Assembly (NCBI GenBank): GCA_048886685.1
Contig: JBHLKM010000019.1
Coordinates: 20,107 to 84,106, forward strand
Direction of reading: 5' to 3'
Source of the DNA: Candidatus Hodarchaeota archaeon
Lineage (GTDB): Archaea; Asgardarchaeota; Lokiarchaeia; Sigyniarchaeales; SOKP01
Length of the DNA stretch: 64,000 bases
The position numbers and the translations under genes are program-made. The notes below the pieces were generated by a model. That model was not told the DNA's origin, did no database searches, and saw only the letters and a program-made list of their open reading frames with translations. Every line of letters starts with the position of its first letter. Positions within the stretch are counted from its first letter, which is position 1. Positions 1 to 64,000 of the stretch are shown here, piece after piece.

Positions 1-1
1 A

Positions 2-1402
2 ACATATCACGTACCCAACACGATAGGAAACCATACATTTACTTTTACTGCATGTGACATGGATAACGATAGACTTGATGATATATTAAACATTACTATA
101 ATTATACAGATAAACATAATAGATGACGACGATGAGGGTCCTATTATTAAAAGTGTTAATATTACAAACAATCGTGTTTATGATCATTATGAGTTTATAA
201 TTATTGATGTGTTAGCTGAAGACAAATCAGGAATTTCTGAGCTATTTATTGAGTTTAACAATATTTGGTATTATGATGATAACGGGGATGGTCAATTTTT
301 TATTGAAAATCCAAGGACTCCTGGGATTTATAATTTTTCTGTTGTTGTAATAGATGCCGATAACGATCGAGAAGGAGATCATGAAACTACTCAGGTAATT
401 TTATCATTTGAAGTTTTCGATGATGATATTACGCCACCTAATATATATCTTTATTATGAGAATTATAATTATCAAATATCCATTCTTGATAATGATGGTA
501 TGATCGATAGTAAAGCTACCGGAGAATATCATTTAATCGACGAAGAAGGTATGATCTTGGAATCAGGTATTATGTCTCTGGAAGATTTTAAATATTTAAT
601 CACTATCCCATTAAAACCAGGAAATTATACTCTAGAAGTGTATTCAACTAATAATGACATTGAATGGGAAGGTGATGAGGAATTTAATGTTGAAATATTT
701 GATATATCTGTTGGGATTAAAGAATGTTTTCAAAAAGTTGATACATTAATTGAAAATTTAATAATTTATGTTGATGCGAATCTCTACTCAATACTAGCAG
801 ATAATATAAGATTTAAATTGCGTTTAGCTCAAGAAGACTTAAGGGATGCTTATGATTTGGTTGAAATAGGGAATCTTAAATGTTGTTTGTTTAATGAACT
901 CATAGTACAGGCAATTATAGAATTTGTTGAGTTCGAGACAGAAATCTATAATAATATTGATTTAATAGTTGATGAGATAAGAGATGAAATTATAACTTCT
1001 TTACATGAAATAAGAAATTTTGTTGTATTATTAATAGGAACTTCTGTTGATTATGTTTTAGGTCTTAAAGGTATTAGTAGTGGATACAATATTGCTCTCA
1101 TTGAAGTTGAACTTCTGAATCTTGCGGATTTTGTTGAAGAACTTGAGGATTTGGATACAAAATATTTAGAAAAACTAATAAGATTGTCTGCTCTGCATTT
1201 AGAACTTGCCATTATTAAACTTTCACGGGGTATTAACCCAGATTCAACATTATCAAATGCTCAAAAGTTTATAGAACGCGCCAAGGAAGAAGTAAATAAT
1301 TTATTAGAGAATTATGAGATCACAGAAGATATAGTAACAAAATTGCTAGAAACACTTGATTATTGTTATTTTAAGATTGAAGAAATTAAATTGGGAGAAT
1401 AA
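2..1402 (+). CDS. C-terminal part of a large acidic, probably extracellular protein (Ig-like repeats plus helical C-terminus); truncated at window start
   Basis: Frame is open from position 2 (TYHVPNTIGNHTFTFTACDM...). Repeated 'PGxY.F....D.DND' beta-rich units, then a helical tail. Confidence 0.6.
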   Translation, partial: TYHVPNTIGNHTFTFTACDMDNDRLDDILNITIIIQINIIDDDDEGPIIKSVNITNNRVYDHYEFIIIDVLAEDKSGISELFIEFNNIWYYDDNGDGQFFIENPRTPGIYNFSVVVIDADNDREGDHETTQVILSFEVFDDDITPPNIYLYYENYNYQISILDNDGMIDSKATGEYHLIDEEGMILESGIMSLEDFKYLITIPLKPGNYTLEVYSTNNDIEWEGDEEFNVEIFDISVGIKECFQKVDTLIENLIIYVDANLYSILADNIRFKLRLAQEDLRDAYDLVEIGNLKCCLFNELIVQAIIEFVEFETEIYNNIDLIVDEIRDEIITSLHEIRNFVVLLIGTSVDYVLGLKGISSGYNIALIEVELLNLADFVEELEDLDTKYLEKLIRLSALHLELAIIKLSRGINPDSTLSNAQKFIERAKEEVNNLLENYEITEDIVTKLLETLDYCYFKIEEIKLGE

Positions 1403-1820
1403 CCAGAATTATAGAATTTTATATAAAAATTAAGGAAGAGGAAAATCATGGCGGTATATCAGAAAAGGGGAAATATTATAGATTATTGCCATAAAATAAG
1501 AGAGTTGTGTCGAAATGAATTTGATTCAAGAATATTTAGTAGTAAATTAATTAAAATTCTAAGAAGCCTTAATGAAATCAAACAGAACGCTAGGTTAAAA
1601 ATTTCCATATATATCTTTGAGAAATCCGTGAATAGTGAGGATAAATAAGTTAAAATGAGAAATGCCTCATTAAAGAATTGAGAATATCCTCAATCTCAAG
1701 CACTTGACTTGTTATATATGTAGTATTTCGTACACTATAATTTTCTTAAGTAATATTTTAATTAGAAATTTATTTTTTAGAAATTAAGAAACTATAGGTA
1801 GGGCTATGTTTAAAAGTTAA

Positions 1821-2873
1821 ATGAGATTTAATAAAAACAGTGATAAAATTATGGAGCAGATAATCTCACGATGTGGTAACTTATGCTCAGAATGTCCTTG
1901 GTCCATGTATATGCGTAAAAAAATCAGTAAAGAAAACTGGGAGGAATATTCTGAAGAAATAAAGAGGTATACTGGATTCAAACCAATTAAGTATGAATGG
2001 GAAGGTTGTGTTGGGTGTTTAACCCCAAATGAAGAATTACCAAAACACCCTTTTTTTAACTTATTACGAAAATGTCGTACGAGAAAATGTGGCAGTAATA
2101 ATGAGGTTTATAATTGTGCATATTGTGGAAGATTCCCATGTGGGAATACCGTATCTAGTACTAATTTTACAAGAGAAAAAATATCTGAAAAATTGGAAAT
2201 CACTATTGATGATAAAACATATGATCGATATATTAAGATGTTTGACTCTATGACAAATCTTAAGAAAATCCGAAGTACTTTACCCAATGATCAAATAAAG
2301 AATCCTAAGCCCATTTCTAAAAAAATTGATATTACTCCATTAAAGGGGGAATTTAAGAATGAAGCTTATAATAAAATTTATAAGAAATTTCTTGAAATTG
2401 TAAACTCTAATCTAGGGATTAAAGGGATTGATACCGTTGCCGGTTTAGAAAATTATACATTAAGAAAGGATTTTCTATGGAAATTTATATGGATTTTCGG
2501 ATTACATGGAAAAATTGAGGGAAATGATTTAAGTATCGATAGCATTACATTATATGAGAATCGAAAACCCAAATCTCTTCCGAGTACTGAAGATCAATGG
2601 AAAATATACTTTGAGATATTGGCAGGTTTTGGGATAAATGCGAAATTGGAGATAAAAACTGATAAATTATACACACCTGGAGGTTATATGCGAGTAAAAA
2701 TACCTCAAACAAATAACCCTACATATATTATTAAAATGAACCTTGATCCAATTCTTCAAAAATTCCAATTATTTAAAGCATTGAATGAATTTTTATCTGA
2801 ATTACAAAAAAAGACAGGAAAACGGGCGTTTACAAACTTTAAAAAATTAAATTTTAATCCGATCCTCAGCTAA
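1821..2873 (+). CDS. DUF3795-like Cys-rich protein with C-terminal extension
   Basis: SRCGNLCSECP, CVGC, C.TRKC and NCAYCGRFPC motifs. Confidence 0.7.
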   Translation: MRFNKNSDKIMEQIISRCGNLCSECPWSMYMRKKISKENWEEYSEEIKRYTGFKPIKYEWEGCVGCLTPNEELPKHPFFNLLRKCRTRKCGSNNEVYNCAYCGRFPCGNTVSSTNFTREKISEKLEITIDDKTYDRYIKMFDSMTNLKKIRSTLPNDQIKNPKPISKKIDITPLKGEFKNEAYNKIYKKFLEIVNSNLGIKGIDTVAGLENYTLRKDFLWKFIWIFGLHGKIEGNDLSIDSITLYENRKPKSLPSTEDQWKIYFEILAGFGINAKLEIKTDKLYTPGGYMRVKIPQTNNPTYIIKMNLDPILQKFQLFKALNEFLSELQKKTGKRAFTNFKKLNFNPILS

Positions 2874-2887
2874 GAAAAACTGGAATG

Positions 2888-2922
2888 GAAAGGTAAATTC
2901 AACATCTGATTTCAATGAAAAT
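2888..2922 (+). repeat. Dispersed 35 bp intergenic motif, copy 1
   Basis: gaaaggtaaattcaacatctgatttcaatgaaaat; related copies at 6287-6315 (+) and 9708-9742 (-). Confidence 0.75.
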
Positions 2923-3091
2923 TCTAAGGGAAAATTAGATAAAAACAATTTTAATTCTTTTTGAAAATTTCCAATAACTAATGCTTTAGGTTTTTACATT
3001 ATATAGAATTCTTCTGAAAGAAAATTATAAAAACTAAAAATAATAAAAGAATAAATAATAGATGGTTATTTACAGGTAGTGAGGTATTGAT

Positions 3092-3628
3092 ATGGAAGAT
3101 GTAAAAAATGTGTGGATAAAAAGAATTTATGAAAATTGCAGTGGATGCAGAAGATGTGAGATTACATGTTCTCTACATCATGAGAGGAAAATATGGCCGG
3201 AAGCTTCAAGGGTTAGAGTTTTCATGCTTGTTCCAGGAGTTGAAATACCTCATCTCTGCTTTCAATGTAATGATTACCCATGTGTTGAGGAATGTCCCGA
3301 GGAAGCTCTATCGGTAGATGATCATACAGGAGCTATAATCACTGACAAATCGAAATGTACCGCATGTGGAATATGTATTAATGCCTGTCCTGGAAGAGTA
3401 CCACATCTCCATCCTCAAAATGAATATATAGTAATTTGTGATTTATGCGGAGGAAAGCCGAAATGTACAACTACTTGCCAAGAAGGTAAGTGGGATACTT
3501 TGATTCTCTCAGAGAGCCAAGATGAAGAAACGGAAAAAATCCAAGCTAAAACTCCTAAGAAACTCACATATGAAACTGCAAGAAAAATATTAGGTAAAAA
3601 GGCAACTGAAGAGGTGTATGAATGGTGA
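3092..3628 (+). CDS. Polyferredoxin small subunit of a tungsten oxidoreductase (WOR5S/DmsB-like)
   Basis: Four Cys clusters (CSGCRRCEITC, CFQC..YPC...CP, CTACGICINACP, CDLC...PKC...C); overlaps the AOR gene start. Confidence 0.85.
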   Translation: MEDVKNVWIKRIYENCSGCRRCEITCSLHHERKIWPEASRVRVFMLVPGVEIPHLCFQCNDYPCVEECPEEALSVDDHTGAIITDKSKCTACGICINACPGRVPHLHPQNEYIVICDLCGGKPKCTTTCQEGKWDTLILSESQDEETEKIQAKTPKKLTYETARKILGKKATEEVYEW

Positions 3629-5499
3629 ATGGTTATGCTGGAAAATTTCTGGAAATAGATCTGAAAAATAAGAATGTTGAAGAAATTACATTTTCAGAGA
3701 AAATTATTCAGGATTACATGGGAGGTAGGGGTTTAGGAGTAAAGATATTGTGGGATAGGCTTGGAAATAAGTGGGAAACGATTGATCCTCTAGGTGCTGA
3801 AAATATTTTACTCATGCTTACTGGACCTTTTACAGGATATTTTCTTGGTGCTAGAATTTGCGTAACTGGAAAATCTCCTCAAGGTAATGGAATTATAGGT
3901 TCAACAGTCGGGGGAGAGTTTGGTGTTGAATTAAAATGTGCCGGTTATGACGGAATAATTTTTACGGGAAAGGCTGAAAAACCGAGTTATGTATTTATTT
4001 GTGATGATAAAATAGATATTAAAGATGCTTCACATATATGGGGTAAAACTAGCAGAGAATCTATGCGTTATCTCATAAAGAATTCGATTAATGATATTAA
4101 AAAAATTTATCCTAATTATGGGGAGTTTAAGGAACCTTCCGTTCTATATATAGGTCCTGCTGGAGAAAATAAATCCAGAGCAGCAGCCGTAATAGCGAAA
4201 TATACACATGCTGCTGGTTACGGAGGATATGGTGCTGTAATGGGATCTAAAAACTTGAAGGCTGTGGTTGTAAAAGGTTTTGGTCCCTTACCAGATGTGT
4301 TTGATCAGGATAAAATGCTCGAGCTGTCGCATGAATTTTCAGATAATTGTTTTATGATAGAATTTTTTAGACGTTGGGGTACAGGATCGGGAGGATATAC
4401 ATTTGGAGCGGACTCAAGTTCAGAGCCAGTTAAAAATTGGCAGGAAGAATGGCATAATGAGGAAAGTTATAAAGGTGAAGAATTCGATAAACTTTGGGTA
4501 AAAAAATACTGGGGAGATTTCGGTTGTCCTGTTACATGTCTAAAGTTGGCAGTGTTGAGAGATGGAAAATATAATGGGGCTGTCTGTGATAATCCTGATT
4601 ACGAACTTGAGGCATTCCTGGGGCCAAATTTGGGTATTTTTTCACCAGAACAGAATATTTATCTATCGTATATAGTAGAAGAATTAGGATTTTGTGGTAT
4701 TCAAGGCGGTGCAATTTTGGGTTTTACAGGGGAATTATTCCAAAGAGGTATCATTTCAAAAGAAGATTTAGGAGGAATTAATCTTGAATGGGGAAATGTT
4801 GATGCATTTGCAGAATTAGCTAGAAAAATTGCTTTTAGAGAAGGTATTGGGGATATATTAGCAGAAGGGATATATCGGGCGGCTTTGAAACTTGAAGAAA
4901 TGAAAGAAACCGAAATCCTTAAATATGCAATTCATCTTAAAGGCATGGCAATCGGAGCTCACGGTCTTAGAAGCGGTAAGGACATGGTAACACCAACATC
5001 AATCGGATATAGTGTATCAGTTCAAGCAGGAGACCATACATCATCGGCTGCTCTTCCTATTGATGGACGTGGAAGTGAGTTACGCTCAATTATGAGTGAT
5101 TCTGGAGTATATTGTAACTTTACTACCTTTACCCTAGCTTTTGCTCAAATTGCTAGTTTCTATCAAGCAGTTACGGGTTGGGAATTACCAAAAGAAAGAT
5201 GGTTCAGTGAAAAAGCATTAAGAATTTTACAATTACAGAGAACTGTATCACTGCTTGGAGGACCGGATGCTGAATGGAGATCAAAGCAAGATGATACTCT
5301 ACCGTCTAGATTTTGGGAACCTCTCCCATCGGGACCATTCAAAGGGGAATCAATAGATAAAAATACATTTGAGAAATTAAAATCCGAATATTACACAGCA
5401 GTGGGGTGGAATGAGGAAGGTGTACCTAGTTCTGAGATATTGCAAAAGCTAGATTTAAAAGATGTTGAATCGAAGCTTAAAAAAGAAGGTTTGTTATAA
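3622..5499 (+). CDS. Tungsten-containing aldehyde:ferredoxin oxidoreductase family, WOR5-like large subunit
   Basis: GGRGLG, KSP, GYDG, IGPAGEN, AAGYGGYGAVMGSKNLKA, DYE and DFGCPVTC motifs. Confidence 0.9.
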   Translation: MVNGYAGKFLEIDLKNKNVEEITFSEKIIQDYMGGRGLGVKILWDRLGNKWETIDPLGAENILLMLTGPFTGYFLGARICVTGKSPQGNGIIGSTVGGEFGVELKCAGYDGIIFTGKAEKPSYVFICDDKIDIKDASHIWGKTSRESMRYLIKNSINDIKKIYPNYGEFKEPSVLYIGPAGENKSRAAAVIAKYTHAAGYGGYGAVMGSKNLKAVVVKGFGPLPDVFDQDKMLELSHEFSDNCFMIEFFRRWGTGSGGYTFGADSSSEPVKNWQEEWHNEESYKGEEFDKLWVKKYWGDFGCPVTCLKLAVLRDGKYNGAVCDNPDYELEAFLGPNLGIFSPEQNIYLSYIVEELGFCGIQGGAILGFTGELFQRGIISKEDLGGINLEWGNVDAFAELARKIAFREGIGDILAEGIYRAALKLEEMKETEILKYAIHLKGMAIGAHGLRSGKDMVTPTSIGYSVSVQAGDHTSSAALPIDGRGSELRSIMSDSGVYCNFTTFTLAFAQIASFYQAVTGWELPKERWFSEKALRILQLQRTVSLLGGPDAEWRSKQDDTLPSRFWEPLPSGPFKGESIDKNTFEKLKSEYYTAVGWNEEGVPSSEILQKLDLKDVESKLKKEGLL

Positions 5500-5582
5500 T
5501 TTAATAGATACAAAATCGGAGCCAGATGACCTTATATGAACCATTTATGGTTATAGAGCAATTTGAAAAGAATAAAACATTA

Positions 5583-6146
5583 TCAGCTGAATCTCGACGT
5601 TAATTGTTTTCCAATTCCTTTTGCTTTTTGTACCAATGTATTTTGATTATAGATAGCACCAATCCTACGGAGTCCAGGCGCAATCATTAAATCTTTAACA
5701 TTATAGCCTAAAAGATTAAATAATCTCGAAGCATTGTCAATATATTTTTTAAATAGATCGATATTAGGATTACCATGAGTAAAAACTAACACCAAATCCT
5801 TTTTTCCAATTTTGCTTTTAAATCCCGCACTTATTTGGGAAAAATGACGATCAACGAATATTTTTAATTGAGCAGACATTTGCCCAAAATATATAGGAGA
5901 CCCAATTATCACTGCATCTGATTGTTTAATTTCTTCAAATAGATGTGGCATATCATCCTTTAGTGCACAATCTTCATCATTAATTTTACAATGATAACAA
6001 CTTTGACATCCCTTTATATCCATTTCATTTAAATTAAATATTTCAGTCTCTGCACCATTCTCTGCGCCACTTTCTAGAATTATCTCCACTAATTTTTGAG
6101 TATTTCCCTCAACTCTAGGACTACCTACAATACCAATGATTTTCAT
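5583..6146 (-). CDS. Iron-sulfur flavoprotein (Isf)/flavodoxin-like FMN reductase
   Basis: GSPR..GNT FMN loop, compact CQSCYHC.....C motif, SPIYFG..SAQLK..DR. Confidence 0.85.
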   Translation of the reverse strand: MKIIGIVGSPRVEGNTQKLVEIILESGAENGAETEIFNLNEMDIKGCQSCYHCKINDEDCALKDDMPHLFEEIKQSDAVIIGSPIYFGQMSAQLKIFVDRHFSQISAGFKSKIGKKDLVLVFTHGNPNIDLFKKYIDNASRLFNLLGYNVKDLMIAPGLRRIGAIYNQNTLVQKAKGIGKQLTSRFS

Positions 6147-6286
6147 TTGATTTATACACCTTACATTCGAAGTTAAGATATTTTAATTTGAAATTCTAAA
6201 ATTTACTTTTTCTGAGTGAACTAATTAGATATTACTTTATGTAATTTGATAAAAATTTATAATTTTTTTTATTTCTTCTTTAATTA

Positions 6287-6315
6287 TAAATTCCGAGTCT
6301 GATTTCAATGAAAAT
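6287..6315 (+). repeat. Dispersed intergenic motif, copy 2 (partial, 29 bp)
   Basis: taaattccgagtctgatttcaatgaaaat. Confidence 0.7.
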
Positions 6316-6491
6316 GTTAAGATATGAAAATTTATTCTAATAAGAATTTTTGTAATACATTTCTATAATGAGTGCAATACCAAATTAGAGGAGAACTGTA
6401 ATTCTTGACATAATTAAATAAAGAAATTATTGGATCTTCATAAATAATGGTCTACTATTTTTTTATAATACAATTTTCTTTAAATTCTAAT

Positions 6492-7130
6492 ATGAATACG
6501 AATAATGATTTAGACAATCTTTATAAATTAACACCGGAAGATGTTAAAAAGGCATGTGCGGTAGCAGGGAACGCTTTTCAAGATGATCCTATCATGGTAT
6601 TTGTATATCCTGATGAGAAAGAAAGAAAAGAAAAAGCGCAATATGGATTTTATATGATCTATAATTATGGCATAAAATATGGATTAGCTTATGCTACATC
6701 TAAAAACTTAGAAGGAATTACAATATGGTTACCACCTGATAAAGTATATCCTTCTTTTTGGTCGATGATGAGATATGGTGGTTTTTATGCCATGCGCAAG
6801 GTAGGTTTAAAATTACAAGCGATGAAAAGATCTATGACGGTTTTCAAATTTGAAGAAGAGAGGCATAGATACCATGTGCCCGATAAACATTGGTATTTTC
6901 AAAATATAGCCGTTGAGCCAGAAGAACAAGGGAAGGGATACGGTGGACTACTCATAAGTACTATGCTTAAAACTATTGAGAGCGAGGGGTTACCTGTTTA
7001 TGTGGAAACTAATACCGAAAAGAGCGTGTCAATTTACCTGAAATACGGATTCGAAATACTTGAACATACAATAATTCCTGAAACCCCTATACCTCTTTGG
7101 TGTATGTTAAGAAAACCAAAACAAACTTGA
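6492..7130 (+). CDS. GNAT family N-acetyltransferase
   Basis: AF.DDP N-terminus, AVEPEEQGKGYG acetyl-CoA loop, Y.KYGF. Start moved to the ATG at 6492. Confidence 0.85.
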   Translation: MNTNNDLDNLYKLTPEDVKKACAVAGNAFQDDPIMVFVYPDEKERKEKAQYGFYMIYNYGIKYGLAYATSKNLEGITIWLPPDKVYPSFWSMMRYGGFYAMRKVGLKLQAMKRSMTVFKFEEERHRYHVPDKHWYFQNIAVEPEEQGKGYGGLLISTMLKTIESEGLPVYVETNTEKSVSIYLKYGFEILEHTIIPETPIPLWCMLRKPKQT

Positions 7131-7287
7131 TTTATGAGTCTCATCAATATGATGATAAACAATCAAACTGTCTTCTGTCTTGCTCATTTTCAGAGGCTGG
7201 ATTCCAAATAAATCTCTTTTCTTGGCACATATTATATATAGCCTTATAAAGAATTTTATATTTATATTTAAATAAGTTTTTATTTTC

Positions 7288-7425
7288 TTAAGTTTTTGAT
7301 AAGTTAAAATTCGAAATCCAAGTGATTGGTATGTATTTGAATAAGTTTGATGATGCATCTTCAATTTTACCTTCAGCAATGATCTCTTTCACGAGTGTAA
7401 GTTTCTTGGACGCTGAATTGGACAT
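7288..7425 (-). pseudogene. Stub of a TPR-protein paralogue (N-terminal ~24 codons only)
   Basis: MSNSASKKLTLVKEIIAEGKIEDA aligns with the N-terminus MSHSEHKELIQAEKLIKEGKIEKA of 24973..26928, then runs into unrelated sequence. Confidence 0.55.
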
Positions 7426-7490
7426 CTGAGGATCTTTCAACATAATTGAATTCAAAAATAAGGAAGATTAGACCCCTTAAATGTATACAT

Positions 7491-7724
7491 ATGACCTCAA
7501 AAAATATTAGTATCACTGAAGAAGTCTATAAAAAACTTATTAAAATTAAAAAAGACAATGAAAGCTTTTCAGAATTATTCTTGAGACTGCTTAAGATCCA
7601 AAAAGTTAAAATGGAAAATTGTTTTGGGGCATGGAATCTTTCAGAAGAAGAAAAAAGAGATATTTGGGATGATATTACAAATCGAACTGGTCGAGATTGG
7701 AAAAAGACCAATTTGGTGAAGTAA
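7491..7724 (+). CDS. vapB: VapB-family antitoxin (archaeal DUF217 type)
   Basis: MTSKNISITEEVYKKLIKIK..NESFSE..LRL...FGAW pattern; directly followed by a PIN-type start. Confidence 0.8.
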   Translation: MTSKNISITEEVYKKLIKIKKDNESFSELFLRLLKIQKVKMENCFGAWNLSEEEKRDIWDDITNRTGRDWKKTNLVK

Positions 7725-7725
7725 A

Positions 7726-7785
7726 ATGATTATACTCGACACTAATGCATGTTTCCATTCCAAATTTCACAGAAAATTGAGATAA
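7726..7785 (+). pseudogene. vapC: Truncated VapC/PIN toxin (first strand only)
   Basis: MIILDTNAC begins 1 nt after the antitoxin stop, with a GGTGA RBS; stops after 19 codons. Confidence 0.75.
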
Positions 7786-7788
7786 AAT

Positions 7789-9594
7789 TTAAAAAATCTC
7801 ATCGATCACTGTTTTTAGCACGGGGGGTTTATCGAGCTCTAACATCTCACTGGTTTTGACTGAATTATTGAGTGCTTGCCAGATTTCTGGATTCTCTCTT
7901 ATCGCTTCAGAAAAGCGCGATAACTTCTGCAACGCGGGATAGGACTGCCCCTTAATCACATAACATGCCAAAAACGGTTCAACTGGATTGATCAAAATTG
8001 TATTTTCTCCAACTCGTATACGATCAATCGATTTTGAAAAGATCTCATCCATGAACGTATTAAAAGCGGACATAAATGAACTAAAGAGATCACTGTAATC
8101 CCAGTTGGCTATAAAAGGATGATTGAAATAGGTTACACCGCTACTGTCCATAATAAGAAGCAGGATGGGTTCTTCATTTTCTAACTCGGAAGTTTCAATT
8201 ACCCCCCTTCCCTTCAAACGTTCAAGTACACCCTCAATAGATGCCAACTTCAGGCGTTCTGCCACTGATGCTTGAGTTTTCTTAAAAGATTCCCAGAGGC
8301 TTAACTCTTCCAATAACTTATCATGTTCTCTCGAGATATCATTAGCCAGTAGTTGGAGATCATGCTCACCTGCTATTCTTTGTGCTTCAGCTAACAATCT
8401 TCTCGCTTCCACCAAATTTATTTGAAGTAGAGCTAATTTCGCCCGGAAGAGCTTTACATTCGCTAATAAATAATAGGAGTTTATACTTATCGCATTTCTG
8501 TGTAAATGATCTATAAGCGGATGTATATCATCTAATATTTCTATCTGATTGGTTAACTGAAATTCTTGGAAATATATGTCACATAAATGAATTAATGCTT
8601 CAGAATTAAGACCCCCCCCTTCTTCTATAAGATTTTTTAAAATATTTTCTGCTTCAGTACGATCACGCATTCTACTACTTGATTTCAATATTAGAGCATT
8701 AGTTAACCGATAAAAATAATTTATACTAGCATTAGACTCATATTTTTCCTTGAGAAGTTTAAATTCGTGGAAATAGCGCTGCACTTCCTCATTTTCTTTT
8801 TTGATAAGAAAAATACGTATAATTACATAGTATGTTGCCGCCAAAAAATATCCTTCTTCAAATTTTTTATAGATTTCAAGACTATTTATATGATATTCTA
8901 ACGCATGATCCATATCTCCTTTAAAGTAATATATTCCTCCCATAAGACGGTAAAACTCTGCTTTCTCAAAAAGAGGGCCTTGATAATTTAACTTAGAAAT
9001 TAAAGATATGGCTTTTTCACCACATGCTAATGCGAGATTTAATTCTCCTTTGAATAAATAGACCCAACCCTTTAATCCCTGCACGAAAGGGAGTAAAAAT
9101 GAAAGTGGATCATTTTTTTCATAATAAGTTATACAATTATCAGCATATTCTAAGCTTCGGTCAAGTTTTTTAAGGAAAAAGTTTCCTACAGCATAAATAC
9201 AACCCATTTCTGCTTCTATTTGAGGATAAGTTGATAAATCTAGCTGACGAATTGATTTAAAAAGGCTAACAATCAGTTCATAATTCTTGCCATATTCAAT
9301 ACTGCCCATTGTCGCAAAAACCAGTGCTTTGACAAAAAGCGCATCAAAGGAAAAGATAGCCTTACTAAATTCTTGACTAGTTTGGTAGAGGATTTCAGCG
9401 GTCTGAAGTGCTAATTCGAATTTTCCGAGCAAAAAGAAGAGATAACTTTTAATCCCTTGAATATTTAATCTCTCATCAAGCGTTAAAGCTTCCTTTTGTT
9501 CTAAATCATTTAAATATTCAAGAGCTTTTTCAAATTCTCCATTATCAATTAACGTTTTTGCTTTAGTTATTTTCTCAGAAGGTATTACAATCAT
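7789..9594 (-). CDS. Tetratricopeptide-repeat protein with C-terminal longin-like domain
   Basis: TPR helices (G.IYYFKGDMDHALEY); C-terminal EEPILLLIMDSSG...YVIKGQSY domain shared with 24973..26928. Confidence 0.8.
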   Translation of the reverse strand: MIVIPSEKITKAKTLIDNGEFEKALEYLNDLEQKEALTLDERLNIQGIKSYLFFLLGKFELALQTAEILYQTSQEFSKAIFSFDALFVKALVFATMGSIEYGKNYELIVSLFKSIRQLDLSTYPQIEAEMGCIYAVGNFFLKKLDRSLEYADNCITYYEKNDPLSFLLPFVQGLKGWVYLFKGELNLALACGEKAISLISKLNYQGPLFEKAEFYRLMGGIYYFKGDMDHALEYHINSLEIYKKFEEGYFLAATYYVIIRIFLIKKENEEVQRYFHEFKLLKEKYESNASINYFYRLTNALILKSSSRMRDRTEAENILKNLIEEGGGLNSEALIHLCDIYFQEFQLTNQIEILDDIHPLIDHLHRNAISINSYYLLANVKLFRAKLALLQINLVEARRLLAEAQRIAGEHDLQLLANDISREHDKLLEELSLWESFKKTQASVAERLKLASIEGVLERLKGRGVIETSELENEEPILLLIMDSSGVTYFNHPFIANWDYSDLFSSFMSAFNTFMDEIFSKSIDRIRVGENTILINPVEPFLACYVIKGQSYPALQKLSRFSEAIRENPEIWQALNNSVKTSEMLELDKPPVLKTVIDEIF

Positions 9595-9707
9595 TAGGGA
9601 GATTTTTCATTTTCATTGAATTTAAAAAAATGGAAGTACCTTTTCCTTTTAAGCCTTTTGTATTATAGTCTCGATTTAGAATTTTATTATTTCGTTTTTT
9701 CAAAGTA

Positions 9708-9742
9708 ATTTTCAATGAAATCAGACTCTGAATTTACCTTTC
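9708..9742 (-). repeat. Dispersed 35 bp intergenic motif, copy 3
   Basis: Reverse complement is gaaaggtaaattcagagtctgatttcattgaaaat; 4 mismatches to copy 1. Confidence 0.75.
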
Positions 9743-9807
9743 AGGAGATTTTCCATTTAAATATAAATAACAAGATAAACATTCAAACTTTTATTTGCCC
9801 ATTTAAA

Positions 9808-9909
9808 TCATGGGATGATTATAGTTGGATCTTCCTTAATTCGGTCTAAAACGAGTTGGGTTTTGACTTCTTCTACTTCGGGAAGATTTCGAAGGTTTTC
9901 GATAAGATC
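9808..9909 (-). pseudogene. Displaced duplicate of the last 33 codons plus stop of the lrp gene (direct repeat of 14247-14348)
   Basis: Encodes DLIENLRNLPEVEEVKTQLVLDRIKEDPTIIIP*, identical to the Lrp C-terminus; 13 nucleotide differences, all synonymous. Confidence 0.92.
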
Positions 9910-10026
9910 CAAAATCTTGTTCTGATCAATTGTCAAATTAAAATGAAATGGTTTTTTATTCAGTGATAATAATTGAGTGATCTCATTAGAATTATTAAAT
10001 TATTATTATCAATTGCTAATTCCTAA

Positions 10027-10503
10027 TTAGGTAGGTTTTCTTTTCCAAATTTTTATCGATTCATATATAAACACTGAAGTACAAAAAATTATAAAAAATA
10101 GAAAAAGCAAGCTCGCAGGATTGGTAATAAATGTGTCACCATAAATCCATGCAAGAAATATATATCCTAAAACACCCAGAATATTAACAACTAAGTATAA
10201 AGAATACCGGGGTATCATAAAAGGTCCGAAACGAAAATAAAACCCTAATACACCCTTTTTTATACCTTCTTTCACGTAATATTTACCATCTTCGTCGTTT
10301 TTTGAAATAATCCCTGCTTTCATTAATTTATCTAATTGATAGGCTACCGTTCCAGAAGACACCATTTTTAATGCCTTTTGAATTTCCCGTACTCCCGCCT
10401 GATGATGAGTCAAAATGTACCAATAGATTTGGAGAGTCCTACCCTGCAATACTTTTTTTTTATTATCCTTTATCTTTTGTGCTTTTACATCAAGATCTGT
10501 CAT
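10027..10503 (-). CDS. Membrane-anchored winged-helix transcriptional regulator
   Basis: TLQIYWYIL...GVREIQKAL...SSGTVAYQLDKL..AGII wHTH followed by two hydrophobic helices. Start could be 10590. Confidence 0.8.
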   Translation of the reverse strand: MTDLDVKAQKIKDNKKKVLQGRTLQIYWYILTHHQAGVREIQKALKMVSSGTVAYQLDKLMKAGIISKNDEDGKYYVKEGIKKGVLGFYFRFGPFMIPRYSLYLVVNILGVLGYIFLAWIYGDTFITNPASLLFLFFIIFCTSVFIYESIKIWKRKPT

Positions 10504-10586
10504 TGCAAGTAAGGTATCATTTTTTGATTTCGATGATATAAATGTTATTCCTTTCCCTTCATTTTTAAACTTTCTTCTTACTGATT

Positions 10587-12236
10587 TCATAAGAACTCTA
10601 AGTCCTCTTGAGGTTTTCTAAACCTTTTATGATTTTTATATATTACAAAAACAGCAACTCCGATTATTGTGATAGAAATAATGAGAATAATTGGAAAGTA
10701 ATTTAATGATGGCGTAAGTGTACAAACATTATCTTGAATTACATTTCCTTGGCAATTCACTTCTATGATGCATTCCTGATTTCCTATTAATCTGTTTCCC
10801 GAAACGGTGTTATTATCACTTTCATATAATAATATCCCATATCTGTTGTAATTTGCGGTGTTTCCCGAAATGGTGTTATTATTACTCCCAGCTAAAATTA
10901 TCCCGTTTTCATTGAAATTTGCGGTGTTTCCCGAAATGGTGTTATTATTACTTGAAGAATTTATAAATATCCCAATTAGATTCCTATAAATTAGATTGTT
11001 TGAAACATTGTTATAGTTATCATTATATTTGAGAATAATTCCTTCAGCAAAATTATTATGTAGCTCGTTCCAAGTGATAATGTTATGATCTGAAAACTCG
11101 TATAAAACTATTCCTGAAAAGCATTCAAAGACATGGTTGTTTGAGACGTTGTTGTAATGGGCGGAATGAAATCCAATCCCTGTCCAACGTTCCCTAAAAA
11201 CTAGATTGCCTGATACCTCGTTATTGTTGGCTCCATCCCATAAGACAATTCCTCCTTCATTGTGATGAGCTATATTTTTAAGAATCGTGTTTTTATTCGA
11301 AAATCTGAGAGTTATTCCCAAGTTATTACTTGATATCGTGTTTTCCGAAATTGTATTATTATCACTTAGCGATAACCTTATCCCATCCCAGATATTGTTG
11401 CATGCTATGTTTCCCGAAATGGTGTTATTATCACTACCTGTTAAATATATCCCATTCCCGTTGTAATTTGTGGTGTTATTCAATAGGGTGTTATCATTGC
11501 AAATATCTTCTAAATATAGCCCGTACTGAACATTATTGTTGCATGTGTTTCCCGAAACGGTATTGTTAATACTATGATAATATAAATTTATCCCACGAAG
11601 GTTGTTATTTGCGATGTTTCCCGAAACTATGTTATAACTACTTGGAGATAAACATACCCCCTCCTCATTGTAATTTATTGTGTTTCCCAAAATGTTGTTA
11701 TAATTACTATCTTCTAAAACCATCCCATGATAAATGTTATTACTAGCGATATTTCCCGAGATGGTTATATAATTACTATATTTTAAAAAAATCCCTGCCC
11801 AATCGTTATTTGAAACATCATTATTGATTAAGGATCCATTACTAACTGATTGCAGCTTAATGCCAGCATCCCAATCATAATTAATATTATTATAAACTGT
11901 ACAATTCTCAATCTTAAAATGCACATCAGAATTTTCAATCAAAATGCCACTCCCCAAACCTCCGACATCTATTATCAAATCTTCTATAACATATGGATCG
12001 GAGTAAGTGCCATTCCCCGTACAATTTCCCGCACTTCTAAAAGCAGCCCATCCAGAATTATTGATGATATGAATTTTTCCCGATACTGCTGAGATTTTTA
12101 GATTTTCGTTATCTAAATTAATTACATCGCTGTTGCCCGTAATCAAATTTGGATTAACGGTAATCATTGGTGCTAAAGCGAAAAGGATTCCTATGGTGAT
12201 TAAAATTATTATTTTTGATTTTGCATTTAATTTCAT
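10587..12236 (-). CDS. NosD/CASH right-handed beta-helix surface protein with signal peptide and C-terminal TM anchor
   Basis: Many GI.L..S.NNTISGN repeats; GNGT.SDPY.I motif; GGTGA RBS supports the start at 12236. Confidence 0.88.
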   Translation of the reverse strand: MKLNAKSKIIILITIGILFALAPMITVNPNLITGNSDVINLDNENLKISAVSGKIHIINNSGWAAFRSAGNCTGNGTYSDPYVIEDLIIDVGGLGSGILIENSDVHFKIENCTVYNNINYDWDAGIKLQSVSNGSLINNDVSNNDWAGIFLKYSNYITISGNIASNNIYHGMVLEDSNYNNILGNTINYNEEGVCLSPSSYNIVSGNIANNNLRGINLYYHSINNTVSGNTCNNNVQYGLYLEDICNDNTLLNNTTNYNGNGIYLTGSDNNTISGNIACNNIWDGIRLSLSDNNTISENTISSNNLGITLRFSNKNTILKNIAHHNEGGIVLWDGANNNEVSGNLVFRERWTGIGFHSAHYNNVSNNHVFECFSGIVLYEFSDHNIITWNELHNNFAEGIILKYNDNYNNVSNNLIYRNLIGIFINSSSNNNTISGNTANFNENGIILAGSNNNTISGNTANYNRYGILLYESDNNTVSGNRLIGNQECIIEVNCQGNVIQDNVCTLTPSLNYFPIILIISITIIGVAVFVIYKNHKRFRKPQEDLEFL

Positions 12237-12330
12237 ATTGGTTTCACCATTATAATAAATTTTTTTTGGATGCGATTTTGCTTTAGTTTCTCCAAAATTT
12301 GATTTGTGAGATAAATTGGTCAAATATTTA

Positions 12331-12389
12331 ATTATTCTCATATCTTAAAAAAGTATTTTTTGAACATTCTGTTCAGAGATTTGAACAAT
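12331..12389 (-). promoter_or_regulatory. Duplicated promoter/operator block, copy 1 (TGAACA-N3-TGTTCA palindrome next to a TATA-like box)
   Basis: 59 bp with 3 mismatches to 13945-14003; upstream of the NosD gene. Confidence 0.75.
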
Positions 12390-12625
12390 TTAAAACGCAC
12401 CACTCGCATTTAATATATGATTAGCCATGTCTTGATCACAAACCATTACAAAAAATAAAGAGATTTTAAAAATAGAGCTAGTAATTTCCTATTTGTCTTA
12501 GACATTGTCTACCTCTAAAATACAAAAACAGACATTGATTTTAATCCTGATATCTAAATAATAAAAAATAAAAAAAATTTAAAAAAAAAAAATAGGTTTG
12601 TGGAACAACCCCATTCTAGAAGAAA

Positions 12626-13903
12626 TTATTTATGATATTTTTTCTTTAGGGATATTGCTGTTATCGTTGTTATCACACCAATTACACTAATAAACAGTAA
12701 TAAATCATAACTAGAAATTGCTGGTTTTTCTTCTTTTTCGCCATATTTCACTAAAAATATATCCAAACCTCCCTCCCCGAAACTAAATGTGCCTCCAGTA
12801 AGATACACATTGTCAGACGAATCCACTGCCATTCCCCAGCTCGCATCTATATTACTTCCGCCCCATGTGCGATACCATTGCCACACACCAGAACTGTCAT
12901 AGTTCACCAGAACCATATCCTTATCTCCCGCCCCGAAACTTTCTGTGTATCCACCAAGATACACATTGTCAGACGAATCCACTGCCACTTGATATCCTTC
13001 ATCAGCTAAAGTTCCGCCCCATGTGCGATTCCACTGCTGCTCGCCGTTTCCATCATATTTCACCAGAACCATATCCCAAGACATCGCCCCGAAATTATGT
13101 GTTCTTCCCCCAAGATACACATTGTCAGACGAATCCAATGCCACTCCCGTGCTGGTATCATCAAAAATTCCGCCCCATGTACGATTCCATTGCTGCACGC
13201 CGTTTCCATTATATTTCACTAGAGCCATCTCCATACCTCCCTCCCCGAAACTATTTGTTCTTGCTGCAAGATACACATTGTCAGACGAATCCACTGCCAC
13301 TTCCCAGCCGGCATCTTCATCAGTTCCGCCCCATGTGCGATTCCATTGCTGCACACCAAAACTGTCATATTTCACCAGAACCATATCCATAGATCCCTCC
13401 CCGAAACTAATTGTCCATCCCCCGAGATACACGTTGTCAGACGAATCCACTGCCACTCCCCAGCTCTCATCCGCATTACTTCCGCCCCATGTGAGATTCC
13501 ATTGCTGCACGCCAGAACTATCATATTTCACCAGAACCATATCAAAATTTCCCTCCCCAAAACTATTTGTTCTTCCCGCAAGATACACATTGTCAGACGA
13601 ATCCACTGCCACCCCTCCACTACCGCCATCAACACCAATCCCGCCCCATGTGCGATTCCATTGCTGCACGCCGTTTCCATCATATTTCACCAGAACCATA
13701 TCCTCATCTCCCTCCCCGAAACTATCTGTCCATCCCGAAAAATACACATTGTCAGACGAATCAAATGCGATTTCCGTGCCACTATCAACACCAGTCCCGC
13801 CCCATGTGCGATACCACTTAACCGCAACTGAATTGCCTTGTACGATGATGCTAAAATACAAGATTAATATTAATACCATTAAAAAGATCTTTCTATTTTT
13901 CAT
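12626..13903 (-). CDS. SBBP-type seven-bladed beta-propeller surface protein with Loki-CTERM-like anchor
   Basis: Seven ~52 aa repeats (W.RTWGG...D....VAVDSSDNVYL.G.T.SFG.G..DMVLVKY), signal peptide, ISSY-hydrophobic-KKK tail. Confidence 0.9.
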   Translation of the reverse strand: MKNRKIFLMVLILILYFSIIVQGNSVAVKWYRTWGGTGVDSGTEIAFDSSDNVYFSGWTDSFGEGDEDMVLVKYDGNGVQQWNRTWGGIGVDGGSGGVAVDSSDNVYLAGRTNSFGEGNFDMVLVKYDSSGVQQWNLTWGGSNADESWGVAVDSSDNVYLGGWTISFGEGSMDMVLVKYDSFGVQQWNRTWGGTDEDAGWEVAVDSSDNVYLAARTNSFGEGGMEMALVKYNGNGVQQWNRTWGGIFDDTSTGVALDSSDNVYLGGRTHNFGAMSWDMVLVKYDGNGEQQWNRTWGGTLADEGYQVAVDSSDNVYLGGYTESFGAGDKDMVLVNYDSSGVWQWYRTWGGSNIDASWGMAVDSSDNVYLTGGTFSFGEGGLDIFLVKYGEKEEKPAISSYDLLLFISVIGVITTITAISLKKKYHK

Positions 13904-13944
13904 TTTTCCTACCTTTTTGTATATATATATGTGTTAAAAAATTG

Positions 13945-14003
13945 ATTATTCTAACATCTTAAAAAAGTATTTTTTGAACACTCTGTTCAGAGATTTGAAC
14001 AAT
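13945..14003 (-). promoter_or_regulatory. Duplicated promoter/operator block, copy 2
   Basis: attattctaacatcttaaaaaagtattttttgaacactctgttcagagatttgaacaat; upstream of the SBBP gene. Confidence 0.75.
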
Positions 14004-14246
14004 GCAAAATTGTCTTATATTTTGTGGTAAACAATGGTGTTTTTAAGCAGAGAAAGGTGCTTCCTTTTATTTCAATAAAACTATATGTAATTTTTTATAA
14101 ATTAAGGTATAATTTATTAAAGTCTTGCATTAGTTAATTCTTTTGAAATTGATTTAGATATCATACTACAGTTTTTAGCTTATGGATTAAAATTAAAGAA
14201 ATTGTGTTTTCTCATAAGCATTTTGGCTAAAATTTAACCATTTCAA

Positions 14247-14720
14247 TCAAGGAATGATTATCGTGGGATCTTCCTTAATTCTATCCAAAACCAGTTGGGT
14301 TTTTACTTCTTCTACTTCAGGAAGGTTTCGAAGATTTTCAATAAGATCCATAGAATCTTCATGGTCTAAGCACTTAGCCATAATAAAGATTGGGTAATCA
14401 CCAGTTATGATATAAGCAAACTTTATTCTTTGCATCCTTTCAATTTCTTCCTTGATCTGCTCCAAAGGACGTCTTGAATTCACTCGAAGGGATGCCATTA
14501 CCATTTCTCTATAACCCAATTTACTACAATCTATTAGCGCGATGTATTTCTTAATTAATTCTCTTTCTAGCCTCTGGATACGTGATCTCACCGCAGTTTG
14601 ACTTTTATCGGTCCTATCTGCGATTTCTCTAATTGTTAATTTTGCATTTTCTTGAAGTAATTCAAGGATTTGTTTATCTGTACTGTCAATAGTTCCATTT
14701 GTTGAGTTAACTGCTACCAT
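14247..14720 (-). CDS. Lrp/AsnC family transcriptional regulator
   Basis: IDSTDKQILELLQENAK...EIA...S..AVRSRIQRLE HTH, and RAM domain ITGDYP. Confidence 0.92.
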   Translation of the reverse strand: MVAVNSTNGTIDSTDKQILELLQENAKLTIREIADRTDKSQTAVRSRIQRLERELIKKYIALIDCSKLGYREMVMASLRVNSRRPLEQIKEEIERMQRIKFAYIITGDYPIFIMAKCLDHEDSMDLIENLRNLPEVEEVKTQLVLDRIKEDPTIIIP

Positions 14721-14974
14721 TCTATAATACCTAACAAATATAATTTCTATTTTTTGTTCTTATTATAAATAATAAATTGCAAATTTATAATTTTTTATAC
14801 TAATCTTTTTGATTTATATAGTGATATTTGCTAAATAAACCTGTAGTTTATAGCTTAAAAAACTATGATTTAAATACTAGATAATATTTTTATTCTACAA
14901 TGAATGTCATCTATAGTAAAAAGTGACATTAGTAACAAAAAAAAAAATAAAAAAAACTAAAAAGGTTGAAAAAA

Positions 14975-15205
14975 ATGGCTGAATTAACATTAACATTTGA
15001 TTTTACAGGATTGAGATGTCCTATGCCGGTTTTAAAGACGAAAAAGGAATTAAAGAACTTAAATCCTGGTGATGTTATTGAGGTTATTGCTGATGACGTT
15101 GGAGCGAAAAAAGACATTCCAGCTATGTTAAATAAGACTGGGAATGAATTAATTGAACTCAGAGAAGACAACGGGAATTTAATTTTTGTAATCAAGAAGG
15201 CTTAA
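14975..15205 (+). CDS. tusA: TusA/SirA sulfur-carrier protein
   Basis: D.TGLRCPMPVL motif, V.ADD.GA..DIP. Confidence 0.92.
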   Translation: MAELTLTFDFTGLRCPMPVLKTKKELKNLNPGDVIEVIADDVGAKKDIPAMLNKTGNELIELREDNGNLIFVIKKA

Positions 15206-15234
15206 AGCATATAAATAGGAGTTTATTGAGCAGT

Positions 15235-15603
15235 ATGTCGAAATATGTTTTCTTTATTAGCACTGAACCATACAAGTACCAGGCTGTCGATTCATTAATA
15301 GAAATTGGTAAAGCAGCACTAAGAAAGGGGCATGAAATCATGGGTATATTTTTCTTTGGCACAGGAGTATATAATCTTAAAAAGGATATTAGCTGCGGAT
15401 CGTCTATTCGCAACATCCCAGAAAAGATTGAGAAATTTAGCAAGGAAAATAATATTCCAGTAGCAGGTTGTAGTACTTGGGTGAGTATAACAGGATTAAA
15501 AGAACCAGAATTCATTGAGGGAGCAACTGAAGAGGGATTAGGAGATTTTTCTAACTGGGCAATTGAAGCTGATAAATTATTAGTATTTGGAACAGGAGGG
15601 TAA
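15235..15603 (+). CDS. DsrE/TusD family sulfurtransferase
   Basis: EPY, AAL.KGH.I.GIFFFGTGV, active-site-position Cys (AGCST), GLG.F. Confidence 0.82.
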   Translation: MSKYVFFISTEPYKYQAVDSLIEIGKAALRKGHEIMGIFFFGTGVYNLKKDISCGSSIRNIPEKIEKFSKENNIPVAGCSTWVSITGLKEPEFIEGATEEGLGDFSNWAIEADKLLVFGTGG

Positions 15604-15607
15604 AATT

Positions 15608-15976
15608 ATGATAAATTCAGTAGTAGTAATAAGTGATCAATCACCTATAGGGAGAAATTCGGCAATCGAGGCAATTAGAATAGGCTCAGGATTTACTGCC
15701 CTTGGAGAGTATATTGACTGTAAAGTTGTATTGACTGGTGATGCGGTGTATTTATTTAATAAGTTTTGTAATCCTGAAGCAGTTGGGATGGATCCATTGA
15801 CCGAAGTATTAGAAATGGCTGATTTATCTGATTTAGAAGTGTATATTATTGAATCTGCATTAACCGAGGCCGGATTATCAAAAGACGACCTAATTGAATA
15901 TGAAAACCTGAAATTCATCGATTATGATGGTTTAACAGAATTAATAGCAGAAGCAGATACAACATTTAGATTTTAG
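15608..15976 (+). CDS. DsrF/TusC family protein
   Basis: SP.G...A.EA, V.LTGDAVY, SAL.E.GL, and C-terminal AD...RF. Confidence 0.78.
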   Translation: MINSVVVISDQSPIGRNSAIEAIRIGSGFTALGEYIDCKVVLTGDAVYLFNKFCNPEAVGMDPLTEVLEMADLSDLEVYIIESALTEAGLSKDDLIEYENLKFIDYDGLTELIAEADTTFRF

Positions 15977-15991
15977 AGGAGATGAATAAAA

Positions 15992-16333
15992 ATGCCAGAA
16001 AATCTTGAATTAGTATATTTGTTTGGATTTAGCGAGTTAACAGGTAGTCATTTGAGAAGATTACTCCCTATTTTAAAAAGTCAAATCAAAAAGAATACAA
16101 AACTTGGATTAGTCTTGATTCACGATGGAGTTATAGGCATAACAACGAAGGGAAAAATACCAAAAAAAATTGAAGAACTCCTTAGTTTAGACGTGAAGGT
16201 ATTTGCTATGAAGCCGGATATAATAGCACGCGGAATTGCGCAGGAGTACATTAACGATAAAATTAAAGCTATAGAATATGATGATCTTATAGATATAATT
16301 GATGCTACACCAAAAATTATATCATGGATGTAA
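15992..16333 (+). CDS. DsrH/TusB family protein
   Basis: LVLIHDGV, VFAM..D..ARGI, I.YDDL.D, ISW motifs. Confidence 0.82.
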   Translation: MPENLELVYLFGFSELTGSHLRRLLPILKSQIKKNTKLGLVLIHDGVIGITTKGKIPKKIEELLSLDVKVFAMKPDIIARGIAQEYINDKIKAIEYDDLIDIIDATPKIISWM

Positions 16334-16443
16334 TTAGAATCATAAAAATTAAAAAGTAAAAGATTTTTAAAAAAGTCTGGGTAAGACCAGGAAAATAATA
16401 AACAAAAAATAAAGGAAATTTCCTAAAAAAATAAAATAAGAAG

Positions 16444-16875
16444 GTGGTATATGTGGCAGAAAACGGAACAATAAATTTTATTGTAAAGGATAAATCATTC
16501 GAGAAATTCGCAATGATGATGATCCTTGGCACAACGGGAGACGCTATGGATATTAAAATGAATTTTTTCTTTACCTTTTGGGGTTTAGAACTTTTGAAAA
16601 AGGGTAAAAAACCAAAAGTTGCAGGCATGCCTTTTCCAATGAAAGGTATGGCAGCAAAGATGTTTACCAAAAGGTTGAAGAAGTTTGGAATTGAAGATCC
16701 ATGGGGTTTGATAAAAGAGGCTATTGATAATGGAAATATGAAGTTATATCCATGTGAAATGACCATGCAATTGATGGGAATTAAACATAAGGATATAATC
16801 GAGATTGCTGAAGAACCTGTTGGTGCTGCTACATTCTTAGAAATGAGTGATGGTGGAAGAATAGTTAGTTTATAA
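16444..16875 (+). CDS. DsrE2 (DrsE_2)-type sulfurtransferase
   Basis: FFFTFWGL, YPCEMTMQLMGI, VGAATFL. Confidence 0.85.
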   Translation: MVYVAENGTINFIVKDKSFEKFAMMMILGTTGDAMDIKMNFFFTFWGLELLKKGKKPKVAGMPFPMKGMAAKMFTKRLKKFGIEDPWGLIKEAIDNGNMKLYPCEMTMQLMGIKHKDIIEIAEEPVGAATFLEMSDGGRIVSL

Positions 16876-16927
16876 ATTTTAAACAAATTTTTTTTTTATT
16901 TTATATTTCAAAAAAGGTGATGATAAA

Positions 16928-17479
16928 ACGTCTGATGTAGAGGAACAAGCAAGGGAATATAAAACAGACGAAGATTTTGATAATGAATTTTTTAAAAATA
17001 TTGAAAGAAGGTCTAATATTTGGCAGTGCATCCAATGTGGAACTTGTACAGCAAGTTGCGAAAGTGGTAGATGGACTGCCCTAAAAACTCGATCTATAAT
17101 TAGAAAAGTTGTTTTAGGAGATTTATCAGTATTAAAAAATCCAGATATCTGGCTCTGTACTACATGTTATCAATGTTATGAACGATGTCCTCGTGATGTG
17201 AGACCTACAGATGTTATTATGGAGTTGCGTAATTATGCGACTAAATTAGGAAATATTTCTCCTAATCATCGAGCTGTTGTAGGTTATCTGAAAAATTTTG
17301 GACACGCAGTTCCAATAAATGATGAAGTAAAACAACGAAGAGTTAAATTAGGATTAGAAGAACTACCGCCTACTGCGTTTAAATTCAAGCAGGAGGGGGA
17401 TGATAAAGATTTAAAAAATATCGAAGAAAAAATGTTTGATTTACCTCCAGTTAAGGAGGAAAAAGAGGAAGAGGCGTAA
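16928..17479 (+). CDS. hdrC: Heterodisulfide reductase subunit C (183 aa; apparent ACG start)
   Basis: The frame of the 17198 ORF is open upstream and contains CIQCGTCTASC and IWLCTTCYQCYERCPR; AGGTGA RBS 7 nt before ACG. Confidence 0.88.
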   Translation, partial: TSDVEEQAREYKTDEDFDNEFFKNIERRSNIWQCIQCGTCTASCESGRWTALKTRSIIRKVVLGDLSVLKNPDIWLCTTCYQCYERCPRDVRPTDVIMELRNYATKLGNISPNHRAVVGYLKNFGHAVPINDEVKQRRVKLGLEELPPTAFKFKQEGDDKDLKNIEEKMFDLPPVKEEKEEEA

Positions 17480-17482
17480 AAA

Positions 17483-18400
17483 ATGTTAAAGGAAAATACA
17501 TTTGCTTTCTTTTTAGGATGTTTGATGCCAAATCGATATCCTGCAATTGAAAAATCAACGAAATTTGTTATGGAAAAATTAGGTTATGAACTCTTAGATA
17601 TGGAGAGAGCAACCTGTTGTCCAGCTCCAGGAGTATTTCGATCATTTAATAAGATTGATTGGATGGTTCTCGCTGCAAGAAACCTATGTATCGCAGAACA
17701 ATTGGATGCTGATATTCTAACAGTATGTAATGGTTGTTTTGGTACGCTTCAAGAAGTTAATAAACATTTGAAAGAAAATGAAGAGCATAGAAATATGGTT
17801 AATGAGAGATTGAAAGAAATTGGAGATTATGAATTTCAGGGAACTATTGATGTAAGACACGTTGCGGAAGTATTAGGATATGAAGTTGGGCCATGGGGAA
17901 TTGAAGATGTAATAGTAAGAAAAGTCAATGCACGAGTAGCAATTCATTATGGTTGTCATTTCTTAAAACCAACAAGAATAAGAGAAATTGAAAGCTCTGA
18001 GGGACCTACTATTATAGAAGAATTCGTAGAAGTATTAGGGATAGAATCCGTGAGATTTAAAGAACAGCTAACTTGCTGTGGTGCTGGCGGTGGAGTAAAA
18101 GCCTATGATGGAACAGCAAGTATGACTATTTTCGGTGAAAAAATGAAGAATATTGATGAGGTTAAACCTGATTTTATACTTGATATCTGTCCATTTTGTC
18201 ATTTACAATACGAGACAGGTCAAGATTATCTAAATAAAAATAAGAATTGTAATTATGATTATCCAGTAATTCACATCTCCCAACTTGTTGCCTATTGTAT
18301 GGGGATGGACCAAGAATTTATTGGTCTTCAGTATCAATTAATGGGCAGAGATTTTATTTTTGGGGGAGAAAAATTAGAAAAAGAGGAGGAGGTCGTTTAA
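17483..18400 (+). CDS. hdrB: Heterodisulfide reductase subunit B
   Basis: FLGC.MPNRYP, TCCPAPG, CNGC, HYGCH, CCGAGGG, CPFCHLQ (two CCG domains). Confidence 0.95.
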   Translation: MLKENTFAFFLGCLMPNRYPAIEKSTKFVMEKLGYELLDMERATCCPAPGVFRSFNKIDWMVLAARNLCIAEQLDADILTVCNGCFGTLQEVNKHLKENEEHRNMVNERLKEIGDYEFQGTIDVRHVAEVLGYEVGPWGIEDVIVRKVNARVAIHYGCHFLKPTRIREIESSEGPTIIEEFVEVLGIESVRFKEQLTCCGAGGGVKAYDGTASMTIFGEKMKNIDEVKPDFILDICPFCHLQYETGQDYLNKNKNCNYDYPVIHISQLVAYCMGMDQEFIGLQYQLMGRDFIFGGEKLEKEEEVV

Positions 18401-18401
18401 C

Positions 18402-20432
18402 TTGACTATAAAAGAAGAAAAAGTTAAAGAGACTGAACAATTAGGGGAAAAGGTTGAAACCGAAGAAAGCGAAGAGCCACGAATAGGTGTATTCGTGTGT
18501 CATTGTGGACATAATATTGCCGGAACTGTGGACGTTGCTAAAGTTGCGGAATATGCATCAACATTACCAAACGTAGTAAAAGCAGAGCATTATATGTTTA
18601 TGTGTTCCAAACCAGGAGTTCAAATGGTTAAAGATTCTATTGAAGAACTTGGAGTTAATAGAACTGTTGTTGCTTCATGCTCTAAAAATCAACATGGGAA
18701 AACTTTTGCGAGAGCAATTGAAGAAGTTGGATTGAACAAACATCGTCATCAACAGGTTAATGTGAGAGAGTACGATAGTTGGGTTCATCAAAAAGAAAAA
18801 GAGAAAGCAACTCAAAAGGCTATGAGACTTGTTGAAGCAGGAGTGAATCGATCAAGGAAATTGGAAGATGTCGAAACGAGGAGAATTCCAACGACTAAGG
18901 CGGCATTAGTTATCGGTGCAGGGATAGCTGGTTTGCGATCTGCCTACGATATGGCAGAATTAGGAATCCCAGTAGTTCTAGTAGAAAAAGAATCTACAAT
19001 AGGAGGTCATATGACACGTTTAAACAAAACATTCCCAACTTTAGAATGTCCACAGTGTTCCATCTCTCCACTTACAAATGGAGTTGCGAATCACCCACTA
19101 ATAGAGCTTTATACAAATGCTCAAATTAAAAGCGTTGAAGGTTCTTTAGGTAATTTCGAGGTTGAAATCGAGATAAAGCCTCGCTATGTGAAAGATAATT
19201 GTACTTCTTGCGGTGAATGTGCGGCACACTGCCCCGTAGAAGTACCAAGTGAATGGGATATGGAAATGTCGATGAGAAATGCGATTTACAAAGCTTATCC
19301 TCAGGCAATCCCCGCAACATATGTAAGAGATAAAAAGAATTGTATTGAGTGTAATACTTGTATTAATATTTGTCCTGTTCAAGCAGTTGATTTCTCTATG
19401 CAATCAGAGACTAAGACTGTAAAGGTTGGCTCAATAATCGTTGCGGCGGGATATGATGAGTATGATCCTACCGAAATTGAACCTTATCATTATGGACAAG
19501 AGGGTTTTGAAGATGTAATAACTCAGCTGAAACTAGAGAGAATGTTATCTCCAACTTCACTTACAAATAGTCAAGTACTTAGACCATCAGATGGTAAAAT
19601 TCCTAAAAGCGTTGTTATGATCCAATGTGTAGGAAGTAGAAACGACCAAGTTGGAAATAAATATTGTACGGGAGTATGCTGTAAGGTCGCTATTAAAAAT
19701 GCTAGAATCATAAAAGAAATGTATCCTCATACTGATGTATCAATATGTTATATTGATATAAGGACTCCAGGATTAAACTTTGAAGAATTGTATAAATCTG
19801 CTCAAGAAATTGGAGTTAGATTTATCCGTGGTAGACCATCAGAAATTGTAAAAAACCCAATATCAGGAGAGTTAAAAGTAATTGTTGAAGATACATTAAG
19901 TCAAACACCATTACAATTAAAAGCTGATTTAGTTGTACTTTCTGCTGCTATGGTTCCTCCTGAGGGAATTGGTCCACTTGGTTCTAAACTTCATGTACTA
20001 AGATCAAAAGAAGGATTCTTAAAAGAATTTCATATAAAAATGAATCCTACTCTAAGTAGTAAAGGAGGAATTTTCTTAGCTGGGGCTATACAAGGACCCA
20101 AAGACATTTCTGAAACTGTAGCTCATGCTGGAAATGCTGCCGCATTAGCAGCTGCTCCTTTAGTGAAAGGCTACATTGAAAAAGAGATGTTGGTTCCTTC
20201 AATAGATTATGATTTATGCGTTAACTGCGGTTTATGTAAAACTATCTGTGCTCCAGCTGCAATTGACATCGATGAGAATGGAATTCCTGCTATAAATGAG
20301 ATTGCTTGTAAGTCCTGTGGTATGTGTATGCCTGTATGTCCTACAGGAGCAATTCAATTAATAAATTTTAGTGATGATCAATTATTAGATGAAATAATCG
20401 CCGTATCTGGCGGAGGTGCTGTTTGCGAATGA
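18402..20432 (+). CDS. hdrA: Heterodisulfide reductase subunit A (Cys form)
   Basis: RIGVFVCHCG.NIAG, IGAGIAG, KTFPTLEC..C, IQCVGSR...YC...CC, inserted and C-terminal ferredoxin domains. Confidence 0.95.
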   Translation: MTIKEEKVKETEQLGEKVETEESEEPRIGVFVCHCGHNIAGTVDVAKVAEYASTLPNVVKAEHYMFMCSKPGVQMVKDSIEELGVNRTVVASCSKNQHGKTFARAIEEVGLNKHRHQQVNVREYDSWVHQKEKEKATQKAMRLVEAGVNRSRKLEDVETRRIPTTKAALVIGAGIAGLRSAYDMAELGIPVVLVEKESTIGGHMTRLNKTFPTLECPQCSISPLTNGVANHPLIELYTNAQIKSVEGSLGNFEVEIEIKPRYVKDNCTSCGECAAHCPVEVPSEWDMEMSMRNAIYKAYPQAIPATYVRDKKNCIECNTCINICPVQAVDFSMQSETKTVKVGSIIVAAGYDEYDPTEIEPYHYGQEGFEDVITQLKLERMLSPTSLTNSQVLRPSDGKIPKSVVMIQCVGSRNDQVGNKYCTGVCCKVAIKNARIIKEMYPHTDVSICYIDIRTPGLNFEELYKSAQEIGVRFIRGRPSEIVKNPISGELKVIVEDTLSQTPLQLKADLVVLSAAMVPPEGIGPLGSKLHVLRSKEGFLKEFHIKMNPTLSSKGGIFLAGAIQGPKDISETVAHAGNAAALAAAPLVKGYIEKEMLVPSIDYDLCVNCGLCKTICAPAAIDIDENGIPAINEIACKSCGMCMPVCPTGAIQLINFSDDQLLDEIIAVSGGGAVCE

Positions 20433-20881
20433 GCGAATGTGAAACTATTGATGAAGCTATTCAGGAGAAAATTCAAAATGTAGTAGTTTTTATGTGTAAT
20501 GAATGTGGTCAAGGTTCTGCTAACACTGCGGGAGTAGCTCGAATGGGTTATGATCCTGCTATAAGAATCATAAGAGTTCAATGTACAGGTCAAGTTGGAC
20601 CTATTCAAATAATGGATGCATTAAATAATGGTGCTGATGCAGTTGCGTGTGTTGGATGCTGCTTAGGAGCTTGTCATTTTTTCAATGGAAACATCTTATC
20701 GATGCATAGAATAAAACTGATGAAAAAGTTATTTAAGGAATTAGGTTATAGTGATCAATTTGTTAATCAATATACTTCTAGGGCTGCTGAAGGTGAAACT
20801 GCTGTAGGAGATTTTGAAGATATATTAGAAAGGTTATCAACAGCAATTAAAGAGGAGGGTACGATTAAAGATGGATGTTAA
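20429..20881 (+). CDS. mvhD: MvhD/FlpD-type [2Fe-2S] adaptor subunit
   Basis: F.CNEC....A..AG, IRVQCTG, GADAV...GC..G.CHF..GN; ATGA overlap with hdrA. Confidence 0.88.
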   Translation: MSECETIDEAIQEKIQNVVVFMCNECGQGSANTAGVARMGYDPAIRIIRVQCTGQVGPIQIMDALNNGADAVACVGCCLGACHFFNGNILSMHRIKLMKKLFKELGYSDQFVNQYTSRAAEGETAVGDFEDILERLSTAIKEEGTIKDGC

Positions 20882-22106
20882 AGTTTTTCAATTCAATGGT
20901 TGTAATAAATGTTTTAACGAATCATTATTGCTAAAATTAAGTTCAGATTTAAATGTTGAATACATTAAAGACCCTAAGACATGGAAAGAAGAAAAAATAG
21001 AAACAGCGGTTATAACAGGATATCTACTCCCAACTGATAGAGAAATGATCAATAAGATAAGATCTAATGCAAAGAAAGTTATAGCTTATGGTAGCTGTCC
21101 TGTTAGTGGTGGAGTTTATGCATTAGCAAACCAAAATGGATATGAAATAACTCCTTTGAAAGACTTGGGTGATAATGTAATTGAAATTGAAGGTTGTTTA
21201 GGCGAAATTGATGAGCTGAAATCAGTTATTAAAAATCTAGAGTTAACTAAACCTAGAAAATTATGTGATTTATGTACTCGTAGAGCTACATGTGATTACT
21301 TAGATAAAGTGAATCGTCAAATCGAGTTTAATGATGAGGACACTTGTTTTAATGACTTAGGTTTTCTTTGTAGCGGATTTGTTGCTCGAGAATGTAAAGA
21401 ACGCTGTATTGACTACAATACACCGTGTAGGGGATGTAAACAATTAGTTGAAAGGTCGGGAATCCGTATGCTTGGTATGTTTGGAACACTCATGGGAAAC
21501 ATTGAAGTTGCCACAGAACACTCAGTTAAAGGAGCAACAGATAAATTAGCTGATGAAGAGGATGATGTAACGAGAAGTTTACCAGATATTCTAGGAAATT
21601 TCTTCAGATTTACATTGACTACTTCAGGACTACCTAAAGGAAGAATTCCATCTTCTGGTACTTTATTAGAGGATTTATTTACTGGAAGATTAATTGAAGA
21701 ATTACCATTAATTACAGGGCTCTTAGGAGGAGATAAATCAATTTCACTTACCTTGAAAATAATTGAATCATATGAAAAAGCTAATCAAATTGAAATTAGC
21801 GAGCAAACTAGGAAATATCGAGAACAATTGCTAACTTTAGAAGAAAAATTACATGAAGCAATAGAAAAAGAAGATGCAGAACAATATAAAGAAATCACTG
21901 GAGAAATCCGTCAAATAGCTGGAAATATGAATTTGTCAAATGTGTTCTTTGGTGGATTCAAATCAAAAATAAATGATGATGATAATTTTGAAGATTATAA
22001 ACCCCACATTTTTGAAGTGGTTGAAGGAACTTATAAAAACGGTTCTGTAGAATATAGCATAGATTCAGATGGAATAATTAAAGAAATTAAAATAAGAGAG
22101 GGATAA
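20871..22106 (+). CDS. MvhG-like Fe-S subunit fused to a degenerate hydrogenase large-subunit relic
   Basis: GCNKC..S, AYGSC...GG, GC, LCDLC, CF...G.LC.G, C...C....PCRGC. The Cys-free C-terminal ~150 aa resembles MvhA segments. Confidence 0.75.
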   Translation: MDVKVFQFNGCNKCFNESLLLKLSSDLNVEYIKDPKTWKEEKIETAVITGYLLPTDREMINKIRSNAKKVIAYGSCPVSGGVYALANQNGYEITPLKDLGDNVIEIEGCLGEIDELKSVIKNLELTKPRKLCDLCTRRATCDYLDKVNRQIEFNDEDTCFNDLGFLCSGFVARECKERCIDYNTPCRGCKQLVERSGIRMLGMFGTLMGNIEVATEHSVKGATDKLADEEDDVTRSLPDILGNFFRFTLTTSGLPKGRIPSSGTLLEDLFTGRLIEELPLITGLLGGDKSISLTLKIIESYEKANQIEISEQTRKYREQLLTLEEKLHEAIEKEDAEQYKEITGEIRQIAGNMNLSNVFFGGFKSKINDDDNFEDYKPHIFEVVEGTYKNGSVEYSIDSDGIIKEIKIREG

Positions 22107-22108
22107 AC

Positions 22109-24580
22109 ATGAGTTTTGAATTACTAAAAAATGAAATTATCGATGCGGGTTTGTGTCAAGGATGTGGATTATGTGCTGGTTCATGTAAGCACATAGAAAT
22201 GGATATACTACGCCCAACATTAAAAGATTATTGTATTCTTGAAAGAGATGGAAAAGATTGTGGTAAATGCTATCAAGGTTGTCCACAAGTTATTCAGAAA
22301 AAATTCGAGCAAAGGCAACCAAAAGTGGTTTATTCATTAAGAAGTAAAAATCCAGAAATACTCGCAAAAGCGGCTAGTGGTGGAGTAGTCACAACAATAG
22401 CTAAGGAATTATTAGAAAAGGGAGAACTTGCCGAAATTGTGATGGTTCAAGACGTTGAAGAAAAACCTCAAGCTGAGATAGTTTCTGATCCAGATGAAGT
22501 TGTACAAAAAGCAGGTGTCGTTTATGGACGCTCAGGAGTCTTACAAAAGTTAGTAGATGTTGTTGGGGAAACTTTCGAACCGGTAGGAATTGTAGGTGTC
22601 CCATGTGAAATACGAGGTGCAGCTGAACTGGAAGAAGAAATGAATAGGGATATTCTGAAAATTGGATTATTTTGCAATTCCCATATGCGAACCGAGCAAA
22701 CTGATAAAGGATTGGTGTGTTCACCTTGTTGTAGTGGCTGTCCGTCAGGAGTAAATGCCCAAGGATATATTTCCTTAATAAGACAAGGAGAATACCGAGA
22801 AGCAGTAGATTTAATCCGAGAAAATAATCCACTTCCTTCTATATGCGGAAGGATTTGCACGAATGAATGTGAGCATGGATGTACTTTGATAGGAGATGAT
22901 CATCCCGTAGCAATCCGGGAATTAAAAAAGTTTGTTACCGAATGGGAAATTGAACAATCTAAGAAGATTGAGCCTAAATCTAAGATTAAATCAAAAAAGA
23001 ATGCAAAAAAGGTTGCAATTATTGGATCTGGACCCGCTGGATTAACAGCAGGATATTTTTTGAAGAGAATGGGATATGCACCAACTATATTCGAAAAGTC
23101 AGATCAGACAGGAGGCATGCTAAGATTCGGAGTGCCACAATTTAGATTACCTAATTATGTATTAGATTATGACGTAAATATGATTAAAAACTCTGGCGTT
23201 GAAATCATTCTTAATAAACCTTTAGGACCAGAAATGACTATTGATGACTTAAAAAATGATGGATTTGAAGCGATTTTCATAGCTACTGGTCAATATAAAC
23301 CTCGAACATTACATCTAGAAGGAGAAGATCTACCAAACGTACACGTGGCTATTACATTTCTTATGGATCGCAAGTATAGGTACTGGGAAAATAAAGAAGA
23401 ATTCAAGGGAAAAACAGTAGGAATAATTGGTGGAGGCCCAGTTGCAGTAGATGTTGCTCAAACTGCTCTCAGATTAGGCGCTGAAAAAATTCATCTTGTT
23501 GATATCATGTCTGAAGAACAACTTGAGTTAGTATTAAAAGAGATTCCTGAAAATGAATTTGAATTTATGGAGTATCACTTTACAACATCAACTTCAAAGA
23601 TTACTCAGAGCGAAGATGGTAAATTAGTGCTAAACAGTTATAAAGTTGAATGGTGGACTTCTGATGAAACAGGGAGAAAAGCAATGAATAAAGTTAAAGG
23701 GTCCGATTATGAAATTCCAATTGATTCCATTGTAATTGCGGTAGGTCAAGCTGTGGATTTTGATCAAATTGATATAGCTACAGATAATAAATTAGAAAAA
23801 GAGCGAAATAAAATCAAAGTGAATGAGGTTACTTTCGAAACAAGTATTCCAGGAGTATTTGCTGGGGGAGATATTATTAACAACTCGAAAGCCGTGGCAA
23901 TCGCGGCAATTGCACATGGAAAAGAAGCTGCAATCTCAATTGATAGGTATCTTAAAGGTGAGAGTTTAATAGAAGGTAGATATAAGCAAGATAAGATGTT
24001 TTTTAAAGGTCCTAAGAAACCGCCAAAAGATTATTCACCAAAACCAGAAACTTTAGAAGATGCTACTGAAGAAATCGCATGGAGTTTTGAAGAAATCGAT
24101 CAAATGTTTGATGAAGAGATGGCAATACAAGAAGCACGTAGGTGTTTGAGCTGTAATCATTTCTGCTCACATTGTCAAGATTTTCCTGCTATTTATTCTG
24201 ATTTAACAGCAGGAGAAGTAGGATCCCAGGAAGGATTTACAACTTTGGTAGTATGGACTGATAAAGGTAAAGAAATCATAGAGAAAGCAATTAAAAATGG
24301 ATTATTTGAAGAAGGAGAAGTAAACAAGGAAGAATTAAATAACGCGATAAATCTTAAATCTAAGCGAGAGCTTTTAACGTTTGAAAAAACTCCAAGACAA
24401 CGAGTATTAGATTACATTACGCTTCAAGGACCAACTACAATTAGTGATATGGCTAAAAAGTTAAATCTAGACTCTAAAAAAATACGATATGAAGCCCTTC
24501 GATTAACCCAATTAATGCAAGTTGAGATGAAGGTTGATCCAGGAATGCAAGAACCAATTTTTACTTTAATTTGTGAATAA
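22109..24580 (+). CDS. FrhB-type F420-binding subunit with inserted GltD/NfnB-like NAD(P)H flavoprotein and C-terminal wHTH
   Basis: CQGCGLC...C, ASGGVVT, VGVPCE, IGLFC; then CP......YI/NPLPSICGRIC, IGSGPAG, IGGG.VA.D, GVFAGGD, EARRCLSC; then CSHCQDF...SD...G.VGS.EGFTT. Confidence 0.88.
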   Translation: MSFELLKNEIIDAGLCQGCGLCAGSCKHIEMDILRPTLKDYCILERDGKDCGKCYQGCPQVIQKKFEQRQPKVVYSLRSKNPEILAKAASGGVVTTIAKELLEKGELAEIVMVQDVEEKPQAEIVSDPDEVVQKAGVVYGRSGVLQKLVDVVGETFEPVGIVGVPCEIRGAAELEEEMNRDILKIGLFCNSHMRTEQTDKGLVCSPCCSGCPSGVNAQGYISLIRQGEYREAVDLIRENNPLPSICGRICTNECEHGCTLIGDDHPVAIRELKKFVTEWEIEQSKKIEPKSKIKSKKNAKKVAIIGSGPAGLTAGYFLKRMGYAPTIFEKSDQTGGMLRFGVPQFRLPNYVLDYDVNMIKNSGVEIILNKPLGPEMTIDDLKNDGFEAIFIATGQYKPRTLHLEGEDLPNVHVAITFLMDRKYRYWENKEEFKGKTVGIIGGGPVAVDVAQTALRLGAEKIHLVDIMSEEQLELVLKEIPENEFEFMEYHFTTSTSKITQSEDGKLVLNSYKVEWWTSDETGRKAMNKVKGSDYEIPIDSIVIAVGQAVDFDQIDIATDNKLEKERNKIKVNEVTFETSIPGVFAGGDIINNSKAVAIAAIAHGKEAAISIDRYLKGESLIEGRYKQDKMFFKGPKKPPKDYSPKPETLEDATEEIAWSFEEIDQMFDEEMAIQEARRCLSCNHFCSHCQDFPAIYSDLTAGEVGSQEGFTTLVVWTDKGKEIIEKAIKNGLFEEGEVNKEELNNAINLKSKRELLTFEKTPRQRVLDYITLQGPTTISDMAKKLNLDSKKIRYEALRLTQLMQVEMKVDPGMQEPIFTLICE

Positions 24581-24613
24581 AAAAAATAAATAGTTATCAA
24601 GAGGTAAAAAATT

Positions 24614-24850
24614 ATGAAATGCGATATGGAATTAAATGTTTGTGGCTCTGTATGCCCCGTACCAGCTTTAAAGACGAAAAAGCAACTTATGAAAATGAGA
24701 CCTGGCACAGTGTTAAAGGTAATAACAGACTACAAACCAGCAAGCGAATCTGTTCCACGCGATTTAGCTAAAACCAAGCATAGACATTTAGGAACAGAGT
24801 TCATAGAAGATGATGAGCAGTGGTATATCTATTTTGAAGCAGTGAAATAA
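24614..24850 (+). CDS. tusA: Second TusA/SirA sulfur-carrier protein
   Basis: L.VCGSVCPVPAL, L.VITDY.PA.ESVP. Confidence 0.88.
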   Translation: MKCDMELNVCGSVCPVPALKTKKQLMKMRPGTVLKVITDYKPASESVPRDLAKTKHRHLGTEFIEDDEQWYIYFEAVK

Positions 24851-24972
24851 GGATTCATACATAAAAATTAATTTTTTTATACTTTCTTTTTTATTCTATT
24901 TTTTACATCATATTTAAAATTATTATTAGCTTATGCATTAATAATCCAAGTTTTTCCTATATAGATAGTTGT

Positions 24973-26928
24973 ATGTCGCATTCAGAGCATAAAGAATTAA
25001 TTCAAGCAGAAAAACTTATTAAAGAAGGTAAAATCGAAAAAGCTCTTCAAACAGTAAATGATTTGGGAAAAAAAAAAGATCTCTCTTACCATGGGCGAAT
25101 TTCATATTATACACTCAAAAGTAACCTCGCTTTTTATTTTTTAGATGGAAATGAACTTACTAAATATGCTGAAAAGGCTTATCGTGAAAGTCAAAAGCTA
25201 AAAAATTCCCTACTATTGCTTGATGTTTATATTCAGATGGCAAATTCTTTAATTTTGCATTCTAAGACAATTGAAGTATCTGAATTCATCAAAAGGAGTG
25301 AAGAATTAATAAATACACTCCCTAGAGAATTAACCACAGATATTACTAAAAGAAAGGCATATATTTTATGGTTAAAAAGTTATGAATATCGAGAAAGAGG
25401 AGATCTAGATAAAGCAATAGAATATGCAGAACAGGCTCTCGTATTATTCGAAGATCTTAACCTTAGAGCAGATATTGCATTAGGTCTATTCCGACTTGGA
25501 GTGCTTTCCTGGTTAAATGGGGATTTAAATTCTGCTCTTGAATATTCTGAATCATGTAAAATGCATGCTAAGAATCTTAACTTAAAACGTCTTACTCACC
25601 GCTGCTACGTACAATTCGGAATAATTTATCAAATGAAAGGTGAATTAGATCTAGCTCTTAGTTATAATGAAAAAGTACTAGCGTTTGCAGAGAAAGAAAA
25701 CGATTTAGGATTAAGATCAACTATATATAATAATATAGGAATTCTCTACCAAGAAAAAGGAGATTACAATCGTGCTTTAAAGAATATGGAAAAAAGTATA
25801 ACTATTGCAGAAGAGATTGGTATAAATATACGAAAATTTACAGTTTCTGATTCAATATTTCATTTAGCTCTTGATATGAACGATCTCGAACGAGCAGAAC
25901 AATGTTTAAATCGAATGGAGCAAATTGCTGATCAAGAGAAGAATCAAACAAATCGTTATAACATATGGTATAACATAGATAGAGCTATATTCTTGAAAAA
26001 AAGCCCCCGAGCTCTTAATCGGGGCAAAGCTGAAGAAATTTTAAAACAATTAATTCAAGAAGGAATCTCTGATTTTGAATCTTTAAAAATTGCTCTTCTT
26101 CATTTATGTGATTTACTTCTATTTGAATTAAGTGCTACGAGTGAAGCAGAAATACTAGATGAATTGCAAGTTTATATTACTCAATTATTTGACACCGTTA
26201 AAAGCTCTCGTTCTTATTCTTTATTAGCTGAAATTTATTTATTAGAAGCAAGATTGTCGTTAATTACCTTGGATTTGATAAGAGCTCGGAAATTCTTAAC
26301 TAAAGCTCAAGAAATAGCAGAAAAATATGGTCTTAATCGACTAGCAATAAAAATCTCGAATGAACATGATGAGTTACTCAAAGAATTAGATACATGGGAC
26401 AAATTAAAAGAATCAAACGCATCTGTATCTGAACGTTTGGAGCTAGCGCGTCCAAATGAGCAGATGGAGACAATAATCCGGAAACGAGAGATTGTTGTTC
26501 CTAAACCTTCAGATGAAGAACCTGTACTTATTTTAATTATTACAGAGGGAGGGAGGCCACTTTTTTCTCAAACTTTTGTAAAGGATAAATCTTTTGAAGA
26601 CCATCTTTTTGGGGGGTTTTTTACTGCGATCAATTCATTTGTTAATGAAAAATTCTCTGAGGGGCTTGATCGTGCAATCTTCGGTAAGCACACACTCTTG
26701 ATGAATTCTGTATCACCCTTTCTTTTGTGTTACGTATTTAAAGGTCAATCATATTCCGCCCAACACAGGATAAACTATTTTATAAGTAAGTTACAGAAAG
26801 ATAAGGATGTTTGGGAAACTTTTGAGAAATTCTACCAAACGAATATGGAAGTTCAATTGAAAGATGTTCCTTCCTTAGAACCACTTATAAACGAGATATT
26901 TATTAATAGAAAAATTCTAGTGCCATAA
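24973..26928 (+). CDS. TPR protein with C-terminal longin-like domain
   Basis: NNIGILYQEKGDY..AL TPR repeats; paralogue of 7789..9594. Confidence 0.82.
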   Translation: MSHSEHKELIQAEKLIKEGKIEKALQTVNDLGKKKDLSYHGRISYYTLKSNLAFYFLDGNELTKYAEKAYRESQKLKNSLLLLDVYIQMANSLILHSKTIEVSEFIKRSEELINTLPRELTTDITKRKAYILWLKSYEYRERGDLDKAIEYAEQALVLFEDLNLRADIALGLFRLGVLSWLNGDLNSALEYSESCKMHAKNLNLKRLTHRCYVQFGIIYQMKGELDLALSYNEKVLAFAEKENDLGLRSTIYNNIGILYQEKGDYNRALKNMEKSITIAEEIGINIRKFTVSDSIFHLALDMNDLERAEQCLNRMEQIADQEKNQTNRYNIWYNIDRAIFLKKSPRALNRGKAEEILKQLIQEGISDFESLKIALLHLCDLLLFELSATSEAEILDELQVYITQLFDTVKSSRSYSLLAEIYLLEARLSLITLDLIRARKFLTKAQEIAEKYGLNRLAIKISNEHDELLKELDTWDKLKESNASVSERLELARPNEQMETIIRKREIVVPKPSDEEPVLILIITEGGRPLFSQTFVKDKSFEDHLFGGFFTAINSFVNEKFSEGLDRAIFGKHTLLMNSVSPFLLCYVFKGQSYSAQHRINYFISKLQKDKDVWETFEKFYQTNMEVQLKDVPSLEPLINEIFINRKILVP

Positions 26929-26973
26929 TAACTATGAGAAAAGAAAAACTATCTAGATATTAATATCGTAAGA

Positions 26974-27717
26974 TTGGGAACTATGGAGCTTTTAAATCAG
27001 ATCTTTGATGAAATCAAAGAGTCAAATAACCCAGAGGTAATTAATGATTTTTTAATCGAACTAAGTGAAAATCCAAATACCGACCATATAAAATATTTGA
27101 GTTACTTTATTAATAATCAAGATATCAAAATATTTGATAAGATAAAACTGAATCTAATATATGTTTTGGGTGAAATAGGCAATCTAACTCCGTTATCAGA
27201 TAAATATTTAGTGTTTCTGGAAAAAGAATATTACAAATCTGATAGATGGGTGAGAAATGAAATAATTCAAGCTATTTTTAAGATTTCTAAGAATTTAGAC
27301 TTGGGTGAAAAAATAATTGAGTTAATCGCTAACGCGTTAAATGATGAATATTCAGTTATTAAAATAAACACTTTAAAATTAATATCAAATTTCAAGAATC
27401 TCCCAGATATTATTTTAAAAAATCTTGTTCTTCTGATGAACTCGAAGGACCCTGAGATACTAGATGGCTGTAGAAGAATATTAAAACGAATTCCACAAAA
27501 AACGGAGACAATATTTAATACCTTAAATAAATCTAATACCTATAAAATCTTAAAGCCAAGAGGGATAAGAACGTTTCTTTTACTACAATTTAAATCCATA
27601 AATAACACAGAGTCATTTAAAGAAATGATTATAAACTCTAATTGGGATGATAACTATAAAGAAAATTACTTAAAAGAATTATATACATTTGAGAGAATTC
27701 TAGCGAGGAATCTATAA
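26974..27717 (+). CDS. HEAT-repeat-like protein
   Basis: IYVLGEIG, DRWVRNEIIQAI, ALNDE..VIK..TL helical repeats. Confidence 0.65.
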   Translation: MGTMELLNQIFDEIKESNNPEVINDFLIELSENPNTDHIKYLSYFINNQDIKIFDKIKLNLIYVLGEIGNLTPLSDKYLVFLEKEYYKSDRWVRNEIIQAIFKISKNLDLGEKIIELIANALNDEYSVIKINTLKLISNFKNLPDIILKNLVLLMNSKDPEILDGCRRILKRIPQKTETIFNTLNKSNTYKILKPRGIRTFLLLQFKSINNTESFKEMIINSNWDDNYKENYLKELYTFERILARNL

Positions 27718-27726
27718 ACTATAATT

Positions 27727-28974
27727 CTATTGATATTTTTCAAGTAGATTTTCTAATTTTTCATTGGATGATACAATATCGTTGAATATTTGAATAAAAT
27801 ATTTAATTAATTCCCTTGGATTCCCTTTTGCTTCTTTAAAAATATACCTTAACACATTTTCATTTAAAGGAAAATAAGAATCTGAAAAATGCTTAAAATA
27901 TTCATTATAATTAACACTAGCAAAAAATAAATCTAAGTAATTCTTATAAAATTGAAATACATCCTCTTGTTGTAAACTTGACATTATTAAAGGTTCTTTA
28001 ACTGTGATTAAAAGCTTTCTATTTTTTTCTTCAATCCTCCTTTTAATATTTTCTAAATATTCAACTGATTTAAGGGTAATGATTATTCTTAAACCTCTAA
28101 TTTTTTGCAAATCAAGGATTTTATCTAAAACCTTCTCTGAACTGTAATTTTCAGGAGTTTGTTTGGTTCCAAACCAGCTTGGGTCAAAAACTTCTTCTAT
28201 TTCTTCAGTTTCTTCAATAGAATCGTAAACAGATCTCCTAAGTGAAATAATCCTTTCAAAATCATCAATAAATAATACGCTTTCTTTATTTAAGTTCTCA
28301 ATTAGTACCTTTAGCATCGTAAAAGCAATATTTCTTTTTCTTAAATCATGTTTCAGATTTAATCGTGAAAGGGCTCTAATATCCATCAAGTCACCGATTA
28401 ACCACCTCTCTGCTTCAATTTTCTTATAAGGATCACATTGATGGGCCGTTATTGCTGTTATCACCTCTTTTAAGGCTTCTTTATCTTCAAATTTTCGCAA
28501 CCATTTTTTATAGGCTTGATTTTTTACTTTTTCTATATCTGCTATTTGAAAAAAGCCAAATTTCCTTTCTCCTGCTTCCCATTCACTACATAATCGTTTT
28601 GTCATATTTCTTAAAGGTTCCACTCGTTCCTCAGGTTTTTCCCCAAGATTTTCAATGAATTCTGCGTAAGTATTATAATAAAATTTTTTATAGACAGTTT
28701 CAAGTGAGATATATACAATGTTATAATTGTATAATTCATGTTTTAAGGCCCAGTACAAGTGGGTTTTTCCTTGCCCTACTCCTCCTATTATTGGTAATAT
28801 AAAATTTTCATTATTTTTAATGATGTTAGCTATATTCTGTAAAAAACCTTGCCTTGATTGAACTAATCCCGCATCCTCCTTGATCTCCCCTGTAGATACA
28901 AATTTTTTGAAAGGAGACCCAATAAATTTCAATGTGTTCAGTAGCTTTTGTTCTTTATTTTCGAAAAGTAGCAT
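27727..28974 (-). CDS. P-loop/AAA+ ATPase of unknown function
   Basis: Walker A GGVGQGKT, Walker B VLFIDDFE, GNPRE sensor. Confidence 0.8.
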   Translation of the reverse strand: MLLFENKEQKLLNTLKFIGSPFKKFVSTGEIKEDAGLVQSRQGFLQNIANIIKNNENFILPIIGGVGQGKTHLYWALKHELYNYNIVYISLETVYKKFYYNTYAEFIENLGEKPEERVEPLRNMTKRLCSEWEAGERKFGFFQIADIEKVKNQAYKKWLRKFEDKEALKEVITAITAHQCDPYKKIEAERWLIGDLMDIRALSRLNLKHDLRKRNIAFTMLKVLIENLNKESVLFIDDFERIISLRRSVYDSIEETEEIEEVFDPSWFGTKQTPENYSSEKVLDKILDLQKIRGLRIIITLKSVEYLENIKRRIEEKNRKLLITVKEPLIMSSLQQEDVFQFYKNYLDLFFASVNYNEYFKHFSDSYFPLNENVLRYIFKEAKGNPRELIKYFIQIFNDIVSSNEKLENLLEKYQ

Positions 28975-28991
28975 TTTTATTACTCAAACAT

Positions 28992-29618
28992 TTATACTTT
29001 CAATTCTTCAATTCCCAAAATAATTATGTATAAAACATTTTTATCATCTACATTAACAAAGGTTTCATAGCTTACTTTTAGCTCATCTTTCTCATCTCTT
29101 CCTATAATAATACTGTCATAGAAAACAGGATCTCCCTTTTCGTTAATCACCACGCGATCTGCCATAATAATTCCATTTTCTATTAGAGAAACAGGATTTT
29201 TAAGAATCTCATCTTTAAAAAAATCGAGATGATTAATCTGGTATTCAGAATCATTCAAGTACAATCCAGCAGTATGTAGTAAATTTATCGTGAAGGGAAA
29301 ATCATCTGTAAACTGTTCTCTGTTATATTGTTCAATAGTATTTTCTGATATTAAAATAGAATAATCTAGTGGTAATTCATTTAAATTTTTCCAGATAATG
29401 TCAGATTTTTTTGAAAATGCAATAATCTTATCATTTTTCTCTTTAAATCCGACAATTAACCCCTGGTTTATTGAGATTTCGTTAGAATTTGAGATAACAA
29501 TATTGTCAGAAAAGATAATTTTATCTTCATATTTAGAGATGATTGATCCCGTAAATATTCCGTTTGAAATCGTATTATTTAATGAGTCATATAATACAAA
29601 ATCAGTCAAATTTTTCAT
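28992..29618 (-). CDS. Hypothetical protein
   Basis: 208 aa ORF co-oriented 17 nt upstream of the ATPase. Confidence 0.6.
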   Translation of the reverse strand: MKNLTDFVLYDSLNNTISNGIFTGSIISKYEDKIIFSDNIVISNSNEISINQGLIVGFKEKNDKIIAFSKKSDIIWKNLNELPLDYSILISENTIEQYNREQFTDDFPFTINLLHTAGLYLNDSEYQINHLDFFKDEILKNPVSLIENGIIMADRVVINEKGDPVFYDSIIIGRDEKDELKVSYETFVNVDDKNVLYIIILGIEELKV

Positions 29619-29755
29619 TGTAAGTTCTTATTCTTCAATTATATTAAGACTTATTTTATGAACTTTTCCATGTTATATCATTAATCTTATATAAAAATAT
29701 TTCCTATATATGTTTTGATAAGAATATCTTAAATAAACCAATAATTCTCTTTAAA

Positions 29756-31000
29756 ATGAGTTCCTCGGCTTTATATCAGAAAATTTCAGAGTTAACAAAG
29801 TCAGAATTATTAGAACGAGCGAGACAGTTTATTTTTTCTACAGGTCTAAATGACGGGGCATCTAAATTATGTAAAGAAAATATGCAGTATGGGCTTGCGT
29901 CATTTCACCTTATACAAGAGAAATATGGATTTGAACCTAAAGCGACATTCATTTCCTCACCAGATGAGACTATTTCAAGGAATAGATTTAGGTGGAATTC
30001 TGGGTTAGGTTACGGTGGCAGACTAAATTGGGGAAATAGTAAAGAAAAAATTATATTTTTAAACACAAAACCAAATTGTTGTGGAATTTTGGTGGGAGGT
30101 TTGGAGGAATTACCCGATCCTTATGAACTAATTAGAAAAATAGATCAAATTAAATCCACTGAATTATATCATAATGATGTATTGATAAACTGGGATTATG
30201 ACATCTCTAATCATTTCATCAATTGTTTCGAAACGAAAAATCTATCTGATACAACTCTGCCTTCTTACGTTTTTTTAATGCATGGGAGCGCTCCTGAGTA
30301 TAGAAATGTTGAGGGTGATATTGGTCTTTATATAGATAAATCAAAAGTACTGAAAGAGCTAGCAATTGAAGAAGAAACTAAATTTGGCAAACAGTATATC
30401 TTGCTAGACTCGGATGCTAAATCTTATCTTAAAGTTCATAAAAAAGCCTTGGAATTCTCTAATTCGAAAAGAGAATTAATAGCACATAGACTATTTGACT
30501 ATGGATATACAACAATATGCAACCAACCTCATCAATTTCTTAAAGATTACAATAATATGTATTTAGGGAGTAATTGTACAGATATCAATTGTAAACTTAT
30601 TAATTCAGATATTTTTCCTACAACATTGAGAGCTGATATTGCTGCATATTTGTTTAAAGGAAAAAAGAATTTATCTCTTACAACCCTAAAAAACAACGAT
30701 CTCTTAGAAAGAGCAGAACAATTTGAGGTTCTAGAATTATTAACTAATGCTTGTATTCTACCACACGGAGGAGGTTATAGTCTTACAGATATTGAAGACG
30801 TATTAGATATTTTGGAGTATAAGGATCAAAGATATTTTGTAACATCCCTAAAAACAAATATAAGCAGGTTAAAAATAATAAGAAACGTAGGTGAATTACA
30901 ATTTGAATATAGAGGGCGGGATATAATTCTAAAGACTCTCCAGTTAGACCTTGGAGATATAATTGCCCGTTTAAATCCTTTATTCTCACTTAAGTTATAA
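29756..31000 (+). CDS. Divergent RtcB-family RNA ligase-like protein
   Basis: Ordered PD..G.GYGG, NCCG, SNHF, MHGS, PHQ, PHGGG and C-terminal IARLNPLFSLK match RtcB metal and guanylylation motifs. Confidence 0.7.
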   Translation: MSSSALYQKISELTKSELLERARQFIFSTGLNDGASKLCKENMQYGLASFHLIQEKYGFEPKATFISSPDETISRNRFRWNSGLGYGGRLNWGNSKEKIIFLNTKPNCCGILVGGLEELPDPYELIRKIDQIKSTELYHNDVLINWDYDISNHFINCFETKNLSDTTLPSYVFLMHGSAPEYRNVEGDIGLYIDKSKVLKELAIEEETKFGKQYILLDSDAKSYLKVHKKALEFSNSKRELIAHRLFDYGYTTICNQPHQFLKDYNNMYLGSNCTDINCKLINSDIFPTTLRADIAAYLFKGKKNLSLTTLKNNDLLERAEQFEVLELLTNACILPHGGGYSLTDIEDVLDILEYKDQRYFVTSLKTNISRLKIIRNVGELQFEYRGRDIILKTLQLDLGDIIARLNPLFSLKL

Positions 31001-31001
31001 T

Positions 31002-33059
31002 TTACTTTACACTTGCCCCAGGAGGTATGTCTTTATCTGGAACTAATATAGAGACAGTATCTTCATAATCTGCGGCTAATAGCATTCCCTCACTTGTAAT
31101 CCCTCTCAATTTTCTTGGCTCTAAATTAGCCAAAATTATAATCTTCTTTCCTTCTAGTTCATTAGCTTTATAGTATTCAGCTAATCCTGCTACCAATGTT
31201 CTTTTTTCTGTTCCTAAGCTAACTGATAATTTATATAATTTATCTGCTTTAGGAACTTTTTCAACTTTTTCTACTAAAGCCACACGAATATCTAATTTTT
31301 GAAAATCATCATAGGAAATCAATTCTTTCTCACCTTCTTTTGGCTTTTCTTCTTTTAACTTTTGATATTCTTTTTTAATTTCCTCAATTTCTAGTTTTTG
31401 AAAGAGAGGTTCAGGTTTCTTAATTTTTTGTTTTGCTTTTATAGCATCATCACTAATGTTATCCCATGATAACTCACTTAATTTTGGGGCATTTAAATAA
31501 GATAAAATCTTTTCAGAAGTATCCGGAATAAATGGGCCTAATAAAATAGCTAAGGCGTAAACCGTTTGAGCACATATATTGAACACATGTCCAGCAGCAT
31601 TTTTATCTTTCTTAATTAAATGCCAAGGGGCTCTATCGTTTAAATAAATATTACCTTCTTTTCCAAAATTTACAATGTCTCTTATTGCTTTTCTTATCCT
31701 AAAGTTTTGCAGACTTTCTCTCACTTCTAGACCAATATTATTTATTCTATCTGTAAATTTCTTATCTATTTCGTTATATTCTACTTTTTCGGGGATACTG
31801 CTATTAAATTGTTTTTCAATAAATGTTAATGTACGATGGATAAAATTACCAATATTATCATTAAGTGTTTTTACGTTATTTTCAAATTCCGACCATAAAA
31901 ACGATGTATCACTTGTTTCTGGACGATTAAACAACAAGTTAAATCTCCAATAATCAAGGGGTGCTAGTTTTAGAGCTTCATCAATCCATATTCCAATTCC
32001 TCTAGATTTAGATAGTTTTTCATTTTCATACAATAACCATTCAGTTGAGGAGACATTATATGGTAACACAAGTTTTTCATTGTCTTTTTTATCTTCATTA
32101 TATGCGAGTAATAATCCTGGAAAAACGATTAAGTGAAATATAATATTATCTTTCCCGATAAAGTATACTGCTTTAGTATTCGGATCCTTCCAAAAAAAAT
32201 CAAATTTATCAGGTTTTTTAATTAACTTCTCTGCCCATTCTTTAACTGCAGTAATATATCCTAATACTGCCTCGAACCATACATAAATCGTCTTATCTTC
32301 AGCACCTTTGAAAGGAGCAGGAATTCCCCATTCAAGATCTCGTGTAATTGCGCGTTCTGGTAATCCCTCCTTAATACTATTTAAACACATGTTTCGAGCA
32401 TTAGAAGGAATTATTTCATTTTCATCAATCAATTTTTTCAATCGATCCTGTAATTTAGGTAAATCCAAATACCAATGTTTTGTTTTTCTAACTACAGGTG
32501 TGTTTTCACATATTGCACATCTAGGTTTTATCAATTCTAATGGAGTTAGAATTCTTTGGCAATTGTCACACTGATCTCCTCTGGCCCCTTCATCTTTGCA
32601 GTTAGGACAAGTCCCTTCTACAAATCTATCTGGCAAGAACAAGTTATCATTTTCACAATAGAGTGACTCAATCTGTTTTTCTTTTACATACCCATTTTTT
32701 TGAATATCCAAATACATCTTCCTTACATATTCAATATGAGTAGGATTATGAGTTATCGTATAATTATCAAATGAGATGTTCCATTTTTCATGTAAATCCT
32801 TTATAATTTTATGATATTTCATAGCTAATTCTTCAGCAGGAACATTCAATTTTTTCGCTTCTACAGAAATGGGTGTTCCGTGAGAATCTGATCCAGAAAC
32901 AAACACCACTTCTTCTCCTATCAGCCTCAAGAACCTTGCAAATACATCCGCTGATAATGTACTTCCTATTAAGTTACCTAAATGAGGCGTGGCATTCACA
33001 TAAGGCCATGCAGAGGTTACAATCCATTTTCCTTTAGGAATATTTGTTAAATTAATCAC
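31002..33059 (-). CDS. metG: Methionine--tRNA ligase with C-terminal tRNA-binding domain
   Basis: SAWPYVN..PHLGN, GSDSHG, Zn knuckle, YVWFEA, GKDNI.FH, KLSKS, OB-fold tail. Confidence 0.97.
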   Translation of the reverse strand: MINLTNIPKGKWIVTSAWPYVNATPHLGNLIGSTLSADVFARFLRLIGEEVVFVSGSDSHGTPISVEAKKLNVPAEELAMKYHKIIKDLHEKWNISFDNYTITHNPTHIEYVRKMYLDIQKNGYVKEKQIESLYCENDNLFLPDRFVEGTCPNCKDEGARGDQCDNCQRILTPLELIKPRCAICENTPVVRKTKHWYLDLPKLQDRLKKLIDENEIIPSNARNMCLNSIKEGLPERAITRDLEWGIPAPFKGAEDKTIYVWFEAVLGYITAVKEWAEKLIKKPDKFDFFWKDPNTKAVYFIGKDNIIFHLIVFPGLLLAYNEDKKDNEKLVLPYNVSSTEWLLYENEKLSKSRGIGIWIDEALKLAPLDYWRFNLLFNRPETSDTSFLWSEFENNVKTLNDNIGNFIHRTLTFIEKQFNSSIPEKVEYNEIDKKFTDRINNIGLEVRESLQNFRIRKAIRDIVNFGKEGNIYLNDRAPWHLIKKDKNAAGHVFNICAQTVYALAILLGPFIPDTSEKILSYLNAPKLSELSWDNISDDAIKAKQKIKKPEPLFQKLEIEEIKKEYQKLKEEKPKEGEKELISYDDFQKLDIRVALVEKVEKVPKADKLYKLSVSLGTEKRTLVAGLAEYYKANELEGKKIIILANLEPRKLRGITSEGMLLAADYEDTVSILVPDKDIPPGASVK

Positions 33060-33144
33060 CTATTTTCTCTCGTTTATATATAGAACGAATCGTAGCTTAA
33101 ATATTTTAAACTAAACGAGATATTTTTATCTTATTAATAAAAGA

Positions 33145-34326
33145 CTAGTTCACAACTATTCTTGCTCCGCAGTATCTACAAGCGTTAATTTCATTTTTCA
33201 TCTTTTCAAGGCATGGTTGATGATAATATGAACTACATTTATCACATTGATACACTTTATAATCTCCTAAGAAAATATTATGACAATACGAACATGATGC
33301 ATCAATTTGATCGATATCTTCATCAGAGATAGGTAACATCTTAGCTGTTTTTCCTTGTTCTTCTGCTAATATTTTTATTTTTTGAGGTTCTCCTTCTCTT
33401 TCTTTAGAAAATTTTAATGCTGATTTTGGTAATTCTAATAAAAAGAAACAAAATGGACATCGAAATACTGTTTCCTTATACTCAGTTTTTTTAGCCCACA
33501 TTGCAGCACATGATAAATGCATAGCCCTATCACATGAGGGGCAATATCTACCTTCGCTGTAAAATTCAGATCCAGTAACGGGAGCTATTACAGAATGACA
33601 AATATGACATTTTTCTTCTGTTCTATTTTTTCCACTCATTATTAACTTTATTTCTAAAACTGTTGGCCTTCTTAGTGGTAATGCAATTTCACTAATTAAC
33701 GGAGCCAAATTTTCTTTTTTCTCGGGAGAAAAATAATCAGAAGTCTCTCTCACATCTTTTTTTGAAGCAAAGACTAAAATTCCATCTAATAATTCTTTAG
33801 AATTATTAAAATGATTATATTCTCCTCTAGTTAATTGAGCAATTCTTTTTAGTGATAATTTTCCATGTTCTTCCACGCCCCCTAATTGGCATGCATCAAT
33901 ATAAACACCTAGACCTTTAGCTATATTCATTACTTTTTCCAAGCGAGTCGGATCAAATATTAATTTACCATCAGAAATTATGAGAATTCGAGGTGTTTTA
34001 CCTCCAATTTTACGCATCTCCTCAACTAAGGTCTGCAAAGCAAAAGAAAGCGCTTCATGAAGAATACCCTTACCAGAAATTTGAATTTTAGTTATTGATT
34101 GAATTAAGATCTCAGTATTAAATGTAAAATCAATTAGCCTCTTCTCTGTTTCTCCAAATGAAATTATAGAAATTCTGTCTTTCATATCAATTGACAATTT
34201 TGATTTAATGAATTTTTTCGCTGTCTGAAGCTCTACAGCTAATCTATTAGGTTTAAAATCCTTTCTTAGCATTGATCTTGACGCATCAAGCAATATAACA
34301 GTATCTTCAATCTTTATTTCAGGCAA
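33145..34326 (-). CDS. vWA domain (Rpn10/Ssl1-like) fused to two RING/PHD-like zinc fingers
   Basis: DASRSM...DFKPNRL; CHIC..CPSC...H..C..W..CPFC; CSYC..CDKC...H..C...CRYC. Confidence 0.8.
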   Translation of the reverse strand: MPEIKIEDTVILLDASRSMLRKDFKPNRLAVELQTAKKFIKSKLSIDMKDRISIISFGETEKRLIDFTFNTEILIQSITKIQISGKGILHEALSFALQTLVEEMRKIGGKTPRILIISDGKLIFDPTRLEKVMNIAKGLGVYIDACQLGGVEEHGKLSLKRIAQLTRGEYNHFNNSKELLDGILVFASKKDVRETSDYFSPEKKENLAPLISEIALPLRRPTVLEIKLIMSGKNRTEEKCHICHSVIAPVTGSEFYSEGRYCPSCDRAMHLSCAAMWAKKTEYKETVFRCPFCFFLLELPKSALKFSKEREGEPQKIKILAEEQGKTAKMLPISDEDIDQIDASCSYCHNIFLGDYKVYQCDKCSSYYHQPCLEKMKNEINACRYCGARIVVN

Positions 34327-34448
34327 AATATATTGCGAATTACCAAAAATTTTAGAAATTAAATAAATAATATTAGTTTAGTCTTATAAATTTCTTTTAT
34401 GCACAAATTAAGCCTATATATTGATTTAAAGCGAATTTTGATTAGTAT

Positions 34449-35801
34449 TCACTTTAGGAATTTATATGCAAATATTGAAAATACCTTTATTGAGTCTATA
34501 AAGTCTTGAATTTCTATAAACTCATCAATAGCATGAGCTGTTCCAGGCATTCCGGGACCAAATATTATTGTTGGTTGACAGTAATCTATATTACGATAAT
34601 GTTCCGCATCTGCACTGGCAGGTAGGAAGAAATAAATAGGCTGTTTTTTATATACCTCTTCTACGACATTATGAAAAATTTTTAGATCTTCTGAATCTCT
34701 CCAGCCCTTCCAATAAGAGGCTTCACCTTTTTTCAAAACTTCTATATACACGAAAATTTCTTCAGGTGATCCTGTTGGTTTATCTTTAACCTTATATCCT
34801 AAAGATGTGATTAATTTTTTCAATGATTCTAAGACCATTTCAGCTGTTTGACCAGGTAATAAACGAAAATCCATAACTGCTTCGCATAAATCAGGAATTA
34901 CATTCGACTTTATACCTCCATTGATCATGGTTAAATTTTTTGCAAATTGAGTATTAGCGGTTATAACATTCTGCAAAAGAGTCTGTTCTTTTAGTATTTT
35001 CTCAAATATCTCTTTACTAGGAAAGGCAACACTCACCAGCTCTTTTAATTCATTTATAGACATAGGAGGATCTATTTTTGGCATGAATTCCTCGAGTTTA
35101 TCTAGATTTTGTATTATTTCACTCATCATATAAATCGCATTCTTTCCTATAAATGGTACAGACGCATGACACGAAATTCCATTAGTAACAATTTTAATTT
35201 CAACACGTCCTTTTTCCCCAATAATTATACCTTTGGGCAATGGATTTAATCCTGTTGCCTCTCCTATCACTACAAAATTACATTTAATATCAATTAATTT
35301 ATTTTCAATAATCCAACTTGTACCAAGCCCGCCACCTGTTTCTTCATCTGCTACGGCATTTAAGATTAAGTTTCCAGATAATTTAATTCCTAATTTATGC
35401 AATATCTTTAAAGATATAACCATAGCAGCTAATCCCCCCTTCATATCACTAGCACCTCTACCAAAAATCTTTTTCCTTTTAATAGAAGCTGAAAGAGGGG
35501 GATATTTCCACTCTTCTTCAATTCCAGGGGGAACTACGTCCATATGACCGTTATAGATGAGATTTTTGCCTTTAAAATTATCATTCAACGTAGAAAAGAG
35601 GTTAGCTCGATTTTCTCCAAATGGAAAAATTTCACAATTTAAGTTTACATCTTTTAAATATTTCTCAATTATTAACGCTACGTTTTTTTCATTACCTGGA
35701 GGATTATATGATTCAGTCTGAATTAAATCTCTTAGAAATTCGACATATTCTTCTCTATTTTTTTCAATTTCATTAAATATTAATTCTTCACCCAAAATCA
35801 A
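34449..35801 (-). CDS. M20 family metallopeptidase/deacylase (ArgE/DapE-like)
   Basis: NGHMDVV, GRGASDMKGG, DEE, GE, HAS.P, AH.IDE. Confidence 0.92.
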   Translation of the reverse strand: MILGEELIFNEIEKNREEYVEFLRDLIQTESYNPPGNEKNVALIIEKYLKDVNLNCEIFPFGENRANLFSTLNDNFKGKNLIYNGHMDVVPPGIEEEWKYPPLSASIKRKKIFGRGASDMKGGLAAMVISLKILHKLGIKLSGNLILNAVADEETGGGLGTSWIIENKLIDIKCNFVVIGEATGLNPLPKGIIIGEKGRVEIKIVTNGISCHASVPFIGKNAIYMMSEIIQNLDKLEEFMPKIDPPMSINELKELVSVAFPSKEIFEKILKEQTLLQNVITANTQFAKNLTMINGGIKSNVIPDLCEAVMDFRLLPGQTAEMVLESLKKLITSLGYKVKDKPTGSPEEIFVYIEVLKKGEASYWKGWRDSEDLKIFHNVVEEVYKKQPIYFFLPASADAEHYRNIDYCQPTIIFGPGMPGTAHAIDEFIEIQDFIDSIKVFSIFAYKFLK

Positions 35802-35982
35802 TCCCTCTCGATTAATTCTTGCTGTTTTTATATAATAAAAATTTGATAGTTAAAAATATTTTGTCATATTGTTAATCTATCTGATAAAATTAAAATATTT
35901 AGGAAATTTTAATACTTTTAAATTATTTTATAATCAAAAGTTAGGTATTACGGTTATTTTCTTGATTCGACATAAAAAAGAA

Positions 35983-38900
35983 ATGAAAAGAGTAGTTATT
36001 GTTGTAATTTTCATTTCAATAGTTTTGATAAGTAATTTACAAATTATTCATCGTGATAATCTTATAAAAGAAAATATAACTGGTGATGATCAGTTAGGTG
36101 AATTACCAAATATAGCTGATCTCGCTATAGATGATTATATCACTGGTTTTGGTGTTGATCAAGATGTTAGAATATATGCTAATAATGAATCTGAAGGTCT
36201 CAATGATAATCAGGGATTTTTCAAAATACCTTCAATTACAGAGGATATGTACCTCACATATGGGGATTTTAACTTTGCATTTCAAAATAATTTTACAACT
36301 GAATATGTTCTTGAAGATGATGATGCACTTTATGCAGAAGATTTCATCTCTTTTGATTATGACAAAAGTATTTCAGGAATTACTTTCCATAACGGCAGTT
36401 TGTATGCTGGAACTCCAGATAATTGGAAAGATGGAGATATTGGGACTTGGGTTGAATATAATACTGATACAGGGGAGTCTGTTATAAATTTTACGATTAG
36501 GGCTAATTTCACAGGTACAGACTTTACTGATACAGGTATTAACGGTAATATCGATTTTAATCGATCTAATATCTTAGGTTTAATTTCATCTTTATTCTTC
36601 AGAGTTAATAACGATGTGAATTTAACAATAAGGATTAAAGATTTTTCGCAATCTACTTGGAAAGAGGTAATAACTAATCTCCGCGTTAACAGTAGTTCAA
36701 CAAGACGAGAACTCACAGAGCATTTCATCAATGAGAATTTAAATTTTATAGATCTAACAAGTACTTGTTATATCCAGTTTTTCTTTGAAAGCCTTGATCT
36801 AAATCCCTTTATCGCAAGATTATACGAATTTGATATGCAGTCTACTTATGCCTTCGATTTTCCTATAACAGAACAAAAGTATGTCGCATTAGAATTTGAC
36901 TTAAAAGGAAAAAACTCAACTGTTAATGGATTCTATGCATGGATAAGGACACTAAATCTCACTGAAGCAGCAAGTTCGCAGTTAAATATTACCTTATACC
37001 GATCAAACGCCACAGTGGTTCGTACGGATTTTAATTTAAGAAATGTAATGTTGGGCCCAGATTATAATGAACTGATCGACACCCAATTGTTTAACTATAC
37101 CGATGATAAATTATCATATTTTGAATTTAATATTGTCAACACTCAAGATTTAAACCTCTCAAACTATTTTATTGTTATAAAATCAACGAATCCTAAAGAA
37201 GTATACAGCTTGGTAACAATACCGTATTTTGATTATGGAGAAGCGGAGGGAAGAACTGAGCACCAATTAATTATTACAGAAGACAATGGTGTTAATTGGA
37301 AATTCTCTAAAAAGGTAGTAAAAACAGACTATGTCCCCACTGATTATGAAAACTCTAATTTAGATGCTAGTTCTTTTAAAATAAATGTTACAAGAGGTTT
37401 TATGCCCTCTGATTTCATTTTTAATGGTAACAAAACTTTAAGAATTCAAGATATACCAATAGATAATCAGGAAATTAGTTCTTATCCATATAATGAAAGT
37501 TCTTATTTAACATGGGGTTTAGGACGATGGAATAATAGCTTTCCTACTACAATCGAAGACACTCCTTCTAATGAATTCGAAGTTTACTTAAATTGGAATA
37601 AAAGCATTGTAGAGGGATTTAAATTTAACGTGAATTATTCTGTAAATGCATATTGGATTGATGGTGCTGTAGCATATTATAACGCAACTTATAATGAAAA
37701 TCCCGAATGGGAATTGAGTTTCAATTTTGATAAAACGAATCCTAATTTTAATAATTGGGATTTTCTTGAATTTTGGTATGTATATCCCAATTTTATGAGT
37801 GCTCATAATTTAACAAATCCAAATAATGAAGAATTTCTTTGGCTATTAGAAGAGGAATCAGTTGTTGCTGATAATCCAAGTAAATTAAAATTAGTAGTCA
37901 ATGAAACTTTTTCAAGTACTGAGGGGATATATGCACTTAATTTAACGAGTTATAATTTTATTAAGGAAATGCATAGTTATATCAATTATTATGGAAATCT
38001 TTGGGAAACAAATGGTTTTCTGTATGGAGATAATATTTCTATCAGTGTAGATATACAAGATCATAATTTTAATGCACCTCTTAACGGTGATGTGAATGCA
38101 ACTCTTTTTTATCCAAATGGCACCAGATTTCTCTCTGCGGATTTAACATCTTCAGTAGGAGTTATTGACAATTCGTTATTGTCCTATGATTTTAATAACA
38201 ACACTATCCTAGATGTAACAAAAGAACTTACTGAATTTGGAAAATATGAGATAGGGTTCTTTTGGTTTAATGGTTCTGCTTTAGGATGTAAAAAATTAAG
38301 GATATATATAGAAGCATACGATCTTGAATTATATAATTGTACTTATTTATCTGACTTAGGAACTAACCTTATTATTGGAGAATTAAATACTAAAGTTTAT
38401 CCAACCTATACAATATTAATTGCTTCAATCAATGAAACTACTGGTATTTCTACACCAAACTTTTATCCCATAAATAATTCAGACTTAGATCAAACATTTT
38501 CTTATGATTTAGGAGGACAAGAGTTATCCCTTTTAATGAAATCCTTTTTACAAAGTGAAGATATCTTAAATCCCAATGAAAAGGTCAATATTAAAACAAC
38601 CATTCAAAATACCCATCCTTTTATTCCCTTTGACGTTGCAGTTAATGTTAAATTAGTTTCATATGTAAATGATGATTGGATAATAGCTGAAAATACGTCA
38701 TCACCTGTTAATCTAAATTTTGCAGGAACGTCAGATGATACTTATCAATTCGATGTAGATCTTACAATTCCTAATTTGAATTTAGTAACGTATACTTGGG
38801 AGGGTGTTAATGCTCCAGTCAGACTAGGGGGTGCAAAAACAATAGTTACCTTATATATCGAAGATATTAAAGTCGGTTCATATGAGATTGCGGATTATTC

Positions 38901-40071
38901 ATTATTAAGTAATGAAACAAGTAGTAAATATGAAGGGTATATACTTGGTCTAGAAATAGCAGAGGAGGTAACAAGTGCTACTATCTTATATGAATTTGAG
39001 AGAAATGAATGCCTTTATTTTCCCGATAATTCTTCATTTTTGGTAAATATAATTGATAAAAATTATGTGAGTAGTTATAAACAGTTTGATAAGACTTTTT
39101 CATTAAATCTAAATAGCAAATTCACTAATATCCAAATAACTCCAGATGATGCTAGAAGAGGAGAGATTATTAACGTTAGTTCAATTTTAACAACTGAATT
39201 TGGAGATGAGTTACCAACTAAGAATGTCACTTGTGAGTACTATGATTCTAGTTCCCACTGGGTTAGAATTGGATCTGATTTGACCAATGCTAGCGGTTCT
39301 GTCACATTCTTAATAAATACAGCAACTATAGATTTTGATGAAGAGGAAGACCTAATTTTAAAATTATCGTGGGAAGGTGATATTGTAAATGGGATTTCAA
39401 AAAATATTACCGTTGAATTAATTCAAGAGGAGAACAATTTTTCAATTTCAATTAATCAAAATGACGCAATGATATATAAAAGTAAATTTACAACATTAAA
39501 AATTACGATCAATAATTTTGGAGAGTCAAATTTGAGATTTTTTAATTATTCTGTTGATATTGAGGGTGATTTGCCATTTTCGATTGTGGAAATAAATAAT
39601 CTTGAATTGAATAGGCTTCAACCAGGTGAGAGTACAGAGATTATAATCAAGATTGAAATTCCTCAAATTAATCGACTAGAGCTGACTTTTGCAATTACAG
39701 CTCAGAATATTCTAACTGGTGAGAATATCACTGTTTCAGAATACTCCTCTTTTAAAGTATTCGATACTCCATTGTTAGATTATTTTATCGAATTGTTTAT
39801 GTTCATCATGATATCAATTTTCGCAATGATTTGGATATTAGCTGTATTCTATGGATTCAGAGTTAGAAAAAGAATAGAGGAGCCTGTTGAAACAATAGAA
39901 AGAAAACCAAGAAAAGGAAAATATGTAATGGTCTCTGATCTTAAGAAACCAGCTCCACATAAAAAAGCTCCTAAAAAGAAAGAAGAAGTTAAACCAGAGA
40001 AAAGAACCGATTTAGATTCCTTACTAGAGGAAAGAGGTTTATCTGATAAAAAGAAAAAACCAAAGAAATAA
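35983..40071 (+). CDS. Large single-pass cell-surface glycoprotein
   Basis: N-terminal hydrophobic signal, beta-rich body with many N-x-S/T sequons, C-terminal TM and Lys-rich tail. Confidence 0.75.
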   Translation: MKRVVIVVIFISIVLISNLQIIHRDNLIKENITGDDQLGELPNIADLAIDDYITGFGVDQDVRIYANNESEGLNDNQGFFKIPSITEDMYLTYGDFNFAFQNNFTTEYVLEDDDALYAEDFISFDYDKSISGITFHNGSLYAGTPDNWKDGDIGTWVEYNTDTGESVINFTIRANFTGTDFTDTGINGNIDFNRSNILGLISSLFFRVNNDVNLTIRIKDFSQSTWKEVITNLRVNSSSTRRELTEHFINENLNFIDLTSTCYIQFFFESLDLNPFIARLYEFDMQSTYAFDFPITEQKYVALEFDLKGKNSTVNGFYAWIRTLNLTEAASSQLNITLYRSNATVVRTDFNLRNVMLGPDYNELIDTQLFNYTDDKLSYFEFNIVNTQDLNLSNYFIVIKSTNPKEVYSLVTIPYFDYGEAEGRTEHQLIITEDNGVNWKFSKKVVKTDYVPTDYENSNLDASSFKINVTRGFMPSDFIFNGNKTLRIQDIPIDNQEISSYPYNESSYLTWGLGRWNNSFPTTIEDTPSNEFEVYLNWNKSIVEGFKFNVNYSVNAYWIDGAVAYYNATYNENPEWELSFNFDKTNPNFNNWDFLEFWYVYPNFMSAHNLTNPNNEEFLWLLEEESVVADNPSKLKLVVNETFSSTEGIYALNLTSYNFIKEMHSYINYYGNLWETNGFLYGDNISISVDIQDHNFNAPLNGDVNATLFYPNGTRFLSADLTSSVGVIDNSLLSYDFNNNTILDVTKELTEFGKYEIGFFWFNGSALGCKKLRIYIEAYDLELYNCTYLSDLGTNLIIGELNTKVYPTYTILIASINETTGISTPNFYPINNSDLDQTFSYDLGGQELSLLMKSFLQSEDILNPNEKVNIKTTIQNTHPFIPFDVAVNVKLVSYVNDDWIIAENTSSPVNLNFAGTSDDTYQFDVDLTIPNLNLVTYTWEGVNAPVRLGGAKTIVTLYIEDIKVGSYEIADYSLLSNETSSKYEGYILGLEIAEEVTSATILYEFERNECLYFPDNSSFLVNIIDKNYVSSYKQFDKTFSLNLNSKFTNIQITPDDARRGEIINVSSILTTEFGDELPTKNVTCEYYDSSSHWVRIGSDLTNASGSVTFLINTATIDFDEEEDLILKLSWEGDIVNGISKNITVELIQEENNFSISINQNDAMIYKSKFTTLKITINNFGESNLRFFNYSVDIEGDLPFSIVEINNLELNRLQPGESTEIIIKIEIPQINRLELTFAITAQNILTGENITVSEYSSFKVFDTPLLDYFIELFMFIMISIFAMIWILAVFYGFRVRKRIEEPVETIERKPRKGKYVMVSDLKKPAPHKKAPKKKEEVKPEKRTDLDSLLEERGLSDKKKKPKK

Positions 40072-40129
40072 ACTGTTTCTAAAACTATTTCTTTTTTATT
40101 GCTTTTGAAAAGTAGAAAATAAAATTAAA

Positions 40130-40483
40130 TTATAAATTAGATATTGATATTAAGTTTCTTTTCAAAAGCGCGAGGGAACTCCTCCCATCCGATCCAGCTA
40201 AGGCGATTAAAACATTTTTTGCAGAACCCACCAGTACAGCAAAACCATCATCTAATTCCATAGTTGTTGTTTTTAAGCCTCCCTTCCCAATATCTTTACC
40301 GAGATTATTTGAATCCTTAATAATAGTTGCACATGCCTTCGCGATTTTCCCATGATCCATTTCAGTTATAGTTTGACCAATCAATACCTTTCCATTTTCA
40401 TCAGCGGCGATCAAACCCTCACATTCAGGAACAATGTCCATAAGCTCTGCTAATTTTTGTTCTAATATTTTTTTATCAACCAT
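40130..40483 (-). CDS. Roadblock/LC7 domain protein
   Basis: L..L...P..EG.I..DENG..., G..IGKG.L.....E..DG..V pattern; 117 aa. Confidence 0.8.
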   Translation of the reverse strand: MVDKKILEQKLAELMDIVPECEGLIAADENGKVLIGQTITEMDHGKIAKACATIIKDSNNLGKDIGKGGLKTTTMELDDGFAVLVGSAKNVLIALAGSDGRSSLALLKRNLISISNL

Positions 40484-40703
40484 TTTTATAAATCCTTATA
40501 AAATAATTTGAATAGTATCGAAATTTGAAGTTAGTTAAGAAATTATCTTAAACAAATTTATACTTAAAATATATCCTTTAAGCAATTTAAATTTATCAAC
40601 TAATTAAAAAAGAGAAATTTTATTTTAAATTGTTTAATATTGTATCAAAAAAATTAAATTATACTTTTATGAGTTATTTCTTTAAAAGTTTAAGGTTGAT
40701 TTT

Positions 40704-41060
40704 ATGGATAAAGTCGATAAAGATAAAATTGAAAAGATTATTTATGATAGAGAAGAAGCGCACCAAAAATTACTTAAAAAAGGTTCAAAAGTCTATAAAT
40801 CATTTCTTGATTTAGAACGTAACGCATTCTCTGATGGGGATTTGACAAAAGTTCATAAAGAATTAATCGCTTTAGGAATATCAATTGTTATTAATTGTGA
40901 GTCATGTATCGAATGGCATATTAAAGAAGCATTGAGAAGTGGTGCTACGGAACGACAAATAATTGAAGCAATCGAAGTAAGTATTGAAATGGGAGGGGGG
41001 CCTGCTACAGTGTCGAGTAGATTTGCCTTAAAAGTGCTCGAGTATTATAGAAATAACTAA
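40704..41060 (+). CDS. Carboxymuconolactone decarboxylase (AhpD-like) protein
   Basis: KELIALGIS...NCESCI.WH...A...GAT..I.EA....MGGGP. Confidence 0.9.
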   Translation: MDKVDKDKIEKIIYDREEAHQKLLKKGSKVYKSFLDLERNAFSDGDLTKVHKELIALGISIVINCESCIEWHIKEALRSGATERQIIEAIEVSIEMGGGPATVSSRFALKVLEYYRNN

Positions 41061-41125
41061 TATCTACTTTCTTTTTTTTATTTTCTTAAAAAAAGGAAAA
41101 TTGAAAAAATAACAATTAATAGGAT

Positions 41126-41416
41126 TTATTTTAGAATAATTAAAATCAAATTTTCTTCCAATGCAACCATTGTTTCTCCTTTAGAGGTTTCCAATCTTAT
41201 AAAGCTCAGTTCTCCTTCTTTTAACGCCTCAACCACCTGTTTACCTTTCCCAATAAGAGATGTGACATAAGCAGCAACCTCTTCGCTAAGTTCGATCTCC
41301 ATATTTGAATCAATTGGTAAACCGCTGGAATCACAGATGATTACTCCCCGTATCCCTTCGCGTTCCTCGAAACGTCGGATTATAGCTTTAACTTCTGCTC
41401 TATTTATCAAATTCAA
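41126..41416 (-). CDS. Roadblock/LC7 domain protein
   Basis: GIRGVIICDSSGLPI.S, L.FIRLETSKGE.MV. Confidence 0.88.
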   Translation of the reverse strand: MNLINRAEVKAIIRRFEEREGIRGVIICDSSGLPIDSNMEIELSEEVAAYVTSLIGKGKQVVEALKEGELSFIRLETSKGETMVALEENLILIILK

Positions 41417-41508
41417 TTACACCTTAAGGAATATATTCTAAATTTTTATAATTTATATAATAATAGATTAAGGGTTTTTAAAAATTTATATTAAAGTAAC
41501 ATTTTATC

Positions 41509-42135
41509 TTAAAGAAAGTAGTCTTTAAACATATTATGATGCCTTTCTTCTCCTACAGAGGTAAGAAACCCTTGATAAGAATGACCTGAGAATATAAGAA
41601 AATTATCCGTAATTTCGGGATTATACATGATTTTATTTTTAATAGACGAAAATAGTTGGTTTGAGTTCCCTCCGCCGAAATCTGATCTCCCAATACTCCT
41701 CCGAAAAATTAAATCCCCCGTGAAAATGATACCATCAATTTTTTGTCCTTTATACTCTTTTACATCTTTTGAATAAAAACATAACGAATCAGGTGCATGT
41801 CCCGGAGTTTCTAAGATATGTAAACTTAATTCTCCAATTTTAATTATGACTCCTTCTTTTAAATTACATTCGCTTTTAGAAAATCTCCTAGATTTTTCAT
41901 GGGCTCTTATAGGAATCTCGTAATAATTTGATACAACCCCTGCAGCACCTACATGATCTCCGTGACCATGTGTAATTAAAATAGAGATTGGTTTTACATC
42001 TAAATCGTCAACAGTCTTGATGATTCTTTCTGGTTCACTACCAGGGTCAATAATTACAACTTCTTTTGTTTTTGAAGAACCAAAAATGTACGTATTGGTA
42101 ATATACATTCCAACAACAAGGTGTTTTAAAATCAA
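41509..42135 (-). CDS. MBL-fold metallo-hydrolase (glyoxalase II-like)
   Basis: IIDPG, THGHGDHVG, TPGHA, FTGD..F..SIGR.D, SGH. Confidence 0.9.
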   Translation of the reverse strand: MILKHLVVGMYITNTYIFGSSKTKEVVIIDPGSEPERIIKTVDDLDVKPISILITHGHGDHVGAAGVVSNYYEIPIRAHEKSRRFSKSECNLKEGVIIKIGELSLHILETPGHAPDSLCFYSKDVKEYKGQKIDGIIFTGDLIFRRSIGRSDFGGGNSNQLFSSIKNKIMYNPEITDNFLIFSGHSYQGFLTSVGEERHHNMFKDYFL

Positions 42136-42180
42136 AATTCAAGCTCTATTTATAATTAGAAGTAAAAATAAAATAGGGAT

Positions 42181-42462
42181 TTATTTTTTAACTAACTCGT
42201 TAATTTCATTTAACTTAGAATATACTTTTAAACCCTTTTCAGTTAGTTTAATATGTTTAACCTTGTTATTTTGCTCTATTTCAATAAGTCCCTTTTTGAT
42301 TAGTTCATCTTTCACTCTAAAAAACGAATTATAATATGAGAATTTATTCAATTCATTATAAAAAGTGTGCTTATCTAGCTTATTATTATTCTTTGTAAGC
42401 ACATAGAGTGTGTCCTTAAAACCCTTCTTCTTTAAAAGTCCGATTAAGTCTTCAAATATCAT
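42181..42462 (-). CDS. Small winged-helix protein
   Basis: L.KKGLI....K.IKLTEKG..V wing motif. Confidence 0.7.
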   Translation of the reverse strand: MIFEDLIGLLKKKGFKDTLYVLTKNNNKLDKHTFYNELNKFSYYNSFFRVKDELIKKGLIEIEQNNKVKHIKLTEKGLKVYSKLNEINELVKK

Positions 42463-42529
42463 TTTTCTTTTTCTATCTCCTATACCTAATTAAAATGTTT
42501 ATACTTATTTGTAATTGAAAATTAAAAAC

Positions 42530-42549
42530 CACTTAAAAAATCTTTGATC
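42530..42549 (+). repeat. 20 bp direct repeat, left copy (pairs with 43836-43855)
   Basis: cacttaaaaaatctttgatc vs cacttaaaaaacctttgatc. Confidence 0.65.
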
Positions 42550-42676
42550 CAATTGAACCTATTTTTCAGAGTCTATAACAAAGATATATGATAAAGATTT
42601 ATGTCTATGGAGACTACATTTTTTTCAATACGATGGATCTTTAATTTTAAATTTTCCTTTAGTTCTTTCTCTCTAA

Positions 42677-43597
42677 TTATTCTTCTTTTGGAGTTTTCTG
42701 TTTAATTCTCTTTTTACCGTTTTTAAATTTTTTTTTCAATTTTGATGTACTTTCTTTAATTTTTTCTTTCACTCGACTGAATTTTGCTTTAAACTGTTCT
42801 GGATTCTTTTTATAGTAATATAGAGTAATACCTCCTGTTGTAGATACAATGCTTATAGTTACAATGACACCCACAGCTATATTTATAATATTACTATCAA
42901 AACCACCATTACCACCATCCTCAATAATCAAACTAAATTTTATCGAGAAATCATTAACGCTTGAAGGTAATTCATTATAAGAACTATAATTATTTCCATC
43001 TCCATAATTTAATCCACATGCATAAGTACTTATATTTTGTAATAGATCATAATTAAAGACAATATCTCCATCATTATATAAAATAGCTTCAAAAGAACCT
43101 GCAAATGAACCATTATCATGATTAAAATTGTCCCAAGTAACTACCCAGTATGAAGTATAATTTTTGATATAAATATTACCTGATGTACCATCTAAGTTAG
43201 TCCAGTATGGTGCAATAATGTTTTGTCTGTGTGGATGACTTGAAGGTATTATTCCAGCTGTTTGTACGGATTTAAATGAAAAAGTAAGATAACCCTCGGT
43301 AACAATATGGATTTCTTCAAAAATGTCGTCATAAAAAGTAAAATTAAATGGAAGTGTAGTTGAAGCTGAATCATCATCACCTAATATCAATTCAGTTCCG
43401 CTAGAAGCGTCTATCCAATTAAAAGGATTACCTAATGTAATTTTATATCTAGTTGGGCCCGCATTTATATTAATTTGGGAAATTTTTTGGTTAGCTGGAC
43501 TTTTAAGTGTTATAGTAGATAAAAGTATTCCAAGGATTAGAAAAAACAATGTAATTAGGTAAGTTTTAAGTTTAATTTTAGAATTATTTATAATCAT
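42677..43597 (-). CDS. Membrane-anchored extracellular protein with nidogen(NIDO)-like domain
   Basis: DDDS....LPFNFTFY, GYLTF, IIAPYW..L, VVTW, FEAILY..G.I.F.Y; N- and C-terminal hydrophobic segments. Confidence 0.7.
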   Translation of the reverse strand: MIINNSKIKLKTYLITLFFLILGILLSTITLKSPANQKISQININAGPTRYKITLGNPFNWIDASSGTELILGDDDSASTTLPFNFTFYDDIFEEIHIVTEGYLTFSFKSVQTAGIIPSSHPHRQNIIAPYWTNLDGTSGNIYIKNYTSYWVVTWDNFNHDNGSFAGSFEAILYNDGDIVFNYDLLQNISTYACGLNYGDGNNYSSYNELPSSVNDFSIKFSLIIEDGGNGGFDSNIINIAVGVIVTISIVSTTGGITLYYYKKNPEQFKAKFSRVKEKIKESTSKLKKKFKNGKKRIKQKTPKEE

Positions 43598-43835
43598 AAT
43601 TTTCCTCCCAGAAAGATTCTTTCTAATAATATTATTGTGATTATATTATTTTAAATTGAGTGTTATCCTCACAGATAATAATATTAAAACGCCTAATAAT
43701 TCTCAAGAATAATGAATAATTATTATTTTATAGTTAAAGTAATCCAGCGTATCTGGGAGATTTAGAATCAATTTACCATCCGAAAATCTCCAGACTGCTA
43801 ACAATTCCAGATTTTTTGCTTGAGGTCCCTGCAAA

Positions 43836-43855
43836 CACTTAAAAAACCTTTGATC
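43836..43855 (+). repeat. 20 bp direct repeat, right copy
   Basis: 1 mismatch to 42530-42549. Confidence 0.65.
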
Positions 43856-43978
43856 TAAATTTCGTTCAATTCTACTTATATTTTTTAACCAAATGAGGTA
43901 TAGAATTATCCAACATTTAAGTGGTAAATGAACAATGTTTAATTTTATAACATAAAATTAAAAAAAAAAGACTTAAAT

Positions 43979-44197
43979 ATGAATAATTTATATAATTTAA
44001 TAATGCTGAAAAAAGAATTAAGTGAACAAATTAATAGAAGAGGTGATATTGGAAAGTTAAACATAAGCTCAATTTTGATTAGAAGTATTGAAGAAAGTGA
44101 TAAAAAAATTAATGAAATTCCCAAACTAAAATTCTGTAAAATAAAAGAAAGAATATTAGAAAATTACATTTATGGGAAAATTGAAAAGTCATCATAA
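43979..44197 (+). CDS. Small hypothetical protein
   Basis: 72 aa ATG ORF in an otherwise empty gap; no motif recognised. Confidence 0.35.
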   Translation: MNNLYNLIMLKKELSEQINRRGDIGKLNISSILIRSIEESDKKINEIPKLKFCKIKERILENYIYGKIEKSS

Positions 44198-44290
44198 AGA
44201 AGATTAAATTAATCTCTCTCCTTATTTTTCTCTTTTTTATTTATAATACGATAATTTCTTAATGATCAATTTGCTTTATTAATTATACTT

Positions 44291-45190
44291 ATGACAAATT
44301 TAGCCCCCGACATAGTAATTTTGGGACACTTAGCAAAGGATATTATCGAGGTTGATGGTAATAGCTACACTTCATTAGGGGGTTCAGTTTATTACGGGGG
44401 AATAGCTGGAAGTCATATGGGGCTTAAAATATCAGTTATTACAAGGCTAAAAAAAGAAGATTTTCCATTTCTAGAGATATTTAGAAAAAATGGAATAAAA
44501 TATTACGCATATCAATCAGAAGAGACTTCAGGCTTAAGAAATATATATTCTTCAGATAATATGGAATTTAGAGATTATAGACCAATTGGATTCGCAGGGC
44601 TTTTTAAGAAAGAAGAAATAATCGACGAGATAAATCCAAAATTCTTTGTTATTGCCCCTATTATTGCTGGTGAAATAGATTTAGAAGTATTAGAGTATCT
44701 TAAAAGCAAGTATCCCTCAAATTTATGTTTAGACATCCAAGGATTCATCAGATTTAGAGACGAGACAAAAGTTTTTTATAAATCATTGTCGCTTAAAGAA
44801 AAGAAACAGATTATCTCGCAGATTCATGTACTAAAATTAGATCAAACTGAAGCAGAAGTTTTAACTAGCCAGAAAGAAATTAGTACTGCTGCCAAAGAGT
44901 TAATAACTTTTGGTCCTAAAGAAATTTTAATAACTCATGAGGAAGGTATATCTATTTATACTTCAAATGAATCATATAAATTTCTATGGAAGAATAAAAA
45001 TTCTGATGGAAGAACTGGGAGAGGAGATACTGCTTTTATTAGTTATTTAGGATCACGAATCACAAAAAATCCTGAACAATCATTAAAATTTGCAGCAGCT
45101 CTTACATCCCTTAAGTTAGAAACTCCCGGACCCTACAATTTGCCTTTGTATCAAGTTGAAAATTTGATTAAAGAAAAATATGAGGAATAA
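44291..45190 (+). CDS. PfkB family carbohydrate kinase
   Basis: G....D, LGGSVYY, D.QG, TGRGDTAF anion-hole motif. Confidence 0.85.
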   Translation: MTNLAPDIVILGHLAKDIIEVDGNSYTSLGGSVYYGGIAGSHMGLKISVITRLKKEDFPFLEIFRKNGIKYYAYQSEETSGLRNIYSSDNMEFRDYRPIGFAGLFKKEEIIDEINPKFFVIAPIIAGEIDLEVLEYLKSKYPSNLCLDIQGFIRFRDETKVFYKSLSLKEKKQIISQIHVLKLDQTEAEVLTSQKEISTAAKELITFGPKEILITHEEGISIYTSNESYKFLWKNKNSDGRTGRGDTAFISYLGSRITKNPEQSLKFAAALTSLKLETPGPYNLPLYQVENLIKEKYEE

Positions 45191-45192
45191 TA

Positions 45193-45939
45193 ATGAAAAT
45201 AGGGGGAATTATTGATATATCAACAAAGGATATTCCTCATAGATCTAGTATGGTTATTTTCACAGTGGGGTGTAATTTTAAGTGTGAGTTTTGTCATAAT
45301 AAATATCTTTTACTACCTAATGTTGGTAGAGATTATACAATCAAAGAAGTAATAGATAAAATCAGTACTAATTCATTAGTAAGCGGTGTGAGTATTAGTG
45401 GAGGAGAGCCAACACTACAGGAGGATTTAGGGGAACTTTGTAAAAAAATTCAAAAAAATGGAAAATTTCTAAGCATTGACACTAATGGTTCAAACCCGGA
45501 GGTAATAAAGAAGATCACTCCCTTTATAGATAGAATCGCATTAGATTTAAAAGGACCACTTGAAACGAATAAATTGGAAAAAATTACAGGTGTTAAAGTG
45601 GAGATAGGGAAAATTAAGGAGACAATAGAATTTTTAAAGACGCAAAATAAAATAGATTTTGAAATACGTACAACCTACGTGGAAAGATTATTGAACTCTG
45701 ATGATTTCAGTGAAATTATGAAATATCTTGAAAGTGTTGGATTTAAAGGCAATTTTGTACTGCAACAATATCAATTTTTTGAAGGCGTAGGTGAGGAATT
45801 TAAGAAAATATTTTCAAAACCAGAACATGATCTATTAGTGAATCTTTTGAAACCTTATAAAGACGAAAAATTATCGTTTAAGATCTTTTTAAGGGATGAG
45901 ATTGTTGGATATTGTAATATTAATGAAATTTTTACTTAA
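45193..45939 (+). CDS. Radical SAM glycyl-radical activating enzyme (NrdG-like)
   Basis: FTVGCNFKCEFCHN, SGGEPTLQ, DTNGS, D.K, EIRTT. Confidence 0.88.
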   Translation: MKIGGIIDISTKDIPHRSSMVIFTVGCNFKCEFCHNKYLLLPNVGRDYTIKEVIDKISTNSLVSGVSISGGEPTLQEDLGELCKKIQKNGKFLSIDTNGSNPEVIKKITPFIDRIALDLKGPLETNKLEKITGVKVEIGKIKETIEFLKTQNKIDFEIRTTYVERLLNSDDFSEIMKYLESVGFKGNFVLQQYQFFEGVGEEFKKIFSKPEHDLLVNLLKPYKDEKLSFKIFLRDEIVGYCNINEIFT

Positions 45940-45941
45940 TT

Positions 45942-47273
45942 TTAAATTTTACTAAGTGTTTTTGTTTCTATTCTTGATTTCATAGCATAGAAAACTCCGA
46001 TTCCACAAAAGATTATTATCACTTGAATAAGGATAATTAACCAATCGAAAGTAAATAATAGAGCAATACAGATTATGGAGCCTAATAATGCAATTATAGG
46101 AATTCCTTTGTAACTTGGTTTTAATTCAAAGGGTCTTTCAAAGTCTGGTTTCTTTTTCCTTAAAGCAATCAAACTTACATTGACTAAGAAAAAGTTAATA
46201 AGTACTCCAAATACAGTGGCATGTGCAACTATTGAAATATCGCCAAATAATACAGGAATAATCGTAAAACACATAGTTAGTACTACCGAGGTTGTTGGAG
46301 TTCTAAATTCTGGCGATATTTCACTTAATTCTTCTGGTAATGCTTTATCTCTAGCCATACCATACATCATACGAGAAGTTACGATTAACATTATAAGAAC
46401 CGTATTTGCTGTAGCAAACAATGCAATAAAAGACATTACCATTCCACCTCCAGGTCCTAAAACTTCTGTAGCGACTTCATTTAAAGGAGCATCTGAATCT
46501 GCAAGATCACTAGGTGGTAATATACTAACAACTGAAATAGCAGTAAAGCAATAAAGAACAGTTGTAATAATAATTGAATAAATTATGGCTTTAGGAATAT
46601 TTTTTTGAGGATTTTTAACTTCTTCAGCTATATTAGCAATATCTTCAAAACCTATATACGCAAAAAAGATTAAAGCAACTGCAGAAAAGATTGCGCCAAT
46701 TGATGCTCCTGAGGGGAGTACAAAATAATTTGGTTCACTTTTTCCAAAAAAACCGAGTATAATAATAATGATTAAACCTAACGCTTCAACTAATGTAAAT
46801 ACGATATTAGTTCTAGTGGAGGTCTTGATTCCAAGTGAATTTATAATACTAAGGGCTATAACAAGCAAAATACCAAAACTTATAATTATAAATATTGAAG
46901 GTACATTGATTAAATCGGCCAGATAACCACCAAAAGCTAAAGCGACTGTAGCTGCAGATAAAATCCCTGAAAAGATGATTATCCAACCTAATATGAAAGA
47001 GAGTATCCGGATTTTAAATGCTTCCTCGGTGTATACAAACTCCGCAGCACTTTTAGGGTACATTGCAGAAAGTTCGGCATATGATAATCCTGTTAGTGCC
47101 CCTGTAATTGATGCTAATACAAAAGCTAACCATGATATATTGCCCGTTTTTCCTACGACTTCACCTATTAAGGCATATATTCCTGCTCCTAATACATTCC
47201 CAACACCGTATATAGTAAGGGCAAATAATGAAACTCTACGCTTTAATTTTGGTGGTTTTTTAACTTCTTCCAT
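45942..47273 (-). CDS. APC family amino acid permease
   Basis: G..LGAGIY, YAELS..YP, FFAYIGFE...AEE.KNP...P.A; about 12 TM helices. Confidence 0.92.
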   Translation of the reverse strand: MEEVKKPPKLKRRVSLFALTIYGVGNVLGAGIYALIGEVVGKTGNISWLAFVLASITGALTGLSYAELSAMYPKSAAEFVYTEEAFKIRILSFILGWIIIFSGILSAATVALAFGGYLADLINVPSIFIIISFGILLVIALSIINSLGIKTSTRTNIVFTLVEALGLIIIIILGFFGKSEPNYFVLPSGASIGAIFSAVALIFFAYIGFEDIANIAEEVKNPQKNIPKAIIYSIIITTVLYCFTAISVVSILPPSDLADSDAPLNEVATEVLGPGGGMVMSFIALFATANTVLIMLIVTSRMMYGMARDKALPEELSEISPEFRTPTTSVVLTMCFTIIPVLFGDISIVAHATVFGVLINFFLVNVSLIALRKKKPDFERPFELKPSYKGIPIIALLGSIICIALLFTFDWLIILIQVIIIFCGIGVFYAMKSRIETKTLSKI

Positions 47274-47687
47274 GAATATTCCCTTTTTAAAGATATTTCT
47301 ATTTCTATTTTTTTCTTAAATATTCAATTTTATATAAATTTAAATACAATAATTCCAAAGAAAAAAATAGGTTTCTGTTATGCTTCTCTTTGCTTCAATT
47401 TTTAAGGTATGCGATCAACCAATTTTTTCAGGTCTTGTTATGCATGGTTCTTGAATATGTTTATGCATTTTTCCCTGTTTTCTCATATATTATTATATAT
47501 TATTAATTGAAGTAATTATATATTATATTAGGAGATTAGTCATGTTTTTGTCTAAATTTTACAAAAACAGTTCTTCTCTTTACCTCCTAATTATGTTACC
47601 ATTTGTAATCTTTTATATGCGAGTCTTTTTTAGAATTATATAACATATATAGTTGGAAAAAAAACATTCCATCTTTCTTGATGATTA

Positions 47688-50090
47688 ATGCTGGTTTCAG
47701 ATAAAAGCCTTGGAAGAACTTCCAGATTAAAAAATAATCTCTTGGCAAGTAAGTATGAATTATGCATTGAACGCATCAAATATTTTACAGAGATCTATAC
47801 AAAATTTCCCAAGGATCCTGAAATTATAAAGAGAGCCAAAGCTATAGCTCATACGCTGGATAAGATGACGATTTTTATTAGGGAAGATGAATTACTGATT
47901 GGAAATGAAACAAGCAAAAACTTAGGAGAAAAAATTAATCTTGATTTGTACGCGTATGATAGATCGTTCCATAAACGTAGTAGTATTAAAAAATATGGAA
48001 GGCGAAAATTACAACCTTTTTTTATGGGAGATAACGAAATTGACGAATTATTAGACTTAATTCCCTTTTGGAATGGGAAAGCATTATATAGTGATATCAT
48101 TGCTCAAAGAATTTATGATGAAAAATTAATTGTAGATAGGAACAGAATTGGGACAGCAGCACCTAATATTGCCATCGCAAATGGGACTAATGAGGGTCAT
48201 ATTTGCGTAGGATATGATAAGCTTCTAAAATTAGGTTATAAGGGGATAATTGAAGAAGCTGAATCATATCAATCAAAATTAAATAAAACTGACATTGGAT
48301 ATCAAGACAGGTTTAATTTCTATGAAGCTGTAAAAATTTCCTATAATGCAGCTATTCAATTTTCAAGGAGATATTCAAAACTTGCGTATAAAATGGCTCT
48401 AAATGAAAAAAATGAATCAAGAAAGAAAGAACTTGAGTTCATTGGAGAGATGATGGAAAAGTTTACTGAGGGGACTGCTGAGTCGTTCTATGAGGCAATT
48501 CAGTTTATACATTTTACTCAAAACATAATAAATATAATTTATCATAGAAGTGTTGTAGCATTAGGAAGATTAGATCAAATACTATGGTCATATTATAAAA
48601 AAGACTTGGAAAAAGACAAGATAACGAGAGATTTTGCTTTAGAACTAATTGAAGAATTAAATCTCAAATTAACCTGGAATACAACAATATTACCAACAGA
48701 TTATACTAATGTTGCAAATGCGCTTGGACAAAATACACAGACAATAACAATTTCTGGTGTAGATCAAGAGGGAAATGATGTTACAAATGAAATTTCATAC
48801 TTATTTCTTGAAGCTTATAAGAATATAAAAGTCTTTACAACAGATCTTTCAATAAGAGTTCATAAGAAAATTCCAAAAAGATTCTTAAAAGAAGCAATAA
48901 GTATCTTTCGATCTACTTCTGGAATTGCTTTTTATAATGATGATGTAATTATTCCTGCTATGATTAAAGCAGGTTATAGCACTGAGGATGCCCGTAACTA
49001 TGCATTAATCGGTTGTGTCGAACCTTCAAGCCAAGGAAATACATTTGCAGCTACAGGTCGAACTTTTATGAATTTACCTGGTGTTCTTGAGTTAACTTTG
49101 AATAATGGATATTGTAATCTAACACAACAAGTAAGTGGCTTGGAAACAGGAAACCTTGCTGATTTTAGCACTTATGATGAATTATATCGTGCTTTAACTC
49201 GTCAATTACGTTATAATATTGATAAATCAGTTAAAATTGCCCAAATTGGGGATGAGGAGACAATGAAATTCCTACCTCAACCATTTGTTTCCGCTATGAT
49301 TAATGGTTGCATGGAAAAAGGTAAAGATTATACAGCAGGAGGGGCAAAATATAATTTCTCTTCAATAACAGCCTATGGATTTGCGACCTTAGTAGATTCA
49401 TTATATAATATTAAAAGGGCAGTTTATGAAGAAAAACTAATATCGCTTCCAGATTTAGTTCAAATTCTAAATTCTAATTTCGATGAGCATGAAGAACTCA
49501 GACAGAGATTAGTAAATAAATATGATAAATGGGGAAATGATAAAGAAGAAATAGATAAACTAGCGAATGAATTATGGAATTTGTTTTGTTCTGAAGTTGT
49601 AAATCATAAATGTATACGAAATGGTCGTTATAATCCGGGAGCTTATTCCATGGGAGTCCATGTTATAGAAGGACTTTTTACAAGAGCTTCAGCAGATGGG
49701 AGGAAAGCAACGCAACCATTATCAAACAGTCTTTCTCCAGTTAATAGAGTTGAAAAAAATGGTCTAACCGCTGCATTAAATTCAATTGCGAAATTAAATT
49801 ATGAACTTGCTACTAATGGAGTTGCGGTTAATATAAGATTACATCCCCAAAATTTTGAAGGAGAAGAAAATTTAGAAAAATTATATTCTCTCTTAAGGGC
49901 TTATTTTGAATTAGGTGGAATGCAACTACAACCTAATGTCGTATCTACTGAAACCCTAAGAGATGCCCAACAACATCCTGAGAATTATCTAGACTTAATA
50001 GTAAAAGTTGGTGGCTATAACGCTACGTTTGTAGATCTTGGAACTCCAATACAAAATGATATTATTCATAGACTCGAATATAACATATAA
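47688..50090 (+). CDS. Glycyl radical enzyme (PFL2/eliminase-like), substrate unknown
   Basis: I..DELLIGN, LGRLDQ, GCVEP, SADGR, GGMQLQPNV, PENY.DLIVKVGGY. Confidence 0.92.
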   Translation: MLVSDKSLGRTSRLKNNLLASKYELCIERIKYFTEIYTKFPKDPEIIKRAKAIAHTLDKMTIFIREDELLIGNETSKNLGEKINLDLYAYDRSFHKRSSIKKYGRRKLQPFFMGDNEIDELLDLIPFWNGKALYSDIIAQRIYDEKLIVDRNRIGTAAPNIAIANGTNEGHICVGYDKLLKLGYKGIIEEAESYQSKLNKTDIGYQDRFNFYEAVKISYNAAIQFSRRYSKLAYKMALNEKNESRKKELEFIGEMMEKFTEGTAESFYEAIQFIHFTQNIINIIYHRSVVALGRLDQILWSYYKKDLEKDKITRDFALELIEELNLKLTWNTTILPTDYTNVANALGQNTQTITISGVDQEGNDVTNEISYLFLEAYKNIKVFTTDLSIRVHKKIPKRFLKEAISIFRSTSGIAFYNDDVIIPAMIKAGYSTEDARNYALIGCVEPSSQGNTFAATGRTFMNLPGVLELTLNNGYCNLTQQVSGLETGNLADFSTYDELYRALTRQLRYNIDKSVKIAQIGDEETMKFLPQPFVSAMINGCMEKGKDYTAGGAKYNFSSITAYGFATLVDSLYNIKRAVYEEKLISLPDLVQILNSNFDEHEELRQRLVNKYDKWGNDKEEIDKLANELWNLFCSEVVNHKCIRNGRYNPGAYSMGVHVIEGLFTRASADGRKATQPLSNSLSPVNRVEKNGLTAALNSIAKLNYELATNGVAVNIRLHPQNFEGEENLEKLYSLLRAYFELGGMQLQPNVVSTETLRDAQQHPENYLDLIVKVGGYNATFVDLGTPIQNDIIHRLEYNI

Positions 50091-50163
50091 ACAATTAGAA
50101 GAGTTTAAATCAATAAAATCAAATTAATACCTAGAAAAATTAGTATAATTTAATTCATTCACC

Positions 50164-50673
50164 GTGTCAAACTGTTATTTCTGCAATAAAAAGATAGATG
50201 ACATACCATATAGATGTAAATTTTGTGGAATGATATTCTGTGGTAAACATCGAATACCTGAAAATCATGATTGCCCCTTTGATTTGAGAAAATCTTCCGA
50301 AATTGAGGAATCATTAAGTAAGATTGATCTACTTTACCAAGATGCTCTTGATTTTATGAATAAAGATTTGACAGTAGCAAAGATTTATGAGTATGTTACT
50401 ACTAAGCAAATGAATAGTTTAGAAGCAACAGAACTTTTAACTTACTTTATAGAAAACAGTGATGATGCTGAAACTCGTAGAATTAGCATTCAGACTTTTA
50501 AAGTATTGGAGTTAAAAAATAAATACGCCTTTAATACTCTTGAGAGTTGTATTCTTTCAGAAAATAATCCAGATGTGAGAAAGACCGCAATAGATGTAAT
50601 AAAATATATTTTTCCAAAAAAATCTCAAACTATTTTAAAGTGGATTCTAAATCATAATAAGGATTTGAATTAA
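50164..50673 (+). CDS. AN1-type zinc finger plus HEAT-like repeats
   Basis: CYFC......PYRCKFCG..FC..HR.PENH.C; D..TRR..I and N.DVRK.A repeats. Confidence 0.85.
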   Translation: MSNCYFCNKKIDDIPYRCKFCGMIFCGKHRIPENHDCPFDLRKSSEIEESLSKIDLLYQDALDFMNKDLTVAKIYEYVTTKQMNSLEATELLTYFIENSDDAETRRISIQTFKVLELKNKYAFNTLESCILSENNPDVRKTAIDVIKYIFPKKSQTILKWILNHNKDLN

Positions 50674-50738
50674 TGAAGCCATGTCTTTTAGAATAAAAAA
50701 AAAGATTTAAGATTAAAATTTCAGATGAATCAAGACTT

Positions 50739-50906
50739 TCACGGATCTTCTAATGGAAGAACTGTGACATAAATGCTATTTGTAACTACATTATTCTGTA
50801 CTCTTAGTTCTGAATCAGAAAATTTCATAGTGGACCCAGAATTCAGTAAATAATCCCCAGGATTAGTAATTTCTTGCTCTCCCGCTGGATTTAGACCTGT
50901 AAACAA
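50739..50906 (-). pseudogene. 3' remnant of a paralogue of the adjacent 1201 aa surface protein
   Basis: TGLNPAGEQEITNPGDYLLNSGSTMKFSD...VTNSIYV.V aligns with TDTNPAGHQEYTTSGVYELNSGATLKFID...VTDSIYV.V. Confidence 0.82.
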
Positions 50907-51210
50907 ACAAATTTTATTTATTCCATAAAAGATACTTATAGTCTCATCTATCTTAATCAATTTTTAAAAAAATGTAAAGAATTATAGTTCTATAATCAAA
51001 TTATTCTTCATTAGTCATCAATTCCACAAAAATTAGATTTTAAAATTAGAAATGTTTACAAAAATTTAAAAAAAAAAATTTATTATAGTTTTGTAGAGGA
51101 GATGGTATTTCTAAACTGTTCACATGGGCAATTCAAATACTTCATTTCTTCTACACACTATAATTTTGATTATTTATTCTGGTTCTTTTTCAGTTGTGGT
51201 CCTTTTTATC

Positions 51211-54200
51211 TTAAAAGATTATAACATCATACACTTCAACATATATACTGTCTGTGACAGCACTAAGCTGCATATCCTGTTCAGGATCAATGAATTTCAA
51301 TGTAGCACCCGAATTTAGCTCATAGACGCCTGACGTGGTATATTCTTGATGTCCAGCAGGATTTGTATCAGTGGACACGCCTATGATTATACTGGTAGAA
51401 TCTCCAGAACCGAGATTCCCAATAGTCCATTCGAAATGAACTTTATGAGATTTTCCTGTCCAAAAGATATTGAACTTACAAGGTTCGTTACCAAAGGTAA
51501 CACCAGTTTTGTCTAGATCAGAAGTGTCCATCGGAAGTCCATCTTTGAAAATTTCAACTTCAGCGTTTTTCGTTCCATAATCAGAGTATTCAAATTCGTA
51601 GGTGAATCCACCTGCTATAATGTAGTCTATCATGAGTTCTGCGCCGAATCTATCACTAATTACGGTGTCAGTCATAGGATAACTAAACGGATTTGTAATC
51701 TCTATTTCTACTGCAAACTGAACCTTTGTTTCAACCATGACTGCTACACTCTTTACTGGTGTGTGGCATATAGTGATTGGTTGAGTCATATCAAGATTTA
51801 TATTAACATCACCTTCACGATAATACTCCCATACGTCAACATCAACCCAATAACGAGGATCAATTGTGATACACCAAGAACTAGTGGTTGGAAGTCCGCT
51901 TATTGCTCCGCCATCAGTGTTGTACCACCAGTGCCATCTACCTTTAGCAGTGCTAGCAGTGCTAAAATAGAATTCACCTGGATCATCACTTTGGGCGAGA
52001 TAGGCACCTGATGGAATACCAGAAAGATTCATCCAGCATTGTGCATTAGGAGAACCTGAGTTATAACCTTTCCCAGGATAATAGACATTACCATCGATAT
52101 CGTGGACAATAAATAGGCTGACTTGATCACTTGGGGTTGTAGTATCTCGATATAGATATATGAAACTATGATAAGGTTCTTCGAGACCTGTATGGGCGCT
52201 TACACTATAATAATCATAGAAGCCCGTTGCAGTTTCAGCATATTCAATTGGATCTATTATCCATGTGTTTTCCCCTTGTGTCAATGTAAAGTAACCAATA
52301 ACTGACTTCTGGAGTTCTTCAAAGGCTTCTATGACAAAGGGCACAGTAATTTCCTTTTCATGATAGATCTCTCCACACTTATACCATTCCACTTTGGCTG
52401 TATCGTACACCATCCAGTCCTCCCATTTTGCCTCTGTTACCTTTGCCTCAAACTCTATTTTGTGATAACATGGATCTGTGATGGTGTAAGCGACTTGTTG
52501 ATCGGTAACTGTTGGAATTGCTGAAACTCCATTTACTTCGAAAGTTCCAGGTATATATGTGAACTGATTTGGAAGTGTGTCTATGACTTTCACGGTTACA
52601 CCAGATGGAACACCTACATGCAAAGTGATACGCACAACACTACCCAAGCCACCGCTAGTAGAACTCATCTCTTTTCTAATTATTGCATCTTCTAAGGCCC
52701 AATATGTATGACCATAATGTGCGCTTGCTTGTCCCCAATCATAGAAGAATATCTCAAGGAATCTGTCTCCATCTACATCTGCAACAACAGGAGAAGTGTG
52801 AATCCCACCTTGAGGAGAAGGATACGGACCGATATTCACTCTAAATCGATCAATTTCCATTCCATCATCTCCCTCTAGTAAGTAGAGGAAACCATCGTCT
52901 GAGCCAACATAAATATCTAGACTTGTTGGTGGTAATGTTCCGTAGAGTCCAGTACGTGCTGGATTATGTCTAAACATAGGCCAATCTTTATCATATGGTT
53001 CGATGTTGCATCTTTCTGCGAGGGCTGGAGATGAATATACGGCACCACTAGTTGGATAACTCCATTCAATACAGCCTAAATTGGTAAGAGCATAGATGTT
53101 TCCATCGTTTGAACCAATCACTATTTCATACCCTCCGTCATTATCAATGTCTCCAATAGCGGCAGAAGAATACACTGCTCCACCTGTTCCATATGTCCAC
53201 TCGGTACTACCTACACTGCCATCCCATTGATAACAATATATGGTGCCATCAGTCGATCCTATAATTATTTCCAGGTAGCCATCACCATCAAGATCAGCAA
53301 GAGCTGCAGAAGCATATACTGACCCGCCAGTTGTAAACATACTTTCTAGGGATCCTGTAGCGCCATCAAGAACATGCACATTGCCATCCGCGGAACCTAT
53401 GACTACTTCTAAATGCCCGTCATTATCTATGTCACCTATTGCAGGGGAAGCAAATACTACAGCGCCAGTGTTAAACTTCCAGAGAACATCCCAATCTATG
53501 CCTTCAGTCCCCAATGGATATGGCCACCCGCTGAAATCAATAGGGAGTACAGTATACCCATCATTAATTCCATCTGTGTTGTCCCCGTCAAAGCACCATA
53601 TATTACCGCGAGGACGATTTCCTATTACAAGCTCTACACCGCTTACACTACTATCGAGATCTGCAGCAGCTGGTGAAGAGGGCCACTCGAAATTACCACC
53701 TACATAAGTTCCAGAGAGTTTTGGAAAAGTCCAGATAAAGTTGCCCTGATGATCCATTACCTGAAAATACCAACCACTCGTTGTTCCTCCTGCTATTTCC
53801 AAGTCACCGTCTTCATCGATGTCTATTATGACTGGAGAACTTCTTGCCTCATCGGTCTGAGTTCCTCTTTGCCACTCTAGGTTTCCGCTAGAATCAAATG
53901 TACGCCAAACACCAGCCGAAAAAACTCCATCTTGATAAGGTCCCCATGTTTCGTCGCTTCCTGTCACTATTTCTAGATCTGAATTAGGATCAGTTCCATA
54001 GTTATTGACATTAGGACCTAGATCAGCAATCGCTGAAGATGATCCATATAAGCCCCAGTCATACCAATACATATCATATGACCATTCTTCCCTGAGAATA
54101 TTATGTTTACTCGGTAAACATCCGGCAACTGCGTCAACCTCTGGTTCATTAAGCCCACCAGAAGGGCTCCAAGCTGCTATCTTAATATAACGATACATTC

Positions 54201-54816
54201 CTGGAAGTTGGTATACCCCAGCAATATCATCACTGCACCATCCGTTATTATTAGCATCTTCAGCTGGATTATGGGTACGCCATCCATCTAGATAAACATC
54301 TTTTAACACTGCCTGGGTACTTACAGGCCACAACCCCCACAGATTATTGGAGCCATAGACTCTGGTTTCAAGCCCTTCTGCCAGATAAGGACCATGATCC
54401 TGGCTAAGGAAAACTACAATTTTATCAGTTCTATAACCCAGGTCCCACCATCCCTCATCTGGCCAAATTATTTGCGCCCATAAGCCATCTAAAGCATCAC
54501 CGTTGGTATTGGCGTCTCCAACCCCACCAACCCAACTATCGTCCCAGTTTACACTAACTCCACTATCACCATATCCACGAGCATTTGGTTGGGTAGCACT
54601 TATGCCTAAAAAGTCTCCCATTATTAAGGAAGAGAGGTCTATTTTCCCTAGATGAATCACTGCTGCGGGGTTATAATTAGGAGTAGACGCATCCCATGTA
54701 TAGGCGGCTCCTGGATTGTACGCAAAGACAGAATTTGTAAGCACAGGAATCATTACTACGATCATGAATGCAACTAGAAGTAATCTTAGTGATTTCTTTT
54801 TATTTATATTTTTCAT
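51211..54816 (-). CDS. Secreted FG-GAP/PQQ-like beta-propeller protein with Ig-like domains
   Basis: Signal peptide; repeated SSPAIGDIDNDG..EIVIGS.DG; DUF11-like V.DTLP..F.Y; visibly more GC-rich than its flanks. Confidence 0.85.
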   Translation of the reverse strand: MKNINKKKSLRLLLVAFMIVVMIPVLTNSVFAYNPGAAYTWDASTPNYNPAAVIHLGKIDLSSLIMGDFLGISATQPNARGYGDSGVSVNWDDSWVGGVGDANTNGDALDGLWAQIIWPDEGWWDLGYRTDKIVVFLSQDHGPYLAEGLETRVYGSNNLWGLWPVSTQAVLKDVYLDGWRTHNPAEDANNNGWCSDDIAGVYQLPGMYRYIKIAAWSPSGGLNEPEVDAVAGCLPSKHNILREEWSYDMYWYDWGLYGSSSAIADLGPNVNNYGTDPNSDLEIVTGSDETWGPYQDGVFSAGVWRTFDSSGNLEWQRGTQTDEARSSPVIIDIDEDGDLEIAGGTTSGWYFQVMDHQGNFIWTFPKLSGTYVGGNFEWPSSPAAADLDSSVSGVELVIGNRPRGNIWCFDGDNTDGINDGYTVLPIDFSGWPYPLGTEGIDWDVLWKFNTGAVVFASPAIGDIDNDGHLEVVIGSADGNVHVLDGATGSLESMFTTGGSVYASAALADLDGDGYLEIIIGSTDGTIYCYQWDGSVGSTEWTYGTGGAVYSSAAIGDIDNDGGYEIVIGSNDGNIYALTNLGCIEWSYPTSGAVYSSPALAERCNIEPYDKDWPMFRHNPARTGLYGTLPPTSLDIYVGSDDGFLYLLEGDDGMEIDRFRVNIGPYPSPQGGIHTSPVVADVDGDRFLEIFFYDWGQASAHYGHTYWALEDAIIRKEMSSTSGGLGSVVRITLHVGVPSGVTVKVIDTLPNQFTYIPGTFEVNGVSAIPTVTDQQVAYTITDPCYHKIEFEAKVTEAKWEDWMVYDTAKVEWYKCGEIYHEKEITVPFVIEAFEELQKSVIGYFTLTQGENTWIIDPIEYAETATGFYDYYSVSAHTGLEEPYHSFIYLYRDTTTPSDQVSLFIVHDIDGNVYYPGKGYNSGSPNAQCWMNLSGIPSGAYLAQSDDPGEFYFSTASTAKGRWHWWYNTDGGAISGLPTTSSWCITIDPRYWVDVDVWEYYREGDVNINLDMTQPITICHTPVKSVAVMVETKVQFAVEIEITNPFSYPMTDTVISDRFGAELMIDYIIAGGFTYEFEYSDYGTKNAEVEIFKDGLPMDTSDLDKTGVTFGNEPCKFNIFWTGKSHKVHFEWTIGNLGSGDSTSIIIGVSTDTNPAGHQEYTTSGVYELNSGATLKFIDPEQDMQLSAVTDSIYVEVYDVIIF

Positions 54817-54911
54817 AACTACTTTCCTCTATTTATTCAATCAAAATTTTTTATTTTCTTAATTTCAACCTTTTTTGTTTTGTTGTATTCAGATTTTAAT
54901 GCATTGTAAAT

Positions 54912-54957
54912 TAATGGATTTCACATTAATTGTACATTAATAATGGATCTCACATTA
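54912..54957. promoter_or_regulatory. Tandem 17 bp imperfect palindromic operators
   Basis: taatggatttcacatta (54912-54928) and taatggatctcacatta (54941-54957). Confidence 0.6.
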
Positions 54958-55279
54958 GTATTTAACATTTTTGTTAAATTTTGATACTTAATAAAGCATC
55001 ATCTGAATACTTCCATCCTTTAAAACTTGCTAAGATTAAGACCTTAGGCAGAGTTAGAATGATTCAACATAAAAGATCCATTATCGATTGGTTTCTAAAA
55101 ATTATGAAATAAAGGTCTCCTGATTATTTTTATGTATCAAACCTTTTCATTGTAAAATGGTTAATGATATAAAATAGAAAACTTTTCCAAAAAAAGTAAA
55201 GACCTTTTAAATTGGATTAATAAACATTATAAGAAATTAAATAAAAAAAATTAAAGAATTATAAAAAAAGTGAAATTAA

Positions 55280-56107
55280 ATGGAAATATCATATGATTTA
55301 GAATCCATCACTCCTCATACAGTAGCTAATACTACTGGAGAAGGACGTGGTAACACTGGAGGAATTGCTTTACGCAATTTTTGCATAGGTATCGATAGTT
55401 CGATGTATGTTAAAACCGGAGAAATTCTTCGAAAGAACCTCGAGACACAGTTTGATCTTCCTGTTAAATATTTAATAATTACTCATTATCATGGAGATCA
55501 TATTTTTGGTATTAAAGCTTTTAAGGATGTATGTGTCTTAAGTAGTGAATTGACTTCAAAAGTTATGTTGAATAGTGAAACAAAAGCTCGTTATCAAGTA
55601 TTTATCAAGGATTTGGCTAAGGAAGGTCCACTTGGAGAAGGTATTGAATATATCGTTCCTACTCTTCTCTTTACAGACAAGTTAATCATCCAAGATGATG
55701 ATTTATATATAGAGATTTTTCATACTGGAGGTCATACTGCTGGTTCGAGTTTTGTCTCTTTTCCACATGAGAAAGTAATTTTCGCAGGAGACTTGATTTT
55801 TGAAAATACTTTTCCTTATATTGGAGATCCTACGTGTAACCCTGAGCTTTTAATTAAAGCTCTAGAGAAAATGCGAGAGATGGATGCTGATATATATATC
55901 CCTGGCCATGGACCAATTTTAAAGGGAGCAAGTTCATTAGACAAGCATATCAATTTTTCCAAAGAATTTAAAGATATAATACAAGAAGCACTAAAGGATA
56001 ATTTGAACGCAAAAGAAGTTGAGGTTCCAGATACTTTTGGGGAACCAGATGCTGATCGTAAGAGTATGGCTATTAACCATTGGTTAAATTTCTATAAAAA
56101 GAAATAA
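55280..56107 (+). CDS. MBL-fold metallo-hydrolase (cyclase-like)
   Basis: THYHGDH.FG, GGHT.G, FAGDL, IPGHG. Confidence 0.9.
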   Translation: MEISYDLESITPHTVANTTGEGRGNTGGIALRNFCIGIDSSMYVKTGEILRKNLETQFDLPVKYLIITHYHGDHIFGIKAFKDVCVLSSELTSKVMLNSETKARYQVFIKDLAKEGPLGEGIEYIVPTLLFTDKLIIQDDDLYIEIFHTGGHTAGSSFVSFPHEKVIFAGDLIFENTFPYIGDPTCNPELLIKALEKMREMDADIYIPGHGPILKGASSLDKHINFSKEFKDIIQEALKDNLNAKEVEVPDTFGEPDADRKSMAINHWLNFYKKK

Positions 56108-56127
56108 GATAAAAAGAAGATTAACAA

Positions 56128-57384
56128 CTATTTTATTATTTCCTTATTATAATCTACATGTCGAATCCCGGTAAAAAGATAAGGAATAATAGTAATAATC
56201 AAACTGACAATCGCGCAAATCATATATAAAAAGGATACTCCCCACAGTTCACTTAAAGGTCCCGATAAAATAGCTCCTATAGGGTTAGCAACCATTATAA
56301 ATATATTAAGTATAGAACTAACCCGCCCCATCTTATCTGAGGGAACTGTACTTTGTACAACTGTTATAACTATTATATCTACAATAGGTATAACAAATCC
56401 CATAATAAATGCTCCTGTACCTATTATAGAATAATATCCAATTGGTGCAAGTCCATAAAGCAGATATCCAAAATTTATAATAACCATTCCAGTAAACAAA
56501 ACTCTAATTTGATTATTCCATTTTTTTTTAAAAAAGGGAACTAATGCTCCTAATATCATCCCTCCCTGTAAAACCATCTCAACAATTGCTAATGTAAAAT
56601 TGTTCCCTCCATGTGTAACCTTTATAAAGAAAGGTGCTAATACCAACGCAGGTTGTGATAGCATATACAACATCATCGCAATCAACATAATAGTTAATAG
56701 TCCTGGGATGCCCTTTATTACCGTTAAACCTTCCTTAAATTCTTTAACAAATCCTTTTTTCTCAACGGGTTTGATATCAATTTTAATCGCAGGAAGTTTA
56801 AGTGCTATTAAAGGAATCAATGCAATGAAATACGTAATAACATCTATCCATAATACATATTTTATTGGAAAAAAAAATAATAATGTAGCTCCGACTGCAG
56901 GTCCTGCAAATTGAACAATTCCTAAGAAAAAGTAACGAATCCCATTTACTCGACTTAATTTATCCTTTGGAACCATAAGAGGCATAATCGTCATTACTAC
57001 AGGGCCATGAACTTGCTGACAAACACTTCTAAGACCAAGAAACAGAAATACAACCCATAATTCTGTGAAGCCAACTATAAATAGTAATGCTAAAATTACC
57101 GATAAATATGCTTGCAAAGAGTCTACCACTAATATCATGATCTTTCTATTTATCCTGTCTGCAATTACTCCCGCAAAAGGTGTAACGATTATCATAGGAA
57201 CTAAAAAAATAAAATTGGCTATAGATAACATTAATGCACTGCCAGTTACATCAGTAATCCATACAAAAATAGCAAAAGAGAGAACTAATGATCCTAACAA
57301 TGAGAAAAGCTGACCTACCCAAAAATACATGTAATTGATGAATGTCTCTCGATTAGCTATTTCTTCCAATTTAAAACTACTCAA
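56128..57384 (-). CDS. MFS transporter (DHA3/MefA-like)
   Basis: W.GQLFS.LGS, PFAGV.ADR..RK, P.MVPK..L.R.NG, GRV.S. Confidence 0.92.
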   Translation of the reverse strand: MSSFKLEEIANRETFINYMYFWVGQLFSLLGSLVLSFAIFVWITDVTGSALMLSIANFIFLVPMIIVTPFAGVIADRINRKIMILVVDSLQAYLSVILALLFIVGFTELWVVFLFLGLRSVCQQVHGPVVMTIMPLMVPKDKLSRVNGIRYFFLGIVQFAGPAVGATLLFFFPIKYVLWIDVITYFIALIPLIALKLPAIKIDIKPVEKKGFVKEFKEGLTVIKGIPGLLTIMLIAMMLYMLSQPALVLAPFFIKVTHGGNNFTLAIVEMVLQGGMILGALVPFFKKKWNNQIRVLFTGMVIINFGYLLYGLAPIGYYSIIGTGAFIMGFVIPIVDIIVITVVQSTVPSDKMGRVSSILNIFIMVANPIGAILSGPLSELWGVSFLYMICAIVSLIITIIPYLFTGIRHVDYNKEIIK

Positions 57385-57416
57385 TTAAAATGTTACTTTT
57401 ATTTTCAAATGTTATT

Positions 57417-58703
57417 TTAAATTTTAATGTTATTAATCTCTCTACTTATCCCTTCATTTTCGATATTATGGCTGTTTACTCGTGTGTGAGCGATCCACCA
57501 TAATGTAAGAGTGATTACAACTCCAATAATTGAACAACCAACAAATAAACTGGGGACACCAAAAAATTCCGCCAAAGGGCCAGATATTAAAGCACCTATT
57601 GGAGAGATTGCTAACGAAATTGCCCAATCAATAGATGAGATTCTCCCCATTTTCTCTTTTGGTACCTTTTGTTGCATAATCGTGAGGTAAATGGTATTAT
57701 TAATTGGAACTATGAAACCAAAAATTGCAGCAGAAATACTCATTAATAAGAAAAATCCATGTGGGGAAGCTCCAATAATCCCGTATGTTACCATTAGCAG
57801 CATTTCCCCACAAAAGTATATGGGAATAATATGCTTCCAATTCTTTTTAATTGAAGTAACTAATGCTCCTAAAAGTGTGCCCCCATTCAGAAAAGCTAAA
57901 ACGATCGCCAAATCTGTTGGAGTGCCAGAGTGATTGAATAAAATTAAATAGGGCATAAAGATACCAAAAGGTCTCAATAAAAAGTTCACAAACATCGCAA
58001 CTAGAAGCATCATCAATAAAATTGGAATTAATTTCAATGCCCGAAATCCAATTTTGAAATCTTCTAAAAATGATTTCTTTTGAATTGAAGTGACATCTGT
58101 CTTAATTATTGGTATATTCGTCAATAATAATGGAATAAAAGCAATAGCATATGTTAACGGGTCTAACCAAAGGATCATCATTATAGGCATGAATGACATT
58201 AGCATTGCTGCTATTATCGGCCCTATAATTTGAATGGATCCAGTAAAGAAAAAATTAAGGCCATTTATTCTACTTAATCTTTCTTTTGGAACCATGGTAG
58301 GTATAATAGCATTTACGGTTGGAATATGAAAACCTTGAAATAACCCCAGAAGCCCGTTTATAGCGATTATTATTAGTGGTTCTGCCAAATCAAAACTGAA
58401 CAAGAGGATAATCAAAACCATAATAAAAGCTTGAAGGGAATCTACTACAAGAATAATCTTTTTTCTGCTCCACCTATCTATTAAAACACCCGCAAATGTA
58501 ATAACAATAGTCATAGGTAATGCATAAAAAAAACTGGCAAAAGATAGAAGGAGTGCGCTTCCAGTGATCTCAGTTAACCATAAAATAATTGTAAACTGTG
58601 AAATAGATGATCCTAAAACTGAGAACAGCTGGCCACTCCAAAAAAAAAGATATGCACGCCATGTCTCTCGATTAGCAGTCTCTTCCAATTTTACACGACT
58701 CAA
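57417..58703 (-). CDS. MFS transporter (DHA3/MefA-like), paralogue 2
   Basis: Same motifs as its neighbours. Confidence 0.92.
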   Translation of the reverse strand: MSRVKLEETANRETWRAYLFFWSGQLFSVLGSSISQFTIILWLTEITGSALLLSFASFFYALPMTIVITFAGVLIDRWSRKKIILVVDSLQAFIMVLIILLFSFDLAEPLIIIAINGLLGLFQGFHIPTVNAIIPTMVPKERLSRINGLNFFFTGSIQIIGPIIAAMLMSFMPIMMILWLDPLTYAIAFIPLLLTNIPIIKTDVTSIQKKSFLEDFKIGFRALKLIPILLMMLLVAMFVNFLLRPFGIFMPYLILFNHSGTPTDLAIVLAFLNGGTLLGALVTSIKKNWKHIIPIYFCGEMLLMVTYGIIGASPHGFFLLMSISAAIFGFIVPINNTIYLTIMQQKVPKEKMGRISSIDWAISLAISPIGALISGPLAEFFGVPSLFVGCSIIGVVITLTLWWIAHTRVNSHNIENEGISREINNIKI

Positions 58704-58735
58704 GAAAAGTGTATGTTTTATGACTAAATATTGGT

Positions 58736-60007
58736 TTAAATTTTAATATTGCTTATTTTTTCGGCTGTCAATTCAATCTGGTGCTCAAAGTCAATATATC
58801 GCATTTTCATAAAACGCCATGCTAAAAATGTAATAAAAACGCCAATAAATGCACTATAGATAAATAAGTTTTGAATACCAATAATTTCCGCAAGAGGTCC
58901 CGAGATAATCGTCCCAATAGGATATATAGCCATCGATAAAGATTGATCGACAGATGATACTCTTCCCATCTTATCTGGTGGGACGGTTGTTTGTATAATT
59001 GTCATATAAATAGTATTACTAATTGGTAGGATAAGCCCGATTAATGATGCTGATAATCCCATTAATAGAAAGAAACCTGTTGGCGCAAATCCCAACACCG
59101 AAAAAATCGTCATTACAATCATTAAACCTAAGAAATATGTTGTAATCTTATGTTTCCATTCTTTTTTTAATGTAGTAATTACTCCTCCTAAAATCATACC
59201 GCTATTAAAAAGTACCATAATTAGTGCCAAATCAGTAGCAGCTCCTAAATGTGTTACTTTTATATAGTATGGTAATAGTACTTCAACCGGAGTAATTAGG
59301 AAATTAAGAAACATGGATAGAAATAGAATTACTAACATCCCTGGGATCATCTTAATAGTTATAATTCCTTCCTTCAATTCCTTGACAAATGAAATCTCAT
59401 TTTTTTTTTGTTTTACATATCTTACCTGAGGTATTTTAATCATCAATAATGGAATTATAGCTATACCAAAAGTTATCACATCCATCCACAGAATTATTTT
59501 AATCGGGAAAAATATCAAAAAAACTGCTCCTATCACTGGTCCTGCAAGTTGTATTAAACTTGTAAATAAATAATTAATCCCGTTTATTCTACTTAACCTG
59601 TCTTTTGGCACCATCGTTGGAACAATAGCACTAACAGTAGGCATATGAAATGCTTGACAGAGGCCTCTCAAACTAGCTATTAAAATTACTAGTAATGGAT
59701 ATGCTTGATTTAAATAAAATAATACTATGATCCATACAGTAACTAATGCTTGTAAAGAATCTGCGATCCCAAGTAGCAATTTACGGTTCCATCTATCTGT
59801 AAATACCCCAGCAATAGGAGTAACAATCACCATAGGTAAAAAGTAGAGAAACATACCTATAGAAAGATAAACAGCACTGCCAGTTGCCTCTGTAACCCAC
59901 CATGTAATAACAAACTGTACTACTAACGATCCCATCAGCGAGAATAATTGCCCGCTCCAAAAAAATAAATAGCTCCTAAATGTATTTCGATTTGATAACT
60001 CTTCCAT
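58736..60007 (-). CDS. MFS transporter (DHA3/MefA-like), paralogue 3
   Basis: Same motifs as its neighbours. Confidence 0.92.
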   Translation of the reverse strand: MEELSNRNTFRSYLFFWSGQLFSLMGSLVVQFVITWWVTEATGSAVYLSIGMFLYFLPMVIVTPIAGVFTDRWNRKLLLGIADSLQALVTVWIIVLFYLNQAYPLLVILIASLRGLCQAFHMPTVSAIVPTMVPKDRLSRINGINYLFTSLIQLAGPVIGAVFLIFFPIKIILWMDVITFGIAIIPLLMIKIPQVRYVKQKKNEISFVKELKEGIITIKMIPGMLVILFLSMFLNFLITPVEVLLPYYIKVTHLGAATDLALIMVLFNSGMILGGVITTLKKEWKHKITTYFLGLMIVMTIFSVLGFAPTGFFLLMGLSASLIGLILPISNTIYMTIIQTTVPPDKMGRVSSVDQSLSMAIYPIGTIISGPLAEIIGIQNLFIYSAFIGVFITFLAWRFMKMRYIDFEHQIELTAEKISNIKI

Positions 60008-60092
60008 CCTATATCCCCTAATTTCCTTCTTTTCTTATATCCCTAATTTCCTAAATTTATATTTACTTTTCTTTCCTCATCTCAAATTAATT

Positions 60093-61031
60093 TTACATAT
60101 TATCAATCATTTCATAAAGCTTTTGAATGACTTCTTCACTAGGGCTAGTAAATTTAAACACTCCTTCTTCCAATTCACCCTCAATATCTTCCGCCACTAA
60201 TTCATAAATCAAGTTTTCTGCCTCTTCATATGATTTATCAATTGCTTGGGCTAATTTATCTATAGGCAAACTTTTATGTAGCTTAATTAATCCACTTACA
60301 CGTTTTTTAATACGTTCCTTATCAGGTTCTTGAAGGATAGCCATATGTACTCTTGATTTACCTTTCTTTCCTTGAATTTGCTTTTCAATTTTTTCACCTA
60401 ACTTTTCACCTAACTTCTCTATACCTGAATCTTTTACCACTCTTTCTATTTCAACACCCATTTTTCCCATTTTCTTTCCAAAATCTTCCAATTTTGATAT
60501 ATCCCCAATATTGTTTTTTACGAATTTCATTGACTTTCGAACCAATTCTGAAACTGATGCGCCTAACCCCTCTGCCCAATCCTTCCACTCTTCACTCATC
60601 TCAGGATCAACAGAAATGTTTATTCGCTTCACTGCTTTTTTTCTTGCTTTTTCAAGCCGTTTTCTCACTTTTTCTCTTAATTTATATTCATATTTATGTA
60701 TTTTTTCTGTTAAATGTTCTAACCTCTCTCTGGTTTTTTCAATCCGTTCCTGAGCATTATCTCCTAAATCTTCTAATCCTTTTCTTACATCTCCAATTTC
60801 ATTTAACAAAGCTTCTCTCTCCTCTGTAAGTTCTTCCAATTCTTCTCTTAATTCATCCTTTACTTCCTCGCTTTCCTCAATTAAATCTTCAATCTCTTCT
60901 TTAAATTCATCATGTAAATCATCTAATTCATCCATAAGATCATCCCGAATTTCATTTAACTCCCATCTTATCTTCTCAGCGTCTTCCTCATAATTTTCAT
61001 TTCTTTCTTTTCTTTCTTTTTCATTTGACAC
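60093..61031 (-). CDS. Coiled-coil + ribbon-helix-helix + PCI/wHTH-like protein
   Basis: Acidic coiled coil; RINISVDPEM..EW..WA..LG.SVSELVRKSM (RHH); L.IDKLA..I.....EAE.LI.ELV...I.G.L (PCI-like). Confidence 0.7.
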   Translation of the reverse strand: MSNEKERKERNENYEEDAEKIRWELNEIRDDLMDELDDLHDEFKEEIEDLIEESEEVKDELREELEELTEEREALLNEIGDVRKGLEDLGDNAQERIEKTRERLEHLTEKIHKYEYKLREKVRKRLEKARKKAVKRINISVDPEMSEEWKDWAEGLGASVSELVRKSMKFVKNNIGDISKLEDFGKKMGKMGVEIERVVKDSGIEKLGEKLGEKIEKQIQGKKGKSRVHMAILQEPDKERIKKRVSGLIKLHKSLPIDKLAQAIDKSYEEAENLIYELVAEDIEGELEEGVFKFTSPSEEVIQKLYEMIDNM

Positions 61032-61082
61032 TTTAATCCCTCTTTTTTATTAAGTATTTAATATTTAATTTTAATCTTCTAT

Positions 61083-61754
61083 TTATTTTAGCTCAATTTG
61101 AATAGGTTCATTAACTACAGTAGCTTGTCTGTGAACTTCTATACTGTCAATATAAAAAACTGCTCCTGAAATCTCCGTTCCCTGACCAATTCTTATATTA
61201 CGTCCTCTCACATCTCCTTCTACCTTTGTTCCGGTTATATCAACCGTATTTGTAGCAAAAATACTTCCATACACTTTAAATCGCTGTTTTGTTAATCTTT
61301 TTACACGCGTTAGGCTAGTTCCGATTAAGATGTCATTTCCCTTAATATTTCCATCAATCAAAACCGAGCCCCCAATATCGATTCTTTCTTCTGAAAAAAC
61401 ATCTCCTTGTACTCTCATCGAGCCTGAGGATCTAATTCCTTCAAGGGCTTCAAGTTTATCCCCCACCCTTAGTGAACCTGAACTTCTTAGTGCTCCTTTT
61501 ATTAGAAGTTTCCCTTCTACTGACGCTGAACCAGATGATCTTGCATCACCGTCTCCAAAAAGAGATCCACTAAGTCTAAACGACCCTGAACTCCTAATAT
61601 CTCCATGAACCGTCAAATTTCCCGCCCCTCTTAATGAACCAGACGATCGAAATCCATTACATTCAAAATCTCCATCTATTCTCGCGGAACCAGAAACTCG
61701 TAATTCATCATTAATTATCCCCTCAGAAAGCCTCCCTGATCCAGAAATTTTCAT
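61083..61754 (-). CDS. Polymer-forming cytoskeletal (bactofilin-like) beta-helix protein
   Basis: Repeated [LIF]RSSGS..V.G.L units; C-terminal V.GDVRG..I.IG....I.G.V.Y. Confidence 0.8.
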   Translation of the reverse strand: MKISGSGRLSEGIINDELRVSGSARIDGDFECNGFRSSGSLRGAGNLTVHGDIRSSGSFRLSGSLFGDGDARSSGSASVEGKLLIKGALRSSGSLRVGDKLEALEGIRSSGSMRVQGDVFSEERIDIGGSVLIDGNIKGNDILIGTSLTRVKRLTKQRFKVYGSIFATNTVDITGTKVEGDVRGRNIRIGQGTEISGAVFYIDSIEVHRQATVVNEPIQIELK

Positions 61755-61812
61755 TAATTTTTTATCTCTCTTTTTTAATTAAAATATTGCTTTTTCAAAT
61801 AAATATTATATT

Positions 61813-61908
61813 TTAAAACAAAAAGAAAATTGGCCCTCTGAATGATAATTGGGAAGCTGTCAAACCTTTTATATATTCTAACTCTTCATAACCATTCGTT
61901 ATTTCCAC
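61813..61908 (-). CDS. Putative 31 aa leader peptide
   Basis: GGAGG RBS then GTG; MEITNGYEELEYIKGLTASQLSFRGPIFFLF*. An in-frame ATG also exists at 61962. Confidence 0.4.
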   Translation of the reverse strand: MEITNGYEELEYIKGLTASQLSFRGPIFFLF

Positions 61909-62115
61909 TTTAATTTTCCTCCAACTTTTTTGTTTTGTTTTTCTCGTGAGTAATAATTCCATAATTTTTGATTATCGTGAATACAAATAAAAAATATATA
62001 AAAATTTGTAGTTATTAATATTTTTGGGCATTGTACATATTTTTGATAATTATTAACTCCTTCTCTTCCAATCTGTTTTTGTACATTTTTTTTATCACTT
62101 TTTTTTGTTTCTTAA

Positions 62116-62240
62116 TACACAATTATTTACACAAGTATTTAAATGTTGTGTTTTTGTTGTGTAGGGGATAATATCAAAATGGGGTAAGTTGTGAGAGGAA
62201 GAGCTCTAATCACAATAGGCTGAGTGTGTAGTAGTGTGTA
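62116..62240. promoter_or_regulatory. TACACA/TGTGTA operator array around a TATA box
   Basis: tacacaa (62116, 62128), tatttaaa, ttgtgtt (62146), ttgtgta (62157), agtgtgta (62223, 62233). Confidence 0.7.
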
Positions 62241-62263
62241 CTAGTAAAAAAATGATTATGAAA

Positions 62264-62283
62264 GTTTGATAAATTAGAAATTT
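62264..62283 (+). repeat. 20 bp exact direct repeat, left copy (pairs with 63578-63597)
   Basis: gtttgataaattagaaattt in both copies. Confidence 0.75.
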
Positions 62284-63319
62284 ATGCATCTTTATTTAAG
62301 ATTTCAGAGATTTCCGATTTTACATTTAGAAATGATGGAAAGGTCCAAGACATCATTTTCGGGTAAACCATAGTCATAAAAAACTGAGGATCTAAGTTAT
62401 AAACAGCTTCTACAATTTCTAAGTATTCTGAATTAGAAAGATGTTGATACTCTTCACTGTCCCATAATTTACGTAATCTATATAAAAATTCAATCTGCTT
62501 TATTTCTTTAACTAATCCCAATTCATGTAGTTCTATAAATGAATTAATAGTTTGATAAACATTTTTACACAAAGCCCCAAAAAGATTATTTATATCTTCT
62601 TTTTTTGAAGAAGGTAGGGTTAATCTGACCTTTCTCATAGCCAGGAGTAGTGCGTTAATTTGATTCGTTCTGGAGAGATTGCTTATATTAATTTTATAGC
62701 TTTTTACTAACTCTATTAATACTTTGTATGCAAGCACGATATATACTATACCGTTACTTTTTTTCTTTAATCTAACATGATTAGTAATTTTAAATTGAAA
62801 TCCATAACAGGGTAATTCTTGATGTGTAGAACCTTCAATCATGCCTATTTTACCCCTCTCTCTAAGTTTTCCATTAGCAATGATTCTATAATTAGTTACA
62901 TATATTCTTCCATCAACTGATGCTTTTACCCGCGTTGATACAAACCTCCAAGGGTAAAGCCCTGGATTCGTTTCTTTTATTTTACTATTACATTCATAAA
63001 GTAATTGCTCTCCCTCATATAAACAAAACTTTTCTATTATGTATTTTTCCATTTCCATTTTATTAATCTTTTTATAAAGCTTCCTTCCACGCATTTTTGG
63101 ATAAATATGGTTCATAAAAAACTCAGGATTTAATTTAAAAGTCTCTCCGACAATATCATAAAATTCAAAGTCAGAAACCGACTGATATTCTTCTTTAATC
63201 CGTAGGTCAGTCAAATGGGCTATAATGCGAGCACTAACAATTCCTCTATCTGATTGCGACACTTCAAGATATTTCAAATCTTCCTTAATATTATTCATTA
63301 TTTGATTTACAATACTCAT
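62282..63319 (-). CDS. Hypothetical protein with PH/GRAM-like core flanked by a duplicated helical motif
   Basis: L.EGEQLL..C...GRIYVTNYRII; EEYQ..S..E...IV....L.P.FFM...YPKM near both ends. Confidence 0.6.
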   Translation of the reverse strand: MSIVNQIMNNIKEDLKYLEVSQSDRGIVSARIIAHLTDLRIKEEYQSVSDFEFYDIVGETFKLNPEFFMNHIYPKMRGRKLYKKINKMEMEKYIIEKFCLYEGEQLLYECNSKIKETNPGLYPWRFVSTRVKASVDGRIYVTNYRIIANGKLRERGKIGMIEGSTHQELPCYGFQFKITNHVRLKKKSNGIVYIVLAYKVLIELVKSYKINISNLSRTNQINALLLAMRKVRLTLPSSKKEDINNLFGALCKNVYQTINSFIELHELGLVKEIKQIEFLYRLRKLWDSEEYQHLSNSEYLEIVEAVYNLDPQFFMTMVYPKMMSWTFPSFLNVKSEISEILNKDA

Positions 63320-63577
63320 TTTGTTCCACTCTTTTATTAATCTCTTTAATTAATATATTTAGGTAAATTAGGCCTTGTCTAAAGCCTGTGCTATTTTCAC
63401 TTCATAGTTTTCAATTTCTTTTTTTAAATTTTCTGAAATAGATCTCACCTATTATATATAAAATTAGACTTTTGATTATGTAAAAAGGATCACCCCTAAT
63501 ATTTAACACTTTTGTAAATGTTTTATCTAATGTACTCCCTATTGTCGAGACAAAATCGAGATATTTAAAGTACGAAG

Positions 63578-63597
63578 GTTTGATAAATTAGAAATTT
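63578..63597 (+). repeat. 20 bp exact direct repeat, right copy
   Basis: Identical to 62264-62283. Confidence 0.75.
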
Positions 63598-63751
63598 GTA
63601 ATTACAGTCTCAAATGGTTGATTTTGACAAATGAGACTAGAATACTGTAACTTGGGTTGAGATTGAGAGTGTATGTTTAAATAAAAAATTTAAAATATAT
63701 GAAAAGGTTATAATTTTCTTGAGAAATTAATAAGGCAGTGAGAGAGGTTAA

Positions 63752-63892
63752 ATGGGACGTTATTGGTGTAAAAATTGTAATAAAATGGTTGATATGAGAA
63801 AAGAACACACTTTTCTTGTAAGACTTTACCTTATAAGACGGGTTTGTGCCATATGTGGAAAAAAAGTAAAAAAAAAGAGGATTCCGAAATAA
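63752..63892 (+). CDS. 46 aa zinc-ribbon microprotein (below ORF-track cutoff)
   Basis: GAGAGG RBS; MGRYWCKNCNKMV...RRVCAICGKKVKKKRIPK*. Confidence 0.7.
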   Translation: MGRYWCKNCNKMVDMRKEHTFLVRLYLIRRVCAICGKKVKKKRIPK

Positions 63893-64000
63893 GCAAACTG
63901 AAATATAGAAATAAAGAGGGGATATAATCTATTCTTTCTACTTGGCACTATATCTGTTGTAACAATCATTATTTTCTTTTTTAATTTCTCTTGAAATCGT

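Follow-up and report, generated by a model that had tools for sequence, protein, structure and literature searches.

A Lokiarchaeial heterodisulfide reductase gene block with a nickel-free hydrogenase remnant and co-encoded sulfur carriers: a candidate route for sulfane-sulfur reduction

A block of 12 intact genes in a Lokiarchaeial genome encodes a methanogen-type heterodisulfide reductase (Hdr) together with a set of TusA- and DsrE-family sulfur carriers, and we consider it probable, if only slightly so, that this Hdr is fed by NADH/F420H2 and reduces sulfane sulfur delivered by the carriers. The demonstrated part comprises the gene content, the cofactor ligands, a nickel-free hydrogenase remnant and the linkage of the carriers to Hdr. 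The window analysed here is the whole stretch of 64,000 nt from Candidatus Hodarchaeota archaeon (GCA_048886685.1, contig JBHLKM010000019.1, 20,107-84,106; all coordinates below are those of the window), whose genome is 100% complete and 8.4% contaminated. An earlier note on this DNA had read the co-oriented order tusA-dsrE-dsrF-dsrH-dsrE2-hdrC-hdrB-hdrA-mvhD-mvhG::mvhA-frhB::gltD-tusA, divergent from an Lrp regulator, and both readings are borne out: all block genes lie on the forward strand with intergenic gaps of -11 to 110 nt, and an Lrp/AsnC regulator (Pfam HTH_AsnC and AsnC_trans_reg) lies on the opposite strand at 14247-14720; most loci of Lokiarchaeia and Thorarchaeia likewise keep this regulator as a neighbour. 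The absences that it listed for the window (an intact [NiFe] large subunit, dsrAB/dsrC, a lipoate-binding protein and a tRNA thiouridylase, MnmA being sought in the window) also hold.

The redox core is of the methanogen type rather than the sHdr type, as had been claimed, according to HMM scores, matches to the structure 5ODC and an HdrB tree. HdrB (17483-18400) possesses two non-cubane cluster motifs with all cluster cysteines kept, reaches 373.5 bits against TIGR03288 (cut-off 345) and matches 5ODC_B with an E-value of 1e-91. HdrA (18402-20432; 5ODC_A, E 6e-192) is full-length, and its Glu379 and Lys432, which correspond to Glu356 and Lys409 at the bifurcating flavin of 5ODC, are invariant (64/64), while one N-terminal cysteine position varies among Cys, Asp and Asn. 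HdrC (16928-17479) contains two [4Fe-4S] motifs and lacks an ATG, GTG or TTG start; it begins with ACG at 16928 downstream of a ribosome-binding site, and its relatives start at the same position with ACG (16 sequences) or ATG (26 sequences). The [2Fe-2S] connector MvhD follows at 20429-20881 (PF02662, E 2e-31). Comparison of the block proteins with their relatives revealed conservation of the carrier cysteines, the Fe-S ligands and the HdrA bifurcation residues. In the HdrB tree (FastTree, midpoint-rooted, with no donor direction claimed and composed of sequences other than sHdrB and Flx-linked HdrB), the protein of Methermicoccaceae locus L097 is sister to the Asgard clade with a support of 0.994; for sHdr and Flx-Hdr, the comparison draws on HMM scores and on how the genes are arranged.

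The arm that in hydrogenase-linked complexes would carry the [NiFe] site is replaced by two fusion proteins. The first (20871-22106, 411 aa) joins MvhG (aa 1 to ~255, 12 invariant Cys; 5ODC_E, E 3e-24) to a large-subunit remnant of ~160 aa (~21627-22103) that has an internal deletion and no Ni-binding cysteines, neither CxxC motif of MvhA being present. The proposal that this is a dead mvhA was confirmed by profile (FrhA, E 8e-7) and by fold, the separately folded remnant having a pLDDT of 90 and Z-scores of 13.5 to 6QGT_A and 12.2 to 5ODC_F; these supersede a weak one-sequence hhalign result (probability 15%), and the fold evidence comes from the remnant model alone, the model of the whole fusion having a pLDDT of 59 over the Fe-S region. 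Circular permutation of the remnant, at which the profile match had hinted, was ruled out, the structural alignment being collinear apart from an internal deletion. In the complex, the remnant probably covers the side of MvhG to which a live MvhA would bind. The label 'hydrogenase-free' is thus correct for the locus but not for the organism, which has separate intact group-3 hydrogenases, with [NiFe] large subunits on two other contigs (C2 and C4).

The second fusion (22109-24580, 823 aa) is an FrhB (aa 1-195 and 686-750) interrupted by a GltD/NfnB-type flavoprotein insert (~aa 200-684). The frhB::gltD part of the earlier reading stands, whereas the C-terminal wHTH is a weak Pfam match (E 0.02). 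Residue 465 is acidic in 47/48 sequences, and the exchange with NAD(P)H proposed previously can be narrowed, judging from sequence, to a predicted preference for NAD(H) over NADP(H); the insert probably binds NAD(H).

Six sulfur-carrier genes flank this core. TusA1 (14975-15205; PF01206, E 3e-26) has an invariant Cys15 (62/62), followed by a type I/TusD-like DsrE (15235-15603) whose Cys79, present in 51/51, aligns with the active Cys78 of A. vinosum DsrE (2HY5_A), a DsrF/TusC-like protein (15608-15976; invariant Cys38, 51/51), a DsrH/TusB-like protein without cysteine (15992-16333; PF04077, TIGR03011 above cut-off) and a DsrE2-type carrier (16453-16875; PF13686, E 2e-21; a single invariant Cys, 55/55) that probably starts with GTG at 16453 in a reading frame open from 16444. 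TusA2 (24614-24850; invariant Cys14) accompanies the redox core throughout and is the most conserved gene of the block, with a mean identity of 89% versus 65% for TusA1 and 85-87% for the Hdr subunits. A predicted HdrB-TusA2 complex received a score of 0.02, which was given no weight for or against binding.

The full gene order is found in 35-36 of 43 Lokiarchaeia loci, including those of MK-D1 and B35, the other seven being cut by contig ends. In Thorarchaeia and Methermicoccaceae the redox core and terminal TusA are kept, while the DsrE genes are rearranged and the GltD insert is absent; in all three lineages TusA2 adjoins the core wherever the locus is long enough, although its position and strand vary. 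Considering both this order and the carrier-Hdr linkage that survives rearrangement elsewhere, the block is not a chance assembly. Within one family, whose members are kin and not independent, TusA2 occurs in 20/20 module-positive versus 2/20 module-negative genomes and DsrE2 in 18/20 versus 2/20, whereas ComD is above cut-off in 17/20 versus 9/20; TusA2 and DsrE2 track the module and ComD does not. The module is missing in about half of the family.

Transcript data are available for two cultured carriers of the block. In Methermicoccus shengliensis ZC-1, transcripts of tusA, two dsrE-family genes and six redox genes are each 1.6- to 2.5-fold lower on TMB than on methanol, against a drop of 1.2- to 1.5-fold for the flanking genes, and ZC-1 on methanol places each of the nine at a higher rank than any AmaM culture does (PMC8630106 Table S2). 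Synteny through rearrangements, co-occurrence and these co-varying transcripts together indicate that the link between sulfur relay and Hdr is real, and the carriers stay beside hdr in Lokiarchaeia and rearranged lineages alike. In MK-D1 the block transcripts are flat (RPKM 182-348) and similar to their neighbours, which was counted against the favoured reading. Bearing on whether the block forms a single transcript, dsrE2 and hdrC are separated by lrp in MK-D1 and B35, and a T-run, possibly a terminator, is located 3' of dsrE2; a promoter scan with a sigma-70 model, which is unsuited to archaea, gave hits at chance level.

That possible terminator, together with the automatic annotation of the carriers as tRNA 2-thiouridine proteins, would fit a view in which they form a TusABCD relay without TusE for tRNA thiolation or cofactor synthesis and stand beside hdr by inheritance. 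This is very improbable: DsrC/TusE was not found genome-wide, thiolation genes are located elsewhere (a TtuA/Ncs6-type gene on contig C30), the linkage outlasts rearrangements that arose independently, and the carriers and this Hdr occur together or not at all. In addition, further TusA copies lie beside cysteine desulfurase/IscU and beside ThiF and ThiI-like genes, and the service of tRNA thiolation and Fe-S supply by separate copies supports a link of the block carriers to Hdr.

In the reading that we favour, a soluble HdrABC-MvhD complex would use the former hydrogenase arm as a wire. Electrons would enter from NADH through the flavin domain inserted in FrhB, from F420H2 through FrhB's own flavin, or from both, and would travel by way of the clusters of FrhB and then of MvhG to MvhD and on to the flavin of HdrA. 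Through the high-potential branch from HdrC to HdrB, a relay-supplied S-S bond would be cleaved and sulfide released, the substrate being either persulfidated TusA2 or a small-thiol persulfide that received its sulfur from TusA2; ferredoxin may be reduced on the low-potential branch. Sulfane sulfur would be gathered by DsrEFH, DsrE2 and TusA1 and handed to TusA2, so that fermentation electrons could be dumped on sulfane sulfur, or sulfane sulfur cleared, without H2. By textbook potentials, a bifurcating reaction that takes electrons from NADH to sulfane sulfur is no more than close to equilibrium, which was counted against this scheme. The binding of TusA to sHdr proteins in Aquifex (PMC11094781) was counted in its favour. 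The most specific version, in which a distinct Asgard/Methermicoccaceae Hdr clade takes persulfidated TusA2 Cys14 as the direct HdrB substrate and couples NADH/F420H2 oxidation to reduction of sulfane sulfur and ferredoxin, which would be an undescribed electron-bifurcating route in cultured Asgard archaea, is possible but doubtful.

The block might instead encode an ordinary small-thiol heterodisulfide reductase acting on CoM-S-S-CoB or an analogue and bifurcating from F420H2/NADH to ferredoxin like Elp-Hdr, with carriers that assemble or mend the non-cubane clusters, provide sulfur for the thiol cofactor or, in the case of TusA2, form a structural subunit. HdrB is indeed little changed: TIGR03288, which it passes, is the CoB-CoM equivalog, and only 8 positions, mostly conservative, separate the Asgard clade from outgroups, a closeness to CoM/CoB enzymes that was counted against the favoured reading, as were ComDE in the genome and the presence of the module in a methanogen having CoM and CoB. 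ComDE is intact and F420 synthesis genes are present (ComA was not found in the genome), and Kurth et al. 2021 assign an F420:CoM-S-S-CoB reaction to the Methermicoccus copy (PMC8630106). However, ComD goes with the genus rather than the module: in MK-D1, B35 and three Thorarchaeia-type carriers it either scores under the cut-off or was not found. Moreover, the relay genes had no match at the other examined HdrB loci of this genome (C4) or at the fetched methanogen and Thermoplasmata HdrB loci, indicating that Hdr maturation does not generally depend on them. We regard this alternative as unlikely.

The same coupling could also serve sulfur assimilation, either in reverse (sulfide and reduced ferredoxin giving carrier persulfide and NADH/F420H2 for biosynthesis) or by reducing carrier-bound sulfite or thiosulfate to sulfide, as proposed by Nobs et al. 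By our own calculation, standard potentials favour confurcation; expression in MK-D1 is modest, neither DsrAB nor any sulfite reductase domain was found genome-wide, and Nobs et al. 2025 suggest Hdr as the missing sulfite reductase. On the other hand, neither PAPS reductase nor the YeeE sulfur importer was found in the genome (absences also counted against the favoured reading), a cysteine desulfurase that has a TusA of its own already supplies persulfide, roughly one in two members of the family does without the module, and the only GcvH-like genes genome-wide, on contigs C1 and C3, are not linked to the block. An assimilatory role appears quite improbable.

Several known systems resemble the block in part. 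Compared to MvhAGD-HdrABC of class I methanogens (5ODC, 9SFI, 9SW2), HdrA/B/C, MvhD and MvhG are homologous over their full length with ligands and bifurcation residues kept, whereas the fused nickel-free MvhA stub, the added FrhB(::GltD) input, the co-encoded carriers and the Lokiarchaeon host are different. ElpABC-HdrABC of Methanothermobacter marburgensis (PMC12350162) likewise connects an F420H2-type flavin input with Hdr by means of an MvhD homologue and a scaffold that has lost catalysis, but that scaffold is a truncated FdhA (ElpA without molybdopterin) rather than MvhG plus an MvhA remnant, and the block adds the NAD(H) domain and carriers; the FrhB/FdhB-type F420 flavoprotein and F420 synthesis of Elp-Hdr both have counterparts here, F420 binding being predicted. 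sHdr-LbpA (PMC11094781) also always occurs with TusA and DsrE transferases, but has an shdrC1B1AHC2B2 or shdrC1B1AHB3-etfAB set, a short sHdrA (349 aa, 6TJR) and LbpA, in contrast to one HdrB, a full HdrA, an MvhD arm, a DsrEFH trimer and no linked lipoate-binding protein. The block shares the DsrE active cysteine with rDsr/TusABCDE relays, whose DsrC/TusE and DsrAB are those missing from the genome, and in place of the FlxABCD NADH input of Flx-Hdr it has FrhB::GltD and no FlxA/B-type gene.

A further close system is FrhBG-HdrA2B2C2 of M. shengliensis (BP07_RS03515-03555, PMC8630106), whose gene order equals that of locus L097 (ZC-1 was matched by gene order, not alignment) and which has tusA and two dsrE-family genes at its flanks, but lacks the GltD insert and has other DsrE types; its CoM-S-S-CoB activity is annotation-based, and no mention of the carriers was found in the main text (PMC8630106). 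Cultured representatives of the Asgard archaea carry the block, as does, judging from gene order, one cultured methanogen. For Nerearchaeum marumarumayae, the available part of Nobs et al. 2025 lists the orthologous LOKIASV2_09800-09920 and proposes that Hdr reduces TusA- or DsrE-bound sulfur in an H2-driven model coupled to an unlinked group 3c hydrogenase, with no mention in that part of synteny, remnant or flavin input (bioRxiv 10.1101/2025.07.22.663070). The earlier note had suggested that the architecture was undescribed; the persulfide-Hdr idea had already been proposed for a cultured Lokiarchaeon, which makes the novelty lower than first estimated, while the hydrogenase-dead architecture was found in none of the searchable papers; no characterisation or biochemistry of the block appeared in the literature searched, which covered few subscription papers.

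What HdrABC acts on in anaerobes that are not methanogens is an old question, for which the block offers TusA2-bound sulfur as a candidate, with NADH/F420H2 as donor, testable in cultured MK-D1, B35 and N. marumarumayae and in the fast-growing M. shengliensis ZC-1. Whatever the substrate, the fused nickel-free MvhA stub represents a second route, after Elp, from hydrogenase arm to wire, and annotation of the block MvhG as part of a hydrogenase is wrong. If the favoured reading is true, Lokiarchaeia would gain a partner-independent electron sink, which would bear on syntrophy models of the origin of eukaryotes.

The window lies on contig C19; the genome measures 4.4 Mb and is 100% complete and 8.4% contaminated. 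The nearest relatives of the HdrB come from Promethearchaeota/Lokiarchaeia MAGs, with identities of up to 95%. The co-oriented run reported in the earlier note was recovered in full: 12 genes at 14975-24850, divergent from lrp (14247..14720, minus strand), with intergenic gaps of 29, 4, 15, 110, 52, 3, 1, -4, -11, 2 and 33 nt in gene order. hdrC has no standard start; an ACG at 16928-16930 follows a ribosome-binding site, and at this position relatives carry ACG (16), ATG (26) or, in a few cases, ATA, at an equal distance from that site. Standard gene callers shorten hdrC to 93 aa. In E. coli, DecR has a cysteine-sensing role, and one lead is that Lrp may be a similar cysteine sensor, with putative control of the block. 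A copy of the lrp 3′ end (87% identical) lies at 9793-9911 on the minus strand, 4.3 kb downstream of lrp, and genes for wHTH, NosD-type beta-helix and beta-propeller proteins lie between the two; one to three such fragments occur in each of 11 related loci, which suggests that this end is a site of repeated insertion. Elsewhere in the window, a 414-aa protein with no Pfam match at E 0.001 is encoded at 29756-31000; overlapping-close to it, the opposite strand carries a probable gene for methionyl-tRNA synthetase.

The input arm begins with a 411-aa fusion (20871..22106), of which residues 1-255 match MvhG of the MvhAGD-HdrABC structure 5ODC (E 3e-24) and contain 12 invariant cysteines. The last 160 residues had been called a dead MvhA, and this identification held: in profile searches against PDB, the best 12 matches are all group-3 [NiFe] large subunits (top E 8e-7), the model (pLDDT 90) aligns with FrhA 6QGT_A (Z 13.5, rmsd 2.4, 148 residues) and MvhA 5ODC_F (Z 12.2), and no Ni-binding cysteines are present in the remnant. 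The best 15 rows of the structure search belong to the [NiFe] large subunit superfamily, the next, unrelated row having Z 5.3. The remnant covers approximately residues 40-400 of the FrhA/MvhA chains but has lost a large internal stretch. The family of the full-length fusion is small, with 21 clusters below E 1e-30 in a set of 1.8 billion representatives. The following 823-aa protein (22109..24580) is an FrhB interrupted by a GltD/NfnB-type module. Residue 465 of this protein, within the insert, is acidic in 47 of 48 sequences, where NADPH-using relatives carry a Tyr-Arg-Arg motif; since an acidic residue usually denotes NAD(H) under the Rossmann rule, the sequence indicates NAD(H) as the probable cofactor. 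The genome also contains cofE and cofG, for F420 synthesis.

Catalytic residues are intact among aligned orthologues, a few genomes being counted twice: TusA1 Cys15 (62/62), DsrE Cys79 (51/51; it aligns to Cys78 of A. vinosum), the DsrE2 cysteine (55/55), TusA2 Cys14 (63/63) and the cluster cysteines of HdrB and HdrC. HdrA, aligned to 5ODC, retains in all 64 orthologues Glu379 and Lys432, which we take as the equivalents of the flavin-bifurcation residues of that structure. HdrA (18402-20432) varies at the N-terminal residue 125, a cysteine in 5ODC: the Asgard/Methermicoccaceae clade has Cys in 30, Asp in 17 and Asn in 15 sequences. Cys38 is invariant in DsrF (15608-15976) and DsrH lacks any cysteine, a pattern that is reversed in A. 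vinosum.

A search of 300 phylum genomes found the fusion in 43, including about half of the source genome's own family. Carriers are linked to hdr in all three groups of relatives compared. The whole upstream relay accompanies hdrB, the fusion and tusA2 in 35-36 of 43 Lokiarchaeia loci, the other seven starting inside the block; a further locus, L054, lacks the relay upstream and is cut in hdrA. In the cultured MK-D1 and B35, lrp lies inside the block, separating dsrE2 from hdrC. Thorarchaeia-type loci keep hdrCBA-mvhD-fusion-frhB with no GltD insert, tusA2 lying downstream of the redox core or upstream and divergent, and dsrEFH or single dsrE genes downstream or upstream. The Methermicoccaceae order, dsrE-dsrE-hdrCBA-mvhD-fusion-frhB-tusA, is that of M. 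shengliensis BP07_RS03515-03555. This comparison of gene order identifies the redox core plus TusA2 as the constant unit, and DsrEFH and the putative NAD(H) insert as lineage additions. In the HdrB tree the three groups fall in a single clade (support 0.994) within the methanogen-type HdrBs, separate from the source genome's other HdrB paralogues. A tandem partial duplication at L016:17139-19953 yields up to three tusA2 copies, and a second, unrelated hdrCBA-mvhD stands divergent from tusA1 in MK-D1 (L060:2409-6385) and a relative (L058:1587-5682).

Conservation within the block is highest for TusA2 (89%, versus 65% for TusA1). When 20 genomes with the fusion were set against 20 without it, a descriptive comparison because kin are not independent, TusA2 was found in 20 versus 2, DsrE2 in 18 versus 2 and ComD (over the cut-off) in 17 versus 9. 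Other TusA copies of the source genome lie beside cysteine desulfurase and IscU, or ThiF and ThiI-like genes. From methanol to TMB, all nine BP07_RS03515-03555 transcripts of ZC-1 fell 1.6- to 2.5-fold, with large standard deviations, and flanking genes 1.2- to 1.5-fold (PMC8630106 Table S2); MK-D1 values for DSAG12_01139-01151 (RPKM 182-348, neighbours similar) are uninformative (PMC7015854).

Electrons would pass from NADH or F420H2 through the FrhB and MvhG clusters to MvhD, the HdrA flavin, HdrC and HdrB, whose substrate is most likely sulfane sulfur from TusA2, delivered directly or via a small thiol. HdrB differs from CoM/CoB enzymes at eight diagnostic positions, mostly conservatively; with so little difference, a small-thiol step stays plausible on sequence grounds, and the same closeness speaks for a plain heterodisulfide reductase, which we nevertheless consider less likely. 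For the sulfane-sulfur reaction, the textbook potentials (S0/HS- -270 mV, or about -180 mV at 1 mM sulfide; NADH -320 mV; ferredoxin about -475 mV) place bifurcation near equilibrium, so the sequence does not tell the reaction direction. Reduction is favoured because the hosts in culture live by anaerobic fermentation or methanogenesis and the block has no linked gene for a lipoate-binding protein.

Outside the block, the genome encodes two [NiFe] large subunits, the copy on contig C4 being flanked by hdrCB and maturation genes. ComDE is intact, with ComD and an adjoining ComE-like gene at G000:C5:24129-25183 (L103:7129-8183), and no ComA, DsrC, sulfite reductase, YeeE or PAPS reductase was found in this 100% complete genome. 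These ComD and ComE-like genes were found in 27 of 40 family genomes. A second dsrEFH (G000:C8:60645-61743, L080; 39-48% identical to the block copy) faces, in convergent orientation, genes for two flavin oxidoreductases and a group of HdrD-like/FAD-oxidase type, and copies of this type occur in many relatives, some of them without the module. At L081:3908-6323, a dsrE-tusA pair, divergent from a probable LysR-type regulator, has the same orientation as genes for a corrinoid protein and what is probably a methyltransferase, possibly for methyl-sulfur metabolism.

The block belongs to none of Mvh-Hdr, Elp-Hdr, sHdr and Flx-Hdr. ElpABC-HdrABC (PMC12350162) provides a functional precedent for a dead scaffold and is closest in working on the input side, and sHdr-LbpA (PMC11094781) provides one for carrier-fed Hdr. 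For Kurth et al. 2021 (PMC8630106), the copy in Methermicoccus is an F420:CoM-S-S-CoB oxidoreductase. Nobs et al. 2025 (bioRxiv 10.1101/2025.07.22.663070) list both halves of the block and propose H2-driven Hdr reduction of TusA/DsrE-bound sulfur. The idea of Hdr acting on carrier-bound sulfur is thus less new than the earlier note suggested, although no description of the hydrogenase-dead architecture was found in the papers searched. The block is real, conserved and uncharacterised, and its persulfide-Hdr hypothesis, partly anticipated in the literature, is open to a clear test.

Follow-up and report, generated by a model that had tools for sequence, protein, structure and literature searches.

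Can an Asgard-archaeal operon that encodes a hydrogenase small subunit beside heterodisulfide reductase genes be read as evidence of H2 metabolism? The question arises from one gene in a 64,000-nucleotide stretch (the window, which is the whole stretch of DNA analysed) of contig JBHLKM010000019.1 from a Candidatus Hodarchaeota archaeon (GCA_048886685.1). The original prediction proposed that this gene fuses an MvhG-type small subunit to a shrunken, nickel-ligand-free relic of the [NiFe]-hydrogenase large subunit, and that the product acts as a structural electron wire between MvhD and the FrhB/GltD subunit. The observation is confirmed and the interpretation of the tail is supported by the analyses described below, whereas the electron-wire role is an inference.

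The fusion gene and its iron-sulfur half

The gene is exactly one ORF (Table 1). The N-terminal part is a complete MvhG-type small subunit that aligns to solved MvhG/VhuG chains (9sw2_E and 5odc_E) up to their C-termini and ends at the motif DILGNFFRFTL (residues 239-249). Its flavodoxin-like N-domain reaches 43.8 bits against the Oxidored_q6 model (PF01058; cut-off 27), with C11, C14, C76 and C109 for the proximal cluster invariant; the GCPP motif reads GCLG in the Loki clade but is GCPP in divergent members. The C-terminal part, with Cys for the medial and distal clusters, aligns to 9sw2_E 137-300 and 5odc_E 146-295 and carries the nine further Cys. All 13 Cys are invariant among 40 close homologues and mostly invariant in a more divergent set. 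By sequence, this part is MvhG-like rather than FrhG-like (E 4e-16 against 0.17). The last Cys is residue 189, so the tail is Cys-free.

Table 1. Features of the fusion gene and its operon (positions are those of the window).
Position	Strand	Feature	Basis
14966..16875	+	TusA / DsrE-family sulfur-carrier genes upstream of hdrC; a second TusA lies at 24614-24850	Pfam TusA, DsrE, DrsE_2
17198..18400	+	HdrC (only the C-terminal part is in the listed ORF) and HdrB (two CCG domains)	NCBIfam CoB_CoM_SS_C; Pfam CCG
18402..20432	+	HdrA (FAD plus Fe-S bifurcating subunit)	Pfam
20423..20881	+	MvhD ([2Fe-2S] connector), overlapping the start of the fusion gene by 11 nt	Pfam FlpD 1.7e-31
20871..22106	+	Whole ORF (411 aa plus stop): MvhG fused to a mini large subunit	366 homologues of about 411 aa
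20871..21635	+	Residues 1-255: complete MvhG-type [NiFe] small subunit with 13 conserved Cys (11, 14, 76, 109, 132, 135, 141, 159, 167, 175, 179, 186, 189)	Pfam Oxidored_q6; alignment to 9sw2_E and 5odc_E
21657..22103	+	Residues 263-411: nickel-free miniature core of the [NiFe] large subunit (predicted helical bundle plus C-terminal beta sheet), without Cys	AlphaFold2 model; Foldseek; VIA-align; hhalign
21717..21737	+	Residues 283-289, GLLGGDK: place of the large-subunit nickel motif R-I-C-G-x-C, with both Cys replaced (G286, K289)	hhalign; column counts in 42 sequences
22109..24580	+	FrhB-type flavoprotein with a GltD/NfnB-like NAD(P)H module inserted; presumed electron-input subunit	Pfam FrhB_FdhB_N at 74-145, Fer4_20 plus Pyr_redox_2 at 191-604, FrhB_FdhB_C at 668-740

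Relationship of the tail to the [NiFe] large subunit

Searches at the HMMER level do not connect the tail to large subunits. Pfam, NCBIfam and PDB-sequence searches gave only chance-level hits (e.g., NusG_myco, geminin and designed proteins), which were rejected as noise, and no PF00374 (NiFeSe_Hases) hit was obtained even at E <= 1 to 10 for this protein and for 9 divergent relatives. A profile search of 1.8 billion representatives found the tail only in MvhG fusions or fragments of them, with no genuine large subunit and no longer intermediate. The original prediction had noted three segments in MvhA order, and these were examined by profile-profile comparison. The segment LEDLFTGRLIEELPLITGLLGG...KYREQL lies in a region (266-324) that aligns to residues 39-97 of Loki MvhA, around the RICGxC nickel motif, with hhalign probability 90-93% and P = 1.6e-6 to 3.2e-7 (87-93% and P 3e-7 to 4e-6 when a further comparison is included). 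Column shuffles gave 13 +/- 2.1 (maximum 20.8) against the observed 47.9 (z about 16), and 0 of 100 came near. The C-terminal beta hairpin has its best local hit at the predicted place, MvhA 372-386 (P = 0.016, 0 of 100 shuffles); however, the reversed control scores as high, so this is only suggestive on its own. The remaining segment, IAGNMNLSNVFFGGF, lands on the GG..H....PGG motif only in the extended, low-confidence alignment. Only the first of the three segments is significant by itself.

The order of the segments is confirmed independently by structural alignment. A template-free AlphaFold2 model of the tail alone, built from a more diverse alignment, has pLDDT 91.4 and pTM 0.85. Almost all of its first 24 Foldseek hits are large subunits or NuoD, although the E-values are weak (0.06 and above). 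VIA-align against 48,161 chains placed [NiFe] large subunits or their complex-I homologues at ranks 1-15 (Z 9.6-13.3, with Z 11.9-13.3 to MvhA/FrhA and 145-160 residues aligned), and the next, unrelated hit scores 5.2. For MvhA (5odc_F), 145 residues align at rmsd 2.3 A; model residues 12-160 map on MvhA 38-398 and on FrhA 40-402. Thus, about two thirds of the subunit is gone. The retained domain of about 150 residues is the conserved core of the large subunit, comprising the helices around the former active site and the C-terminal beta hairpin, and lacks the N-terminal strands, about 200 internal residues and the C-terminal DPCxxC segment; the tail ends at the equivalent of MvhA residue about 398 of 447. 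In the first nickel motif, 42 sequences show position 286 as G/Y/A/F and position 289 as K/N/R/H/S/Y, never C. The domain therefore cannot bind the NiFe centre, and the protein is not a hydrogenase. A full-length AlphaFold2 model built with 40 close homologues was poor (pLDDT 48) and was not used.

Conservation and operon context

The fusion is not unique to this assembly. It is present in 366 homologues and 63 species-level genomes, including two cultured Asgards (MK-D1 and L. ossiferum). The dN/dS of the tail is 0.07-0.21, the same range as the MvhG part, which indicates purifying selection, and mean column identity is 82% in the tail and 81% over the whole protein. A pseudogene or assembly artefact was rejected on conservation, dN/dS and synteny, and an alternative genetic code or frameshift was rejected because the ORF is uninterrupted and has the same length in hundreds of sequences.

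The gene lies in the order hdrCBA-mvhD-[fusion]-frhB. MvhD is immediately upstream in 64 of 64 testable loci, with HdrA also upstream in 64, and FrhB is directly downstream in 60 of 60 testable loci, of which 55 carry the GltD insert. The same operon occurs in MK-D1 and in divergent members that have a plain FrhB, and DsrE/TusA genes also flank two divergent operons (L004 and L005). No true large subunit is present in the window or in any of 65 related loci. Two genuine [NiFe] large subunits are encoded elsewhere in this genome, each with its own small-subunit gene directly upstream. The 434-aa small subunit beside one of them has no such tail; its extra length is a duplicated Fe-S region and it ends at the MvhG end motif. 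The F420 biosynthesis genes CofH, CofE and CofD are present above their cut-offs.

Possible role and comparison with known complexes

The gene order mvhD-mvhG-(relic of mvhA) fits fusion of neighbouring mvhG and mvhA genes followed by deletions, mvhD-G-A being the established order in methanogens. The explanation favoured here, held with reasonable though not full confidence, is that the protein is the Fe-S wire and adaptor of a hydrogen-independent Hdr complex, most likely driven by F420H2 or NAD(P)H. In this inferred scheme, electrons enter at the FrhB flavoprotein from F420H2, and in Lokiarchaeia also from NAD(P)H through the inserted GltD module, pass the three [4Fe-4S] clusters of the MvhG part and the [2Fe-2S] of MvhD, and reach the bifurcating FAD of HdrA. 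From there they would go to ferredoxin and to HdrBC, whose thiol/disulfide substrate is probably tied to the TusA/DsrE carriers encoded alongside, and the flow could also run in reverse. The electron-wire role agrees with the invariant Fe-S ligands and the conserved gene order. The mini large subunit is inferred to be kept because it covers the proximal cluster and stabilises the small-subunit fold, and it may also offer the docking face for a partner.

An unrelated helical domain that resembles the large subunit by chance or convergence appears very unlikely. The absence of HMMER-level hits, the middling Z-scores that helical bundles often give and the weakness of two segments by sequence would allow it, but the 15 top structural hits all belong to one family, are separated from generic bundles by a gap from Z 9.6 to 5.2 and include the beta part. 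Furthermore, an independent profile hit lands on exactly the nickel-motif helix, and the domain sits where mvhA would follow mvhG. Pairing in trans with a genuine large subunit is equally improbable. The genome has two such subunits and many MvhD/Hdr paralogues, but each large subunit has its own small subunit, the fused relic is expected to occupy the large-subunit binding face, and the single true large subunit of MK-D1 is 3 Mb away in its own cluster with its own small subunit.

Two further possibilities concern the role of the relic. It might be a new docking site through which FrhB, or another partner, feeds electrons into the proximal cluster at the place of the lost NiFe centre. The core next to the small subunit was kept and is highly conserved while two thirds of the large subunit were removed, and MvhD and FrhB are both encoded next to it; in Mvh and Frh these two appear to dock near the distal cluster, which argues for a second entry point. 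However, no model or contact data exist for this reading, and it is considered unlikely. A new ligand-binding or regulatory role, such as sensing a metabolite or binding TusA/DsrE at the former active-site pocket, is more doubtful still. Polar residues with no obvious structural role are strongly conserved (e.g., R273, E276, E277, N352, S356 and N357) and TusA/DsrE genes are conserved neighbours, but there is no Cys or His cluster and no match to a binding family.

Among known systems, MvhAGD-HdrABC (group 3c; e.g., 5ODC) shares the gene order next to hdrCBA and gives the best match to the MvhG part, and its MvhA superposes on the relic (Z 11.9). Here, however, the large subunit is reduced to about one third, fused to MvhG and without nickel ligands, an FrhB gene follows it, and H2 cannot be the substrate. 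The closest analogue is Elp-Hdr of Methanothermobacter marburgensis (PMC12350162), in which ElpA is a truncated FdhA without the molybdopterin domain, ElpB is an FdhB/FrhB-like flavoprotein that oxidises F420H2, and ElpC is MvhD, connecting to HdrA. The gene content at the present locus agrees with this arrangement, in that an FrhB/FdhB-type flavoprotein and MvhD are encoded with a cofactor-less relic next to HdrABC. However, the Elp relic derives from formate dehydrogenase and is a separate subunit, and Elp has no small-subunit-type wire. The F420-reducing hydrogenase FrhABG (3ZFS, 6QGR) shares the combination of small subunit and FrhB, and FrhA is the top structural match of the relic (Z 13.3), but Frh has a full catalytic FrhA and no MvhD/Hdr. 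Nickel-free homologues of the group 4 lineage (complex I NuoD/Nqo4, MBS MbsL, NDH NdhH), which also appear among the structural hits, have lost the NiFe cysteines and are kept next to a small-subunit homologue holding an Fe-S cluster; they are full-length, separate subunits of membrane complexes with a new quinone or sulfur site, whereas the present protein is soluble, group-3-derived, miniaturised and fused. In the HyhS::HydA hybrid hydrogenases of archaea (PMC11216029), a group 3 small subunit is likewise fused at its C-terminus to another domain, showing that the subunit is modular in Lokiarchaeia and other archaea, but the added domain is an active [FeFe] H-cluster domain and a true large subunit is encoded alongside.

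Nickel-free descendants of the large subunit are textbook for the group 4 lineage, but no description was found of a soluble, group-3-derived large subunit shrunk to its core and fused to its small subunit. The relic marks out the minimal part of the large subunit that a small subunit seems to need. It would also give a second, independent example of the logic of Elp-Hdr, in which the catalytic subunit is kept as a dead scaffold while an FrhB-type flavoprotein takes over the electron input. The concern in the original prediction that automatic annotation could count the gene as evidence of H2 metabolism is fair: JGI names these proteins 'coenzyme F420-reducing hydrogenase gamma subunit', although this genome also carries genuine large subunits. 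The tail has no Pfam family in the copy searched, and public names range from 'hypothetical' to 'F420-reducing hydrogenase gamma subunit'. A bolder and only tentative reading is that Asgard archaea converted an ancestral Mvh hydrogenase into a nickel-independent donor module, in which FrhB injects electrons from F420H2 or NAD(P)H into the proximal cluster and drives a bifurcating Hdr acting on a TusA/DsrE-bound sulfur substrate. If so, part of the 'MvhADG-HdrABC' inventory used to argue for H2 metabolism in Asgards, including MK-D1, refers to a complex that never touches H2. Metabolic reconstructions that count MvhG, MvhD and Hdr genes as evidence for H2 cycling in the archaeal relatives of eukaryotes may overcount.

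The operon and the MvhG-type domain

The sequence under study is a single ORF encoding a fusion of an MvhG-type small subunit with a C-terminal tail (MvhG*), and the observation that prompted the analysis is confirmed. The ORF lies in a tight co-oriented run of genes comprising tusA and dsrE-family genes, hdrC, hdrB, hdrA, mvhD, the fusion gene, a gene in which an FrhB flavoprotein is interrupted by a GltD/NfnB-like NAD(P)H module, and a second tusA. The listed hdrC ORF has a GTG start and covers only model positions 63-127 of 144 of the HdrC family, and its true start must therefore lie upstream, at a codon not used in the ORF listing.

Coordinates of the features in the window and in the loci compared with it
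Feature	Location	Coordinates	Strand	Size
tusA and dsrE-family genes	window	14966-16875	+	
hdrC (listed ORF)	window	17198-17479	+	93 aa
hdrB	window	17483-18400	+	
hdrA	window	18402-20432	+	
mvhD	window	20423-20881	+	
MvhG* fusion gene	window	20871-22106	+	411 aa
frhB with GltD/NfnB-like insert	window	22109-24580	+	823 aa
Second tusA	window	24614-24850	+	
tusA/dsrE-family genes	L004 (distant relative)	3438-4201		
tusA/dsrE-family genes	L005 (distant relative)	3334-4069 and 10399-10629		
Homologue with longer open frame	L040 (one MAG)	5071-6483		477 aa
Cluster of the genuine large subunit	L073 (MK-D1 chromosome 3723000-3741000)	ORFs 7652-11771	-	
MvhD/FlpD paralogues (examples)	this genome	C2:241180, C6:147627, C11:123522, C6:218704		

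The N-terminal 255 residues contain the small-subunit domain Oxidored_q6, as identified by Pfam. Against solved structures, the best matches are the MvhG/VhuG subunits of Hdr-associated hydrogenases (9sw2_E, E = 4e-16; 5odc_E). These are aligned up to residues 295-300 of chains of 299-308 residues, so the MvhG part is complete and ends at ...DILGNFFRFTL. All 13 Cys of the protein lie at or before residue 189. They are invariant in 40 close homologues, and most stay invariant in a set reaching down to 31% identity. The Fe-S wire therefore looks intact.

A predicted large-subunit core in the tail

Ordinary searches with the tail, including Pfam, NCBIfam, a profile search of PDB sequences and a profile search of 1.84 billion representative proteins, revealed nothing of its origin. 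The last of these found the tail in only 24 clusters, all of which were MvhG fusions of 403-421 aa or fragments of them. The more divergent members read GRP-x-EEA-xx-IA-x-R/T-I-Y/F-G, which is visibly closer to the large-subunit motif GR-xx-E-x-P-x-I-xx-RICGxC. A profile of the tail (in an initial and a later version) was compared with a profile of the genuine group 3c large subunits of Lokiarchaeia, seeded with the MvhA of this genome. Using hhalign, tail residues 266-324 were aligned to MvhA 39-97 with a probability of 87-93% and P = 3e-7 to 4e-6, and one hundred column shuffles of the tail segment scored 13.0 +/- 2.1 (maximum 20.8) against the observed 47.9. In this alignment, the two nickel cysteines of R-I-C-G-x-C fall on G286 and K289. 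Across 42 sequences these columns hold G/Y/A/F and K/N/R/H/S/Y, never Cys, and the glycine between them (G287) is invariant. The C-terminal hairpin finds its best local match at MvhA 372-386, the place proposed in the original prediction (P = 0.016), although a reversed control scores equally, so this match is only suggestive. The middle segment aligns to the GG..H....PGG motif only in a relaxed, low-confidence extension.

The predicted structure of the tail provides a second, independent line of evidence. With 42 tail sequences and no templates, AlphaFold2 gives a confident compact domain (pLDDT 91.4; pTM 0.85) with five helices followed by three beta strands. Foldseek against the PDB returned weak E-values (0.06 and above). 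Even so, the first 24 rows are almost exclusively [NiFe] large subunits (FrhA, MvhA, HyhL, HycE, HoxH, SHI alpha) and their complex-I homologues. A Foldseek-independent search of 48,161 chain representatives is clear-cut, in that ranks 1-15 all belong to that family with Z 9.6-13.3, and rank 16 is an unrelated helical protein at Z 5.2.

Structural alignment of the predicted tail model with two large subunits
Chain	Z	Residues aligned	rmsd	Model range	Chain range
FrhA 6qgt_A	13.3	148	2.3 A	12-160	40-402
MvhA 5odc_F	11.9	145	2.3 A	12-160	38-398

Thus, the tail spans the large subunit from just before the first nickel motif to just before the last one, and about two thirds of the chain in between is skipped. 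The N-terminal strands, a large internal block and the C-terminal segment that carries DPCxxC are missing. The three segments that the original prediction had listed as occurring in MvhA order are therefore in the right order and in the right places, and its interpretation of the tail as a large-subunit relic is supported by both the sequence profile and the predicted structure.

Conservation and genomic context

In a collection of 5.8 billion proteins, 366 match at E <= 0.001. The best 120 are all 405-413 aa apart from one fragment, are 69-92% identical, and come from Loki/Promethearchaeota and other Asgard MAGs. One of these 120 homologues (413 aa) carries a precomputed hit to Pfam PF28234. 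When one genome per species was considered, 63 loci carried the gene, including those of Promethearchaeum syntrophicum MK-D1, Ca. Lokiarchaeum ossiferum, Harpocratesius, Sigynarchaeum and a Thorarchaeote. In the MAG represented by L040, the open frame is 477 aa instead of about 412 aa (470 aa from the start that was picked automatically), which is either an N-terminal extension or an artefact of start-codon choice. The tail is as conserved as the MvhG part, with 82% against 81% mean column identity, and pairwise dN/dS for pairs with unsaturated dS is 0.07-0.21 in the tail and 0.07-0.35 in the MvhG part. This is a maintained domain, not decaying sequence.

Gene content around the fusion gene in 65 related loci
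Feature	Loci
MvhD directly upstream	64 of 64 testable
HdrA upstream	64 of 64 testable
FrhB-type gene directly downstream	60 of 60 testable
GltD insert in that FrhB gene	55 of 60
Genuine large subunit within the flanks	0 of 65

The GltD/NfnB-like insertion is absent in Harpocratesius, the Thor-like members and other divergent members, which have a plain FrhB of 345-389 aa, and it therefore looks like a later Lokiarchaeial addition. The conserved C-terminal part of these FrhB proteins looks like a winged-helix segment. TusA and DsrE-family sulfur-carrier genes flank the hdr-mvhD-mvhG*-frhB operon here and in two distant relatives (L004 and L005), which hints that the HdrB substrate is a protein-bound persulfide or disulfide. 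There are 15 MvhD/FlpD paralogues in this genome, 7 in MK-D1 and 5 in L. ossiferum, and several have two in-frame TGA codons, which are possible selenocysteines. In MK-D1 and L. ossiferum the MvhD next to MvhG* is the lowest-scoring (most divergent) paralogue, whereas in this genome it is the second lowest, above one weak 32-bit match.

This genome has two genuine large subunits on other contigs, each directly preceded by its own small-subunit gene. MK-D1 has a single genuine large subunit about 3 Mb away from its MvhG* operon, in a cluster reading small subunit (453 aa), HdrC-like ferredoxin, HdrB-like CCG protein and large subunit, and HdrBC-like genes therefore sit between the two hydrogenase genes. 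A similar long small subunit (434 aa) with a duplicated Fe-S region is found in this genome at L001, beside a genuine large subunit. In addition, the genome encodes CofH, CofE and CofD above their curated cut-offs, so F420 is available as a substrate for FrhB.

Inferred function and relation to known complexes

The protein cannot hold a NiFe centre, it keeps a full set of small-subunit cluster ligands, and in the testable loci it is always encoded between MvhD and FrhB, next to HdrABC. The role of the fusion as an electron wire is a well-motivated inference from the solved Mvh-Hdr, Frh and Elp-Hdr complexes and their probable docking geometry. In the most likely scheme, FrhB oxidises F420H2, and in Lokiarchaeia the inserted GltD module adds NAD(P)H. 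The MvhG clusters would then relay the electrons to the [2Fe-2S] cluster of MvhD and on to the bifurcating flavin of HdrA. HdrBC would reduce a disulfide or persulfide, probably linked to TusA/DsrE, while ferredoxin takes the low-potential electron, although the flow could also run in reverse. The full-length model was too poor to place the relic, and the sites at which the partners bind are not resolved. The mini large subunit would be the part needed to cover the proximal cluster and hold the small-subunit fold, and it may also be a new docking face.

The closest functional parallel is Elp-Hdr of Methanothermobacter, in which ElpA is a truncated FdhA without the molybdopterin domain, ElpB is FdhB/FrhB-like and ElpC is an MvhD homologue (PMC12350162). 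The Asgard module follows the same logic but starts from a hydrogenase, and the relic is fused to the wire subunit. Nickel-free large-subunit homologues are well known in the group 4 lineage (NuoD, MbsL and NdhH, which appear among the structural hits), and those are full-length, separate and membrane-associated, whereas the derivative described here is soluble, miniaturised and fused. Archaeal HyhS::HydA fusions show that the small subunit is modular (PMC11216029), but they carry an active [FeFe] domain. No description of the MvhG* fusion was found in full-text literature searches. Notably, the MK-D1 paper lists 'MvhADG-HdrABC' as the only hydrogenase of that organism and does not mention the composition of this operon (PMC7015854). 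The finding bears directly on how H2 metabolism is inferred in Asgard archaea.

Follow-up and report, generated by a model that had tools for sequence, protein, structure and literature searches.

GltD-like flavin modules embedded in larger Fe-S proteins have been described in StnC of Sporomusa ovata (8OH5) and in NfnA (9BOV, 9N5U) of Bfu-type NfnABC, in which the host is a NuoG/FdhF protein and the partners are StnAB (HydBC-like) or NfnBC. Both have a Cys3Lys proximal cluster and a conserved arginine (PMC11829005, PMC10482914), the cluster ligands of NfnA have been numbered (PMC11829005), and the GltD-like domain of StnC is the non-bifurcating input flavin (PMC10482914). Among heterodisulfide reductases, Type III HdrA, HdrL and HdrA-NfnB carry a GltD/NfnB-like insertion of about 500 aa that has been proposed to give Hdr access to NAD(P)H; the insert interrupts the HdrA ferredoxin domain and has been proposed to block ferredoxin access (PMC12054007, PMC9012536, PMC2702500). 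FlxABCD-HdrABC, a hydrogenase-free system in which MvhD-like and Fe-S subunits are proposed to pass electrons from NADH to HdrABC, is referred to as an NADH dehydrogenase/heterodisulfide reductase in passages of PMC12054007 and PMC7015854, and in Elp-Hdr a protein of FrhB fold, ElpB, is an input subunit of the Hdr complex. In FrhB, the channel for F420 is walled on one side by the lid domain (residues 128-188; PMC3930138), and the cleft that receives F420 carries positive charge (PMC10229431). GltD-type cassettes in HdrA are therefore already known; their placement inside FrhB appears to be undescribed, no account of it having been found in the openly searchable full-text literature.

The stretch of DNA analyzed here (the window, 64,000 nucleotides) encodes, in a single ORF (22109..24580, + strand), an 823-aa protein with the layout ferredoxin-FrhB(N)-cassette-FrhB(C)-winged helix, which is identical in all orthologues fetched and aligned. 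The N-terminal 2x[4Fe-4S] ferredoxin (aa 1-62; 22109..22294, +), as in FpoF, Fsr and FwdI and aligned with the Fsr/FwdI N-terminus, has eight cysteines (C16/19/22/26/42/51/54/58) that are invariant in 123 sequences. The N-terminal half of FrhB (aa 63-189; 22295..22675, +; PF04422 E 6e-16; PF04432 positions 3-49) contains, by alignment columns, the FAD pyrophosphate loop at G91-G92 and an altered adenine loop at aa 136-141, as well as the cluster ligands C166 and C189. Where the FrhB lid would be there are only 17 residues (aa 190-206; 22676..22726, +), a beta-hairpin in the predicted structure of an insert-free orthologue. The inserted cassette spans aa 207-685 (479 aa; 22727..24163, +) and holds a putative FAD and NAD(P)(H) site. 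It is followed by the C-terminal half of FrhB (aa 686-752; 24164..24364, +), with ligands C686 and C689 and an acidic E703 in the G-x-V-G-S loop, and by a winged helix (aa 760-823; 24386..24577, +) assigned by structure comparison, in which winged-helix folds fit the orthologous region 283-346 with Z 10-12 and rmsd 1-2.

The first-pass annotation had described FrhB motifs, a GltD-like module and then the FrhB C-terminal motifs, and had read this as a domain insertion rather than an end-to-end fusion. Both statements are borne out. IGLFC runs up to 22675; the cassette's closing pair of cysteines follows at 24131-24154, and CxxCxDF of FrhB starts at 24164. Pfam FrhB_C is split, with model positions 3-49 at aa 158-200, positions 50-94 absent and positions 95-149 matching the post-insert segment from aa 686 (PF04432, E 4e-12); Fer4_20 and Pyr_redox_2 fall between the two fragments, and the insert is flanked by the FrhB cluster cysteines, C166/C189 before it and C686/C689 after it. 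In an AlphaFold model, in which the Fe-S regions are of low confidence, both FrhB halves superpose on one chain (9r51_B; Z 21.5, rmsd 2.9, 206 aligned, residues 65..753). This match surfaced only in a wide structure search, Foldseek with re-scoring having returned cassette relatives only; matches to the FrhB family lie at Z 20-21 for the split query and Z 21-32 for the insert-free orthologue. That orthologue, from Thorarchaeia, lies in the same hdrCBA-mvhD-mvhG' operon and thus fixes the insertion point. An assembly chimera or an end-to-end fusion is ruled out by the refolding of the split domain, by full-length frames in 63 genomes and by two closed genomes. The earlier layout is refined in its insert limits and extended by the N-terminal ferredoxin and the winged helix, which it had not mentioned.

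The label "GltD/NfnB-like" needs correcting, the cassette being of the StnC/NfnA type and not NfnB or GltD proper. It corresponds from end to end to the NADPH-oxidising domain of NfnA/StnC (E 1e-85 to 1e-74; Z 33-35), with an unbroken alignment along StnC 102-566 and NfnA 102-567, and it is the same module in the same order: a permuted cluster domain with the cluster cysteines first and the closing RCxxC C-terminal. NfnB and GltD proper (4YLF, 5JCA, 6S6S) share the core FAD and NAD(P) domains and the two clusters (Z 31-35), but carry the RCxxC at the N-terminus (4YLF 10-42 aligns to the end of the insert) and Glu at the proximal cluster, and neither an NfnA nor a GltB partner was found in the query operon. 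By alignment, the proximal cluster would be ligated by C211, C250, C254 and K273 and the distal cluster by C207, C258, C679 and C682; all eight ligands and R346 (StnC R239) are invariant. K273 (22925..22927, +; 123/123) corresponds to K170 of StnC/NfnA, which is Glu in bifurcating NfnB. At the 3' junction (C679-x2-C682-x3-C686-x2-C689; 24143..24175, +; 4/4 Cys invariant), three residues separate C682 from C686, as they do where the two clusters of 2x[4Fe-4S] ferredoxins are joined. The distal and FrhB clusters should therefore lie within electron-transfer range, and the junction would join them. Both ends of the permuted cassette sit on one cluster, which may explain how it plugs into HdrA, HdrD-like proteins, NfnA/StnC and FrhB. 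The insert and its host are alike in GC content (0.36 vs 0.33-0.38), giving no sign of recent transfer, and about equally conserved (cassette 0.81-0.92, host domain 0.81-0.83).

The gene belongs to a heterodisulfide reductase operon on the + strand. Sulfur carriers (tusA, dsrE, dsrF, dsrH, dsrE2; 14966..16875; Pfam TusA, DsrE, DsrH and DrsE_2 above cut-off) are followed by hdrC (16928..17479; a possible ACG start, no ATG, GTG or TTG lying ahead of the Fe-S motifs), hdrB (17483..18400; TIGR03288 above cut-off), hdrA (18402..20432), mvhD (20423..20881; PF02662 E 2e-31) and an mvhG-like gene, mvhG' (20871..22106), which encodes 411 aa with 13 Cys, none past residue 200. A second tusA lies immediately downstream (24614..24850, +; PF01206 E 2e-18), and a divergent Lrp/AsnC regulator (14247..14720, - strand) stands beside the operon in most relatives examined. 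The 676-aa HdrA is of the short type without an insert, aligns without gaps to 5ODC and retains both flavin-site residues (E379 and K432, aligned with E356 and K409). Since HdrA is plain and the insert sits in the electron-input subunit, unlike the arrangement in Type III HdrA and HdrL, ferredoxin bifurcation can be kept. In all flanked loci examined, the gene directly follows mvhG' in the same operon, with the exceptions of a tandem second copy in one genome (G039) and an unflanked locus in another (G035). No mvhA follows mvhG' or occurs elsewhere in the operon, and the NiFe large subunits of the query genome are on other contigs. The operon shares with FlxABCD-HdrABC the combination of hdrABC with an mvhD-like gene and no hydrogenase large subunit. 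FlxA is an FNR-type flavoprotein; no FNR-type domain was found among the Pfam matches of the operon, in which the nucleotide domain is Pyr_redox_2/Fer4_20, a glutathione-reductase-type cassette nested in FrhB within one chain, and MvhG' stands in place of FlxC-type wiring. A complex prediction for MvhG' with a cassette-deleted orthologue scored 0.00, evidence neither for nor against pairing. The locus of MK-D1 appears in one RNA run as a flat 20-kb contig, which may reflect DNA in the library and is no measure of expression; a sigma-70 promoter scan, with a consensus unsuited to archaea, gave chance-level results.

On balance, we favor the reading that the protein serves an HdrABC-MvhD-MvhG' complex without hydrogenase as its NAD(H) port, ancestrally an NADP(H) port, and is connected to it through the Fe-S cluster of FrhB, with the FrhB flavin site optional and not serving F420 and the FrhB fold acting mainly as Fe-S wire and scaffold. 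A hydride from NADH (NADPH in the ancestral YRR forms) would be passed to the cassette FAD, and single electrons would then travel through the Lys-ligated proximal cluster and the distal cluster to the FrhB cluster; from there they would reach the bifurcating FAD of HdrA by way of both clusters of the N-terminal ferredoxin, then MvhG' and MvhD. Bifurcation would deliver electrons to ferredoxin and to a disulfide or persulfide at HdrBC, the latter possibly borne by the co-encoded TusA/DsrE carriers, or the whole flow may run in reverse. Such a port would work like FlxAB of Flx-Hdr; compared with StnABC and NfnABC, the partners are hdrCBA, mvhD and mvhG'.

The host domain bears directly on this reading. 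It shares with FrhB, FdhB, FpoF, Fsr, ElpB (8RVU) and FwdI (8RJA) the fold, the N-terminal ferredoxin, the four-Cys cluster (C166, C189, C686 and C689, invariant in 123 sequences) and the FAD loop (xxGG-x-x-T; G91 and G92 in 122/123), and differs from them in lacking the lid, in its altered flavin-pocket motifs, winged-helix tail and cassette, and in being independent of detectable F420 synthesis genes. At the lid site there are 17 residues compared with 56-62 in intact homologues, and the same 17 are present in 31/31 insert-free Thorarchaeia orthologues. The earlier suggestion that the insert replaced the F420 site is thus roughly right in effect and wrong in history, the loss of the lid having preceded the insertion. 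Neither the C-x-E-x-F motif nor the Lys of the G-T-K-Y adenine loop remains, with Tyr kept, a new invariant Arg141 and mostly GTRY in Thorarchaeia, and the acid in the G-x-V-G-S loop is present in 123/123. Five orthologues of one sub-lineage lack the FrhB FAD loop and retain all cluster ligands and the nucleotide site. F420 synthesis is encoded in the query's own genome (cofG, cofD, cofE), and cofG in 115/132 genomes of its family; cofG was found in 0/14 genomes of family f2 and 0/7 Thorarchaeia with a lid-less orthologue, and neither cofG nor cofD was found in P. syntrophicum MK-D1, Ca. L. ossiferum or those seven Thorarchaeia; F420 uptake from partners is possible. The UniRef label on these orthologues is 'formate dehydrogenase (coenzyme F420)'.

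Thorarchaeia keep the lid-less form, its FAD motifs intact, in the absence of both the cassette and detectable cofG/cofD, which implies some other role for FrhB there, and it could be that both flavins are active, the exposed FrhB FAD acting on a carrier persulfide, polysulfide, free flavin or small redox protein while the cassette only supplies electrons from NAD(H). The flanking sulfur carriers and the non-F420 use of the FrhB fold in HCAR (5dqr, Z 22.5) are consistent with this, but no catalytic Cys pair was identified near the host flavin, the FAD loop is lost in one sub-lineage, and in Ca. Harpocratesius the FrhB core is gone while the operon stays; we regard it as unlikely. At similarly long odds, the lid-less FrhB, freed from F420, might have exposed its FAD to TusA/DsrE persulfides or another non-F420 substrate, and a later, NADPH/NADH-switchable cassette might feed both it and HdrA, making a three-flavin NAD(H)/sulfur/ferredoxin hub in cultured Lokiarchaeia. 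The first-pass idea of two flavins joining F420 and NAD(H), with FrhB FAD serving F420, the cassette serving NAD(H), and the link also feeding Hdr, fares a little worse and is improbable. The query does retain the FAD loop, the four cluster cysteines and the G-x-V-G-S backbone next to its own cofG, cofD and cofE, and end-to-end fusions with intact FrhB make the chemistry plausible in principle; the kept FAD loop, the genome's own F420 synthesis and the near-equal conservation of host domain and cassette also count against the preferred reading. However, the lid was lost before insertion, the pocket has lost its motifs and gained an acid where the F420 cleft is positive, closed genomes with no cofG/cofD found still carry the gene, and one sub-lineage has dispensed with the FAD loop.

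As to the nucleotide, NAD(H) rather than NADP(H) had been proposed from the LVDIM strand end (aa 463-467; 23495..23509, +), the counterpart, by alignment, of the YRR strand in StnC, NfnA and NfnB, with D465-I466 at the phosphate-binding motif; most members have DIM in place of YRR. The proposal is plausible and gains strength from the replacement of the Arg pair by Asp/Glu in 121/123 aligned orthologues and from the cassette tree, in which YRR occurs only in early-branching orthologues. Classically, NAD binding is signalled by an acid at the strand end together with a hydrophobic residue; this arose once in that tree, and two families and an HdrD-like paralogue keep it in the form of Asp or Glu. 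The nucleotide motif is nevertheless mixed, since GxGxxA, treated as the NADP-type form (PMC12054007), is kept with Ala446 in 123/123, the conserved Asn of GGGN is replaced by Pro/Ala/Ser, and the strand is followed by a remodelled helix. These features, with the deletion of the cassette in one lineage, would suit a DIM-type cassette without NAD(H) preference, one still using NADP(H) or, without any pyridine nucleotide, acting as a flavin/Fe-S relay for another partner. We think this improbable, given the single origin and retention of the acidic strand end and the invariant Rossmann glycines and GQ and GD motifs. The protein would thus use NAD(H), judging by its sequence, after an apparent switch from NADP(H). 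That it is mainly a redox-sensing DNA-binding regulator, whose winged helix reads Fe-S and NAD state, rather than a catalytic Hdr subunit, is most improbable, for although the winged helix is kept in every form and its basic R793 and R798 are invariant in Loki forms, the corresponding helix of Thorarchaeia lacks basic character, an Lrp regulator already accompanies the operon, and the full catalytic motifs are conserved.

In 63/398 Asgard genomes the N-terminus finds its match within an open frame 809-839 codons long, which speaks against a chance arrangement, and two cultured species have orthologues (QEE15325.1 of MK-D1 and UYP45715.1 of Ca. L. ossiferum). The operon does not depend on the cassette: it persists without it in Thorarchaeia and at least three Loki genomes, and in Ca. 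Harpocratesius with a gene reduced to ferredoxin and winged helix only (142 aa). Three 380-aa forms (G006, G262, G254) were considered as an ancestral empty site and rejected, being nested in the insert-bearing clade (support 99/95); they retain scraps of the cassette (query aa 257-284 and 660-685), and an AU test against one insert-less clade was borderline (p 0.049). By these sequence traces, the cassette is secondarily deleted in that lineage. In a search of 1.84 billion representatives, limited to the best 150, a cassette with FrhB occurred only in the family itself and in P0138, weaker ones being possible; P0138 and a 916-aa protein (G000 C8) are end-to-end fusions of intact FrhB with a cassette-type module. 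As a natural record of how domains evolve the family is unusually complete: it takes in loss of the lid, an insertion whose site is exact, what appears to be a change from NADP to NAD, loss of the host flavin loop, secondary deletion of the cassette, and reduction to ferredoxin and winged helix.

For MK-D1, the H2 and formate outlets have been named as MvhADG-HdrABC and formate dehydrogenase (PMC7015854); the reading bears on the balance between NADH and ferredoxin in fermentative Lokiarchaeia. An FrhB annotation in Asgard genomes need not mean F420 metabolism; here, the inserted mobile flavin module probably enables a disulfide reductase that splits electrons and has no hydrogenase to draw on NADH. 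If so, the operon would provide, in two cultured species, a direct link from NAD(H) to a bifurcating Hdr and its sulfur carriers.

The single open reading frame at 22109-24580 (forward strand) encodes 823 residues, in which Pfam models match FrhB_N (aa 74-145), Fer4_20 (191-283), Pyr_redox_2 (300-604) and, as two pieces, FrhB_C. In separate scans, FrhB_C positions 3-49 fall on aa 158-200 and positions 95-149 on the stretch that begins at aa 686, so that FrhB does resume after the insert, as the first-pass annotation had read it. C166 and C189 ahead of the insert and C686 and C689 behind it, all invariant among 123 aligned orthologues, are the counterparts of the FrhB cluster ligands C104, C134, C192 and C195 of M. 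marburgensis (PMC3591093). AlphaFold2 modelling (pLDDT averaging 72, with poor Fe-S regions) gives two FrhB halves that together fit one FrhB chain (9r51_B at Z 21.5 and rmsd 2.9, with 206 residues aligned across model 65..753) and also superpose on ElpB (8rvu_E, Z 20.5) and FwdI. The split FrhB_C, the straddling cysteines and this superposition bear out the claim of a flavoprotein module inside FrhB, and the insertion is real.

The module had been called GltD/NfnB-like. The kinship stands, but the order is permuted: over its full length the cassette aligns with the NADPH-oxidising domain found in StnC and NfnA, closing RCxxC included, and this RCxxC segment, at the cassette end here, is N-terminal in NfnB. 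The cassette is therefore a circularly permuted NfnB/GltD, of StnC/NfnA type; both its ends come together on one cluster, which would ease insertion. C686 of the FrhB cluster comes three residues after cassette C682, and most other cassette-bearing proteins have one or two residues at the corresponding spacing. Three residues bridge both clusters of 2x[4Fe-4S] ferredoxins, and from this spacing we infer that the distal cassette cluster would touch the FrhB cluster directly. Alignment to NfnA, with ligands C108, C147, C151 and K170 (PMC11829005), predicts a proximal cluster at C211, C250, C254 and K273 and a distal one at C207, C258, C679 and C682; all eight positions are invariant. The lysine position is Glu in NfnB, and the FAD of StnC is non-bifurcating (PMC10482914). 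The same module is likewise internal in StnC and NfnA, and GltD/NfnB-like insertions have been described in HdrA (PMC9012536; PMC12054007; HdrL, PMC2702500). No description of the cassette inside FrhB, or of a lid-less Asgard FrhB subfamily, was found in the literature searched, most subscription journals lying outside it. End-to-end fusions of such a module with intact FrhB exist as separate proteins. A 916-codon frame of the window's genome (contig C8, 159421-162171), directly after an NfnA-like gene, joins a winged helix-like N-terminus, ferredoxin, intact FrhB and true NfnB (N-terminal RCxxC, Glu ligand, YRR), and is a stronger candidate than the gene studied here for an F420-linked Nfn transhydrogenase; the 855-aa P0138 (ENA ERZ27247845) has the opposite order, permuted cassette, ferredoxin and FrhB with a full-length lid region.

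The empty site is found in seven genomes of one family outside the class, whose named members are Thorarchaeota and which carry the same hdrCBA-mvhD-mvhG' operon with an insert-free orthologue of 345-362 aa. From the GLFC Cys to CxxCxDF there are 17 residues in 31/31 insert-free proteins, and 17 residues (aa 190-206) precede C207, the first Cys of the cassette; the insert is therefore aa 207-685, immediately before the host CxxC. In intact FrhB homologues this region is 56-62 residues long and makes up the lid, whose single helix and three strands wall the F420 channel on one side (PMC3930138). A Thorarchaeia protein model (pLDDT 90; Z 21-32 against FrhB-family structures; C-terminal winged helix) has a short hairpin where the lid would be. 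The suggestion that the insert replaced the F420 site is thus roughly right as to outcome but wrong as to history, since the insert-free Thorarchaeia proteins already lack the lid. A tree of the host domain alone, with intact FrhB homologues as the root, places the Thorarchaeia proteins and all Loki proteins as sister groups (each supported at 100/97 or better), with shorter Loki forms nested within the insert-bearing clade. Because they keep cassette scraps, these are later deletions; nesting and scraps rule them out as the pre-insertion state. The lid was thus lost first, a single insertion came next, and losses followed.

The gene is preceded, in order, by tusA, dsrE, dsrF, dsrH, dsrE2, hdrC, hdrB, hdrA, mvhD and an mvhG-like gene and followed by a second tusA, an order kept in the relatives fetched; the operon holds no mvhA, and the NiFe large subunits of the genome sit on other contigs. 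Many paralogues of hdrA, hdrB, mvhD and frhB occur in this genome. At 16915-17197, hdrC shows no ATG/GTG/TTG upstream of its Fe-S motifs; an in-frame ACG occurs at 16928, with AGGTGA shortly before. The MvhG-like protein (MvhG'; 20871-22106) has all 13 Cys within its first 200 residues and a 210-residue Cys-free tail, whose end resembles, by eye, a NiFe large subunit start. The operon HdrA aligns with 5ODC, its E379 and K432 matching E356 and K409, the flavin-site residues of bifurcating HdrA. On balance, the protein is probably an NAD(H) port, a cassette with an Fe-S wire to HdrA, operating with bifurcation or its reverse. Electrons from NAD(H) would pass through the cassette FAD, the proximal, distal and FrhB clusters, two ferredoxin clusters, MvhG' and MvhD to HdrA, where they would be split by bifurcation between ferredoxin and, at HdrBC, a disulfide or persulfide; alternatively, the path would run in reverse. 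ElpB and FdhB are known FrhB-fold input subunits of Hdr, and Flx-Hdr is a known NADH-fed Hdr; the protein would work like FlxAB, yet is not a member.

The host flavin site bears on two other readings. That the opened site has a non-F420 activity of its own seems unlikely: although the protein retains the FAD pyrophosphate loop, the loop's eight residues are deleted in five orthologues with a YRR cassette (L021:7366-9810 and proteins P0343, P0345-P0347), in which all cluster ligands and the YRR motif remain. In this sub-lineage the host flavin is dispensable and the Fe-S wire is not. In genome G039, a frameshifted loop-deleted, YRR-type copy stands in tandem with a DIM-type (acidic) gene. A double port linking F420 and NAD(H), as first proposed, is improbable. 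The loop and the cofG, cofD, cofE and twelve intact FrhB_C domains of the window's genome speak for it; the deletions speak against it, as do changes in the host domain, which, unlike F420-using FrhB, has no lid and has lost the C-x-E-x-F motif and the Lys of G-T-K-Y. The G-x-V-G-S loop carries E or D in all 123 aligned sequences (Phe in Thorarchaeia), against a positively charged F420 cleft in Fsr (PMC10229431). Moreover, cofG was found in 115/132 genomes of the window's family, in 0/14 of another family of the same order, which includes the cultured Lokiarchaeia, and in 0/7 Thorarchaeia carriers; in the MK-D1 and L. ossiferum genomes no cofG, cofD or high-scoring intact FrhB_C was found, yet the gene is whole. 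F420 may be taken up from partner methanogens.

Position 465 of the cassette, where StnC, NfnA and NfnB have YRR, is Asp or Glu in 121/123 sequences. An acid at this strand end usually marks NAD binding, which upholds the first-pass reading of the strand, qualified by a retained GxGxxA and a lost Asn of GGGN. GxGxxA is associated with NADP (PMC12054007), and use of NADP(H), or of no nucleotide, is accordingly conceivable but doubtful given the near-universal acid; the cassette likely uses NAD(H). The earliest branches among the orthologues in the cassette tree are of YRR type, with the acidic forms in a single clade (SH-aLRT 100), so the YRR-to-acid change is derived. This clade includes an HdrD-like paralogue of the window's genome with the same cassette inside a CCG domain, and the next relative is P0128, YRR-type, of equal length and with a similar N-terminal junction; the cassette therefore moved between paralogues. 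The paralogue (Fer4 + CCG, 920 aa; contig C11, 113315-116077; L024:7310-10072) carries it in the first CCG domain, 54% identical and likewise acidic at the strand end, precedes an aldehyde:ferredoxin oxidoreductase-like gene and has homologues in 917-929-codon frames across the genus. That the protein is a regulator is very unlikely.

Named homologues belong to Promethearchaeota (Lokiarchaeia), and two cultured organisms with closed genomes carry the full-length gene: P. syntrophicum MK-D1 (QEE15325.1) and Ca. L. ossiferum (UYP45715.1). An N-terminal match in an 809-839-codon frame was counted in 63/398 Asgard genomes, 62 of them in the window's order; the exception, G112 of a distant family, has its copy, which shares 88-92% identity with that of the window, on a 10-kb contig (L044), probably misbinned. 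NCBI proteins labelled Thor, Heimdall, Hod or Odin, 78-85% identical, may likewise come from misbinned contigs. One in-frame TAA inside the cassette interrupts the orthologue at L020:10302-12845 (G026). In Ca. Harpocratesius repetitus (L027:8865-9293) the orthologue is down to 142 aa, ferredoxin and winged helix, with the remaining operon intact. The cassette-deleted forms at L016:10204-11346, L035:8887-10029 and L036:1955-3154, all followed by tusA and a second hdrC-hdrB pair, have two Cys before and two after the scar and possibly still hold one extra cluster; one of these three genomes, G254, carries the full-length gene as well, on a different contig. That several lineages keep the operon but not the cassette shows the port to be exchangeable.
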